Assembly: GCA_951406725.2 (NCBI GenBank)
Contig: OX597814.1
Location: 181,536,001 to 181,600,000, forward strand
Direction of reading: 5' to 3'
Length of the DNA stretch: 64,000 nt
Source: Octopus vulgaris
Taxonomy: Eukaryota
This document shows positions 1-64,000 of the stretch, piece after piece. The notes under the pieces are model-generated. The model searched no databases and was not told where the DNA came from. It saw only the letters and a list, made by a program, of their open reading frames with translations. Position 1 is the first letter of the stretch. Every line of letters starts with the position of its first letter. The translations under genes and the position numbers were made by a program.

Positions 1-584
1 TCTCTCTGTATTTACTACTAAACAATGAAGAGGACACAAACACAAACTTTATTTCGCATACTTTTGGATTTGCCCGTCGAGGCAAGGCATTTTTAACATA
101 ACGGTAAATAAATATTTCCTTAAAACATCATGCATTGTCCATCTTTCACATCCTACAGTATGCAATTATAGCAACAAATTTTTATCGTTACAACGGCTGA
201 CTTCGACCCTCATCATCATTATTGTTTACTAATCAATTTCACTCGCTACAACTGGTAACTACACTAATTAAAATTTACCCGTTACATATCCATAGGAAAT
301 CAATGGCACCTTTCGCACTGACTCTGCCTCATTGATCTTCCTTTCAGTTTCTTTTTGCAACTAAAATATACCAAGATCATTGCCAATACCCTAAATATTT
401 CTCTTTCTCCGCCTCTCTCCCCCCATCTCTCTCTCTCTCTCTCGTTTTATCCTGGTTTATAAATGAAAGGATTTGAAACGTAGATGCTGTGTTTGAACTG
501 TTCTCTTTAACATGTGTATTGAATAATCCCACTCTCCTAGTTATATTCGTATAGGCGCTTGACAAAGATCCGCGTGACTTAATG

Positions 585-780
585 GTTAAGGTGTCAGACA
601 CATATAAGTAAGATTGTGGTTTTGATTCCTAGACCGAGCGACGCGTTGTGTTCTTGAGCAAAACACTTCATTGTATGTTGCTCCAATCCGCTCATCTGGC
701 AAGAATGAGTAATCTTACGACGGACCGGCGTCCTGCCCAGGAGGGAATATACACGCCACAGAATCAGAGTTGGGTAGGAT
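585..780 (+). mobile_element. Old tRNA-derived SINE; related copies at about 3058-3320 and 17785-17940
   Basis: Box A/B-like TAATGGTTAAGG and GGTTTTGATTCC, followed by GTGTTCTTGAGCAAAACACTT, a core shared among the copies. Confidence 0.6.
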
Positions 781-834
781 TTTTATCCTATCTTTTTTTC
801 TATCTATCCTAGTTACATTGGTTTCAATATAATT

Positions 835-1015
835 TCGGGAGAGAGGATGAGTCGGTTACATCGACCCCGGTGATCAAGTGGTACTTATTTTATCGACCCC
901 GAAAGTATAAAAGGAAAAGTCGACATCGGCGGGATATGGAATCATAACGAAAAGAAGGACTAAATGCCGCTAACCATTTTGCCCGACGAGCTCACTATTC
1001 TACTTGTTCGCCGCT
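835..1015 (-). mobile_element. tRNA-derived SINE with a Nin/Deu-like core (family A)
   Basis: Reverse complement of the GTCGACTTTGCCTTTCATCCTTTCGGGGTCGATAAAATAAGTACC core that recurs throughout the window. Confidence 0.75.
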
Positions 1016-1157
1016 CACCTCTCTCCTAGTTATATTAATAAAGGGATTTGAAACGGTGTGTTTTAACTGTTCTCTTTAACTTAAATATTAAAAATCACTT
1101 TATCCCTACATTTGATGCTTGTAATAATCTTGACGATAATAATTTTTGAAAATTATA

Positions 1158-1960
1158 TACGAAGTCTGATCAATAAGTATCCGGAGTGTTGCAGAGTAAA
1201 GTCGCTTGGCACAAATTGACCTTAAACTCTGCTGTGCAAGTGCACTAAGTTTTAACGTTCTAGCTCACTTCTACTGTTTACAGCAGTGCTTGTGAAGGAA
1301 GATGTGTTGTGTGTGATCGTCGCATTGACTATAACAGAGAAAGTTGTCATGGCGATACCTGCTCAGAGGCCTACGCAGGGTTGCAGAAAGTGTATGAAGA
1401 GGAGTGTATGAGCCGCATACAAGTGTACAAGATGGCCGAAAAAATGTCGATATCGACGATCGTTCTGGGAGACCTGCAACCAGCAAAACTGAGAAAAAAA
1501 ACATAGCAGATGTCCGTGCAGCTGTGAGGAGAAATCGTCGAATCACCATTCGTGAGTTATCAGAGGATGTGCAGATTAGTTACCGCTCAGTTCAATCCAT
1601 TATCACTGAAGATTTGAGTATGAGACGCGTGTCTGCAAGTTTGTACCAAAACTGTTTTCATCTGATCAAAAAGACACTCGGGTTTCAGTTGCACAAGATC
1701 TCCTTGATTGTGTTGAGAATGATGAAAACTTTTTGAAAACTTTGTGTAGGCCTCTGAACAGGTATCACCAAGCTTTTGGCAAAATTCGATGCTGATTCTC
1801 TGTTCAACTTGCTCTGTCATGGTCAATGCGACGATCACACGCTACACACCTTCCTTCCAAGCGCTGCTGTAAACTGCAGAAGTGAGCTAGAGCGTTTAAA
1901 CTTAGTGATCATACCACATATAAGGGTGCCGCAATTCAGCTATGTCAGATTGCCAGCAAA
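1158..1960. mobile_element. Mariner-derived non-autonomous element with an inverted duplication of its 5' part
   Basis: TIR-like TACGAAGTCTGATCAATAAGTA at 1158. HTH fragments on + (RSGRP...RRITIRELSEDVQIS) and on - (EQRISIEFCQKLG). Arms 1243-1375 and 1745-1907 are reverse complements. Confidence 0.8.
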
Positions 1961-2759
1961 CCTGGGGCTGAGTTTTATTTACATCCATTCATGTCGTAAA
2001 TAAAATTCCTATTGGGAGAGAATGTATTTTTCATCCTTCTGGGCTCTGTAAAATGAGTACCGGTCAAGTACCAGATATGTAATCAGCTATCAGCTTCCAA
2101 GACATCTGTGGTCCTGTGTCTCTGTTAAAATTTCTCTCTCTTTCTCTTTCTCTCTCTCTCGCTCTCGCTCTTCTTGCCCCCCATCTCTTTCAGATAAAGT
2201 ATAGTTAATTAAATCGATCTCGTTTTTATTTCACTTATTGACCCTGATATTCTACTTAGATAAAAACATTACAACAAAACCTTTTGCTCTATGCACTGCG
2301 TCCGGCCATCCAGGGCGCTTGTTTCATTAATCTAAAATACTCGTCGTCTTCATTCAAAGGGAAAAAAAACGCTTTAAGATGGTAAATTGAGTCAATTTTT
2401 CATTCATTAATGCATATATTAATTTGCTATCTTTCCAGAGTTTATAAAATAATCTAAAGGGAAGAACAATATTCATCACCAATTCGATAGTTAGATCTAA
2501 AAGATGAATAGCGGAAAATAATATCCAGATGTTACTGAAACTCGTTGCTTTATAGGTCAACCTTACACTACATTGGAATATGTGGTATGTGATCTGCAGG
2601 ATGTCGTTAGAACATCAGTTTTATTGGGAAAATTATTAGTAGTATTATTGTACAAATTATAATTTCGATTAGGATTGTTTTGGCTCTGATTAAATATCAC
2701 CAAAATAAAAGATGTTGCATACATACGCATCTTTTCTATTTTTGTCTTCATGTACGTAA

Positions 2760-2802
<43 letters not shown>

Positions 2803-2965
2803 CATGCATGCAGTTCTATGATGGCTTAACTGGCTAAAAGTTCGAAGTCACTGTCAACAACATTCTTGTGTAAGGATAATAAATTCGTACCCCACTAACT
2901 AACGTAAAATCGTTTTTATTATTAATGCACATAAAAACAAATACACACACACACACGCACGCACG

Positions 2966-3034
<69 letters not shown>

Positions 3035-3329
3035 GAGAGAGAGAGAGAGAGAAGGCTCTTGGCTTAGCGGTTAGGATTTTGGGGGCTCATGATCGTAAGC
3101 CGCGAGTTCGAATACCGGCGGTGAGTTGTGTCCTTGAGCAAGACATTTTATTTCACGTTACTCCGGTTTACTCAGCTTCCAGAAAGGAGTAGTTCCTGTA
3201 TTTCAAAGTGTACGCATGTCTGTGGAGCACTCAACCACATACACGTTAATTCTCGAGCAGACTCTTTCGATTATTGCAATCGTCTGATCGAAAGTCCCAC
3301 ACATACGAAGGCTGCGACCATTTTTCAGC

Positions 3330-5300
3330 TTTTGGTAGTTGCTTGCAGTATCTCTTTGGAGTTCAGCAGTAATCCGCCATCATGTTTACATTCCACCTCC
3401 CCTGGTAACTCCGCTCCATTTCTTTAATGTCCTGGTGAAATCTCTCACCGTGCTCTTCATTTAGATAGCCAAGGTACTCCGGGGAATAGTCGAGGTGTGA
3501 GTGAAAAAAGTGCATTTTAACACTCGTGTTGCACCAAAGCTTCTTGAAGTTTTGCAACTTGTATCAATTACGACTTTGTAATTTCAACACTTATTGCTTC
3601 ACCCAAAAGTTCTCGACAACACATTTGAGCTCACCCGTGCTTGTTTTTGAGATTCATTCATAGATTTCTCATAATCTGGGATTTTCGTTAGTTTACGAAT
3701 GTCGGGACCAACAAATATTCCTGCTTTAATTTTCTCTCTGGTTATATTTGGGAATTTTTTTGAGAGATACTGCAAACATGGTCCATCTGCAGGCAAAGAT
3801 TTAACAAACTGTTTCACGAAAACCAGTTTGATTTGCAAAGGTGCTAACAGTGCTTTTGAAGGTTCAATCAAGAACTCATGCAGAACGCTTTTGGATCCAG
3901 GTAATAAACTTCTTTGTGGCCAGTTTTTACCAACCATCCAGTGCTTTTCTTTAGCTCTGCTGTCTCACTCACATGAAAAAAACATGGCATTTTTGTGTAG
4001 CCTGCCTGCTGGCCTATAAGCACGCCTATATTTTGAAATCACCACACACTTGCCAATGGTATTCTGTATACTTGATAATTAACAAAAGTTTATTTTTACA
4101 TTTTCATACGCTTCCTTTAGTTGACAGAATGTGTCACCGGAATGGAGGAATACTTATTTCCATTGTGTAGCAAGACAGTCTTCAAAATCCTTTTGGATGA
4201 ATTAATGAATAGCCTCCATTCTGAAGGATTGCTCTTGATCTCAAAATAGGTTAACAGGTTTGGAATATTACAACAAAACGTCATTGATTCATCCTCAGCA
4301 AAGAATGGTAACAACTCGTGTTCCCTGTGACGATACCAAGAAAAGAAGGTTCCCGGTAACAATAGCTTTTTCATTTTTAGCCTAGAACCAAGAAGTTCCG
4401 TTGTATTCTTTGGTAGGTTCAAATGTCTCACCAAATTATTGAGCTCTCCCTGTGTAAGTAACTGCAGGCTTTCGATTTTGTCAGGAGTGTAGTCAACACC
4501 TTCTTCATCACTATCTGATGTAACATTCTCCAAAACAAGTGGGGGAGAGGAACTGGCATGTCAACCATATGTGCAATAGGCCTTATAGCAGAGGGAATAC
4601 TATTATACACTATCTTATGTTTATTTTTTGCACTGCACCCATCAACTTTAGTTATGTAGAAATAACAACCGTCAACGTGGTTACTCGGCTCTCGCCACAC
4701 CATTGGTATTCTAAAAGGCATTTCTTTTTCTTACCAGCTTTCCAGAGAGTCTCAGCCCCGCCACATAAATGCAACTGACCGAGTTTAACACCAAAATAAG
4801 CGAAGTATAGATGTTTTATAAGATCAGTTATATTTTGTCTCTGCTTAATGACAACATACCTGTCACGAATGTAGCAGAATATGTCTTGATTGTTCACGCA
4901 CTTACATCTATATGCGCTTATTTTAAATGAAGTCTCTGCGTAAATATCACCAACGACTGACTTCTGGAACTACTAAAACAACACTAAAGCATCAGTTAGC
5001 AATCATGTACACAGCTTTTTAAGGTCACGTCATCTGTCAGAGTTGCCAACTTAATAAGTTTTATATTGGCTGCTATTTTACCTTTGCTAATATTAGGTCA
5101 GTATTGGTTTATAGCAATCTATTCTGTTGAGCAAAACAAGTCAGATAATCACTGTCATCTGATTCTCTGATACCATAATACAGAAAAACTAGACGTGACG
5201 GAGAAAAACTAACAACAGATCTGAAATCAGTGTAAAAATTGCTCCAAAAAGTTACGCACACATTTAAACAGAGAAAATAATGCAAACTTGTCTTATTTGT
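3330..5300 (-). mobile_element. Degenerate DNA transposon, probably CMC/Chapaev3-like (frameshifted transposase pseudogene)
   Basis: Collinear minus-strand fragments: FCYI..YFGVKLG, MVWREPSNHVDGCYF, EWRLFINSSKRILKTVLLHNGN, LAPLQIKLVFVKQFVK, HSHLD..EEHGERFHQDIKEMERSYQGRW..MMADYC. Family assignment is from recall of the motifs. Confidence 0.72.
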
Positions 5301-5324
5301 TTGTGTATGTTAATTCATTGTGAA

Positions 5325-5431
5325 TTTTAAATGTCATTATAATGTAAATTATTTTTTTAAATGTCATTATAATGTAAATTATTTTTTTAAATGTCATTAT
5401 AATGTAAATTATTTTTTTAAAATGTCATTAT
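5325..5431. repeat. 30-bp tandem repeat, about 3.5 copies
   Basis: Unit TTTTAAATGTCATTATAATGTAAATTATTT. Confidence 0.9.
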
Positions 5432-5486
5432 ACTAGACTTATTATCATGATTCTTTCTGTAAATCTATTTGAAATGTTTTGAGCAG

Positions 5487-5735
5487 CAGTGCTTCTCAAA
5501 CTACCTGATATGGCGTACTGGCAGTTTTTTTTCCCCAATGTGCCAGGGACCGGTAATATTTCTTAGTAATATTAACTTATACCGGAAACAATATATTTAA
5601 TGAATATAATAAAAGTTGACAATTTTTTTTAATCTTATATTTACTTTGTAAACAAACAATACAATATTACATAAGCATTTTATATTTCTTTCTTTTCTAG
5701 AAACACACCGCGGACCACCACTTTGAGTAGCACTG
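5487..5735. mobile_element. hAT/Charlie-like MITE
   Basis: Terminal inverted repeats CAGTGCTTCTCAAA...TTTGAGTAGCACTG. Confidence 0.7.
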
Positions 5736-5899
5736 ATATACAGCACATTTTGGGGCCTTTTTCTTTTGAATGTTATAAATCACTTCCTTTAAAAAGTAAC
5801 TCTAAAAACATTCCTAATAGAAACTTATTTATATAAATACTTGTAAAATAAGAATTTCAACTTCTACTGCCAACTGTTTTTCAATATTTCCTGTAGTTA

Positions 5900-6345
5900 A
5901 GGCGACGAGCTGGCAGAATCGTTACCGCGCGGGAAAACTGCTTAGTAGAATTACTTCCGTCTTTATGTTCTTGGCTTCAAATGCCACTGGGATCGACTTT
6001 GCTGTTTATCCTTTCGGGGTCGATAAAATAAGTATTGGTCGAGCACTGGGGTCGATTTAATCGACTTGGACTCTCCCCTAAAACCACGGGCTTTGTGTCA
6101 AAATTGAAACCGATATTTCCCGAGGTCAAGGCGACGAGCTGTCAGAACTGTTAGCACGCCAGGCAAAATGTTTAGCGGCATTTCGTCCGACTTCACGTTC
6201 CAAGTCCAAATTCTGCCGGGTTTCACTTTGCCTTTCATTTTTTAGGGGTCGATAAAACAAATTCCAGTTGAGTACTGGAGTTGATGTAATCGACTTATCC
6301 CCTCCACCGAAATTGCTGGCCTTGTGCCAAAATTTGAAATCAATA
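5900..6345 (+). mobile_element. Two tandem family-A SINE copies; further copies at 11876-12090, 54228-54300 and 59580-59625
   Basis: Each begins AAGGCGACGAGCTG(G/T)CAGAA and contains the core. Confidence 0.8.
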
Positions 6346-6607
6346 TTTCCTGTAGTTGGTAATGCAGAGAGACATTGTTTTTCAAGTGAAGTCTGAGATT
6401 CAAATGTCCATCCTCCATTCATCCATCCACTCATCTATTCCTGAGAGTGGACATCATGACCAACGGTCAACATCACTATTTATGTCCCATGCTGTGATCC
6501 ATGCACTCCGTCGCTCCATATATTTCGTACTTGTAATTTAAAGGGCCCAACCTTTTGACAAAGTATAGCATGCTGATTCTGCCGGGGAATATTCTTTTAT
6601 TTTTATA

Positions 6608-6783
6608 TTTGTTTCAGTCATTTGACTGAGGCTTTGCTGGAGCACCGCCTTGAAGGATTTTAGTCGAACAAATCGACCCCAGGACTTATTTTTTAAGCCT
6701 AGTACTTATTCTATCGGTCTCTTTTACAGAACCGCTAAGTTACGGGTGGTAAACACACCAATGACGGTTGTCGAGCGGTGAGG

Positions 6784-6814
<31 letters not shown>

Positions 6815-6945
6815 TATACGGCGGTATTCTTTCAGATTCCGTCTACCAAATTCACTCACAAGGCTTTGGTCGGCCTCAGGCTGTAGAAGACACTTGCCCA
6901 AGGTGCCACGCAATGGGACTGAACCCAGAACCATGTGGTTGGGAA
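6608..6945 (-). mobile_element. Bipartite SINE family B (tRNA head, CORE-like segment, internal microsatellite, second domain); copies also at 16572-16735(+), 16755-17120(-), 32282-32690(+), 53535-53665(-), 54670-54880(+), 55070-55180(-), 59440-59575(+)
   Basis: Shared GGTTCAGTCCCACTGCGTGGCACCTTGGGCAAGTGTCTTCTAC and GACCGATAGAATAAGTACTAGGCT...CAGTCAAATGACTGAAACAA segments. Confidence 0.8.
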
Positions 6946-7555
6946 GCGCTAAAGATACACTTGTATAGAGTGTCGCAAAATAGGACCATTCTTTGAATGT
7001 GTCACCTGGTTGCTGTGATGCGTCACGTATCGTCGAGATTGGTTGTGTACACATCACACTTCCGTTTTCTGCTTTTACAGCTGGCCAACAGAAATTCCAA
7101 ATAGAGAGCTGTGTGTTAGTTTTCCCTTGACACTACATAACTTCTCCAGAAGCAAACCCTAGGTATTATATTTTTTTTGTGGTGATATATGGTAAACCTC
7201 CCAAGAACTCAATGATGGTCTGCAACCAGAGAGGTGACATGTGAACTACTGAAGTGTAATCACGCCTTAGTACCCATTGACAACCATATTCCCAATTATG
7301 GGTAAAATAAACTCATTTCCTTGTGAGTGCTGCAGATAGCAACATGATAAGGGAAACAAGCCCTGGTAGAAATATCAGAATAAAGACCCATAGGAGGTAA
7401 AATATGTGTATTTGGCAGTTTTCTTGGCAATTTCTGCAACCAAACTGAGACCGGATGTTCTGGCTTTGATTTCTCTTGTCTGCACAGGTGAAGTCGAGAA
7501 TGAGATCATGAGTAACCTCTATAGAACTTCATAAACGCTTTTTTACCCCCACCTC

Positions 7556-7592
<37 letters not shown>

Positions 7593-10500
7593 ATCTCTTT
7601 CACTCTCTTTTGTCGCCATGAGAGGACATTACATCTTTATGAAACAAAGGCACAACAGGAAAGGCAAAAATTACAAGTTATGAGTCCTGTCTAAATTGTC
7701 AGAGAGAGGGAAAGAGAGAGGGGATAGAGAGGCGTAGAGATGGGGAGAGATAGAAAGAGGAGAGACGCTATGTACTGTCTCTGTCAGAAGGAAGAAATTT
7801 TTGTGGTTCCACTGGACAGTTTCTACTCGCCTTAAACTGGACAGACTTCAAGCAGTAAGATGGTGATCCGCTAGAATTTCGCTACTTGTTTGGATGTTAA
7901 GAACTTAAGGTGTTTGCATGCAAAAAAAATCGAAAAAGATTCTAGTACTTCGTAAAGCAAGCTGTAATGTTAGAACTGTGATGCTAAGTTCGACCAGATT
8001 CTGCAATTAATCGATGACAGACGCAAAGCAGCTGTTATTGATACTTAACTCACAAGATTAAATGTGGACACTGTTACACTTCTTGAGACAAGACTTTCGA
8101 ATGATGGGCCAATAAAGGGAAACAATAAACTTTCTTTTGGAAAAGAAAAGCGTAAACTGATGGATGAGAGCATGGCGTTGATTTCCAGTAAAAACATCTT
8201 CCAAACTAATGACAGAAACCTCTTCTGCCAGTATTGAATGAATATTAATCCTAACAATAAATCTTGAATCCTAACAATAATTCTTGTGACAGCTTACATT
8301 CCTATGTTTAACTTAAGTAATGAAGCGAAAGGCCAGTAATCAGAAGGCTTCAATTTGGAGATTACAACGCTAAAGTCGGTGCGGAGCATAATGTTTGGTC
8401 TATAAGTATCGACTGTCACAGAGTGGGTTAAAAACGTACGAAAATGGTCAGAGATTGCCTGAAGTACGATGTCCCAGAAACCTTTGCACTATAAATACCA
8501 ACTTCCTTAACAAGCACAAAAATAGTTTCACGGGTACATACAATATCGTGTCAGTGGCACCAACTGGATCTTGTCATTGTCAGAATAAACTGTCTCCAAA
8601 TTATTTACAACACACGAAGCTTCGAAAGAGATGACTGTCACTTCGATCACTCTTTCAACATTAGCAATGTTGCATTACAGTCGAGAAAAATATTCCATAG
8701 TGGAAAACCTGAAGCGACCCTCTATGATCCACTCTATCCACTCAGATACAAGCATTAACTTCATCTCCATCGATGTTATTGTCCAAGCTAATGATCACTT
8801 AGTTTCCTTTTCCACTGACTGGTCTACCATTGATGTGTAGGCGCAGTTAGCCCACTTGACAGCGGGTTTAAAACAAGCTTGCTAGATGGCGTTAGAGCAT
8901 GAGATTCTGGCACGAGGCCTTACGACTACCTTTTTCTGCATCGGGACACGAGACTGTGAAGATGTAACCCAACTGGCGCTCTGACAAAACACGCCAGCTA
9001 GCAGACAGGCAGGAGCAACGCACAGGAGAAGACCATGGCTTCCATGCATCAAACCATTTTCGTTTATCACCCAGCTTGTATATATATATATATACGTGTA
9101 GCCACATTAAAGGCATTTAAATTTGCCGCCTTGTTTCATGTATTTCTTTATGCCGGGTTTCCTGTCAAATGATATTACAGCCTTCTGAGTAGAGTCATAT
9201 TAGATGGCTCCACAACCTGTCCATCTAAAGATGTATTCGGGGAGAAAGAAAGGTCACTTGTTGACTAGTATGAGAATAACCTAATTAAATACACTCTCCC
9301 TTACTTAAATTATTCTGTCAGCATTTTCTTCATTTCCTTTTTTTATATATCACAACTCGTGTTCCACATCTCCTTTTTTTAAATATATATATATATATAT
9401 ATATATACATAAAAGAAGGCTTCCACAGAGTTCCGTCAACAATCAAATTCACTCACAAGGCATTGGTCAATTCTTAGCGGGATCGAATCCACGTGGCTGC
9501 GAAGCGAACTTCTTTACCACACATCTATACTCGTAGGCTCAATCATAACTAACAATTTGCTTCTAAATGCTGAGATAATTGCGTGAGTCAATAACGCCGT
9601 TACTTATATGACTAAAACCACTAACAAAGTTTAGGAGGACTTACTGTGAGCATCTAATTGAAGATTCATTTATCAAGCTTACGTTCTCAGCTATCTCCCA
9701 TACGATAGCAAAACAGGGAAGATATATGCCAACCATAAAAGAATCTTAAATTCGTACCACTTGGGTATTCCTAAAACTTGGGTATTACACGTAAAGACAA
9801 TGTTACTAGCATCTAGATCCTTGGCAGAGCAGGATCTGAGATCATATCTGCAACATTTAGTAAGCATCACTTGCAATGGCTTGGTCAGGTACACCACATA
9901 AATAGAGATTTCAGTAGAGCTAGCCTGAATGCGAATATGTCCAACAGATAAAGGAATGTGCCAAAGGACCTCTGTCCGATACACATTAAAACAGAGTCAA
10001 AGGAAGATATGGCACCAAAACCTTTCTGGTGGAAACATGTGAAGGCAGGAGTGAAAAAATGAGAACGATTAGAATTGACTTCGAGCACTAGAAAAACAAA
10101 GATGGAAAGCATTAGGACTCGCAAATCCATTCTGACACTCACTAACCACATGTCACCTCTTGTTAAGCCTGCTTTAACCTCTTGCCATGACCGCGATATA
10201 AAAATAACAGCTAGACACAGACCTACGTTTTTTTCATTTATCTCTGTTACTTTTGTACTTGGGCATAAATGTAAAGGCGGAAATATATCTAGCAATTTAT
10301 ACCTGTGATTTAGCTGAGTCCTCAATTTTTAAAAGTATATCAAATGTGCCATAACTTTTCCCGTCTTCTGTCGAGAGGGTTTCTCTTGAGATGTCCTGAA
10401 GTACTTGTATCTCTTCCCATCAGGCCAGGTTTAGACTAACTCCATACTTTTGGAAACACAGTTATATAATTTTTTCTTTTTATTCTCATCTGTAGTCCCC

Positions 10501-12620
10501 ACAGATGAAAATGAGTTTTCATCTATGGTGATTACAATACGGATTGTCACTCACTAATAGACTTACACAGCCATTGCATACGATATGCTAGCATAATGAA
10601 GATATAGGAAGGGAGTGGTGGTAAGGGGTGAAACAGGAAGGGGGAAAAGAAGAAATTTCCCAAAATCTCCTAGAAAGGACAGAGGCCGACAATGATAGGT
10701 GGATATGAAGAGCTCAACCCTTTATACTATAACACAATATAAGTGGTTCGGTCGATCGAACAATTGGAATTCTTATCGTCGGGGCAAATGCAAGATACAT
10801 CATCATCAGATATTGATTAGATTTCTTCCAAGACTAAATGTTTATATACATCCAACTGAATATCAAATAACTGCACTTGACTCGATGTGGTGGTATATTC
10901 TAGGTGAACAGAAATCGGGACAAAATTTTGATTCTTAGTTGAAATGGTTTCACAGAAAGGCAGAAACTTACTTTTTCTCTTTTGTCTGCATGCAACTGTC
11001 GATATTTCTCGTTTGATTTATCATGATCACTATTCCTTGCATTTATTTCCTACAGGCTATCTCATAGAAAAGCTCTTTCTAAATGATACCATCAGCGACA
11101 GAAGAGTTCTGCCTGTTTTTGTTTTGTTATATTTCTATGTTCTAGTTGATGTTGTCTTAACCTCTGATATTTGCATATCTAAATTAAATCTTTAAACCAA
11201 GCATAAATTTCGCCACATGACCTTGCACTGCTTCTGGTCGATAATGATATCGTATAATTTATTGGATTGACGTAAAGGATTTTTCTCATTGACTGGATCT
11301 CTGATAGGGGACTTCTGTTCCAAATATTTCTAATCATGTCGTTGCCAAGAAACAAACGCCTTATTTAGATGTTTGTTTGTGAATATATTTAAGTATTCAT
11401 TGCGTTGATGATAATAAAAAAAAACATAATTTATGATATACTAGTAGAAAAATGTACACAAATGTCCTTTGTATCCCTTTGCGGAAAGAAACAAAAGGAC
11501 TGGCCTGATCGGTCCCGACTCTTTTAAGTTGCATGTCGTGTGATTTCTCTAATATATTGTCAATTGATTAAAAGACTTTTATTAAATATTTTTTAATAAT
11601 TTCTACTAAAAGAGTTTAATTAAAAATTAGTGTTTGTGTTTTTATCTGAATAAAATTTCAGGTAAGTCAACCACTCTGCTTCTCCATAAACTTATACGCC
11701 TGAAAAATGACGAATACACCGATGATTAGGTGGACTAGAGTTCAAAGGAAATTGCTGAAACTTTAAAAGACATCAGTAATGGGTCAGCGCAGATTACAGC
11801 ACTCAATAGTTTGCACCACATGATAGTTAAGTCAAGACACACACCATCACATGCCTTTAATATGTGCGTCATTATAAGGTAGCGAACTGGCAGAATCGTT
11901 ACCGTGCCGGGCAAAATGCTTAGCGGCATTTCTTCTGCCGCTACGTTCTGAGTTCAAATTCCGCCGAGGTCGACCTTGCCTTTTATCCTTTCTGTATCGA
12001 TAAAATAAGTACGAGTTAGGCACTGGGTTCGATGTAATCGAATTATCCTTTCCCCGAAGTTGCTGGACTTGTGGTAAGATTTGAAACTAATACAAGTGCC
12101 GTTATATGAAGCAAAAGTACAAAATACAAAAAGCATATTTTAACACATTAGTTCGCAATTTTAACATAAGATATTTAGTTGGTCGAAGGCAGAGAAGCAG
12201 TGCTTTTCGCAGGCCATCCCAGAATGGTGAGATTGATGCCGGTATGTGACATATGTTCAGAGGTTTTACAAAAAGCATAGTTATACAGTCGACCGTAGTT
12301 TAGAAGTGTGGTCCTGTTTACCATACATATAATTAAACATATAGCAGGCTCTACATATTTTTAACACAATGTTATGTCAAGCTATTCTTTTACCACAAAA
12401 TAAACAAAAACACACAAAAAGTCCTATTTATTATTGTTCTCTTGGCCATACGAGAGAAGTTAAAGACCAGCCGTCCAAGGAAACTCCTGTAGGCAGATGA
12501 CCCAATTCTCATAGCTGAATCTGTTGCAGATTTAAAGACGACATAATAAGGGCTGAATATAAAATAATACAGCAAAGTTCAATTTTCTCACAGGTCAACC
12601 CCAGGCTAGACATCACAACT

Positions 12621-12665
<45 letters not shown>

Positions 12666-12844
12666 GTCATCGCGTCGTCGTCGTCGTCGTCGACATTGTT
12701 ATCATCGTCGTCATCACGGTCGTCGTCCCCTTTCGTAGATGGCTCGGAGACCCACATCTCGCTTGTAAGTTACATTTTTGGTTCGCTTTCTACAGCCGGA
12801 TGCCATTCATAACACCAATCACTTTACAGAAAGTACTGGGTGTA

Positions 12845-13629
12845 AAGGCGGCGAGCTGGCAGAATCGTTAGCACGCCGGGCGAAATACTTAGCGGTATTT
12901 CGTCTGCCGCTACGTTCTGAGTTCAAATTCCGCCGAGGTCGACTTTGCCTTTCATCCTTTCGGGGTCGATTAAATAAGTATCACTTACGCACTGGGGTCG
13001 ATATAATCGACTTAATCCGTTTGCCTGTCCTTGTTTGTCCTCTCTGTGTTTAGCCCCTTGTGGGTAGTAAAGAAATAGGTATTTCGTCTGCCGCTACGTT
13101 CTGAGTTCAAATTCCGCCGAGGTCGACTTTGCCTTTCATCCTTTCGGGGTCGATTAAATAAGTACCAGTTACGCACTGGGGTCGATATAATCGACTTAAT
13201 CCGTTTGCCTGTCCTTGTTTGTCCTCTCTGTGTTTGGCCCCTTGTGGGTAGAAAAGAAATAGGTATTTCGTCTGCTGTTACGCTCTGTGTTCAAATGCCG
13301 CTAAGGTCGACTTTGCCTTTCATCCTTTCGGGGTCGATTAAATTAGTACCAATTACACACTGGAGTCGATATAATCGATTTAATCCGTTTGTCTGTCTTT
13401 GTTTGTCCTCTCTGTGTTTGGCCCCTTGTGGGTAGTAAATAAATAGGTATTCCGTCTGCCGTTACGTTCTGAGTTCAAATTCCGCCGAGGTCGACTTTGC
13501 CTTTCATCCTTTCGGGGTCGATTAAATAAGTACCAGTTACGCACTGGGGTCGATGTAAACGACTTATTCCCTTTGTGTGTCCTTGTTTGTCCCCTCTATG
13601 TTTAGCCCTTTGTGGGCAATAAAGAAATA
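12845..13629 (+). mobile_element. Tetrameric family-A SINE (one head plus four 184-bp units) with a 17-bp TSD
   Basis: Units start at 12894, 13078, 13262 and 13446. TSD AGAAAGTACTGGGTGTA at 12828-12844 and 13630-13646. Confidence 0.9.
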
Positions 13630-14237
13630 AGAAAGTACTGGGTGTATTTTTAGTGCGCCAGTACTAGGGAGGTTACCACGTCACCCTTACATTTAACAGA
13701 TTGTATTGAGTGCATTTTATTGTGACACTAAATATTTGTAAGCAACATATGCTAATTATTCGCCTACAACTAAAGCCAACAGGAACTATACAAATTTTTA
13801 ACACTCTTTCAGATTTAAAAAAAAAACTTACAAAGGAAAATTACAAATACAACAGGCAAAGTTTATCGTTATTTAAATAAATGCATTACAATATCTGATA
13901 ATTTATAAAATATATTAAATCATACGACGTTAGTTCATTTTAATATTATAGTATCTAGGCTTAGACTAATTAACATTCGTACCATGCTCAGTTTAATTAG
14001 TTTTCGTCTACCCCTTTTATTTTTGTAACGGAGTATGTTTATATACTTAAAATATGTACCCCTTCGTTTTGTTTTTCTGAAGTAATTTATATAATGAGAA
14101 ATTCAGGAACTAACTTATTTCTTCAGATCATACAACACATTAAACTAGGCTAATTCCTTGGCTTAAATGCTAACCAAAATACAGTAAACAATAGATAAAT
14201 ACACACACACACACATAAAGGTAATAATGTGGTGTAG

Positions 14238-14651
<414 letters not shown>

Positions 14652-14749
14652 TAATCCAAACAAGAAAGCACAAAAAAAAACACAACAACGCGAGGAAGTG
14701 GAACAAATATAGTATTATTGGATGCTCAGGAAAGAAGGAAAGATGGAGG

Positions 14750-14784
14750 GTTTAACGTTTCGAGCGGAGCTCTTCGTCGGAAAC
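14750..14784 (-). ncRNA. Minimal hammerhead variant (Penelope-type, palindromic stem III)
   Basis: Minus strand reads gttt-CCGACGA-a-gagc[tcc]gctc-GAAACGTT-aaac, inside a repeat flanked by (TA)n. Confidence 0.55.
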
Positions 14785-15109
14785 ATAGGAGAAGGAAAGA
14801 TCCCGAGAAGGGAAGACAGAGGGAAAAAAAATCGCCAACGGTACACACGCGGTCACATATATATACATATGAATGTGTGTATGCATTTATATATATATGT
14901 ATATGTATATATATATACATATATATATATGTGTGTGTGTGTGTGTGTTTGCAAATAAAGGAATGATAAGGGAAGAGTTGATTACGTAATAGCAGTTCCC
15001 TTGTCATTCTTTTAATTTCATAGTATACTCTGCATTTGCCAAATACATTATCCGAAACATATATATTGAGTTCTAACAGCAGTGTGTGTGCGTGCGTGTG
15101 TGTACATAT

Positions 15110-15200
<91 letters not shown>

Positions 15201-15214
15201 CACACAATTTCTGG

Positions 15215-15900
15215 GGTGTTTTATGATATTCGGTGTCCACATGACTGGTTTGACTTGACAATGGAGAATACAATACTTAGCAGATTATACCACAGAATAG
15301 GTACTTCAAAACACACGCCATCTCTGGCTGCTACATGATGTAGCCGCCATATTTCAACTTTGTTGTTTTCCCAAGTTTAAAATACATCGTTAACTTCTTC
15401 AATACTGTTATAATAATAATTGAGCTTAAGGTTCACTTCAAAGATATGGGGCGTCGTAGCGTCAGCCTCGTTGGAAACACATCCAAAGATCATCACATTT
15501 GGGGGAACTTGGTTTTCATGCGTGAGACATCACATGGTTTGTAGGCAAGCTACCTGTTGTTCTGGGTGTTTTGCAACTGGTCCTGGCAGAATTTTTTTTT
15601 TATCTGAGAAGAACCAGCTCATTCCCAGCTCTACAGGAAACCTCAGCTTGTTCATGAGCTCCTTTGCCTTTGTCAAACGGTTCTTCTTGGTTTTGGCTGT
15701 CAGAATTTTTGTGAAAGCGCACGTACCCATTCATGGCTAGCTTCATGGTGGCGACTCCGACACCCACCTCTCTCGCCAAAGCCCAGATTCCCTTGCTCGG
15801 GTCCACAGTTGTTGGATAAACTCCGGCATGCGGACGCAGTCAAAACGCCTGCTGCGTCACTTCCTGCTGTTGTCCATGCCACGTCTCACAGTATTTGCTG
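15215..15900 (-). mobile_element. Tc1/mariner (maT/DD37D-like) transposase remnant
   Basis: Fragments ALAREVGV, RLTKAKELMNKL..WFFSDKK and TKFP.NVMIFGCVSNE. Confidence 0.65.
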
Positions 15901-16144
15901 TATTCACAGAGCAATGAGTAACAATTATGATAGCAATATTTTGATACCCGATGCGAATCATCATAATATTGTTAACTCTTTTCCAATATTGAACTGGCTT
16001 CCAGTCTTCTATATCAGGTAACTTTTTCTCAACTACAAATGTAATCTTTATTTTCTCCAACTCCGTCGACTGTTTCACCTGAAAACAAAAGGAGATTTTT
16101 AAAAATCGTCAAATTTAGTCCTAACACCATATAGATATACATAA

Positions 16145-17004
16145 ATGCATGCATACGTACATACATACATACATACATACATACATACATACATACATAC
16201 ATACATACATACATACATACATACATACATACATACATACATACATACATACATACATACATACATACGTACGTACTTACGTACATACATATTTGTATTT
16301 AGTTTTCTTCAATTTTCAATTCACTCTTTGTGTTCCATTTTTGTGGGAATTGGATCAGCTGCACAACTTGCACTATGATAAATTCAGTTCTGTCTATCAT
16401 GCGTGTGTGGTGTGTATGTATGTATGTATGTATGTATGTATGTATGTATGTATGTATGTATGTATGTATGTATGTATGTATGTATGTATGCATGCATGTA
16501 TGCAGGTATGCATGTATGTATGAATATATTACGTATGTACATACGTACATGCATAAACACATTTATGTATAGGCATGGCTGTGTGGCTAAAAAATTTGTT
16601 CCCCAACCACTTAGTTTCTGGTTCAGTCCCACTGCGTAGCACCTTGGTTATAGGAAAAATAACTTCTACTATAACTTCGGGCTAACCAAAGCCTTTTGAG
16701 TCGGTTTGGCTGGCGGAAACTGAAAGAAACTCGAATACATATATTCTTTTGTTCTTTTATTTGTTTCAGTCATTTGACTGCAGCCATGCTGGAGCACCGC
16801 CTTTAGTCGAGCAAATTGACCCCAGGACTTATTCTTTGTAAGCCTAGTACTTATTCTATCGGTGTCTTTTGCCGAACCGCTAAGTTGCGGGGACGTAAAC
16901 ACACCAACATCAGTTGTCAAGCGATGGTGGGGGATAAACACTAGTACACACATACATACATACATACATACATACATACATACATACATACATACATACA
17001 TACA

Positions 17005-17037
<33 letters not shown>

Positions 17038-18614
17038 GCATGCATATATGTGTGTGTGTGTGTGTGTATATATACGATGGGCTTCTTTCAGTTTCTGTCA
17101 ACCAAATCCACTCACAAGGCTTTTCCATTGCAGCCAAACATATAAAAACTAATTACCACCCCACTCAAACCTACATACCCAAAGATGATTTTAACTAAGC
17201 AGAGACTATATAAAGGCAATACTAACTCTAATGCATCGCAACCCGACGATGGTTTAGCTGTCCGAAGCTTCGAAGTCACTGTCAGCAACATCCTTGTATA
17301 AGAATAATAAATTTGTACTCTACAAAAATATTGAGTAACCCATCAGATGAATGTAAAATTGTTTTTTTATTATGACTGAACATATAAACGAACACACACA
17401 CACAAGACAGGTTTCGTCCATCTAGGTTTTCCTTACATTCCCCTTTCTTTTACGTTTTCCTATCAGACATTAACTTACAGATATTTAAGCTGCATATGAG
17501 TAGCATGAACCTTACTGCATTCAGATAGCTAGCAAAAATCATTAGCAAATCTCTTCCCCCGCTGATTAAGCTACTTAAAAAAATCTTACATGAACATTGT
17601 TAAAAGACCTTATTTATTTCTTATATGGGCGCTGAACATCTGAGTCATATGAGAGCGTTCAGATTATTAATATCAACACTTAGTGGACATCCAATTCCAG
17701 AAGCAGTAATAGAGTTTATCAAGTGCTACACTGGCTTGGCAAATTGCAGTTTTATCATCTCGCGAAGCAGTTACTATCCACAGGGCGCTAAACCTGGTGG
17801 CTAGGGTACTGGGGTCATGATTGTAAGGTCTTATATTCAGTTCCGGACTGGAAAGTGCGTTGTGTCCCTGAGCAAGGCACATCATTTCACTCAGCTGAAT
17901 TGAGAACCCGCATGAGTTACAAGTTAATTTTGAAACGGACTGGGATCCCGTTTAGTAGACATTTCTAAGGTGAGGGCAACGACTGCCTGACGTTCGATTT
18001 CCGCTGCTGAAAGTCTACTATGGTAGTGAGAGTTACCCGTTGGATTCGTGTTGATGATTGTTCACAACGTATTAAAAGAGTAAGGGAGTGAAGAGGTCGT
18101 TGTCGGTGATGTTGTTCAACCACTGACCTGCTCTCATCAAGCAAACCTTTGATGAAGGCTTTCCAGTCACGGCAAACCCAGCTTTAATTTAAGACATACT
18201 GTGTGTAGGACTGCATTATCCAGCTTGTCTATATTTTAATTTTTATAAAGGTTTAGGTATGATTTGATGGAGATTCAGTTTTTATTTCAAGAAAGTAAAG
18301 CGATTGCGTGGAATCTCCCTCGTAGGCTTGTCATCAGCACAGACTGAAAATTTTGTGGGTAAGGCGGCACCTTACACACATGTACACACACATGCACACA
18401 TACACACACACACACATGCACACACACAAATGCACACACACATACACACACACACACACACACACTCAAACCTGTGTGTGCATCTGTGTGTACATATATA
18501 TTTCTACGTATTTATACATATATATGTACGTACGTACGTACATACATGCATGCATGCATACATACATACAAACATACATACATACATACATACATACATA
18601 CATACATACATACA

Positions 18615-18647
<33 letters not shown>

Positions 18648-19364
18648 GCATGCATGCATACATACATACATACATACATACATACATACATACATACATA
18701 CATGCATATATGCATGCATGCATGCATGCATACATACATACATACATACATACATACATACATACATACATACATACATACATACATACATACACACACA
18801 CACATACACACATGATAGCTGCAAACTCTTGTTCGATTGTTGCAATCGTCTGATCGAAAGTCCCACACATACGAAGGCTACGACCGGTCATTTTTGAGAT
18901 AGATCATACTTTTCAAGTGATACCTGTGCATGGTGATTTTCTTTATAGTGGGGGAAAGGATTTGCACGAATCCAATCCCACTCCCTGAACACAGACAACA
19001 TAAACTCAAAAAAAAGAACTAGTCTACATCATCGAATATTGTCAGTGTTGTAGGTTTTCTCTCAGAGTTTCCCTCTCCTAGAGAGATGTGACAGCAAAGG
19101 GGCCTCCCATTCCCAGTGGGCTAACCGCTCGTCTGGACACCAACCTAGGTATTTCCACGCGCCCGCGCATACGTACATGAATATATACACATGTACACAT
19201 ATTGTTTGATGGCCGTTGACTACTCGTGGGCTCTTCCGCCGTTTGACAGGTCTTATTTTTCGTCCTATAGGATGTCCAACAATCATATACATACATACAT
19301 ACATACATACATACATACATACATACATACATACATACATACATACATACATACATACATACAT

Positions 19365-19397
<33 letters not shown>

Positions 19398-19400
19398 TAT
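16145..19400. repeat. Cluster of (CATA)n/(TATG)n tetranucleotide microsatellites (about 16145-16290, 16410-16525, 16950-17075, 18375-18812, 19286-19400)
   Basis: Directly visible. Source of the HTYI/MYVC ORFs. Confidence 0.9.
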
Positions 19401-19409
19401 GTCCCTTAT

Positions 19410-19581
19410 CTCGCGGTTCCCAATCTGGAGTTTGCAGACGGATGCTCAAAAATTGTTCTGGAGATCCGTGATCTGAATTCAAATTTTGTTGCGTAGACAT
19501 GAACTTTCAAAAGCCTGCGATACGTGAGAAAATTCATTAAAATAAAATGGTCATCCGTTGCAGGAAACGTTGGAAACCATT
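19410..19581. mobile_element. Old hAT-like MITE
   Basis: Imperfect termini (C)GCGGTTCCCAA...TTGGAAACCATTG. Confidence 0.4.
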
Positions 19582-20075
19582 GCCCTAAAGCGTAGTTTCT
19601 TTCGCTTATGCCAAATTGAGACATGTACTAGGCCTCTGACAGAAAATTTACGAAGTAGAACAAGAACGGTTTCAGACCCTGCAGTGGGGATCTCTTCTCA
19701 AAACATAAGTGATTGCGAGATTTTTTTTTTCGTTTTATGTTTAGAGAGCCTCATTAGATATATATCCATGGGTCCCTTCATGTGGCTCTCCTGGCTGTTT
19801 GTGCCCCGGAATGATGTATTGGCCGAACTTCTGTTATAGGCCCTGATTCGGTAAGTCAAGTACGAAACAACAAGGTAAGAACAACATTCAAACAAACAAA
19901 CAAAAATTCGATCCACAGCACACTAAATTAAGACACTAAACATGTTACAGCATACTATCAGATATTTAGAAGTTTTATATATAAAAAAGATTTTTTTTAA
20001 GTACCAGAACTGCTTTAAAACAGATGGACGATCGCATTGCGCTTCGTCGCATAGAAATACACATACCAGGTGCAA

Positions 20076-20110
<35 letters not shown>

Positions 20111-20439
20111 GCACTCAAATTTTCTAAGCTCAGCATTTTTCGATTCACTTAAAAAAGCTTCTACAAACCACACGCGACATCGTGTTTGAGAACGTCTGTC
20201 CTGCAAAATTTAGAAATAAGCACTAATATTTAGGAATATTCATAAATACCGAAAACTAGCCATAACAATAAGTGAGCTGTCACCAAATTCAAGGAAAGTT
20301 ACAAAATATAAGTACAAATTTTGTAAACTGTTGGCTTACATGATGTCTCTCTTTCATAACTCTTTATTCACAATAAAGTTACGTGTGTACGCAGGGGAAT
20401 ATGATCAAGGGAAGGAGAAGGAGTGTGTTTTGGAAGGTG

Positions 20440-20760
20440 TTGTCTATTTACTATGATTTCTTTCTTTTAAGCTAAAGAGCGTCGTCTGTTTACTAATATG
20501 ATTTCATTATTTATGCTGAAAAGCGTCGTCTGTTTACTAATATGTCATTTCACGTAAATTGTACCAACAACTCTCGCAAGAGGATTTGCTTCTCCCTTCA
20601 TCACCACTCCTCTCCACTACCTGCCCATTATGTCGCAGAAGAATTTCATTGGACCACATTGCCTACAGCAACGCCTTTCACGTGAGAGCACGTGAAACGG
20701 TAAGAGCTGAAAGTCGTGCTCATGATTGGATATATATTGGATCTACAATAATGAAACGAA
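20440..20760 (+). promoter_or_regulatory. Candidate promoter of the SLC7 gene
   Basis: Non-repetitive, CpG-containing segment about 600-900 bp upstream of the ATG. Carries twin E-boxes TTTCACGTGagagCACGTGAAA (20676-20697), three ATTGG (inverted CCAAT) boxes (20648, 20725, 20736) and a duplicated 23-mer containing TGTTTAC (20478-20500, 20522-20544). Confidence 0.45.
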
Positions 20761-21357
20761 CAAAAGAAAATAAGAGAAAAAGAATAAAGAGAAAGTGAAT
20801 GAGAAACGGGGGCGAGAGAAGAATAAAATAGCTTTAATTGGGTGTTTGAGTTAAGCGGTTTGCAGTTTTATTTGTTCCTTGTTTTTCTTTAATCAGCTTT
20901 TGTTTTGTATTATTTTTCCAACTAAGCATTCAGATTGTAAAAGATATTTTTTATCAAATTCAACTGTCTGCCAATCTGTGTAAGATAAGTTTAAATTATT
21001 AGATTAGCCACAACTAAATATTGAACTTTTCTAATTATTCTGCTGTTGTATAATTCCTTAGTCTCTGATGTCTTTTCAGTATTAATTTGAATAACAAATA
21101 TTTGTGAGTGAATGTGTGTGTGAGTGTGAGTGCGTGCGTGTGTGTGGGTAGATGTCACAATTGGAACACAAAACAGTTATGCATGCAAACTCAAACTAAT
21201 ATAAAAACATATGCATCGATGTATCAATACAAAGCTATTATTCAGTCTTTAGTTACATGCATATAAAATACGACAAATAACAGTAGAAATTAGATACTAA
21301 TCTGTTGGCCTACACACAGTTCACAGTTTACGTCGTTCTGCAGGAGAATTCTCGATC

Positions 21358-21552
21358 ATGGTCGCTGATAGTAACAAAAAGTCTCCTCCAAGCAGGACAT
21401 CCGATGACAGTTCACAAACAAGTGATAGTAGAGGTCCCGTGAAACTGCAAAAAAGGATTGGGCTCTTTTCTAGCGTCGGTATAATCATTGGTACAATTAT
21501 TGGATCAGGAATATTTGTCACGCCCCGAGGAGTCTACGAAGGAGCCGGGTCT
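21358..21552 (+). CDS. SLC7-family (LAT / heteromeric amino acid transporter light chain) gene, first coding exon
   Basis: ATG at 21358. Encodes MVADSNKK...VKLQKRIGLFSSVGIIIGTIIGSGIFVTPRGVYEGAGS, with the TM1 IGSGIF motif of SLC7A5-A11. Ends at a GTAAGT donor (21553, phase 0). A CAG acceptor at 21341-21343 suggests an upstream non-coding exon. The exact vertebrate ortholog cannot be assigned. Confidence 0.93.
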
Positions 21553-23024
21553 GTAAGTATTTCTTTCGTTTTTTGGTGCATTTCTTAAAAGTTGAAGTTA
21601 TATATAATATTCCATTTCAGCTCGTTCCTTTCAGATTTATAATGTTTAAGGATGATTTATTTTATAACATTTTTCTCTCTCTCTCCCCTCCTCTTCCTCC
21701 TGTCTGTCTTTCTCTCTTATTTGACATGACAGATCAGTAATGAAACCGAAATTTCAAATCTCAACACACACACACAAATATATATATAGTCACTTTACAA
21801 ATGTTCTCTTTGATGCAGTCGCACTAAGTATTCTATACTTGCATGTCTATCTCTGTGTGTGCCACTGGCTTTTGCTATATATGAATCTGAATGTATAGCT
21901 ACAAATAGAGAAACACACACACGCACACACAAACAAACAAACAAACAAGCATACATACACTGCGTGCGTTAAAGTATTTCATTAAAAATACTTTATCCTC
22001 CGTTCTCACCTGCTTTGACAGATACCAATTAAATCCTCCCAACTTTACTTCCCAAGACTAACACTTATGTTATTTATTATAGTAATTCTTATCTGGCCTC
22101 TTATATTGATATAGATATCTTCACTCAAACTCATTTCTTTTTTTTTTTTTGTGTGTTGTTATCAATCTATAATTGTTAATACCTGTTCAGGTGTATATTA
22201 CTTTTTATTAACAATTAACAAGCCAATGATTTTATTTTGGTAAACTTAAGCTTAACCCTTGCGTTCTATTACCTCGGTCGACCCAAGGGTTGCTGGCAAC
22301 CCGGGTAAGCTGAATTTTGACGCCCTTATAGTTGTTATTATTATTACTAAGACAAACACTTTTCTCTTTGGCCAATCCCTGATGAACTTCTTCAAGTTTC
22401 GCTTGAAAAGTAAAATATGGGAAGAGAGGGAAGTGCTGTCTTCTAGTCAGTTTGCTGAAAGGTGGATGAAAGTGGCGAGAATGGTGCGAGTGAACGGGCC
22501 TGCACTGAGCATACGCCTGTAGTTGGAAAAAAAAAGGAAAGGAAAAAGGCACCTACCCCAAAAGTCAGGGTACCCATGGCTTTTTATGGGGTTTGTCCAT
22601 GAGCAGTCCTCGAACGTCTCCTTTCTACTGAGGGTTACACATTGTTTTTTTTTTAATTTTGTTAGTTTTGTTTACAAGCAAAACCCAACAACACACATAT
22701 ACACATTATTTGTTTTGTCCTGTGCTATACTTAATGTTTTTCTTAATATAAACCCTTGTGGTTAATAAAGAAATCATCATCATTATTGAGTGACACTTGG
22801 GTGAAATATACGAAGTCCAGTATATTCATCATGACTACTCGTCTGATAAGGGTACACCAGGCACATGCATCACAACCATATGTGTGCGATATGGTGATCT
22901 CATATCAAGATAAACAGCACATTACTTTGCAGGTGGGGCTCAGTTAGAGTTTTCTTCGGGTCGAGTAGCCCATTCCGCTCAAAAAGTCTGTGAATAATAA
23001 TCCTTTCTATTATTATTATTATTA

Positions 23025-24215
23025 AAGACGTCGCACAATATCCAATATCATGATTTTGTTGATTGAAGATATTGTGTGTATCGGGGGTTTGTACTGTCTG
23101 TCGAGTCGCAACAAGAACCTCAGACAGACAGTACACGTGCAGTTCCAAGTAATGCTGATTTTTGCAATACACCTAGATTGTAGACTATTTCTAAAGTTTC
23201 TAGATGTTTTTTTCTGGATGGGTGGTATTGGTCCCAATGCTCCGATGACAATTGGGACAACCTTTATGTTTGACTCTCGTAGCTGCCATAATCTCTGCCT
23301 TTTGGGGGTTTCCTGGTATCTGAGATAGGTAGCAATCAGCCCCTTTTGCTATCATTCCTAGGGCCCCTATGACAACATGTATTGTTTTAGTCTTTAGTCT
23401 TCAGGTTCCACATTTTGCCAATTTCTATTTCAATATCTTAATACTTGCTCAGTTTTTGGTAGGTCTTGGCAAATACTTTTATATCGATTGGGACAGTCAT
23501 ATCAATGAGGAGGCATGATTTTGTCTGAAGTCTTTCAATATAATGTCTGGTCTATTCGAATCCATCTTTCTGTCAGTTTGAACGGTGAAGTTCCAGAGGA
23601 GTGAGATGTGATCATTTTCAAGCACTGGAGGTAGTTTGTGTTCCCACCAGTTTTTATCATGGGGTAGGTTCAGGTTTTTGCAAATTACCCAATGAATATA
23701 TTGTGCAGCTCTATCATTCCTGTTGAGATACTCTGTAGGCGCAAGAAGACTGCACATGGAGACAACATGATCAATGGTTTCATTCTGTTGTTTACATACA
23801 CGACATGTTGGGCTACTACCGTTCTTTAATAAGTTGGCCTGGTAGCTCCTTGTAGGTAAGCATTGATCTTGGGCTGCTATGATAAACCCTTCTGATTTTA
23901 AGCCAGAAGACACTAACCATTGATGGGCAAGGGCTTTGTCAACATCGGCATTATTAGGCTCTCTTTGGGTATTTGCCATTTAGAGGTTTTACTTGCCATT
24001 TATCAGTAGGAATATCTAAGGCAGCAGTATTAGCACGGGTTTTCACACGCTTAGCTTCTCCTGTGTTTGTTTCCAGTAGTCTAATTCTGGGATTTGTTGT
24101 ATTTGGAATTCACTTAGATATTCCTTTGCCTGTTTTGTTACTGAGTATGATGCTTTAAGACAAGTTTTAACATACAGTCATCAGAGTTTTTCAGATAGGT
24201 GTTTAGCCCATTTAT
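23025..24215 (-). mobile_element. R4/Dong-like non-LTR retrotransposon, 3' fragment
   Basis: SEGFIIAAQDQ, CRVC...ETIDHVVSMC zinc knuckle and LLWNFTVQTDR..RPDII restriction-like endonuclease. Bounded by (TAA)n. Confidence 0.85.
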
Positions 24216-24244
24216 GTCTATTATTATTATTATTACTATTATTT

Positions 24245-24456
24245 TTTTTTTTTTCCTTCTTTCTTCAAATTTTCTTCCGCTTCTCGCCGAGTGCTTTCCG
24301 TACACCTAGGGCAGAGAAGCTCATTGTATGCATTCCCAGATTACACACGCAAATTCACAGGTTAAATATGTATTTAAAAAATTAATAAATAAATTCCTGA
24401 ATGGATGTTGTTTTCACAGCGATAATGCCGTTCCAGTTAACATGATTTTTTTGCAC

Positions 24457-24533
<77 letters not shown>

Positions 24534-25085
24534 ACTCTTGATAGTTTCAGGTAGAATTTTACTGCATCGCCTACTACACTCACTTCTGTGTTGCTAGGGT
24601 GCATGCAGCATTGTGCGTTCTTTTTTGTTGTTGGTGGAATGCAAACTCTTCCCGATATTGCATTGCATCAGTTTGTATTCTTATAGGGTCCTTTTGTAGT
24701 CTTTTGCATAAGTGTTTGTATTGTGTGTGTAATGTGAGTTGTGTTTTTCTGTTGGGTATCCGGCCTGTAGAGTACCTGTTGTGGTGGTTGTTTTTATTTT
24801 GCTAGATATTTATTATATAGAGTGTGCCTTGTGTTTGTAGATTGTTTTGTTTGGGTTGTATTATTGAATTGATAGTGTCTTGCGTAGGATGTGGGCTGTT
24901 CCTAGCAGGGCTATTTTTTGGATAGTATATAGTGTTGAAGGTCCGGGTACACCTACGTTTTTGTCCACATATTTTTTTTTCATCATATCCAATGCTCCAG
25001 TTATTACTGGTGTTGTTTTCACCTTCACATCCCACATCTTGGACTCTTCAATTCCGAGGTCTTTGTACTTTGACAATTTCTCCAC
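24245..25085 (-). mobile_element. Two further R4/Dong-like 3' ends separated by a (TAA)n tract
   Basis: EKLSKYKDL...IQKIALLGTAHILRK (24861-25085) ends in (TAA)n at 24458-24531. A second VQKIMLTGTA-like end lies at about 24245-24457. Confidence 0.7.
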
Positions 25086-25156
25086 TTTTTATGGGGCAAT
25101 ATTTTGGTCATGTCATCATCATGTGAGACAGCAAACTAACAGAATCGTTAATACGC

Positions 25157-25760
25157 CTTAAGGCGGCGAACTGGCAGAATCGTTAGCACGCCGGGCGAAA
25201 TGCTTAGCGATATTTCATCTGCCGCTACGTTCTGAGTTCAAATTCCGCCGAGGTCGACCTTGCCTTTCATCCTTTCGGGGTCGATTAAATAAGTACCAGT
25301 TACGCACTGGGGTCGATATAATCGACTTAATCCGTTTGTCTTCCTTGTTTGTCCCCTCTGTGTGTAGCCCCCTTGTGAGCAGTAAAGAAATAGGTATTTC
25401 GTCTGCCGCTGCGTTCTGAATTCAAATTCCGCCGAGGTCGACTTTGCCTTTCATCCTTTCGGGGTCGATAAATTAAGTACCAGTTACGCACTGGGGTCGA
25501 TGTAATTGACTTAATCCCTTTGTCTGTCTTTGTTTGTCCCCTCTGTGTTTAACCCTTTGTGGGTAGTAAAGAAAGAGGTATTTCGTCCGTCTTTACGTTC
25601 TAAGTTCAAATTCCGCTAAGGTCGACTTTGCCTTTCATCCTTTCGGGGTCGATAAATTAAGTACAAGTTATGCACTGGGGTCGATGTAATCGACTTAATC
25701 CCTTTGTCTGTCCTTGTTTGTCCCCTCTGTGTTTAGCCCCTTGTGGACAATAAAGAAATA
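25157..25760 (+). mobile_element. Trimeric family-A SINE inserted into an older family-A copy
   Basis: Three units of about 184 bp. TSD AGAATCGTTAATACGC at 25141-25156 and 25761-25776. The host SINE resumes after 25776. Confidence 0.88.
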
Positions 25761-26739
25761 AGAATCGTTAATACGCAGGACAAAATGCTTAGCGGTATTC
25801 CATCGTCTTTACATTTTAAGTTCAAATGCCACCGAGGTCAAGTTAACCTTTCGTCCTTTCGAGGTCTATGAAATAAGTACCAGTTAAGCATTGGGGTCCC
25901 TTCCCGACCAAATTTCAGGCCTTGTGTCTTTAGTAGAAGGGATTATTATTATCATCACCATTTTTATTCTACCATGATTGACTTTGCTTGTTATCCTTCG
26001 AAGTCGATGAAATAAGTACCAGTTGAGCACTGGAAATTATCACGAACTTTCTTCTGGCTCATTACGTTCTAAGTTCAAATCCCGCTGTCAACTTTGCCCT
26101 TCCAAGGTCGATAAAAGAAAGTACCAATCCATTACAGGGTCGACGTAATCTACTACCCTTCTCCCCTAAAAACAACCCAGGTCTTGGGCCCAAATTTGAA
26201 AACATTACTACTACTACCACCACCGCCGCCGCCGCCACCACCACTAATCCCCACTACCACCACCACCACCACCACCACCACCACCACCACCACCACTACT
26301 ACTATTACTGCGCCGCTGCCACCACCACCACCACCACCACTACTACTACTACTACTACAAGGGGGAAATGGCAAACGTAGGAATAGCATTTATTACAATA
26401 TACTAGCTAAAGAGAACAGTTCAAACACAGCATCAAAGTTTTGAATCTTGTCAGTGATATAATTAAGAGAGGGAGAGAGAGAGGGTGGAGACAGACAGAC
26501 AGAGACTGTATTTACATTACTGGCAAGTATCTCAATATACAGTGGTGCCTTAACTTACGAATTTAATTCGTTCCGTAACGGAGCTCGTAACTCAAATTAC
26601 TCGTATGTCAAATCATTTTTCCCTATTGAAATGAACTGAAATGTTGTTAATCTGTTCCGGTCCCACACAAAAAAAAAACACCACAGTTTTTTTTTTTTTT
26701 TTTTTTTTTTTTGTTACATATTTTTAGATAAGCAAAATG

Positions 26740-27156
26740 GGATCTTTTCGGTTTGAACGGCAGTTTTTTTTAAATAATTTCCACGTAACTAAACACTTTT
26801 AAACTTCGTATACTGGTAGAATGTGTTTATAAAACATCTTTTTCTCTTGGCTTTATTGAGAAAATTCTATGGTTTGTAAGATATTTGTTGTTTTTCTTCT
26901 TCAATTTCTGCAATTTCAACCAATGAATGACATCTATTGAGATGAAAACATTCTGTGCTGTATGAATATGTCCCTCGTTTAAGAAACAGATTGGGTTTAT
27001 TTACATTTGTGAAGAAAAATGATACCCTTCCCCCCACTCCTAACCCTAACGCTAAAACAGATTGAAATGCAATAGATCGATACTAGGTTCATAATTATGG
27101 GTGACAATTTCATATGACACCGCTAGAAAAAACTGCCGTTCAAACCGAAAAGATCC
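26740..27156. mobile_element. Merlin-like MITE nested in Tigger
   Basis: TIR GGATCTTTTCGGTTTGAACGGCAGTTTT. 8-bp TSD GCAAAATG. GG...CC termini. Confidence 0.85.
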
Positions 27157-27397
27157 GCAAAATGTACTTATAAATAACGAATACAGTATTTAAACAAATA
27201 CAATAGAATGTACTGCAATAAACTGGTTTTATTAAGTATAATGTACCACATTTACCTTGGAGATCAGACGGTTTGAGGATGCTGACGGAGGTGGAGGAGA
27301 AAGGCTGAACTGAATAACTGAATCTTATTCGCTGATTTTTGCTCTTTTCGCCACGTTTTCCTCACTTTCACCTGCAAGAGTTTTCGATAAAAATCTG

Positions 27398-27827
27398 GGC
27401 AATCTTTCGTCTCTAGTAGACCTTTCCGTCGATTTCCGTAAAAAAAACTTCTTTTTTTTTTACATATGGGCTTGCGGGAACTTTTGAAGTAATGAGAGCG
27501 AAAGAGACTAAGAGAAAGCGATTGTATGACGAGGGAAGTTCTTTTGAAGTTACCGTGCATGGCAAGCATTGATGTACATGTGTGTGTGTGTGTGTGTTTG
27601 ATTGGGTGTGGGAGACAGACAGTATGTTGTGTAAGTGAAGTGCTTCTGTTAGTGTGTGTGAAGAGACAGAGTAATATGTGAAAGAAAGAGATAACTGAAA
27701 TTTTTTACTCGGTGTATGTGTATGTGTATGTATATTACTTCAAAAGTTCCCGCAAGCCCATATGTAAAAAAAAAAAAATTTTTTTACGGAAATCGACGGA
27801 AAGGTCTACTAGAGACGAAAGATCGCC
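27398..27827. mobile_element. Second Merlin-like MITE nested in Tigger
   Basis: TIR of about 95 bp starting GGC(A/G)ATCTTTCGTCTCTAGTAGACC. 8-bp TSD AAAATCTG. Confidence 0.85.
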
Positions 27828-30800
27828 AAAATCTGTCCAATGAGGTCTATTTCATCTTCCCTTTCGGAATGTTTCTGAAATGAGTTAGGCAAGTGTCATT
27901 AAATAGTGCCGTCACACGCCAGTTGCAACTTTTTCTGGGTGTTTCTTTCTTTTTTTTTTTTTTTAATAAAGTCTGAAAGTTTCTCTCACATTCCCATCAT
28001 TTCCTTTATCGCACTTGTAGAGATAACCTCCTCCGCCTCCTCCGTGTTACTTATTTCCTGCAAAACCTCCATGTGATGCTTCATCTGTAGCTCCTTTAGC
28101 TCCTCCGTTGTCAGTTCCTCGGAGTGCTCCTCGATTGATGTCACCTTCATTCATGTCCAGGCTCATGGACTTGCCAAGGGATACAATCTCCTCCACCACT
28201 ACCACTTCGGGTTCGAGTTTTTCAAAGTTCGTTTCAGACACAACCTCAGGCCACAGCGTCTTCCACACAGAGGTAAAGGTCCTCTTTGTAACACCCTGCC
28301 AGGCCATATCGATAATTCTGAGGCATATCACGATGTTATAGTGGTCCTTCCAGAACTGTCGAAGGGTGAGATTTGTACTCTCCGTCGTCTCAAAGTAGCG
28401 ACGGAACAGGTGCTTGGTGAAGAGCTTCTGGAAATTAGAAATCACCTGCAGGTCCATGGACTGCAGGATAAGGGTGGTGTTAGGTGGAAGGTGGAGAACC
28501 TTTATAAACTTGAACTCTTCGAGGATGTCATCTTCGAGGTTAGATGGGTGAGCAGGTGCATTGTCCAGGACGAGAAGGGCTTGCAGGGGTAGGTTATTTT
28601 CCTGGAGATATTTCTTAACGCCAGGACCAAAGACCAAATTTACCCACTCCACAAAGAACTGCTTGGTAACCCATGCCTTCAGGTTTGCCCTCCACATAAC
28701 CTGCAGTTTTCCTTTCAGAATCTTATGTGACTTAAAGACTCTGGAGTTTACCGAATGATAAATGAGTAGCGGCTTAATCTTGCAGTCGCCACTCGCATTG
28801 ACACACAGTGCGAGGGTTAGCTTAACCTTCATGGGTTTGTGGCCAGGCATCCTTTTCTTCTCTACAGTTATATTCCTTGGCATCTTCTTCCAAAAAAGTC
28901 CTACCTCGTCACAGTTGAAGACTTGCTGAGGGATGTATCCTTCAGCTGCTATAATTCCGGCAAAAATTTCGAAGTAATCCTCAGCTGACTTTATATCCCT
29001 GCTCGCTGCCTCATCATGCCTGACGAGGGAATGGATGCCGGTCCTCTTTTTAAAATTCTTTAAACAGCTCGCCCGATGCCTCGTCGATACAAGTGCCTGG
29101 GGTCTGCTGCAGCAAATCAGTGTAAATAGCTCGTGCCTTCTCGCAGATTATAGCCTCCGTCACGGTATCTCCTGCGAACTACTTCTCCGTCAACAACACC
29201 ATCAGCATCTTCTCCATATTCTTATGGATAGATGTCTGCTGTTTAGAAATTATTTTAACGCCCTTGGCTGGCGTTATAGCCTTTATCGATTCCTTCTGCA
29301 TCAGTATGGTGCAGATCGTAGAAGTGTTACGTTCCTACTGCTTCGCCAAGTCGACTACATGCACCACCTTCGTCGTGTTTTTCGATAATTTCTTTCTTTA
29401 ATTCAATGCACATCATCCGCTTCTTCTCAGCACTGTCCTTCACACTCACTTTCTTCGGACCCATGGTTGGAAAAACGAAGTTTTGCGAAATAACTGCAAG
29501 CACAGTTGCGAGCACAACACTGATGCTTCTAGCCTGGAACGACTAAGTAAGCATTTTACCACCCGTTCTAGCCAACGATCCACTAATGATCTTCGCACTT
29601 GTTAACACGCATGTCTGACTCGCTATCGATCTACTAATGATCTTCGTACTTGCTAACGTGCATGTCAGTCTAGCTATCGAGTGAGACACGAGTTGCTGTG
29701 CGAATGTTACGGCGTTCACTGTGGCGTTCGCTAAGCCAACTAGCAGTGGGGTATCAGAAGCTGGCCCGTAACCCGAATTTTAGCTCGTAACTCAAAGCAA
29801 AAAAATCGGCCGAGAGACGGCTCGAATCTCGAAAAAACTCGTTAGTTGGGACACTCGTAAGTCAAGGTACCACTGTATTTTTTGTTATAAACACTGAGTG
29901 ATGGATGGATGGATGGATGGATGGACGAACGGAGGGGCGGACGGACGAGAGAAAGTCCGAATAGTGCCGTTGATTTGTAGATGTAAAAATATTTTCTCTA
30001 CGTACATTAAGGAATATGAACAAAAGAACGGATGCTGAAAACATTATTGTAACCAAAACATATTCTCCCTACTTTAGGATCTGCAATTTAAAAAAAAAAA
30101 TCTTTTTAACAATATCATTTGCACAATATTGTTTTCTACAGATAAAATCTCCAAATAATCTAATGTCTTATGTCTTAGATGACTACAAGTATGTCTTTGT
30201 AAGTTTTTGCTTACCAACGCTTTTCACCTCTGAGCCATAGTTATAGGTATCGTAAGCATTATTCTTAATGGGTTTGGAAAACTTTAATAATCTGACGGTT
30301 TCTGTTGAAAGTTTTACATATCCAGGAAATAATTCTTTTATAATAACTAGTTCAGATAGGAAACATATATTTTTATATCACTATTTTCTTGATATCTCAA
30401 ATTATTCTCCATGCTTTTCTTGCCATGCAAATAATAATTTCAGTTTACATCATTTTGTAAATCTTTTCTATTATATTAAAAAACCCCTTCTGTTGTTGAA
30501 GCCCTACAACATTTCAAATCTTTCTGATGAAATATCATTGTCTCGAGTATTACATTTGTAGTGGCTTTATGCAGGCATGGCGTGGATTTGATCCTCGATC
30601 GCCAAATTTCACTTAGCAGTTCAACAGCACTTTTCTCACAGTAAAACAATAGTTTTTTTTGTGAGTGACAGCAGTTACATTTACCAGATGCCTTCACTAA
30701 GCAGAATAAAGTCTTTGCCACTTGACCCTTCTAACCTCTTCTATTCACCAAAAGTTAGAATTGAGATAACAGGTACCACCAACGAAATCTTTTGTTCTCA

Positions 30801-31953
30801 ACAATACGTCTCTCCTTCTAACTAGTTTTGGATAGTTATAAATACTAGAATTTGCTAGGACAACATCAGTTAGTGAGAACCGAGTCTGGCTGATCAGCTG
30901 AACAAAACGCCGTCTCTGAAGGAAAAGGCACAAAGGGACAACTTAGGTAACTCACCAACGAAGCAGTTGTTTCGTCCCACTACTCTCATTTTCACTAACT
31001 CACTTTTTTTTCTCTGTAACATTACCATATATCTCTGTATATACTACTATGAGATCGTGTACACACATATACAGGCCGAGATTGACTTTCTTTACCTTGC
31101 ATGTTTTACCAACTGTGTTATACTATTACACTAGCCCACCTGTCGTGGTAAGGCATATATTAAGGTACCAGTAAATAAACATTTCTTTACAGCTTCAATC
31201 ACTGTTCTTCGTTCATCTTTCACAATTTACAACATGCCGTTACAATAACAACAACGAATACTATAACCGTTACACATTGAACACATGATTTCTTCTAAGC
31301 TTCTTTCTGGGTTAAGTATTTGAAACTTCGTCAATACACTCTTATTTAAACAGTCGTTTTTGTCCGGTGTACTTTTGAACTTCTAAATTCTTTTGCTGGA
31401 GTTAGTTATTTTCTATATCCATTTATATGATAATTAATTACGCAGATAATGACACTATTCATTAATAAAATTGGGGTAGGCAATTCCACTGAGGTACGCT
31501 GTGTAGTTTTGTTGACAATATTTACATTCCACTCCCACGTTCACCGAATCAACATATTAAAATGAGCTTGATTCCCCTCAAGCACATTTCAGCACGTGGC
31601 GTCCCCTGTGACTGTGCCCGTCACCCATAATCTGGCTCCGACATATTTTGTCTTAATGGGCTAATATATCTGTAACCCCCTGCTTCAATGATGTCTGAGG
31701 TAAAACTAAATGGATATTTCTGTTTCTAGACTTGCAGACCTCTTAATTAACGGCCCATAGTTTCCATCTATTCTCCCTATATCTATAAATAACAGTTGAC
31801 TTCTGCAAGATAAAAGACCTTCATTTTGAGATTTCTCGATAACAGTTTCAGGCACGTACGTATGCATGCATGTATGTATGTATGTATGTGTGTATGTGTG
31901 TGTGTATGTATGTTGTCCAATGTATCTTCTTCTAAGTAGGTAGAGTGGGATTT

Positions 31954-32190
31954 TTTATAAGGCGGTGATCTGGCAGAATCGTTAGCACGCCGGGCGAAAT
32001 GCTTTGTGGTATTTCTTCCACCGTTTGCGTTCTGAGTTCAAATTCCGCTGAGGTCGACTTTGCCTTTCATCCTTTCGGGGTCAATTAAATAAGTACCAGT
32101 TTTGCACTGGGGTCGATATATTCGACTTAATCCGTTTGTCTGTCCTTGCTTGTCCCCTCTGTGTTTAGCCCCTTCTGGGTTGTAAAGAAA
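31954..32190 (+). mobile_element. Monomeric family-A SINE with TSD
   Basis: TSD TAGGTAGAGTGGGATTT at 31937-31953 and 32191-32207. Confidence 0.85.
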
Positions 32191-32816
32191 TAGGTAGAGT
32201 GGGATTTGAAGGAAATCTGGCTGTTATTTCATATGAGCACAAACATGGCCATGTGGTTTAACCCTTTTGCATTCAGATCATGGCGCAGGAGTGGCTGTGT
32301 GGTAAGTAGCTAGCTTAACAACCACATGGTTCCAGGTTCAGTCCCACTGCATGGTGCCTTGGGCAAGTGTCTTCTACTATAGCCTCTGGCTGACCAAAGC
32401 CTTGTGAGTGGATTTGGTAGACGGAAACTGGAAGAAGCCCGTCGTATATATATATATATATATAATGTGTGTGTATATGTTTGTGTATCTGTGTTTATCC
32501 CCCTAGCATTGCTTGACAACCGATAGTGGTGTGTTTATGTCTCCGTAACTTAGCAGTTCAGCAAAAGAGACTAATAGAATAAGTACTAGGCTTACAAAGA
32601 ATAAGTTCTGGGGTCGATTTACTCGACTAAAAGGCAGTGCTCCAGCATGGCCACAGTCAAGTGACTGAAACAAGTGAAAGAGTAAAGAGTATCTCATAGT
32701 TTGAAGATTTCAATGAAGTGATTTTTATATTTTTAGAATGACACTGTAGGGCAAGTTTCAACATAAAAGAAGTAGAAATCTGGGCCTGATGTGGCTGGTT
32801 TAAATGCTTTTCATGT

Positions 32817-33000
32817 ATCATCATCATCGTTTAACATCTGTTCTCCATGCTAGCACGGGTTGGATGGTTCGACCGGGGATCTGGGAAACCAGAAGGCTGC
32901 ACCAGGCACCATTCTTATCTGGCAATGTTTCTACAGCTGGATGCCCTTCCTAACGCCAACCACTCCGTGAGTGTAGTGGGTGCTTTTTATGTGCCACCTG
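32817..33000 (-). mobile_element. SINE/LINE-tail family C with a (GAT)n tail; copies also at about 45770-46015, 46870-47075, 51805-51995, 55620-55880, 55990-56150, 56385-56850
   Basis: Shared GTGGTTGGCGTTAGGAAGGGCATCCAGCTGTAGAAAC...CATGCTAGCATGG..CGTTAAATGATGATG. Confidence 0.75.
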
Positions 33001-33717
33001 CACAGGTTTCAAATTCATCCCTACAGTGTGGCATTTAATACTGGGGTAGAAAGAGCTCCTTAGCTGTAGTGAAGGCAATCTATCTAGGGAGATAACCTTA
33101 CAATAAATCACTTGGTCCGTAGCTTAGAAATACTGGGTTGACGTCCAGCGGGAACAGCTTGGTTTCATGGAGGAGGAAAGATCTTCTTTAGTACTTGGTT
33201 GTACAATGCTTTCCAATGTGTGTAGTAGTGGCGCGCGCACACATTATTAGCCATTTGAAAAGACTATGAAAGTCTCGACCACGGTCGAACAATGATGATG
33301 ATGATGTATGTATGTATTCGTTGTCCATCAATCTTTAGCATTATCAAATACTGTTTTATTTCATATTATATGGTTCTAGTAACAACGTATTTCATAGACA
33401 AATATCTTGAGGATATGCTCTCGAAATGTGCTTTTAAGTGGCTAATTTTTCCTCTCTCTCTCTCTTTTTTTTTTCACTTGATATCCGTGCACAGTGACTG
33501 ATTTGTTTTTACTTAATATTATTTGTGTAGAGATTTTTCCAATGTCGGAGAGAGGCTTGTATCAGCTTTATTCAACGTCGCTTTCGATTATTCATCTTTT
33601 AGATCAATTCTCTTTGTAACGTTCATACTTCAACGAATAAGAAGGTTCCAGTTGCTACAGCATGCATTCAATCTAAAAAAAAAAAAACTCTGGCTTTATA
33701 TGCATGATTTTTTACAT

Positions 33718-33789
33718 GGATCTTTACCTTTTGACCTACAGATTTAAAAAATATTTTTTTTAAATCTGTCGGTCAAAAGGTAAAGATCC
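33718..33789. mobile_element. 72-bp palindromic mini-MITE (Merlin-like termini)
   Basis: GGATCTTTACCTTTTGACC...GGTCAAAAGGTAAAGATCC with an imperfect 8-bp TSD (TTTTACAT/CTTGACAT). Confidence 0.65.
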
Positions 33790-34026
33790 CTTGACATGGG
33801 TCAGACTATAAGAAATGATATTATTAATCTTATTAACCTTAAACACCTTCCAACTACAATCAACCACTAAAAAAAATACACACACACTATTTGTTTCCTT
33901 TGAATCTCATTTATAATTTACGACTTGCATTTTCTCATAATATAGTTCACTTATAAATACAAACCGTTCTGCTTTACCGTCCGTCACCGGACGATCGGAA
34001 ACACGACAATCTGAGCAGCAACTCAT

Positions 34027-34375
34027 GGAGGTGCAATGGCCCAGTGGTTAGGGCAACGGACTCACGGTCGGAGGATCGCGGTTTCGATTCCCAGACCGGG
34101 TGTTGTGTGTGTTTATTGAGCGAAAACACCTAAAGCTCCACGAGGATCCGGCTGGGGGTGGTAGCGACCCCTGTTGTACTCTTCCGCCCCAACTTTCTCT
34201 CACTTTTTCTTCCTGTTTCTTGTCCACGACTTCCTACGCAACCGCTGAGCCTGGATGCGCATTCATCCATCCGTCGATGACCTGCTTTCTTTTCTGCGGG
34301 TCTTACGAATAGCAAAGGACCACGTTTCGGACTTCTTGCGAGCTCTGGGACGAAGACCGTTCGCTCAACAGCAAC
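34027..34375 (+). mobile_element. tRNA-derived SINE family D with a (CAA/CAG)n tail; antisense copy at about 60690-61099
   Basis: Box A TGGCCCAGTGG, box B GGTTTCGATTCCC, TSD AGCAGCAACTCATG. Confidence 0.85.
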
Positions 34376-35188
34376 AGCAGCAACTCATGAAACTTCAGCA
34401 CTGAATCAATAATAATCAACCATATTGAGTAGTTTTTGCTTAATAGCATACACCATCGCTTTTTCCCTTCTTTTAGTCTTTCTTTAATCTTTCTCTCCCC
34501 TTTCACACACACTCTCTCGCCCTCTTTCACTTATTCTTTCACACACATATAAAAACACTTTTTTACTCATCACTCACTTTATATGTGTGTGTGTGTACGT
34601 CTGTCTGTCTATGTATATATGTATGTATGTATGCATGCATGCATGTATGTATGCATGCATGCATGTATGTATGCATGCATATGTATGTATGCATGCATGT
34701 ATGTATGTATAAATAATATTTATGCATATATACATATATGTACATACATACACACACATATAGTGTGAGTATCAGTTAGAGGGATTTAATATCTCTAAGG
34801 GATAATTAAATCCAAAGTCGCTCCTGGTTATTACCTGGGTAGGTACAGTCTTTTGTAAGGTGGTACGGTAGCAGGTGGTTCGGTTGGTAAACCGTAGTTT
34901 AGGTTATATAAGAGTTACCCCCCTTCACCTACACCGCGGAAAATTGAATACACACGTGCGAAAAAAAAATGTGCTTAATCAAACTAGGAATCCCACACCT
35001 ATATAATACTCACCCCGCCCTAATTACCCAACGAAACTAACTAGTCTACCACAATCAAACCGCTAACCAGCGAATTTACCAACGCAAGAACAAAATTTGA
35101 TATAAGACTTACTACCTTCGTTTATATTATCATCACATATGTTTCAATTATTTTAGCATCCGAACCGATGCATCTATATATATATTCA

Positions 35189-35237
35189 CATTCTGAAGAG
35201 ATTTACTTAAACCAGTAAATCGAAACGATCGTAAATG
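35189..35237 (+). ncRNA. Minimal type I hammerhead ribozyme motif
   Basis: catt-CTGAAGA-gatttact[taaacc]agtaaatc-GAAA-C-gatc-G-TA-aatg. Intact core, 8-bp stem II, 4-bp stem I, palindromic stem III loop and GUA cleavage triplet. Confidence 0.8.
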
Positions 35238-35347
35238 CTACCTTCATCTCTGCTTCCTCCTTCTTTGTTATCTAATTAAATTAAAGGCATACCAGCGAAA
35301 ATCACGAGTTTCCCCTTGTTATTACATCCATTTTCTTATATATATAC

Positions 35348-35388
<41 letters not shown>

Positions 35389-35427
35389 CATACATGTATA
35401 TATGCATATATGGATACAGGGCATCAC

Positions 35428-35686
35428 AAAACGTAAACAACATGAAATACGAAGAAAAATTTGTGTATGCAAACAACGAGAGAAACAAATGGAAAACAAG
35501 ATAAGTAACATAAAGAACGACCCTTCATCAGTTGTCGGTTTTCTATCTACTCTTCATTTCAAGCATGAGAATGAGGAGTAGATAGACAGCCGACAACTGA
35601 TGAAGGGTCGTTCTTTATGTTACTCCTGTTTTCCATTTGTTTGCATACACAAATTTTTCTTCGTATTTCATGTTGTTTACGTTTTT
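35428..35686. repeat. Fold-back element between (TA)n tracts
   Basis: Arms at about 35428-35563 and 35572-35686 are reverse complements. Contains CTGATGA at 35597. Confidence 0.8.
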
Positions 35687-35695
35687 ACCTATATA

Positions 35696-35735
<40 letters not shown>

Positions 35736-35765
35736 AATATGTATGTACATATATGTGTGTATATA

Positions 35766-35848
<83 letters not shown>

Positions 35849-35923
35849 ATTACATGACTGAAAAGGACACATCCATTTCCAAGTCAGTTTATGTATGTGT
35901 ATGTGCATGCGTGTGTGTGCGCG

Positions 35924-35959
<36 letters not shown>

Positions 35960-35962
<3 letters not shown>

Positions 35963-36380
35963 CAAAATAAGCAAGAGGATATCAAGTAGTAATGCAGTAA
36001 GACCGTGTCAAGCGGGTCTATTTAATTGAACAATGCAATCATTACATCAATTTAAATGCAATGCCATCTTCAGCTGCTCCAATAAATAAATGGAACTATA
36101 ACAAGTAGGACACATTAATATAGTTTTTCTTAAATATTTTAACAAAGCAAGAAGATGGAAGAAATTCCTGTTGTTGCTATTGTAGCTAAGAATAGACTAC
36201 AACTTCTATGATCCATATATTAATGTGTCCTACTTGTTGTAATTCCATTTATTTATTGGAGCAGCTGAAGATGGCACTGCATTTAAATTGATGTAATGAT
36301 TGCATTGTTCAATTAAATGAAGCCACTTGAAACGGTTGTATTGCATTACCACTTGATACCCTGTTGTTTATTTTGATTTT
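35960..36380. repeat. Fold-back element with hammerhead-bearing arms of about 160 bp
   Basis: Arms 35960-36122 and 36216-36380 are reverse complements. Confidence 0.85.
36261..36344 (+). ncRNA. Hammerhead ribozyme-like motif (partly degenerate)
   Basis: gcag-CTGAAGA-tggc...gcca(ctt)-GAAAC-ggtt-GTA-ttgc. A degenerate antisense copy lies at about 35994-36077. Confidence 0.55.
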
Positions 36381-36509
36381 ATTCACCTTACTTCGAGCTG
36401 CATATTTTATTCACCTTACTTCGAGCTTCCATATTTAATTGTGGTTTATATTTGTTAATGAACACTTTTTTTATTTATTTATTTATTCTTTGTTGTTGGG
36501 TGAAAAAGT

Positions 36510-39500
36510 TTGAGCACTTGTAAGGAGTAAGATTTTGATGTTGCACAAGCTGCAATGTGACAATTTAAAGGAATTTTGCTTGTATTTTCGTTTCGGGTCT
36601 GTTGGCGATGAATCGTCATTCTTTTACGTAATGACACGCCAGTCTGTCCTATGCAATTTAGCTAACATCCATCGCATGTAATTACGTTGATTAAATTTTC
36701 TGAGTTGCAGGTGAAGTTGACTATTACTTTGAAGGTTTGGCCATTTACAAATAGGAATTACAACCGTGTTTCGTGGTCTGCTACCACAACAGCTCCTTTA
36801 TAGGATCCAGTTAGCTCAAGACATCATCAGGAGGAACCACGTCCGGTTTAGTCCCCTACTCCTCTACCGTTTTGACGTGGCGGCCCTCCGCCTTTCGGAG
36901 GTGTCTTCAGCTCTGGTGTTGGGTGCATGTCTTCTTTCTTCTTCTTTATTCTGTTCCCTGGCCTCTTCAATGTATCGTCAGCGAGTGTCAGCCGGTGACT
37001 GACTGTCTTGTCAAATTTCTCCCTTTAAATACCTGCCGCATAGACTCCAGCAGGCAACCCCAGCAAGTTGTCACGTGACACTGTCTCACCTTAACTGACT
37101 AGTGAAGGCGCGTAGTTTTAGCCCGCGCTTTTTCTAAACGACCGTCACCTGTCAGTCAGCGAAGCTGATTCAGTCAGCTTGACTCACCGAATGATGTTAT
37201 TTCCCATCGGCGTGTTTATGGCTTTCAAGCCATTTTCGGTCTTCCCGCTTCAGCCATATATAGAAGCTGGCTTTTTCGACCGCCTCCTGTACTCTCCTTA
37301 TTAGTTTACGCAGCTCGGGGCTAGAAAAAACAAATCTTCTTTTGAAAAGCGTTGTCATTTTCTTTTCAATGAAGCCAGTTGATAATATTCGACATTCCAT
37401 CCCTGTTCTCTACATTCTTCGATTAGCTTTTCATACCTCTTCTCCTTTCGTTCCTCTGCGTTGCCGATGTTCTCTTCCCGAGGTACTGTCAGTTCTAGTA
37501 AAATTCCTATTCTCCGGTCTCTGTTCCATAGAACTAAATCCGGTCTTTTTGTTGTTTTTATTAGTGAAAATACTACTTGTCTTTCCAAGTCCGTGGCCAC
37601 CTCCCAGTATCCCTTCCATCTTTCGTCCATCGCGTATACTTTACTTCTAGGTCTGGTTTTATAACCTTTTCCCTCTTTGTGGAAGTATACTTTCCTGTGC
37701 TTTTCTGCTTTTGGGTACTCTCCCCTATTGTACCTCTCGATCTTCTTGAGTGTTGCGCTTATGACACCGAGGACTTGATTATGCCGCCATGTATATCTTT
37801 CAAGTGCTAGTCTGCAACTTGACAGAACATGTCTAACCGTCACTTTCTCTCCGCATCTACACTCATCGGTTTTGTTTATGTTCCACCGGACTAAGTTCGC
37901 CGGTGAGGGTAAAACGTCGAAGGTAGACTTGATCAGGAAGGATGTTCTTGCTTGTTCCCAAGCCCAAAGTTCCTTCCATGATATTCTGCGGTTGATCACA
38001 TATTCCTCCCATCTCAGGCACTGGCCATGTTGACTGCATTGCACCAAATGTACATTTTGCCTTTCTTCTTCCTCCTTTCTCACTTCGTATACCAATGCCT
38101 CTTTCATCTCTCTTACACTGCTCTTGCAAAATGGCCTGAAATGTTGCGACCCTAGGCCGGTTCTACCTTCTTGCGTCGCTCCGACTATATCTGCATGCTT
38201 TAGTTTTCCGATCGCCCTGTTTACTGCCTCTTCCGCCTTCCATTTCCTCCCTGTTCGTACCTTTGGAGGGTTTTCCCGGATGCTTTGATCTTTTGAATAC
38301 CTTAGCATCATTACTGTCCTTGCCTTTCCTGCCTTATATTCTTCGGCGATTGATGTTATTGGTAGTTGCAGCTCGAGTTTTCCACATAGTGCAGTTGTAT
38401 TCAGTGGTTTCGGCAGACCAAGCCATTTTCTGATAAACACACTGCATCTTTGCTCCATCATTTCTACTCTACTCGAGGCCATTTCGTACATTTGCAATGG
38501 CCACATTATTCTTGGGTACAGCCCAAATTGCAGTATCCAACACTTGAATTTTCCCGGCAGCGTTGTTCTGTCAATTGCCTTTAATCCTTGTTCTACTAAC
38601 TCGTGTGTTTCTTTCCCTTGCTTCTTATCATTTAATAAATCTCTATACCATCTGCCGAGACTCTTTACTGGTTGTTCTTTCACCGTTGGTATGTCTTCAC
38701 TTCCTATCTTGAATTTCACTTCTTGCCTTCCTTTCACGAAAGCCACGCTTCGAGATCTTTTGGCTTTGAATTTCATCCTTGCCCATCCTATCAGTTCGTC
38801 CAACCGCTCTAGCGTTCCCTCTGCTGCTTCTCTACTTTCCGATAATATAGTTATGTCGTCCATAAAAGCCCTTAATGGTGTCTTTGTAACAGCTTTCTCA
38901 CAGTTTGTAGATCTGAGTAGCATTTCCGTGACTAGCACGAATAAGATGACTGATATCGTGCATCTGGCTGCAATACCTATTTCAAGCCGTTGCCACTCCG
39001 TTGTGAACTTTCTTGCTGTAAATCTCATCCTCAGGTTGTCGTAGTATTACATGAGCATTCGTTGAACATCTTTTGGAATCCAAAAGAAGTCCATCGACTT
39101 TGGTCCTTCAGTTAGATATAGGCATGTGCCATAATTTCTTCTTCCGCGTTTTTTGTCACTGTTGGATTGGAGATTTATGTATTTTTGATCCAATCAGAAT
39201 GTGGTTTAGGGTTTGGGGATGTCTTTTGCTTTTGATGATTTGATGTGCTTCCAGAATCATTTTGATTTTTTTCAACATCAAATAGAATGGGGAGGTTTTT
39301 ATGGATGTGGTCGAATGTTTTGATGTTTCTGGGGTTGAAGGTTGACATGTATGATGAATATTTTCCCTTGTTTTTTTTTTTTTTTTTTTTTTTTGGGGGG
39401 GGGTCCTAAGTTCTTGGACATTAATATGTTTTGCTCAATCTATTCATTTGGGGATTGTGCCAAGTAGGAATTCTATTTCGATAGGTATATTCTTCAATTC

Positions 39501-39850
39501 ATCCAATCTTTATTCACGTTTAGATGGGCCTGATACTATTGGGCATATTTGCTTTGCTAGGTTAAAGGGTATGTTCAATGTGTCTTGGGGGACATGATGT
39601 GAAAAGCAGGTAGTGCATGGAGTCCGTGGGTTTATAGAACATGTCCTTGTCTATTCTTCCATCCGTGTTTGCAATTAAAATATATAGAAAGGCAAGTTTC
39701 CTGGGATTAAATTCCATTGTGAATTGGATGTTGTTGCTTGGGTTGTTCAGCATATTTTTGAATTGTGAGTGTACCAAAGTTTTCCTGCCATAAGATAAAA
39801 CAATGATCTAGGTAACTTTTCCAATTATTTTTAAAAGTTGTTTATGAACT
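36510..39850 (-). mobile_element. Penelope-like element remnant (RT plus GIY-YIG), split by a LINE insertion
   Basis: WKSYLDHCFILW (about 39790-39825), IQFTME..LAFLYI..FYKPTD..YLLFTS (39562-39777) and GTCLYLTEGP (about 39100-39130). After the insertion: FTCNSENLINVITCDGC..CIGQTGVSLRKRMTIHR (about 36610-36755), a GIY-YIG nuclease. Confidence 0.8.
36760..39100 (-). mobile_element. 5'-truncated HERO-like non-LTR retrotransposon (557-aa ORF 37355-39028)
   Basis: RT motifs CTISVILF and AFMDD, PGKFKCWI, RTGRKWKA, CRCG...HVLSSC zinc knuckle, RHNQVL, and RPDLVLW..LLELTVP restriction-like endonuclease. Confidence 0.85.
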
Positions 39851-39872
39851 GTCTCCATAACCTACACACGCA

Positions 39873-39921
<49 letters not shown>

Positions 39922-40259
39922 GAACATATTCTGAAAAGAAAAGAAATCTACAATTAAATTCAAAAGAAATCTTTTTCAATAGAATTTTTGACACCTGACC
40001 TCTTGAAATCCATGTGTGTATATCTGTCTCTTTGTGTCTGTATGTGTACGTCTCTGCTTGTGTGTGTGGGGGTGTATGTGTGTGTGTGTGCGTGCGCTTA
40101 GATTCATACTAGAGGAAATGAAAAAAATTACCGCGTCTCGCCAAAACTGTTTTTAGGTTGGTCGTACTACCTTCAACGCTCTCGTGCTAAAAGACCTGCG
40201 TAATGCTCGATGAGGGAGCAGGACGCCAGTCAACCTTCCCCACTGATCACCCTAGAAGC

Positions 40260-41780
40260 GTTTGCCTATTTTCCAATATTTGGATAACTCAAAAGGCTTT
40301 CTTTTGTTTAGAGAGATGGTTCGGTTGACCAGAACGACCACTGAAGCGACCATTGAAAAGTTAGTATTTTCTCAGCAAATTAGTCATGGTTTTACATACG
40401 AAATCATCTACAAGCTTCGCTTCTGTAAAGCCTATGCGAAATGGGAGCCAAGAGAGCTTGCCGAAGTGTATAAGCGCAGACACGTAGAGATATGTCAATG
40501 TTTATTCGATCTCTACAACCATGAAGGTAGAGCCTTTTTGGAGAGAATAGCCACAGGAGATGAGACCTGGGTCCATCATTTTGTGCTAGAATCCAAAAGG
40601 CAGAGTATAGAGTGGAAACACCCAAAATCGCCAGCGAAAATGAAATTCATGACTTGACTGCGCAGAAAAAGTTATGCTAACCGATTTATAGATGGTCGTA
40701 GTCACCGTTATAGATAGTGGTTCGCAGTGCGTGTAGTGTGACCATCTAAACGACTCATATCAGAAGGCTGAAATAATACATATGGTGTGCCAATTGGAAA
40801 AGAGAGACACAACCGTGTAGGTTTGCAGAAAATTTATTCATATATTTACGTGTATGGGTTGTATGTTGGCTGTTAAGCATGGTGAGGTGGTTCGCGAACA
40901 GCGCTATGTTAGAACCTGTGCAACATTGCTGGTGCTGTGTACGTAGAGGCGTTGTTGGTAACGTTGGTGAGGGACATGATGGTGGCGACGAAGTTGGAGG
41001 TCGCTGTGATGCTATTGGACGGGTGTTGTCTGGCGTCGTCACTGGAACTGGCTGTGTCGTGTGGTCAGTGGCTAAACCTTAGAAGGTCTAAAACCAACAG
41101 ACTTCGAGACAAGGAGAAGTTGAGTTTTTATAGATAATGGTAGGCTCAAAATTGGAGTTGAGAACAGACTGTCTCACGTGATTTATTTGGAGGCTGCGAT
41201 TGGTTGGGTTGCATATTGGTGCGCGATAGAGTAAGAGACAAATTGCGCCAATACCAACCAATCAGAGTGATAGACACAACGGAGTCCAAACAGCAACCAA
41301 AGATTAGCTGTTATCTGCTACGTTCGAATGTATGTGTATATAATAGAGAGCGGAAGTTCACTAGAGTTCGCTACAGATTTTTAGGCTGAAAAATGGCCTA
41401 TACTGGAACATTACCTGAAAATGGGGTCTGCAGTCACTAGTCTAGACTACAGTGAAATACTAGCTAACAAACTGAAACCGGCAATTTGCATCAAATGCTG
41501 AGGTCTATTGTCAAAGCAAGTGTTATTGTTACACGATAGACGCCCACACTGTTGAAACCATTGAAAAATTTGGGTTTCGAGTTGCTAGAACGGCCTGCAT
41601 ACAATCTAGACCTCACCACTTCCGACTATCTCTTTTTTGGACCGTTCAAACATCCTCTACGATGTTGTCGACTTGCTTTGGACAACGAAGCGGAGGAAAC
41701 GGTGCATAGATGGCCGCGTGATCGGCCGAAAACCATCTTCTCCGATTATATAAACAAGCTAACGGTCATTAAATTAGATT
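40260..41780 (+). mobile_element. Mariner transposase remnant interrupted by a solo LTR
   Basis: WEPREL, TGDETWV, ESKRQSIEWKHP (40262-40657) and PAYNLDLTTSDY (41552-41797). Confidence 0.8.
40687..41375 (-). mobile_element. Solo LTR (Gypsy-like)
   Basis: Termini T(A/G)TAG...CTACA and 4-bp TSD GATT (40683-40686 / 41376-41379). TATAAA and AATAAA on the minus strand. Confidence 0.65.
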
Positions 41781-42916
41781 TAAATTATCATATTTAAACT
41801 ACAGTTTGATGCAAGTTACAGGGATCCTACAAGCGTTGCGAAAGTAGGGAGTTAATTAATCTTGCCGTAAAGCGAAGTACTGTTAAGCGAAGTTAATTTT
41901 CCCACTGATTTTCATATTATAAAGTGATAATGCGTCCTGAAAGATACTTTCGAAAAAATAGCAATAAAATAAAAACCAGAAACACGACCACTTTTATGCA
42001 TAAAAGTAATTTCTAAACATACAGAGTATAATATATATAAATATAAACGCATTAAGTGAAATACGTCAGGAAATAAATATGTTTTGCAATATAGTAGGAT
42101 ATGTAGTTACCACAAAAGATGTTGACTTCTGTCTGAGGGGTGGTGGTGGAAAGAGAGTTACTGGGAGGATGAGAAGTACTATCTTCTATCTTACAGCTCA
42201 TCATCATCAACGTCTACGTGAGGGGCGGAGAACTTATCCAAATTTGTTTATGGTGTCAGCACTTTGTACAGTTCAGTGTAAGAACTGAGCTCATTGTAAA
42301 TTACTCTTGTAATTTTTAAACAATGACACGAGTCATTGTTCCAACTTAATTCTAATTAGTTGTAGAGAACTCTCATTGAAAAATTCCTCAACAAACACAC
42401 ATCTGTACACTTATATATACATGCATATTCTCTACAGAGGTGTCATGTTCTCGACAACACTAAAAGGTTCTCACAAACATCATACTTTACAGAATGTATG
42501 GGATGGGCTTTTTCACAACACCAGCACTTGAGAGGTAGCCATAACCTTGTATTATGACTAAAGGAACCTCACAATCATATGTCCACCTCTTTATTGAACA
42601 AAAAGCATGAATGATGAAGGCATTAATGACAGCAACGAGAAGGATGTGAGACGATTGATTGAATGGTAGTGTACTCAGTAGTTTGAGATAGGTACCTATA
42701 TTCAAGGTAATATGATTGAGATGGTAGGAAGTTGATAGAACCTGTGTTACTTCTCTGCAGTGACTCCACCCCCTGTGATCCAGGGGTGACTTTGAGACAA
42801 CAGAGGCCCAGGAGAAAAGAAATAAGAGTGTGCCGGCAGACAAAGGGACATGGTGGGTGACAAGCAATACAGGAAAGGAAAGTGAAGATAGAATTAATCA
42901 GGCACAATATATAGAA

Positions 42917-43231
42917 AGAGTCTGTTCATAAAATATTTAGTTGTGTCATCTAATGCTTTTATGCATCTTTTATTCGCAATGAAAAATACCAGTTATATTA
43001 AAAAACTTTTTTAACCAACTGCATTATCAAATCTTCAGAAATTACATAACTCTTATTTGCAATCTTTATGTCTAGAATGAATACTAAAGGTTACTAAGAG
43101 AATTATGTATTCTCTGAAGAGTTTACAATACAATCAACTGATAAAACTTTTCCTTATATAACTGGTATTTCTCATTGATAATGAAACATGCATAAGATGA
43201 CATAACTAAATATTTATGGATAAACTATTCT
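42917..43231. repeat. Decayed fold-back element
   Basis: Arms at about 42917-43055 and 43095-43231 are imperfect reverse complements. CTGAAGA is present in both arms. Confidence 0.65.
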
Positions 43232-43372
43232 GTTTTGTTTTACTTTTGTTGCACAAAACAAATTTTTATTCAGCCTACTGTCTAATAGCGATATCAGTGA
43301 TCTTTCAATCACTGTTTTACTATATCAGTAACAGCCAATTTTGTTTTAGCATCGGTTTGCCAGTGGATACTG

Positions 43373-43413
43373 GCTACTGATGAAGCCTAAAGAAGCAGAC
43401 ATGTGCATTTAGC
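43373..43413 (+). ncRNA. Decayed hammerhead remnant
   Basis: gcta-CTGATGA-agcctaaagaagca-GACAT-gtgc-ATT-tagc. Stem I is intact, while the GAAAC and GTH core positions are mutated, partly by CpG-type changes. Confidence 0.4.
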
Positions 43414-43549
43414 AATGCCACCAACTTTTCTGGACGATTTCCATCTGCTACTGGTATAATTCTGTTTTTTTAACACCATACTTCAATAAGAGAAGGATTG
43501 CTAGGAATCCATCAAGGCCAGAATCTGAGTTTGCATCTACCTTATCTAT

Positions 43550-44300
43550 GGCCACTATTACATCTTCTTTGATGTTGATTCCTTCCTTTTTATATCTGTA
43601 TGGTTAAGAATTCTACAGGTTTGCTGATTTGCATGTGCCATAAGGGTTGGGGTGAAAACACTTAAGAAGTTTTCATTTAATGTTTCACTTATCCTCACTG
43701 GATTTCCCATGATAGAACCACCTCTTTGCAGGAGTGGAACTACCCTGCAACACACAGAGATAGTTTCTTTGGCATACTTAAAGAATGCTTTAGGCTTGAT
43801 TTTATATTTACTGTAACCCAAGTTTCTTTGTCTGCTCTCTCTTTTCATGAGAACATTTCAGATTTTTCTCAATCTCCAGCAGTGTTGTTTGCAAGCAGGA
43901 TTTTTCACTACTAATGGGTTCTCTGCTTAGGAAGATTGTAGTCTTTGTATGCCATCTCATAAGAACTTTCCTCTTCCTGGAAATTTTTTCTTGTGGTGGC
44001 TTTTCTTTCTGGGACAAACTTATAGTATATGGCTTGCATTATAGCCATGAATTCTTTGAGGTTCATGTTGATGTCAGGTGTAGAGAGACATTGGGGCCAA
44101 TTTTGTTTGATGATCTCTTTTTCTACTGACTTCCAGTCTGTTTTATGGAAGTTCAGATTGCATAGATTTAGGGTGCTTCTCATAAGCTACATGTCTGCTG
44201 ACTCCTTTGGTCCATACATAATCAGCTCAATTATATTGTGATCTGAAATTAGTGTCGGTGTCACTTTCTCATTATGGATGAGATCCATATTGTTTGTGCT
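43550..44300 (-). mobile_element. CR1/L2-group LINE remnant (endonuclease end plus linker)
   Basis: SDHNIIEL, NFHKTDWK and PKAFFKYAK...ETLNENFLSVFT. Confidence 0.65.
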
Positions 44301-45353
44301 CATACTAGTATCTAACTATTGTGTCTCTTCATATTTCATTCCCCTTATACACCTTGCAGGAGAGTCATAGAATTCTTACAGAATGATTTACTATTTATGT
44401 TGTACTAATAACTTCTTGAAAGGACAAAAATCTGAAAGCTAGCTACCTGTAGGACTTGAACAACACATTTTCTATAATCATGACAGACATGAAAAAGTCT
44501 GTTTCTAAATGGAAATATGAAGCAGCTGACTTTCCCTGTTCGTTGGTTATAATGGAGACAGGTTCATGTGTCAAAAAGCTAGCTAGAGGCAATGGCTTCT
44601 TGGAGCTATTCAACAACAGCTTTCATCCTATATTTATGGACTGCCATATTAGCTTGGCTATAACTATTAATTTATTTTCTCATTTTTAAGATTAAAACAT
44701 CTAACTTGATGGAAAAGATACTGAAAGTTATTTTGGTGCAATTAGTAGCACACCTGTCAAGCTTACATGTATGTTCAAGTCAATGCATGATTTGGGTAGC
44801 TTTCAGCCTCTTTTCCATTATGGAGTTTTTAACTCAATATGTTATGAGCTATTATTTATAACTGTATTGCTTCAAAATACACCATTAAATGACTTATTGA
44901 CTATATTAATTTAAACTTGATATTTGTGCTATAGTTTCGCTAAAGTAAAAGTAGAGACAGTGCACAATAAAATGTTTCTCATCTGTTTAAGAATTTCAAT
45001 TCGATGTAATATAATAGGATTTTATATCTTTAATATATTACAGATAATCTTATTCATTCAACCAATTTAATTTATATGAAAAATAATTATTAAACTCAAT
45101 TATTGCATATCAAGTTAATGCATCAAATCAGAATAATTAAATGGCAAATCTCTTAATTAACATCTAACAAAAATGAAATAAATCTACCCATTTAGCATTG
45201 CCATTCAATTTGATAATTGCAACTTATTTAATTTAAAATCTGTTGGAGTTTAAAGGTATTCTGAGTATTGAATCAACCTTAAAAATGTAGTCATTCGTAA
45301 TGTACAGTAGAGTATAGCACAGTAATAATAAAGCCTATGAATAATTACTGGAG

Positions 45354-45620
45354 TGTCCACTTAACTGTAACTGCAGTGGACTGTTGTTCTGTTCAGGGGT
45401 AATGTTGGTTTGCATGTCTAACCAGAAGTGGGGTGGGGACGGGCAACATTTGAGAGCTAAAACAATACAAGGAAGTGTAGTAATTATTAGATTGTCCACT
45501 TAACTGTAACTGCAGTGGACTGTTGTTCTGTTCAGGTGTAATGTTGGCCTGCATGTCTAACTAGAAGTGGAATGGGGACGGGCATCATTTGAGAGCTAAA
45601 ACAATACAAAGAAGTGTAGT
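45354..45620. repeat. Tandem duplication of about 140 bp
   Basis: GTCCACTTAACTGTAACTGCAGTGGACTG...GAAGTGTAG occurs twice. Confidence 0.85.
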
Positions 45621-46029
45621 GCAACCAGTGATGTGTCACAACATCTGATAGTCTGGTTGAAGCAGTGAATATGAACTCACACAAACACAAATTGACTGAT
45701 TACTATGTTATCTTCACCGCATCCTCACCACATCAGTTTTATAAGATTGTAAGACTGTATTGAGTGAGCATCCCAAACCGTCAGACCTCAGTCAAATCGT
45801 CCAACTCATGCTAGCATGGAAAGCGGACGTTAAATGATGATGGTGATGATGGTGATGATGGTGATGATGATGATGATGATGGTGATGGTGGTGATGGTGA
45901 TGGTGATGATGGTGTTGATGGTGATGATGATGGTGGTGATGGTGGTGATGGTGGTGGTGGTGGTGGTGGTGATGATGGTGGTGGTGATGGTGATTATGAT
46001 AATGATGATGATGTACTAAATAGCAGAAA

Positions 46030-46580
46030 GACTGAAGATTATGGAAGCGTCTTTGAGAATGGGTTCTGTTAAGCAAACGCATGAAATTCTTGAAGTCAAG
46101 TTTCCAGATAAAGGCTTACCAGCAAAGAGAACAATACAAATGTTGGTTAAAAAGTGGCACATTATAGGGTTAGTGTACACCACCCCAGAGCAAAGGGACC
46201 TTACAGTTCAAATGCCAGAAGTTGTCCAGGTCATTCACCAAAGAATTACTCAAAGACTAAAGAAGTCAACATGTAAATTGGCACAGGCGTCTCACATAAG
46301 CTGGCGGTCATGCCAGTGGGTGTTGAAAAGTCTAAAACAATGCACACATAGTAGAGGAACTGAAAGAATACCACACATGCAGTCTCTGCCATTAATACCA
46401 TTATTTTACACCAGATGTACCTAAACATGGTTAGACCTGCACAGCTGTGTATCGATACTGCAGGGAACCAGTTTCAAAATCTTCAATAATAGTGAGTCCT
46501 TTCCTGCACTTGTAAATTTACTTCTGTTTATACACTTTGCTATGGAAGCTGGGCTGCTTTTTTGTGTGCCACCCTGTATA
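46030..46580 (+). mobile_element. Internally deleted Tc1/mariner-type element
   Basis: HTH-like KFPDKGLPAKRTIQMLVKKW. Terminal TTTTTGTGTGCCACCCTGTA. Confidence 0.5.
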
Positions 46581-47144
46581 TTTCCCACACCCTGGGAAAT
46601 CCTTTTTCATCCCATTTATATTCACATCATCATACCTTGAGAGTATGCCATGGCACATTTCCACGATCTCACTCTCTCCCCCTCTCTCTCCCTCTCTCTC
46701 TCTCCATCTCACTCATTCTCTCTCTCTCTCTCTGACTGAGGTAACCATGTAACACTTGTTTCTGTCCCTTTGTCATTCTCAAACCTCACATCACCTGGTA
46801 CACCACCCTCCTCTCAAAGGATCTTTGTCTTGCAAGTTACTTGATGATCTTTCCCAGTACTGGTTCCACATAAAAAAAGCATCCAGTCCACTCTGTAAAA
46901 TGGTTGGCATTTGGAAGGACATCCAGCTGTAAAATCCATGCGAAAACAGAGAATAGAGCTTGGTGCAGCCCTCTGGTTTGCCAGCTTTTGTCAGCATCAA
47001 AATGAGACATGATGATGATGATGCCAACATCAAAGATGGATATTAAATCATGATGATGATGATGTTGATGATGATACATAAATATTTATTTATATACATA
47101 TACATATACATACATACATATATATATGTATGTATGTATGTCTG

Positions 47145-47201
<57 letters not shown>

Positions 47202-47205
<4 letters not shown>

Positions 47206-47641
47206 GTTGTCCGGAAAGTTTGTGCCGATTTTTAAAGGAAAGAAAAAGGTCAATAAATACTTGCCATTACATTTTTAATCAACCAAGTATGAACCATTTT
47301 GTTGCACAATGCGTCTCCATCTTTCCTTTAACTTGAAAATACCCTCTTCCCAGAATTGAGGTGGTTTCATGGCAAACAATTCATCAAGATATCATTTTAT
47401 GTCATCCAAGGAATTGAAATTTTTACCATTAAGACCTGAGACCTGAATAAGTGAACATCTGAAGGAGCAATATCTGATGAATATGGAAGGTGGGGTAACA
47501 CATCCCAGAGCTGCAGCAATTTTTGTCTGGTTCCCAAAGCATCAAGTGCCGAAAATGAACTTTCTTATCTTCCATTTTAAAGGATTACAGAGTCAAAAGG
47601 TAAGCTACTATAAATCGGCACGATCTTTCCAGACAACCCAA
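47202..47641 (-). mobile_element. Mariner MITE inserted in (TA)n
   Basis: TIR TTGGGTTGTCCGGAAAGTTTGTGCCGATTT / AAATCGGCACGATCTTTCCAGACAACCCAA. Internal PYSSDIAPSD and ERWRRIV remnants. Confidence 0.85.
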
Positions 47642-49215
47642 TATATATATATATATATATATATAACGGAAAGCTTTATGAAAATAAACAAAAGACGAAG
47701 GCAGGTGGAATACAAACAAACAATTATATATACATACATACACACAAATGCACACACATACATATTTATATACTTTCTTACATGTTTGTGTGTGTGTATG
47801 TGTGTGTGTGTGTGTGCATATGCATATATAAGTATATATATTTATGTACATATTTTTTTTATTCCCTTTTATAAAGTCGTCATGTAAGCTACTTTAAGCT
47901 CATAATGAGACATTTCAGAATTAGCATAGCTCCAATATTTTTTAATAAAGCACAGCTGCCCAACAAAACTGTTTGAACAATAGATTATTAAATTGTTGTT
48001 GCTGTTGTTGGTATTGTTTCTACTGATTCTGCTGCTGTTGTTGTTGTATGCTTTGTGGGTATAAAACCAGAATATAGTTGTTATTAAGTTGGACGAAATA
48101 AAAAGCATCAAAATAGAAATATTGAATAAGATACAATATCAAATCTTGCTATGTTAGTTTCATTCAAGAAGGCTATCTATCTACCCATTCAGTCAGACAA
48201 CTTCCCTATACCAATGCAACTCTTCCACACCAGATGCCCTGAACTTCCATAGCAGTTTTCATATCCTCACCCTAATATCCAGTGTCTTTCATAAGTTGAT
48301 CAATATATGCTCTTCTCAGTCAGCTGATAATTGTATGTCCATGAGTGAGTTTCCAGAGAAGGAGATCACTGGATATTTCATCCTTGTTTCTCTAGCAGTC
48401 TCCAGCATAATGTCTTCTTCTTTCTCTGATTACGGAGGTCATGGTAGGAAGAGTGCCATACAGTTGCTGCTTTGTTGGGTGTTGCTACCAAGAAAGATTG
48501 AGAACTGCACAAAGTATTCCCATGTATGTACTGTCAAGCTTCTTTCCAAAGCTCTTGTTCAGTATTGCTGCAGAGGAACTATAGAGAAACTGCTGCAACA
48601 ACTAAGCTAAAAGAAAAATACCTCAGGAAGCTCACTCAGATCAAAAAGCAGAAACCAAACTAAAGCAAATATAGCAAATTTAGTAAATTACTAACCTAAT
48701 ATCTTTTGAACTAAATGGTAATAGGCTTTTGCATCAGCACTCATAATTTATTTGTTTTTATCCCTGAATCACAACAGAGTGGTAGGAGAAAGCTGTTTTC
48801 AAAACTGAAAATTAGCCAAAATATTTACAACAGAATAGACTCCATTAAAGGCACCCAAAGGATAAAAAGATAGTGGTGTTAAACTGGGTGACAGATTAAT
48901 CTGCTATCCATGCAAACTACAGTAGGTTTTGAAATCAAAATGAAAATGTAAAGAGCCAGGACATTTACTACAAAGTATCCCATCAGAAACACTAACAATA
49001 CTGCATATCTGCCAATTTAGACAGTAGTTTATTCATTGACGTGGAGGGATGAAAGGTAAAGATGAGTCTGATTAGATTTGATCTTAGAATACTGGTATTT
49101 ATACTATAAAATAAGAAGGGAGAAGGTTCAAAATGAATAATAGTAAGATCTTAACTAAGAAATGTGAACCTACAGGATAAATCCTTTCAGACATAGTTCA
49201 TTTTCTTGTCACTTG

Positions 49216-49251
<36 letters not shown>

Positions 49252-49447
49252 TTGCATTATGGAACTGTCATTTTAATGAGATTTTTTTATTTATTTATCA
49301 CCCAACGAGATACATCCGCACCGCCGGATGCTCCTGTACCAGTTTTTTGTGTGTCCCACAAGAGGAGTCGATGCTGGGTGTGTTGAAACAATTGTTGGGA
49401 TTAATAATATATTCTCATATATTCCATCTTCTGTCTTTTATTTGTTT

Positions 49448-49497
<50 letters not shown>

Positions 49498-50053
49498 TAT
49501 ATAGAAAATATTATTAAAATTAATATTAATATCCTTGAAAATATATGTTAACACACAATCAAGGCTAGCCAAAATTAGAGAAATTCAAACTGAACAAAAA
49601 GAATGTTTAAAGCTGGTTCAACCGAAGACATTGCTTCATTTAACTATCTAAGTTTCTATCAGCCATAACATAGAATTCTTATCTTTATTTTTTTATTCTT
49701 TAGTTATCCAGTGACGTCACCAGTAGTTGTATACAAAAATAGCCTTTTTTAGATTATACTTCTATACAGATTTCTAATTGTCATAATGTAGAATTCTTAT
49801 CTTTATTCTTTTATTATTTCATTATCCACTGTCATTATACAAAAATAACCTTTCTGAAATATGTTTATTTTTTATTTTCATAAAATATTCTTGTTATCCA
49901 GTGGTGTCACCATCAGTTGGATGAAGAAATGTCTTAGGTTGTATCAGGTTTGAGTGTTCTTTTTTGTTCAATTCGAATTTCACTAGTTTTGGATAGCCTT
50001 GATAACATTTTGTTAACATATATTTCTGAGGATATTAATATAATTTTAATGAT

Positions 50054-50096
<43 letters not shown>

Positions 50097-50154
50097 TTAA
50101 AGGCACCAGAATTTAGTATGGTATCATCCATATAATTCAAAATGGGGTGATTAC

Positions 50155-50268
50155 AAACAAAATAAGCCACAAGGATATCCAGAGGTAATGCAGTACGGTT
50201 GTTTCATGCGAGTCGCATGAAACGATCATACTGCATTACCTCTGGATATCCTTGTTGCTTATTTTGAT
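50155..50268. repeat. Near-perfect palindrome from the same family as 35960-36380
   Basis: AAAATAAGCCACAAGGATATCCAGAGGTAATGCAGTA...TACTGCATTACCTCTGGATATCCTTGTTGCTTATTTT. Carries only the GAAAC-gatc half of the hammerhead. Confidence 0.85.
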
Positions 50269-50300
50269 TATATATATATATATATATATATAGTATATAG

Positions 50301-50932
50301 TATATGATCCATATTGAATTAAGAGAAGAAAATGGGGAGTCAGTGGTTAATAATTATTTATTAAGAAATTGATAATCATTTCTTCCTACAGCTTTTTTCA
50401 TTTATACCCATTGAATAAATTACAAATTTGTGCATTAAATTTGCATTTATAAATTAGCAAAATATCGTCAGAAAAAGTTAGACATTTAAAAAATTCCAGC
50501 AGACCCAAAATATTCTATTCTACCTTATTTATTTTTATCCTATTATTTTATTCTTATTTTATTTTTTAGTTTTTTAGTTTTATTTTACTTCTTATTTTAT
50601 TTTATCTTATTCTTTATTTTATTTTTTCTATTATATTCAAATTAATCCGTTAACTCTCACACAATACAAAAATAAAAAAATAAAACAATTCCATCAATTT
50701 AGTCTGCTGGAATTAACAGATAGGTCAACATGTAATTTTTTAAGTATCTAACTTTTCCCTGATGATGTTTTGCTCATAACTTATAAATGCATATTTAATG
50801 CACAAATTTGTAATTTATTCAATGAGTATAAATGGAAACAGCTGTAGGAAGTAATGATTATCAATTAATTAATAAATGATTATTAACCACTAACTCTCCA
50901 TTTTCTTCTCTTAATTTAATATGGATTATATA
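50301..50932. repeat. Fold-back element with hammerhead-bearing arms of about 200 bp
   Basis: Arms at about 50301-50503 and 50702-50932 are reverse complements, with an AT-rich spacer. Confidence 0.85.
50755..50850 (+). ncRNA. Type I hammerhead ribozyme motif with extended stem II
   Basis: ttcc-CTGATGA-tgttttgctcat...atgagtataaatg-GAAAC-agct-GTA-ggaa. Palindromic AGCT loop. A degenerate antisense copy lies at about 50381-50475. Confidence 0.72.
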
Positions 50933-53485
50933 CTTAATATATACCTATTGATTTAGGGAAATTTTATTTCCCAAAGATATAAGGTATAGAACCAGTGTTT
51001 TCTTGGGTGTAATCATCCTTTTAAGAGGTTAATATATCCTCTAATTGACTTACATGTGTGTGTGTGTCTGTCTGTCTGTCTGTGCATGTGTGTATATATA
51101 TGTGTGTATGTATGTATGTATGTATGTATGTATGTATGTATGTATGTATGTATGTGTGTGTGTGTATGTGTATGTATGTATGTATGTATATATGTATGTA
51201 TGTATGTATGTATGCACACACACACACACACACAATATACATAAGTGTCTCAAAAAATGAATACATGATTGTTAAGTCGATATTTATTAAAATACATTTC
51301 ATTTTCAAAATTTAATAGAATCCACAAGCAGAATTTAATTTTTTTTTTTTTTATGACCACTTCTTTTCAAACTGATGACTTTTCAGGCCCATGAACAACT
51401 GATAATACAAACCAAAAGAATCACAAACATCAAGAAACATTTTTTCGGTGTTTGTGTTCATTCTCATTCAATGTCTATCCTCAAGTAGTCAGCTGTTGCT
51501 GGTTTTGTACCATGAACATTATCTTTTAAGTATTCTCATTAAAAATGCCTACTGGTGTACAGTCTGGTGAGTGCAGAGAGCATTGTATAAAACCTCTTTG
51601 CTCAATCCACAATTTTTGCAAAGTCTCATCAAGGTAGGCCCTTACACTACAGTGGGGGTGGGTGGGGGTGCCCCATTGTTCTGGAAATAAAACTTCACAT
51701 CTTCAAAGTCCTCTTGAAAGTTTGGTCAGACAGATTGTTACCGCAAGTTTAACCCTTTAGCATTCAGATTATTTCATCAAATGTAATGCTTATCTATTCA
51801 TATTGACAGTGGCATGTAAAAAAGCACCCAGCACTTTCTGTGAAGTGGTTGGCATTAGGAAGGGCATCCAGCTGTAGAAACCATGCCACAATAGACAGTT
51901 GGAGTCCAGAAAGCTCCTTGCTAGTCAGCTCCATGTCAAACCATCCAACCCATACCAGAATGGAGAACAAACATTAAATGATGATGATGATGATTGCTTT
52001 AAATTAATCATGAATTGTCTTGTTGCATCAACAATTTGATATGATTGTTTATTCTTAGAATGACATTGTAGAGTAGGTATGATATTATTATTTATTTTTT
52101 GTGGTGTATTTCTTTTATTAAGTGATGGTTTCCTTTCATTTATTAGTGTGTATTCGTGTTACTATTGTAAAGAAATGTCATATGAATATACTGAAATAAT
52201 TTTTATCTCTAAACTATTCAGCATGCCATTGCATTTGTCTTTAGCATGCTGATAAGTACCAACATAGCATATCAGTATATTCTTGCCAATCTTCCTTCAT
52301 TTATTCACCTAAACTCCTTGCAGCTTCTCCTATATTTACTGTGATCAAGTTCATTCATTCACCCTTCATACATTTTAATCGGTACACTATATTCCTTATT
52401 TCACAGTTAGTCCTTGAGTTTGTATTTCATACAATTTCTATTGGTACATATCAAAGGAGTAAGTTCTTCTCACCAGTGATCTAATGGATTTACCCCGACA
52501 TCTCTACTACTTTAATTCTAAGTTCAGTGTACTCAGAGCTTTTGTAAACCTACAGGCTAATTATCCTGTCAGTGTAGCATTAATAAATAACACCCCTTGA
52601 CACTTGTCACAATTGTACTATGTGTTTATCTTATCTTCTTACTAATCTTTTGTAGGCTGTTCCATAGTTTGCTTAGGTTGGGTTCTATTAGTATCATTTC
52701 TTATATCCTCAATTCTTTTCTATGCTTCCTTGTACACCCTGATTCTATTTTTTTGATTGAAACATGAGAACTGCATGCAATGCATGAAGTCCAGTGCATG
52801 TTTCTCTATTCCACAAAATTTGCACATGGAGTCAATGGAAACATGTTATTCATTATCCTAACTGAGTCTGCTATCAGTATATTTATCTCAATGTTATGGG
52901 ATATAGCTGAACTCCCATGGATTACATGCTTAGTTTGGGTTTGGCATAATTTGAATGAAGGAATTGTATTTTGTTATCTATAATTCAGTATCAAAGATGG
53001 AGAATAAATTATTTGAGTGCATATTTGGTGGACAGAGTTAGCTATACATTGAATGATCTCCGGGGTACTCTTTTCAAGTTTGAATGAATAGTTTTTTGGA
53101 GTTGCTGTAACTATAAGGTTTTAATTAATACTATACAAACTTAAAATCAAAACTGCTTTAAATCAGTATACCAAAGCAATTTTAATGTAAATATGTGCTA
53201 TGATATCTTGGTAAAATAATGGGCTTAAACAAAACCTGACATTGGTTAATGAGTCAAAAACTACATTTCTGCTGTTTCCGCAAGAACTTGGAATATATAA
53301 CTGAGATTCCCTCCATAATGTAACTGAATTGTAAAAATACATATAGGCTCACTTACTGGTTGGCTTCATTAGTTATGTAGTGAATACATGTAACATAACA
53401 TGCTAAGCCATTGTTGGACTGTGTTCGACAATGGCTCAGCCGGGCAAAACTTTGAAGTCACTGTCGATAATATTCTTGTTTAAGG

Positions 53486-53536
<51 letters not shown>

Positions 53537-53955
53537 CAACTGGCTTCTCTCAGTTTCTGTCAACCAAATTCACTCACAATGCTTTGGTCAGCTCAGGGCT
53601 ATAGGAGAAGACACTTGCTCAAGAATCCACACAGGGGGACTGAACCCAGAACCACTTGGTTGAGAAGCAATTCCTGCGCTTATTATTTTACTAAAGTATA
53701 ACTATATTGGTAATACTTAGCAAATAAGCTGAACAACATCCTTATTTTTATAACAGAAAAAAATGAAAATTGATGGACCTGAATCTGCAGTCCCAGTGAA
53801 CAAAAGTTACAGTGTAACTACTTTACTGAGCTGTGGACTCTAATAACTTTCCAACAACCTTCTAGTTTTCTAAATAACTGTAGAATTTCCACACATACTT
53901 CTACACATGTTTATAAATTCACAGCCTTTCCATGTTTCCTTTATTATCTTCACAG

Positions 53956-54114
53956 GTTGGTTTTTCTCTCATAATATGGGCCGTATGTGGTGTTTTGTCA
54001 ATGGTTGGAGCAATATGTTATGCAGAACTTGGAACAACGATAACAAAATCTGGAGGAGATTACTCTTATATCCTAGAGGCATTTGGTCCACTGCTAGCCT
54101 TTCTGCAACTATGG
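53956..54114 (+). CDS. SLC7 transporter coding exon 2
   Basis: Acceptor ...cttcacag. Encodes [53 protein letters not shown] (YAELG, KSGGDY motifs). GTAAGT donor at 54115, phase 0/0. Confidence 0.95.
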
Positions 54115-55413
54115 GTAAGTTAAATCTTGTGTTCTATTTTCCAATGAAATTAATGCAGTTGATGTTCAGCTTGCACATCTGTTGAAACATCTACATCAAT
54201 ATTATTTTAATATCCATTTTTCCATAGCTGGCAGAAACGTTAGCATGTCGGGCGAAATGCATAGCTGTATTTCGTCCGCTGTTATGTTCTGGGTTCAAAT
54301 CTGATAATTTGTTTCATGGAAAGTAATGTACATCATATACCCAGAGAAGTCAGAAAAATTCAACAGGAATTAATCATATTCCACCCAATGAAGTGCCCAC
54401 ACATGGCTGTTGCTGAAAAATGTTCAACAATATAGTAATTACAAAGAAGGATCTTGTATAATAGTATATGAATATAAACTCTGCAACTTAAAGTTGGTGT
54501 GCAGTATAGAAGCAAATGTTGTGATCTACTATTAAATAAAAAGCCTGTTATCTTCCATCCTCATGTTATAATATTCTCATACATCATACATATATATATA
54601 TACATATATATATACATATGTGTGTATGTATGTGTGTGTGTGTGTGTATGCATGTGCCTCTGTGTGTGTGCCTTTGTGTCTGTGTTTGTCCTTCACCACC
54701 AGCTTGACAACAGTTGCTGGTGTGTTTACATCCCCGTAACTTAGAAGTTTGGCAATAAAGACCAATAGAATAAGTACTAAGCTTGGAAAAAAATAAGCCT
54801 TTAGGTTGATTTGTGTGACTAAAATCCTTCAAGGTGGTGACCCAGCATGGCTACAGTAAAAATTGACTGAAACAAGTGAAAGATATCTACATATATAAAT
54901 TAGAAAAAAACCCACCTTTTATCAATTCAATAATGAAAAATTAAATTATACTATTTAGAAAGATTACATATTATAGAAAGATTAAATATAAGATAAAACA
55001 TTTAACGATGATTAAGTAATGTGCAAAATAATAAATAAAATGTATATATTTATGATGGACCTCATTCAGTTACTGTTGACCAAATCTACTCACAAAGCAT
55101 TAGCTGGCCCAGAACTATAGAAGACATTTGCCCAAGGTTTCATGAATTGAAACTGAACCCAGAGCCATGTGGATAAGAAGCATAACTGTTCCCTACATCA
55201 ATAGGAAAAACTTAGGCAGAAGGAATTACAAAGGGTTACAGTTTTAGGCTTGGACCTATTTTATTGGTAAATTGATTGTAATGAAATAACAAGTACAGCG
55301 GGGTTGAAATTCATCAAATGTAACTACACATTCTTATAAAATTTAGGGACCTAAGCTAAAATTTTTGAAATCATTTTTGTTAATGATGTTGCTGGTATTG
55401 TTGTTGTTTTTAG

Positions 55414-55549
55414 GTTAACCTGATTGTACTTCGTCCAACTGCCCAAGTAGTTATAGCACTAACCTTTGGTTACTATGTTATACACCCATTCTATCCTTCT
55501 TGTGAACCACCTCCTGGACTTGTGAAATTGTTGGCTGCATCCTGTATCA
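55414..55549 (+). CDS. SLC7 transporter coding exon 3 (absent from the ORF track)
   Basis: Acceptor ...gtttttag. Encodes [45 protein letters not shown], including the extracellular Cys that bonds to the SLC3 heavy chain in LAT1. GTAAGT donor at 55550, phase 0/1. Confidence 0.93.
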
Positions 55550-55943
55550 GTAAGTATCTGAAATAATTACCACACATATTCATGTAAAAGTCATTTTTCA
55601 GGCAGTGACAAGTGACAAGTGACCAAGACCTTTGGTGATACACCATGCCTGAGAAGACCTGTCAAGCCAAGTGAGATGTTATGTGACTGGCACCTGTACC
55701 GGTGCCACATAAAAGGCACCCACTACACTCTTAGAGTGGTTGGTGTTAGGAAGAGCATTCAACTATAGAATCAGGCCAAATCAAATTGGAACCTGGTGCA
55801 GCTTCCCAGTTTACCAGTTTTCAGTCAAACCATCCAATTCATGCCAGCATGGAAAACAGACATTAAATGATGATGATGATAATGATCATAGTAACAATAA
55901 TAAATATAATCCAAGGAAGGAATTTATAAATATTTAAAAATTT

Positions 55944-55993
<50 letters not shown>

Positions 55994-57481
55994 TTTGACC
56001 AGGACTGATACAATGAGGGGATGCACCAGATTCCAGTCTGATTTAGCATGTTTTCTACTGCCATATGCCTTCCTAATGTCAACCCCTCTGAGAGGTTAAT
56101 GGGTTCTTTTATGTGCCACCAGCACAGTTGCCATTTGCATGACACCAGCAACAGCCATATTGTTCAAAAGATGCTTTTTACATGCCACTGGCATTAGTAC
56201 TAGTCATGTGATACCAGCATCAACCACCGTGTGTGTGTGTGCATGCGTGTGTGTGTGTGCATGAGCGTGCGTGCGTGTGTGTATGTGTGTGTGCATGTGC
56301 GTGCATGTGTGTGTGTGTATGTGTGTATCTATATGTATGTCTGGCCCATTTAAAAGTATTCTTGATGCATTGGGTGATATCATATGCTGAGAAGACCTGT
56401 TGAGTCAAGTAAAATAAAAATCATAGCTGTGGCCAGTGCCCCCTGACTGGCTCCCATGCTGGTGGCATGCAAAAAGCACCATCTGAACGTGATCGATGCC
56501 AGTGCCCCCTGACTAGCTCCCATGCTGGTGGAACATAAATTACACCATCCGAATGTGGTTAATGCCAGTGCCCCCTGACTGGCTCCTCTGCCTGTGGCAT
56601 GTAAAAAGCACCATCCAAACGTGGTCAATGCCAAGTCCACTTCACTGGCTCCCATACCAGTGGAACATAAAAAGCACCCACTAAACTCTGAGAGTGGTTG
56701 GTATTAGGAAGAGCAGCCAGCTGTAGAAACATTGTCAGATCAGATTGGAGCCTGGTGCAGCAGCTGGCTTTCAAGACCTCAGTCAAACTGTCCAACCTAT
56801 GCCAGCATGGAAAACGAATGTTAAACAATGATGATGATGATGATGATGTATGTATGTATGATGACAGTTGTCCAACCATGACTGAGGAAGACCAATAAAT
56901 GATGATATATATATATATATATATATCATCATCATCATATGTATATATATTCTGTAAATATAATTATATGCTTAAGCTTATAAGCATTCAGCATATATTG
57001 GCTATAGAAAATAGTCTAGTATTGGGGTATATAAGTCCTCAACAGAAAAATACAAATGGATAAGTTTGCATACCTATCCCTTTTTTCTGTCAAGGCAAAA
57101 AACTCCTTGCATCCGTTTTCAACCTTATTTACATTGCTGAGCCTCCATCCATTCAAGAAATGAACCATGGCTAGGAAAAAGTGTCAATCTGATGGTGAAA
57201 GATCTGTATTATTGGCAGAGTGGGGTAACACTTCCAACCCCTGAAGTTTCTCACTTGGTCTCATTGGCAGTGTGTACTGGGGTATTGTCATGAATGCATG
57301 CATGCATGCATGTATGTATGTATGTATGTATGTATGTATGTATGTATGTATGTATGTATGTATGTATGTATGTATTAAGAGAGTTTACGAAAAAAACAAA
57401 AGACGAAGACAGGTGGTGTACAAAACAAACAGATGTATTAGTATAATGCTCAGAAATAGAAAAGGTTCTTCTTCTTTTATG

Positions 57482-57513
<32 letters not shown>

Positions 57514-58661
57514 TGTATGTATGTATGTATGTATGTGTGTATGTATTTCTAGCAATGCTGGTGCTTACTAGCACCCTCCGTCACTTTAGTGACAACTGTA
57601 CTTATTGCATATTGGTTCTAAATTGCTAATAACCACCTTAATAATTTATATATATATATATATACATACACATATATATAGATAGGTAAGAAATAGAATA
57701 TAAACTTCTTGTGTAGCAATAAACATTGTCCAAAACCCAAATTTATTTCCTTTGAAACTTGAACAAAAAGTAAATCAGTTAAAGGGAAGTCTTAAAATAG
57801 TTGTGTGTTAATTTCCTTTCTTATGAAATGGTCTGACAAATAATAAGAGACAGAGAACAAACTTATAACGTATAAGTGACAATATTGTCAGTATTTCAAC
57901 ATATTTGTTTTGAAACTTGAACAAAAAGGTAAAGTGGTCTAGAAATCGGACTCAAAATACTTGCCATGTTCTTAGAAGACCGCTTATAAACATAACTTTC
58001 AGTCAATAACTCTCTAAATTCAACTAATATATTCATTGCTTTGTTTTTTTTTCTTTTTAGCTCTTTTGTTGTTCTAGTCATTCATTCAATGGTACTTAAC
58101 TAAATAAAGCCATTTTATTGGTGGGAGGACTCTATTTTCTTTAGTTACATAACTGCAATGTGCTGAAAATATTTAAAAGAGAAAAATACCACTATTTCTC
58201 CATCACTACTACCTTAATTGTCTGTTTTACTCTTATTCTTTATGTTTTTCTTCTTTTATTTTTTTTCCTTTTCTTTCAGCCCTTCTCTTCTCTACTTTCT
58301 GCTAATTTATCTTCATCTTCCTCCCAACCCTTCTTCCTTTTCCTCCTTCTCTTCCCTCTCTTCCTCTTCTTCCCCTTTTCTTTCTCCTCCTCTTCCTCCA
58401 ACTCCTCCACATCCTCCTATTTCTCCTTCTCTTCTTCTACCTTCTATTTTAGTGAACAGTACACTAAACCCTGTAGATCAAAACAATTCTGGAGTACATG
58501 TCCATTACTTCTTTATTTACATTAATTCTTATGTCTGGTGTAGATGGCAATGATGTTAGAAAAACAAAAATACATATTTCACACTTTTATCCACATTGGT
58601 GCTTCTTGTTGTATTCCCTCCACTAACAATTCCAATTCAAATCCTTTACTCAACAATACCT

Positions 58662-59132
58662 ATTTCTTTACTACCCACAAGGGGCTAAATACAGAGAGGA
58701 CAAACAAGGACAGACAAACGGACTAAGTCAATTATATCGACCCCAGTGTGTAACTGGTACTTATTTAATTGACCCCGAAAGGATGAAAGGCAAAGTCGAC
58801 CTTGGCGGAATTTGAACCCAGAACGTAACGGCAGACGGAATACCACTAAGCATTTCACCCGGTGTGCTAACGATTCTGCCAGCTCGCCACCTCAACAATA
58901 CCTCTTTACCTTTCTGGTATTAATTAGAAGGCGGCGAGCTGGCAGAAATGTTAGCACATCATCTGCTGCTACGCTCTGAGTTCAAATTCCGCCAAGGTCA
59001 ACTTTGCTTTTCATCCTTTTGGGGTCGATTAAATAAGTACCAGTTACGCACTGGGATCAATATAATTGACTTAATCCGTCGGTCCTTGTTTGTCCTCTCT
59101 GTGTTTAGCCCCTTGTGGGTAGTAAAGAAATA
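58662..59132. mobile_element. Head-to-head pair of family-A SINEs (58662-58890 minus; 58929-59132 plus)
   Basis: Separate TSDs CTCAACAATACCT and GGTATTAATTAGAAG. Confidence 0.85.
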
Positions 59133-62000
59133 GGTATTAATTAGAAGTCTTCCAACTATGACCATCCCATCTTTTTCACACTTTGTATATTGACATATTC
59201 AATGTGGAAGCATCTACAGTAATCCCACACCATATCATGGTTCGCCTATCGTGGTTCACCTATTGCTGTTTATTATTTGAGCTTACATAGATTCCTCCAT
59301 GGTGTATGTATGTATGTATGTATGTATAATAAAATATATATTTATATATATTTATAATAAAATAAAATGCATTTATAATAAAATAAAATATATACAGATT
59401 ATAAAAATAATTTTAAAAAATATACAGTATTTATAGCCGTAGGAATGGCTGTGTGGTAAGTAGCTTGCTTACCAACCACATGGTTCCAGGTTCAGTCCCA
59501 CTACGTGGCACCTTGGGCAAGTGTCTTCTACTATAGCCTCGGGCCGACCAGAGCCTTGTGAGTGGATTTGGTAGATTTGGTAGCATTTCGCCTGGCGTGC
59601 TAACGATTCTGCCAGCTTGCCGCCTTCTGTATATCTATAAATGCAGTAATTTCAATAATACTATAATCAAGATAAGTTATAATAGTATAAGGACAAGATG
59701 TTACCATATTTTCTTCCAATTTATTTTTGCTTTTTTATTGCTTTATTTATCGTTTACACTTACCCTAATTTGTCATCATCATCATCGATTTAACATCCCC
59801 TTTTCCATACTTGCATGGGTTGGACAATTATATAATTATCACTGATTATATCATTTGATCAGATATTAAATTGTTGCAATTTAAAGTGTCTTTTAATCAA
59901 AACACATAAATCAATATATTAAATCAACTGAGAAAACAAACAGAGAAATACAGAAAGTAAATTGTAACAAAGCAACAACTCTTTCGCTAACGGCCAGGCG
60001 CCATGTCATAGTTATTTGAAAAGTTATATTTAGTTCTGAGAATCGACTGCACCATCTTTCTATCACAACACACCCACGTCGCTGTTTCATCAATGACATT
60101 GCAAGTTCTAGAAGCAAAATCCTGTTTCATGAATAACAAAAGAAGCTGGTCCTGTATAAACTTTGCTGATATAATCTTCAGAAAGATCAACTAAGATTAA
60201 ATGTTGACTGATTTTAAATTAGCTGATTTCAGTGACGTTGGCTGGGAGACACAGTAATGAAAGAATGAAGACATTGCAACAGCAACAAAACAAAAGACAC
60301 ACAAAAAAAAAAAGGAAGCAAAACAGAGAAACAAAAATAAAAAAAAAGAAGCATTTTGATGAATAATTCCTAGCTTAGTTGCAATTCAGTATGAAGAAAA
60401 GTATTGATTCCTACATAGCTAATAGCCGCTATAACTCATTTTTGATGGGAAATAATCATTCTCTGCTCCTCCGTGATTATAATTTGAGATGATGGCCTGG
60501 AAATATTCTCATTATACAAGGAATTTCTGATTGCAAACCCACCTCTGAATGATAACAGTTGACAATGATGTTTATTCCAGCACAAGGTGGTCAATGCCAT
60601 TATATTGCAACAGTTACACATATTTGAATTATGTTGTTGTAGATATTGCTGTTGTTGTTGTCATTGTCACAGTCAACTTTCTCAAAATTGCTGTTGCTGC
60701 TGTTGCTGTTGCTGTTGAGCGAAGCGGTCTTCGTCCCAGAGCTTGCAAGATCCGGCCTCTGTCGTGGGAGAAGTCCGAAACGTGGTCCTTTGCTATTCGT
60801 AAGACCCGCAGAAGAGAAAGCAGGTCAACCCCTGACACCAAGAGCATCGACGGATGAATGAATGCGCATCCAGGCTCAGCGGTTGCATAGGAAGTTGGGG
60901 ACAAGAAACAGGAAGAAAGAGTGAGAGAAAGTTGGGGTGAAAGAGTACAACAGGGGTCGCCACCACCCCCTGCCAGAGCCTCATGGAGCTTTAAGTGTTT
61001 TCGATCAATAAACACACACAACACTCGGTCTGGGAATCGAAACCTCGATCCTCCGACCGCGAGTCCGCTGCCCTAACCATTGGGCCATTGCGCCTCCACT
61101 TGCTGTTGCTGCTGCTGTTGTTACTGTTTTTTTAGCCCCAGGTCAGTTGTGAATGAACAGATCCATGATCAATAACATTCCATCCATCACCATTCTGTCT
61201 CTTTTTTCTCAGATATTGTATATCTAAGACTGCTATTTAATGTTCCTACCTGTTCCAAGCTGGAACAGGTAGGAAATTTGGCTGCTATTTCTACCAGATT
61301 GAAAGAACCATATAGAAGCTCCTTTATCAGCTTAGCTTAGTGTTGTAGTTATATCTGAAGTTTTTGTTGTTGCATTCAGTTTTATGGAATCAGAAACTTT
61401 GTTAAAATTGATACCACGAAGCCTTGAGATATTGTATTGAGTTCATTGTGTTACACTATAGTGGAATGTATTTTGACATACTGGGGTATAGCACTGCAGT
61501 AGTGAACAATTGTGTATATTATAGTGAGATATTCTGTAGTGTGATTATGTGTTGTGTACAGGGGTATTGTATTGTTACTTGTTCTGCAGTGTTGTTTGCT
61601 GTGGTAAGGTGAAGGTAGTGTAGTGAGATGTGCTTTGATCCTGTAAAATAATATTTGGTTTAGTACTGCAACAGAGTGGTGGTGGTGGTGGTGGTTCTGC
61701 TGCTGCTGGTGGTGGTACTGGTGCTGTTTTTGTTGTTAAGCAACAAGACAGGTAAGGGTGATTAGGTGATGGTCCAGGGCTTATGGGCAGGAGACCCCAG
61801 ACCTTGGAAAAAAAAAATTTGGTCGTCTTGTAGTTAAGGGCTCTTCGTTGATGCCCGACACCACTGGGGGGGTGGCCCTCGAAGTCGCCGGAAATGGAGA
61901 TCACCAAGTCCAAATTCTTGAACGGCTGGTACTGCTGCTGGTGCCGGTGGTGCTGTGCTGCTGATGATGATGCTGATGATGCTGATACTGATGACGATGT

Positions 62001-62035
<35 letters not shown>

Positions 62036-62966
62036 CTTTGGTTGTTTTGTTGTCATAGTCAAGCAAACTTATAGCATGTAGATGGAGTTCAACATTTTTA
62101 TAATTGTCCATTTTTTTTCACATCAATCATAGTCCCACATGTATATATACCTTACATCTATAAAAATATATCCTCATATTCCCTTGGCATTTCCATCATG
62201 GGCAAAATCCATGTGAACAAAAATTTAACAAATTGTACCACTAAAGACAATCTAAAAACCATCAACTTCTCAATGGCCACAAATACATTAAATTTTTAAA
62301 TTATATACAAATGTTAAATACCCACAAGGAGCAGCTCAGTGGCTCACCTGTGGGCCACAACTTACCTGTTACCAAGCCCTGATGTATATCGTCATGTGTT
62401 GGCAAACAATTAAATTATTAGATGTGGTACAGTGTGGTATTGTGTAGTATATAGCAGAGGTGTGTTGTTTGGTGTAGTGCAGTGAGATGTAGTGAAATGC
62501 ACAGAATGCAGTTTAGTGCTGTGTAATGTGATATGATTGGTTTAGTACTATGACAATGTAGTATTATGTAATGTTGTTATGCGGTGTGGCAAAGTACAGT
62601 GTGCTGGATTGTTTGGTAGTGTGGTGTAGTACTAGAGCATGTACTGTGGTGAGATTGATATGTGATACAGAGGAACAGTATTTAGACATTGAAGACAATT
62701 CAGAGTTTTCTCTCTTGCAGTGCACAGAGCTGATGATAGCCAATTAGTTAGAAATGTATTCACAGTTCTGCCAAAGAAGCGTGCCTTGATATGATCATTG
62801 GTGTTTTTCAACACCTATTGCATAAAACAGGAAAGGTTATCCATGGCAAATTAGCAGTGAATACAGCCTTTGTACAAGTTAAATATGTCCCAAACATATC
62901 TTTTAGTTGTTTGTTTATTTAGATACCATATTTTTCAATTGACAAATTGTTTTCTCCTATTTTCAG

Positions 62967-63092
62967 GCATTTTAACAATTATCAATGTACTGAGTGTACG
63001 GGCAGCAATGAGAATACAAGATGTGTTCACCACAGCAAAAATATTGGCTCTTGTGATAATCATAGTGGCTGGTGTAGTCCAGCTTGCTAGAG
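62967..63092 (+). CDS. SLC7 transporter coding exon 4
   Basis: Acceptor ...attttcag. Encodes (S)ILTIINVLSVRAAMRIQDVFTTAKILALVIIIVAGVVQLAR(G). GTAAAT donor at 63093, phase 1/1, in frame with exon 3. Confidence 0.94.
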
Positions 63093-63767
63093 GTAAATCT
63101 ATTATTAATTATTTACTTTTATATTTCACTTGGTGACTAAGTGTTGTCCAAAGATCCAGTCATTGCATGTATTGATAGCAAGAGTAACAAGGGAGTATGT
63201 GTGCAACATGGTATAGATCAAATATCACCAGGAATTTCATTCAAAAAGTTCCAGTTTTTCATTTTTATTATCTATTTTTATATCTTTCACTAATATACTT
63301 CAGCAAAAGATATCCAAATGTCACTTACAAGGCATCAATCAACTCTAGGCTTTGGTATAAGGGACCTTGCACTAGGATCAAACCTCCGAATCAAATGGTT
63401 ATGAAACAAAATGCTTAAGTATACAACTAACTATATTTCATCTCATTTAATATCATTCAAACACTATCAAAGGCCATGTGTCTGAACAATTAATGAACTA
63501 AGCCAACACATTTTTTTAATATAACTGATTTTATATAGCTTCTGTCAAGAAAAGGTAAAGACAAATGTTACTCTCAATATGCTGGTTGAGCAAATAATGT
63601 TAGGAAGGTATATATATGTAAAAAAAAAAACATAGGTAAAATATTTCCTGCATTATCATTATTGTTTTAATACATGTTTTTTGATGTTGTTTTGTTTCAA
63701 TAAATTACTAATATAAATTACTTCACATATTTCTTCTCAAAAATCAGTAACTTGTTTTCTTTCTTAG

Positions 63768-63867
63768 GTGAAGTGCAGTTTTTTAAAGAACCATTTGAAG
63801 GCACAAGTATGAGTGCAACAAAAATATCCCTGGCATTTTATTCTGGACTCTACTCCTATTTTGGATG
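63768..63867 (+). CDS. SLC7 transporter coding exon 5 (gene continues beyond the window)
   Basis: Acceptor ...ttcttag. Encodes (G)EVQFFKEPFEGTSMSATKISLAFYSGLYSYFG(W), the TM6 region. GTATGC donor at 63868 splits the Trp codon (phase 2). Confidence 0.92.
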
Positions 63868-64000
63868 GTATGCACTTTTCTCAACCATATATTTTTATAG
63901 TTTTATAGACTCAAAATATTTTTACCCACTCTTTTAAGCAGAAGCTTTAACTAGTATAAATCATCCAAAAAGTTCTGTTAACATCAGCCAAAATTTCACC

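Follow-up and report, generated by a model that had tools for sequence, protein, structure and literature searches.

Probable Penelope-Like Element Stubs in an SLC7-Type Intron

The five inverted repeats found in one intron of the 64,000-nt window (the whole stretch of Octopus vulgaris DNA analyzed), here termed E1 to E5, most probably represent the 3' ends, i.e., the pseudo-LTRs (pLTRs), of several families of Penelope-like elements (PLEs), inserted as short, 5'-truncated copies in which the hairpin was probably made at each insertion and the hammerhead was inherited as a probably inactive passenger. A PLE origin and TA-rich targets fit the evidence, and E1, E3 and E5 are included by analogy. 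Most likely, the repeats are dead-on-arrival copies that exemplify an already published PLE insertion pattern and not a new class of mobile elements.

The host intron spans 32.4 kb (21553 to 53955, plus strand), has GT..AG boundaries and phase 0, and is flanked by exons that join in frame. The downstream exon matched AA_permease_2 (E = 1.7e-08), and the amino-acid permease gene is presumably of the SLC7 type, a label that we assigned from its motifs. All five inverted repeats reported by the first-pass annotation were recovered in this intron, and all five are oriented head-to-head. E1 (35428 to 35685) has a right arm that is about 11 nt longer than the left one and is TA-rich on both flanks. 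E2 likewise has arms of unequal length: a left arm (35960 to 36206, minus strand in family sense) with a decayed core, the outer end of which adjoins (TA)16, and a right arm (36216 to 36378, plus strand). E3 (42916 to 43229) is an old repeat, E4 (50136 to 50269) is a snap-back repeat with 57-nt arms, a single centre base and a TA run at its right, and E5 (50300 to 50936) has arms of about 200 nt around an AT-rich centre. The arms differ by substitutions at 3.6% (E1), 9.2% (E2), 19.4% (E3), 8.8% (E4) and 9.6% (E5) of positions. In addition, a solo stub of 152 nt, H0 (35185 to 35336, plus strand), forms no fold-back and has a TA run on each side. A repeat comparison within the window revealed no direct repeats among the elements.

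A (TA)5 or longer run was located within 15 nt of one end in four of the five inverted repeats, as compared to 2.1% of positions in the region, in line with the earlier statement that most of them abut (TA)n. E3 is flanked only by TATATA, and E4 and E5 have one TA run in common. Microsatellite or AT-rich targets were thus seen for four of the five fold-backs and at both ends of H0. The elements had also been described as concentrated in this region; six elements in 15 kb gave p = 0.004, whereas treating them as three clusters raised this to p = 0.13, so that concentration was not established.

Hammerhead Cores in the Arms

A core was considered complete when CUGANGA...GAAAC-N4-GUA was accompanied by a stem I of at least 4 bp. 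The window contains three complete type I cores, all on the plus strand, at 35193 in H0, at 36265 in the right arm of E2 and at 50759 in that of E5, while shuffled windows contained 0.005–0.01 cores on average and never three or more (0 of 200 shuffles). The H0 hammerhead (35189 to 35237), complete and of the minimal type I, has a 4-bp stem I, an 8-bp stem II closed by G-C and the palindromic loop III GAUC; its core sits outside any inverted repeat. The E2 right-arm core (36261 to 36344) has a 4-bp stem I and a 57-nt stem II insert, the pairing of which in this copy ends short of the core. The E5 right-arm core (50754 to 50851) has a 5-bp stem I, a 69-nt stem II and the loop III AGCU, and the E5 left arm has lost GAAAC. 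In the E3 right arm, CUGAAGA...GAAAC-AUGC-AUA surrounds a 62-nt insert and stem III is broken. Each arm of E1 carries CUGAUGA without the GAAA half, and E4 carries only the 3' half (GAAAC); E1 and E4 are incapable of forming a hammerhead. Thus, of the whole or partial cores that had been ascribed to the arms, whole ones were confirmed in the right arms of E2 and E5 and half cores in E1 and E4; E3 is broken, and the third complete core does not belong to a fold-back. A CTGATGA...GAAAC match at 36830 on the minus strand was rejected as a hammerhead: it lacks stem I and is part of a LINE end.

The Rfam model Hammerhead_1 (RF00163) matched H0 only, at 13.1 bits (E = 3.2), below the gathering score of 34, and matched neither E2 nor E5. 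Among 150 of the 158 matches from an Rfam scan of the whole window, all were driven by microsatellites.

It had been proposed that one arm yields a ribozyme on either transcribed strand and that the other arm can mask it. The first part would have been possible only for E2, E3 and E5 at the time of insertion; none of the five elements has a full core on a minus-strand arm today. The second part agrees with folding predictions, in which the masking penalty on the core was 44–103 kcal/mol in whole elements and 6–12 kcal/mol in single arms, so that antisense masking could occur in a read-through transcript. In this model, masking looks like a by-product.

The E2 Family in Public Contigs

The comparison with public contigs covered the E2 family alone, in three DNA runs. 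Per run, 4407–5645 contigs aligned to the E2 region, a count that includes the 3' end of a neighbouring LINE, and the E2 family is high-copy. A further run, presumed to be RNA, gave 388 aligned contigs, which says nothing on expression. Contig pieces covered 35960 to 36201 without a break. In the three runs, 46, 38 and 36 contigs departed from E2 at 36201 into one common continuation, i.e., the family sequence proceeds past the E2 centre with different letters. The apparent spacer of E2 is natural upstream family sequence lying inside the left arm. The longest pieces (32 of 16,168 were inspected) end at 36201 or begin at 36216.

Fold-back joints of the E2 family were present in all three DNA runs, with three joints at an identical place in two runs. 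Among 79 joints, the 15 with the best support lay at differing places, with one or two contigs each per run. Eight of these 15 were skips from the left to the right arm at eight separate places, with one contig per run and single-locus depth; the short side was below 30 letters in four of the eight, and short-read contigs break in repeats. Joint depth reached at most 153 among the best-supported joints, single-locus pieces having about 30–60, and filler of 1–27 letters was found at joints (12 of 28 filler cases). Truncation at the 5' end and the junction are therefore copy-specific in the E2 family. Loose ends at 36261 had pointed to stem I as a hot spot of truncation; this was set aside, since two adjoining private substitutions can cause the clipping.

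The tail is one-sided. Beyond the right arm of E2, family contigs extend through a tail (36379 to 36400, plus strand) to 36392–36400, followed by a near-duplicate at about 36407 to 36427. E4 has a tail-like extension at its left (about 50136 to 50154) that aligns with the E2 tail, and both measure about 20 nt; in E1, a tail restricted to one side is not evident, and those of E3 and E5 are putative. E2 is related to E4 (alignment score of 78 vs. a shuffle maximum of 31), although their centres differ. The elements had been assigned to several unrelated families, which is partly wrong for this reason. Weak alignments of E1 with E3, H0 with E2 and H0 with E4 were not accepted after some 50 comparisons against base shuffles. 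A sister subfamily with GAAAC GATC GTA CTGC was found in the contigs. The idea that the E4 centre is stem II of its own hammerhead, a self-priming hot spot, was rejected, because the family has a longer stem II, within which E4 is interrupted.

Since the family overruns the centre of E2, the joints are scattered and the tail is one-sided, the hairpin was likely made anew at each insertion and not copied as a unit. The first-pass annotation had suggested a class of non-autonomous, palindromic elements mobilized by PLE machinery; the E2 family gives no support for a separate class of palindromes mobilized as units. That the whole palindrome is a non-autonomous unit, transcribed and re-inserted, in which one arm controls the other arm's ribozyme, is very unlikely. 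In its favour, both E2 arms hold four common departures from the family majority, and the predicted masking is thermodynamically strong; the contig comparison also concerned the centre of E2 and not those of E1, E3, E4 and E5. However, the best-supported joints show no amplified centre, the centres of the related E2 and E4 differ, and no hammerhead is possible in E1 and E4. Moreover, all four departures map to the innermost 103 nt, a stretch poor in differences between the arms (3/103 vs. 12/60, reached in 1 of 200 permutations); this fits conversion between the arms or membership in a subfamily.

Assembly or library fold-back chimeras have a next to negligible probability. The contigs derive from short reads, and no contig piece among those listed bridges the centre of E2 itself. 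Yet the arms differ by 4–19% plus indels, and the joints recur between runs as described. In addition, at nine listed positions one E2 arm is mutated while the other keeps the letter found in most of the family, and with these letters GAAAC and GUA are restored. Miniature inverted-repeat (MITE) or fold-back DNA transposons that duplicate a TA target and contain hammerhead-like words by chance are a highly improbable source as well. Inverted arms and TA-rich flanks would suit them, but full cores with stem I far exceed chance, and the unequal arms, the one-sided tail, the varying junctions and TA runs mostly at a single end speak against them. For E2 and E4, the evidence has largely refuted this explanation.

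The Neighbouring PLE Remnant

The PLE remnant that had been noted beside the elements is present, but the bulk of 36510 to 39850 is an inserted LINE. The GIY-YIG part of the remnant (36430 to 36757, minus strand; tblastn E = 2e-28) is 68% identical to P0001, in which Pfam GIY-YIG is present, and contains stops and frameshifts; the RT-thumb-linker part lies at 39100 to 39835 on the minus strand (tblastn E = 5e-22; alignment A1). Between them, within the PLE linker, a 5'-truncated LINE (36760 to 39100, minus strand) encodes a 563-aa ORF with RT (RVT_1, E = 9.5e-07) and a PD-like C-terminal domain. We take this LINE to be of the HERO/RLE type; its 3' end is of high depth in the contigs from about 36753. 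The C-terminal GIY-YIG and the CX2-5CxxC linker are invariant in 12 relatives and decayed in the window. Judged by the CX4CX2C linker of the relatives, the remnant is probably of the Neptune/Nematis type, a typing that follows Craig et al. (2021, PMC8557442) and does not separate the two clades.

No 3' pLTR of its own was found for the remnant. Among five relatives of the remnant, reading by eye identified a minimal hammerhead past the ORF stop in two (L002 and L005); one (L003) has none after the ORF, and two (L001 and L004) end too early to show one. No sequence link was found between any arm and a parent ORF, the adjacent remnant included, and none of 128 loci extended into a match to the family (best matches of 47 nt at 77% and 38 nt at 84%). 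In prokaryote genomes and viral contigs, scanning for the motif yielded scattered short matches (120, 2 and 1 stretches). That the E2 left arm is the remnant's own pLTR was not supported, the upstream sequence of the family differing from the remnant's ORF end.

The hairpins could have been made by insertion while the template, at least for E2 and E4, was a non-autonomous, non-coding PLE derivative, similar to MRC1 or to a monomeric retrozyme, and was mobilized in trans. Such a template is possible but rather unlikely; it is compatible with the PLE-stub explanation, from which it differs in the template alone. Summed contig depth, which is not copy number, was 10^4–10^5 on the E2 arms and a few hundred on the adjoining PLE endonuclease; non-autonomous PLEs and PLE-derived retrozymes are known from the literature, and tblastn detected a PLE coding remnant in no arm or spacer, although its queries came from one PLE clade. 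However, only about 270 nt of the family is seen, for which strong 5' truncation would look identical, and tandem units, which retrozymes have, are lacking.

Discussion

Inverted, 5'-truncated PLE copies with a one-sided tail and a bias for microsatellites were described by Craig et al. (2021, PMC8557442), and head-to-head palindromes by Arkhipova et al. (2013, PMC3846280). As in these complex insertions of canonical EN+ PLEs, the 3' ends here are inverted head-to-head and unequally truncated, a tail is confined to one side in E2 and E4, the targets are rich in TA or AT, and the pLTR holds a hammerhead, which is complete in H0 and the right arms of E2 and E5 and partial in E1, E3 and E4. In contrast, the copies are only 57–250 nt long, have no ORF and are linked to no parent ORF, and their tails, with about 20 nt, fall short of the 30–40 bp in the literature.

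Dual minimal hammerheads located 100–700 bp apart on opposite strands were attributed to truncated PLEs by Cervera and de la Pena (2014, PMC4209133), who found the monomer inactive. The 4–5-bp helix I, the short palindromic helix/loop III and the many families per genome are alike in both cases, whereas the core halves of E2, E3 and E5 are 57–69 nt apart as compared to a helix II of 7–8 bp. Craig et al. give half-cores 35–50 nt apart, and long-stem-II forms may already be contained in the hammerhead-variant supplements of these two papers. Non-LTR retrozymes (Li et al. 2026, bioRxiv 10.64898/2026.07.22.740005) are also non-coding, with a type I hammerhead and PLE pLTR ancestry, but are arrays of directly repeated units that all contain a complete hammerhead; here, inverted pairs or a solo stub with mostly partial cores were found and no direct tandem units. 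In titles and abstract openings, a scope outside which most subscription journals and Repbase reports fall, no description of unit-amplified palindromic hammerhead elements or of antisense masking in PLE fold-backs was found.

According to the PLE-stub explanation, the PLE protein would nick both strands of (TA)n or AT-rich DNA. Two cDNAs would begin at the RNA 3' end, where the first starts from the end of the pLTR and the second a tail length beyond it; both would halt after 50–250 nt and be joined head-to-head via microhomology or a few filler bases; alternatively, joining may reflect self-priming on one cDNA. The arms would decay afterwards, and the antisense arm, coming first in any read-through transcript, is predicted to pair with the core. 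In the study of Frangieh et al. (2024, PMC11167929), PAc Poseidon cut and extended both strands in vitro, with two start sites leading to a tail, and the hammerhead was dispensable, the template being uncleaved RNA. Cleavage of both strands of AT-rich DNA with two starts would likewise yield a one-sided tail here, and the copies retain sequence 3' of the cleavage site, as with that uncleaved template. However, PAc Poseidon belongs to another clade and host, and the accessible data cover cleavage and extension, not head-to-head joining.

Since Rfam misses hammerheads with a stem II of 57–69 nt, counts based on the motif probably underestimate hammerheads in genomes of this kind. With its thousands of short fold-back copies, such a family constitutes a natural data set for distinguishing two-ended priming from self-priming in PLE insertion. 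It is conceivable, if quite doubtful, that the geometry acts as a safety catch: the antisense arm always comes first and silences the hammerhead, fold-backs persist in introns from which cleaving solo copies are purged, and some palindromes, bearing an undescribed hammerhead variant with a long stem II, are mobilized again as non-autonomous units or give rise to hairpin small RNAs that act against parent PLEs. If true, this would link insertion geometry to the tolerance of ribozymes in introns.

Fold-Back Elements in the Permease Intron

The window, animal DNA with 37% GC and many microsatellites, carries amino-acid permease exons (plus strand) on both sides of an intron (21553-53955), and their reading frame is kept when they are joined. 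This intron entirely contains five inverted repeats, E1 (35428-35685), E2 (35960-36378), E3 (42916-43229), E4 (50136-50269) and E5 (50300-50936), the solo 152-nt stub H0 (35185-35336, plus strand) and an adjoining remnant of a Penelope-like element (PLE). All five repeats claimed by the first-pass annotation were recovered by self-comparison of the window. Their arms diverge by 3.6-19.4% and are oriented head-to-head in five of five, with the hammerhead-sense 3' ends facing outward. As claimed, (TA)n was abutted by four of the five, one end of each lying at most 15 nt from (TA)5 or longer (regional background 2.1%); H0 is flanked by a TA run on each side. The asserted concentration in the intron was not significant with neighbours counted as three clusters (p = 0.13). 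The families were described as unrelated, which fails for E2 and E4; other cross-matches between elements are weak.

A sixth inverted-repeat element, absent from the earlier list, lies at 49491-50073 (arms of about 140 nt, 80% alike; TA-rich ends; internal duplication) and has CTGAGGA in its right arm without the GAAAC half. Further inverted repeats at 33718-33789, 27398-27827, 26740-27156 and 1243-1907 are without hammerhead cores and look like MITEs or mariner derivatives. A SINE-like family with 184-nt tandem units occurs at 12841-13630, 25159-25850, 31959-32284 and 58655-59138; one copy is an inverted pair, and none contains a CTGANGA core. At 45342-45620, 140 nt are directly duplicated in tandem (92% alike).

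Hammerhead Cores and Their Predicted Masking

A complete core was defined by the type I descriptor and a stem I of at least 4 bp. Three occur in the window, all on the plus strand, in H0 (35193), the E2 right arm (36265) and the E5 right arm (50759); this was reached in 0 of 200 local dinucleotide shuffles. E2 and E5 thereby have whole cores in their right arms, and those of E1 (CUGAUGA only), E3 (AUA in place of GUA) and E4 (only the 3' half) are partial or altered. E2, E3 and E5 no longer have GAAAC in the left arm. For H0, the Rfam Hammerhead_1 alignment scored well short of the gathering cut-off; E5 and E2 gave no alignment.

The predicted penalty for a core-compatible fold was 44-103 kcal/mol in whole elements versus 6-12 in single arms. 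Whichever strand is read, the antisense arm lies ahead of the sense arm, so such masking follows from geometry and needs no selection. Minimal hammerheads are described as not cleaving as monomers in Cervera and de la Pena 2014 (PMC4209133). All three intact cores, the unmasked H0 among them, are in host-transcript orientation, an arrangement that shows no sign of purging (n = 3).

Hammerhead-like words were also seen at 36753-36840 (minus strand), in the high-depth 3' end of a non-PLE element, the LINE inserted in the remnant (CTGATGA and GAAAC, separated by 51 nt and lacking a partner for stem I). The TA-flanked stub at 49247-49420 may be a further hammerhead remnant; it reads GAAAC-AATT-GTT-GGGA, and its 5' core looks decayed. 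Two stubs at 47667-47725 (directly after a TA run) and 57384-57431, 88% alike, are possibly very short PLE 3' ends.

The E2 Family in Public Contigs

Public contigs were placed on 35958-36800 at 80% likeness. Three DNA runs, carrying three organism codes, contributed 5645, 5542 and 4407 contigs and a putative RNA run 388, some of them on the LINE end; contigs break in repeats, contig depth is not copy number, and E2's is the one family compared. The E2 'spacer' is natural upstream family sequence, as pieces span 35960-36201 unbroken. At 36201, 46, 38 and 36 contigs depart with one common continuation that differs from the E2 right arm. The longest pieces (best 32 of 16,168) end at 36201 or begin at 36216, and none of them bridges the E2 centre. 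Among the best-supported 15 of 79 joints, eight were left-to-right skips at eight different places, each with the depth of a single locus and a single contig per run. The shorter side reaches at least 30 letters in four of these skips, and three of them were seen in two runs. The other seven were strand switches, ambiguous since the reference is palindromic. On the right side only, the family reaches about 36400, a tail with which E4's left end aligns.

The feature reported by the first-pass annotation is real, and its interpretation is supported in part. For the E2 family, mobilisation of the palindrome as a unit is not supported, given the departure at 36201, the scattered skips and the one-sided tail, and a palindromic class amplified in this way is highly improbable. 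A template that was non-autonomous and linear is unlikely, though less so; non-autonomous PLEs (Craig 2021, PMC8557442) and tandem retrozymes derived from PLEs (Li 2026, bioRxiv 10.64898/2026.07.22.740005) have been described.

At nine positions (among 40 of 191 variant rows), one E2 arm is mutated and its partner has the letter of the family majority, which gives back GAAAC and GUA. E4's motif is found unbroken in a sister subfamily, as GAAAC GATC GTA CTGC. Both E2 arms share a departure from the family majority at four inner positions, and arm differences are rarer in the inner 103 nt (3/103 versus 12/60 outside; 1 of 200 permutations, in one of five elements), a pattern pointing to conversion between the arms or to a minor source subfamily.

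The Adjoining PLE Remnant

The annotated remnant is present on the minus strand as broken endonuclease (36430-36757; 68% identity to P0001, a relative with a GIY-YIG domain) and reverse transcriptase (39100-39835) pieces, but the 2.3-kb LINE occupies its linker. A CX4CX2C linker, a kind described for Neptune and Nematis (Craig 2021, PMC8557442), is common to 12 longer relatives. The ORF end directly abuts the E2 right end; the remnant's own 3' repeat was not found. Among five metagenome loci with related endonucleases, a minimal hammerhead was read by eye after the ORF stop in L002 (1432-1485) and L005 (255-310); L003 had none after the stop, and the sequences of L001 and L004 do not reach far enough. 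The L005 hammerhead has U on either side of stem II, as in a sister subfamily of E2.

About 28 nt of near-duplicate sequence come after the E2 tail (36379-36438) and run into the last codons of the remnant; re-initiation, slippage or insertion at the junction of ORF and pseudo-LTR (pLTR) are candidate origins.

Proposed Insertion Mechanism and Relation to Known Elements

Both strands of TA-rich DNA would be nicked, priming two cDNAs at the RNA's 3' end from start sites set one tail apart. The RNA template was uncleaved, because the sequence 3' of the cleavage site is kept in all copies. Both cDNAs would halt early and then, as we infer, be joined head-to-head. For another PLE in vitro, Frangieh 2024 (PMC11167929) reports that both strands were cut and extended from two start sites and that hammerhead cleavage was dispensable. 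Self-priming in place of the joining of two cDNAs is a published alternative (Arkhipova 2013, PMC3846280). Joining agrees somewhat better with the unequal arms, the fillers and the single base at the centre of E4.

The fold-back pattern is already published. Earlier papers describe an adjacent inverted 5'-truncated copy, a one-sided tail and microsatellite bias (Craig 2021, PMC8557442), an inverted pLTR and extension (PMC8969392), palindromes arranged head-to-head (Arkhipova 2013, PMC3846280), and truncated PLEs yielding dual minimal hammerheads on opposite strands 100-700 bp apart (Cervera and de la Pena 2014, PMC4209133). The families seen here and their stem II inserts of 57-69 nt may be new, though minor.
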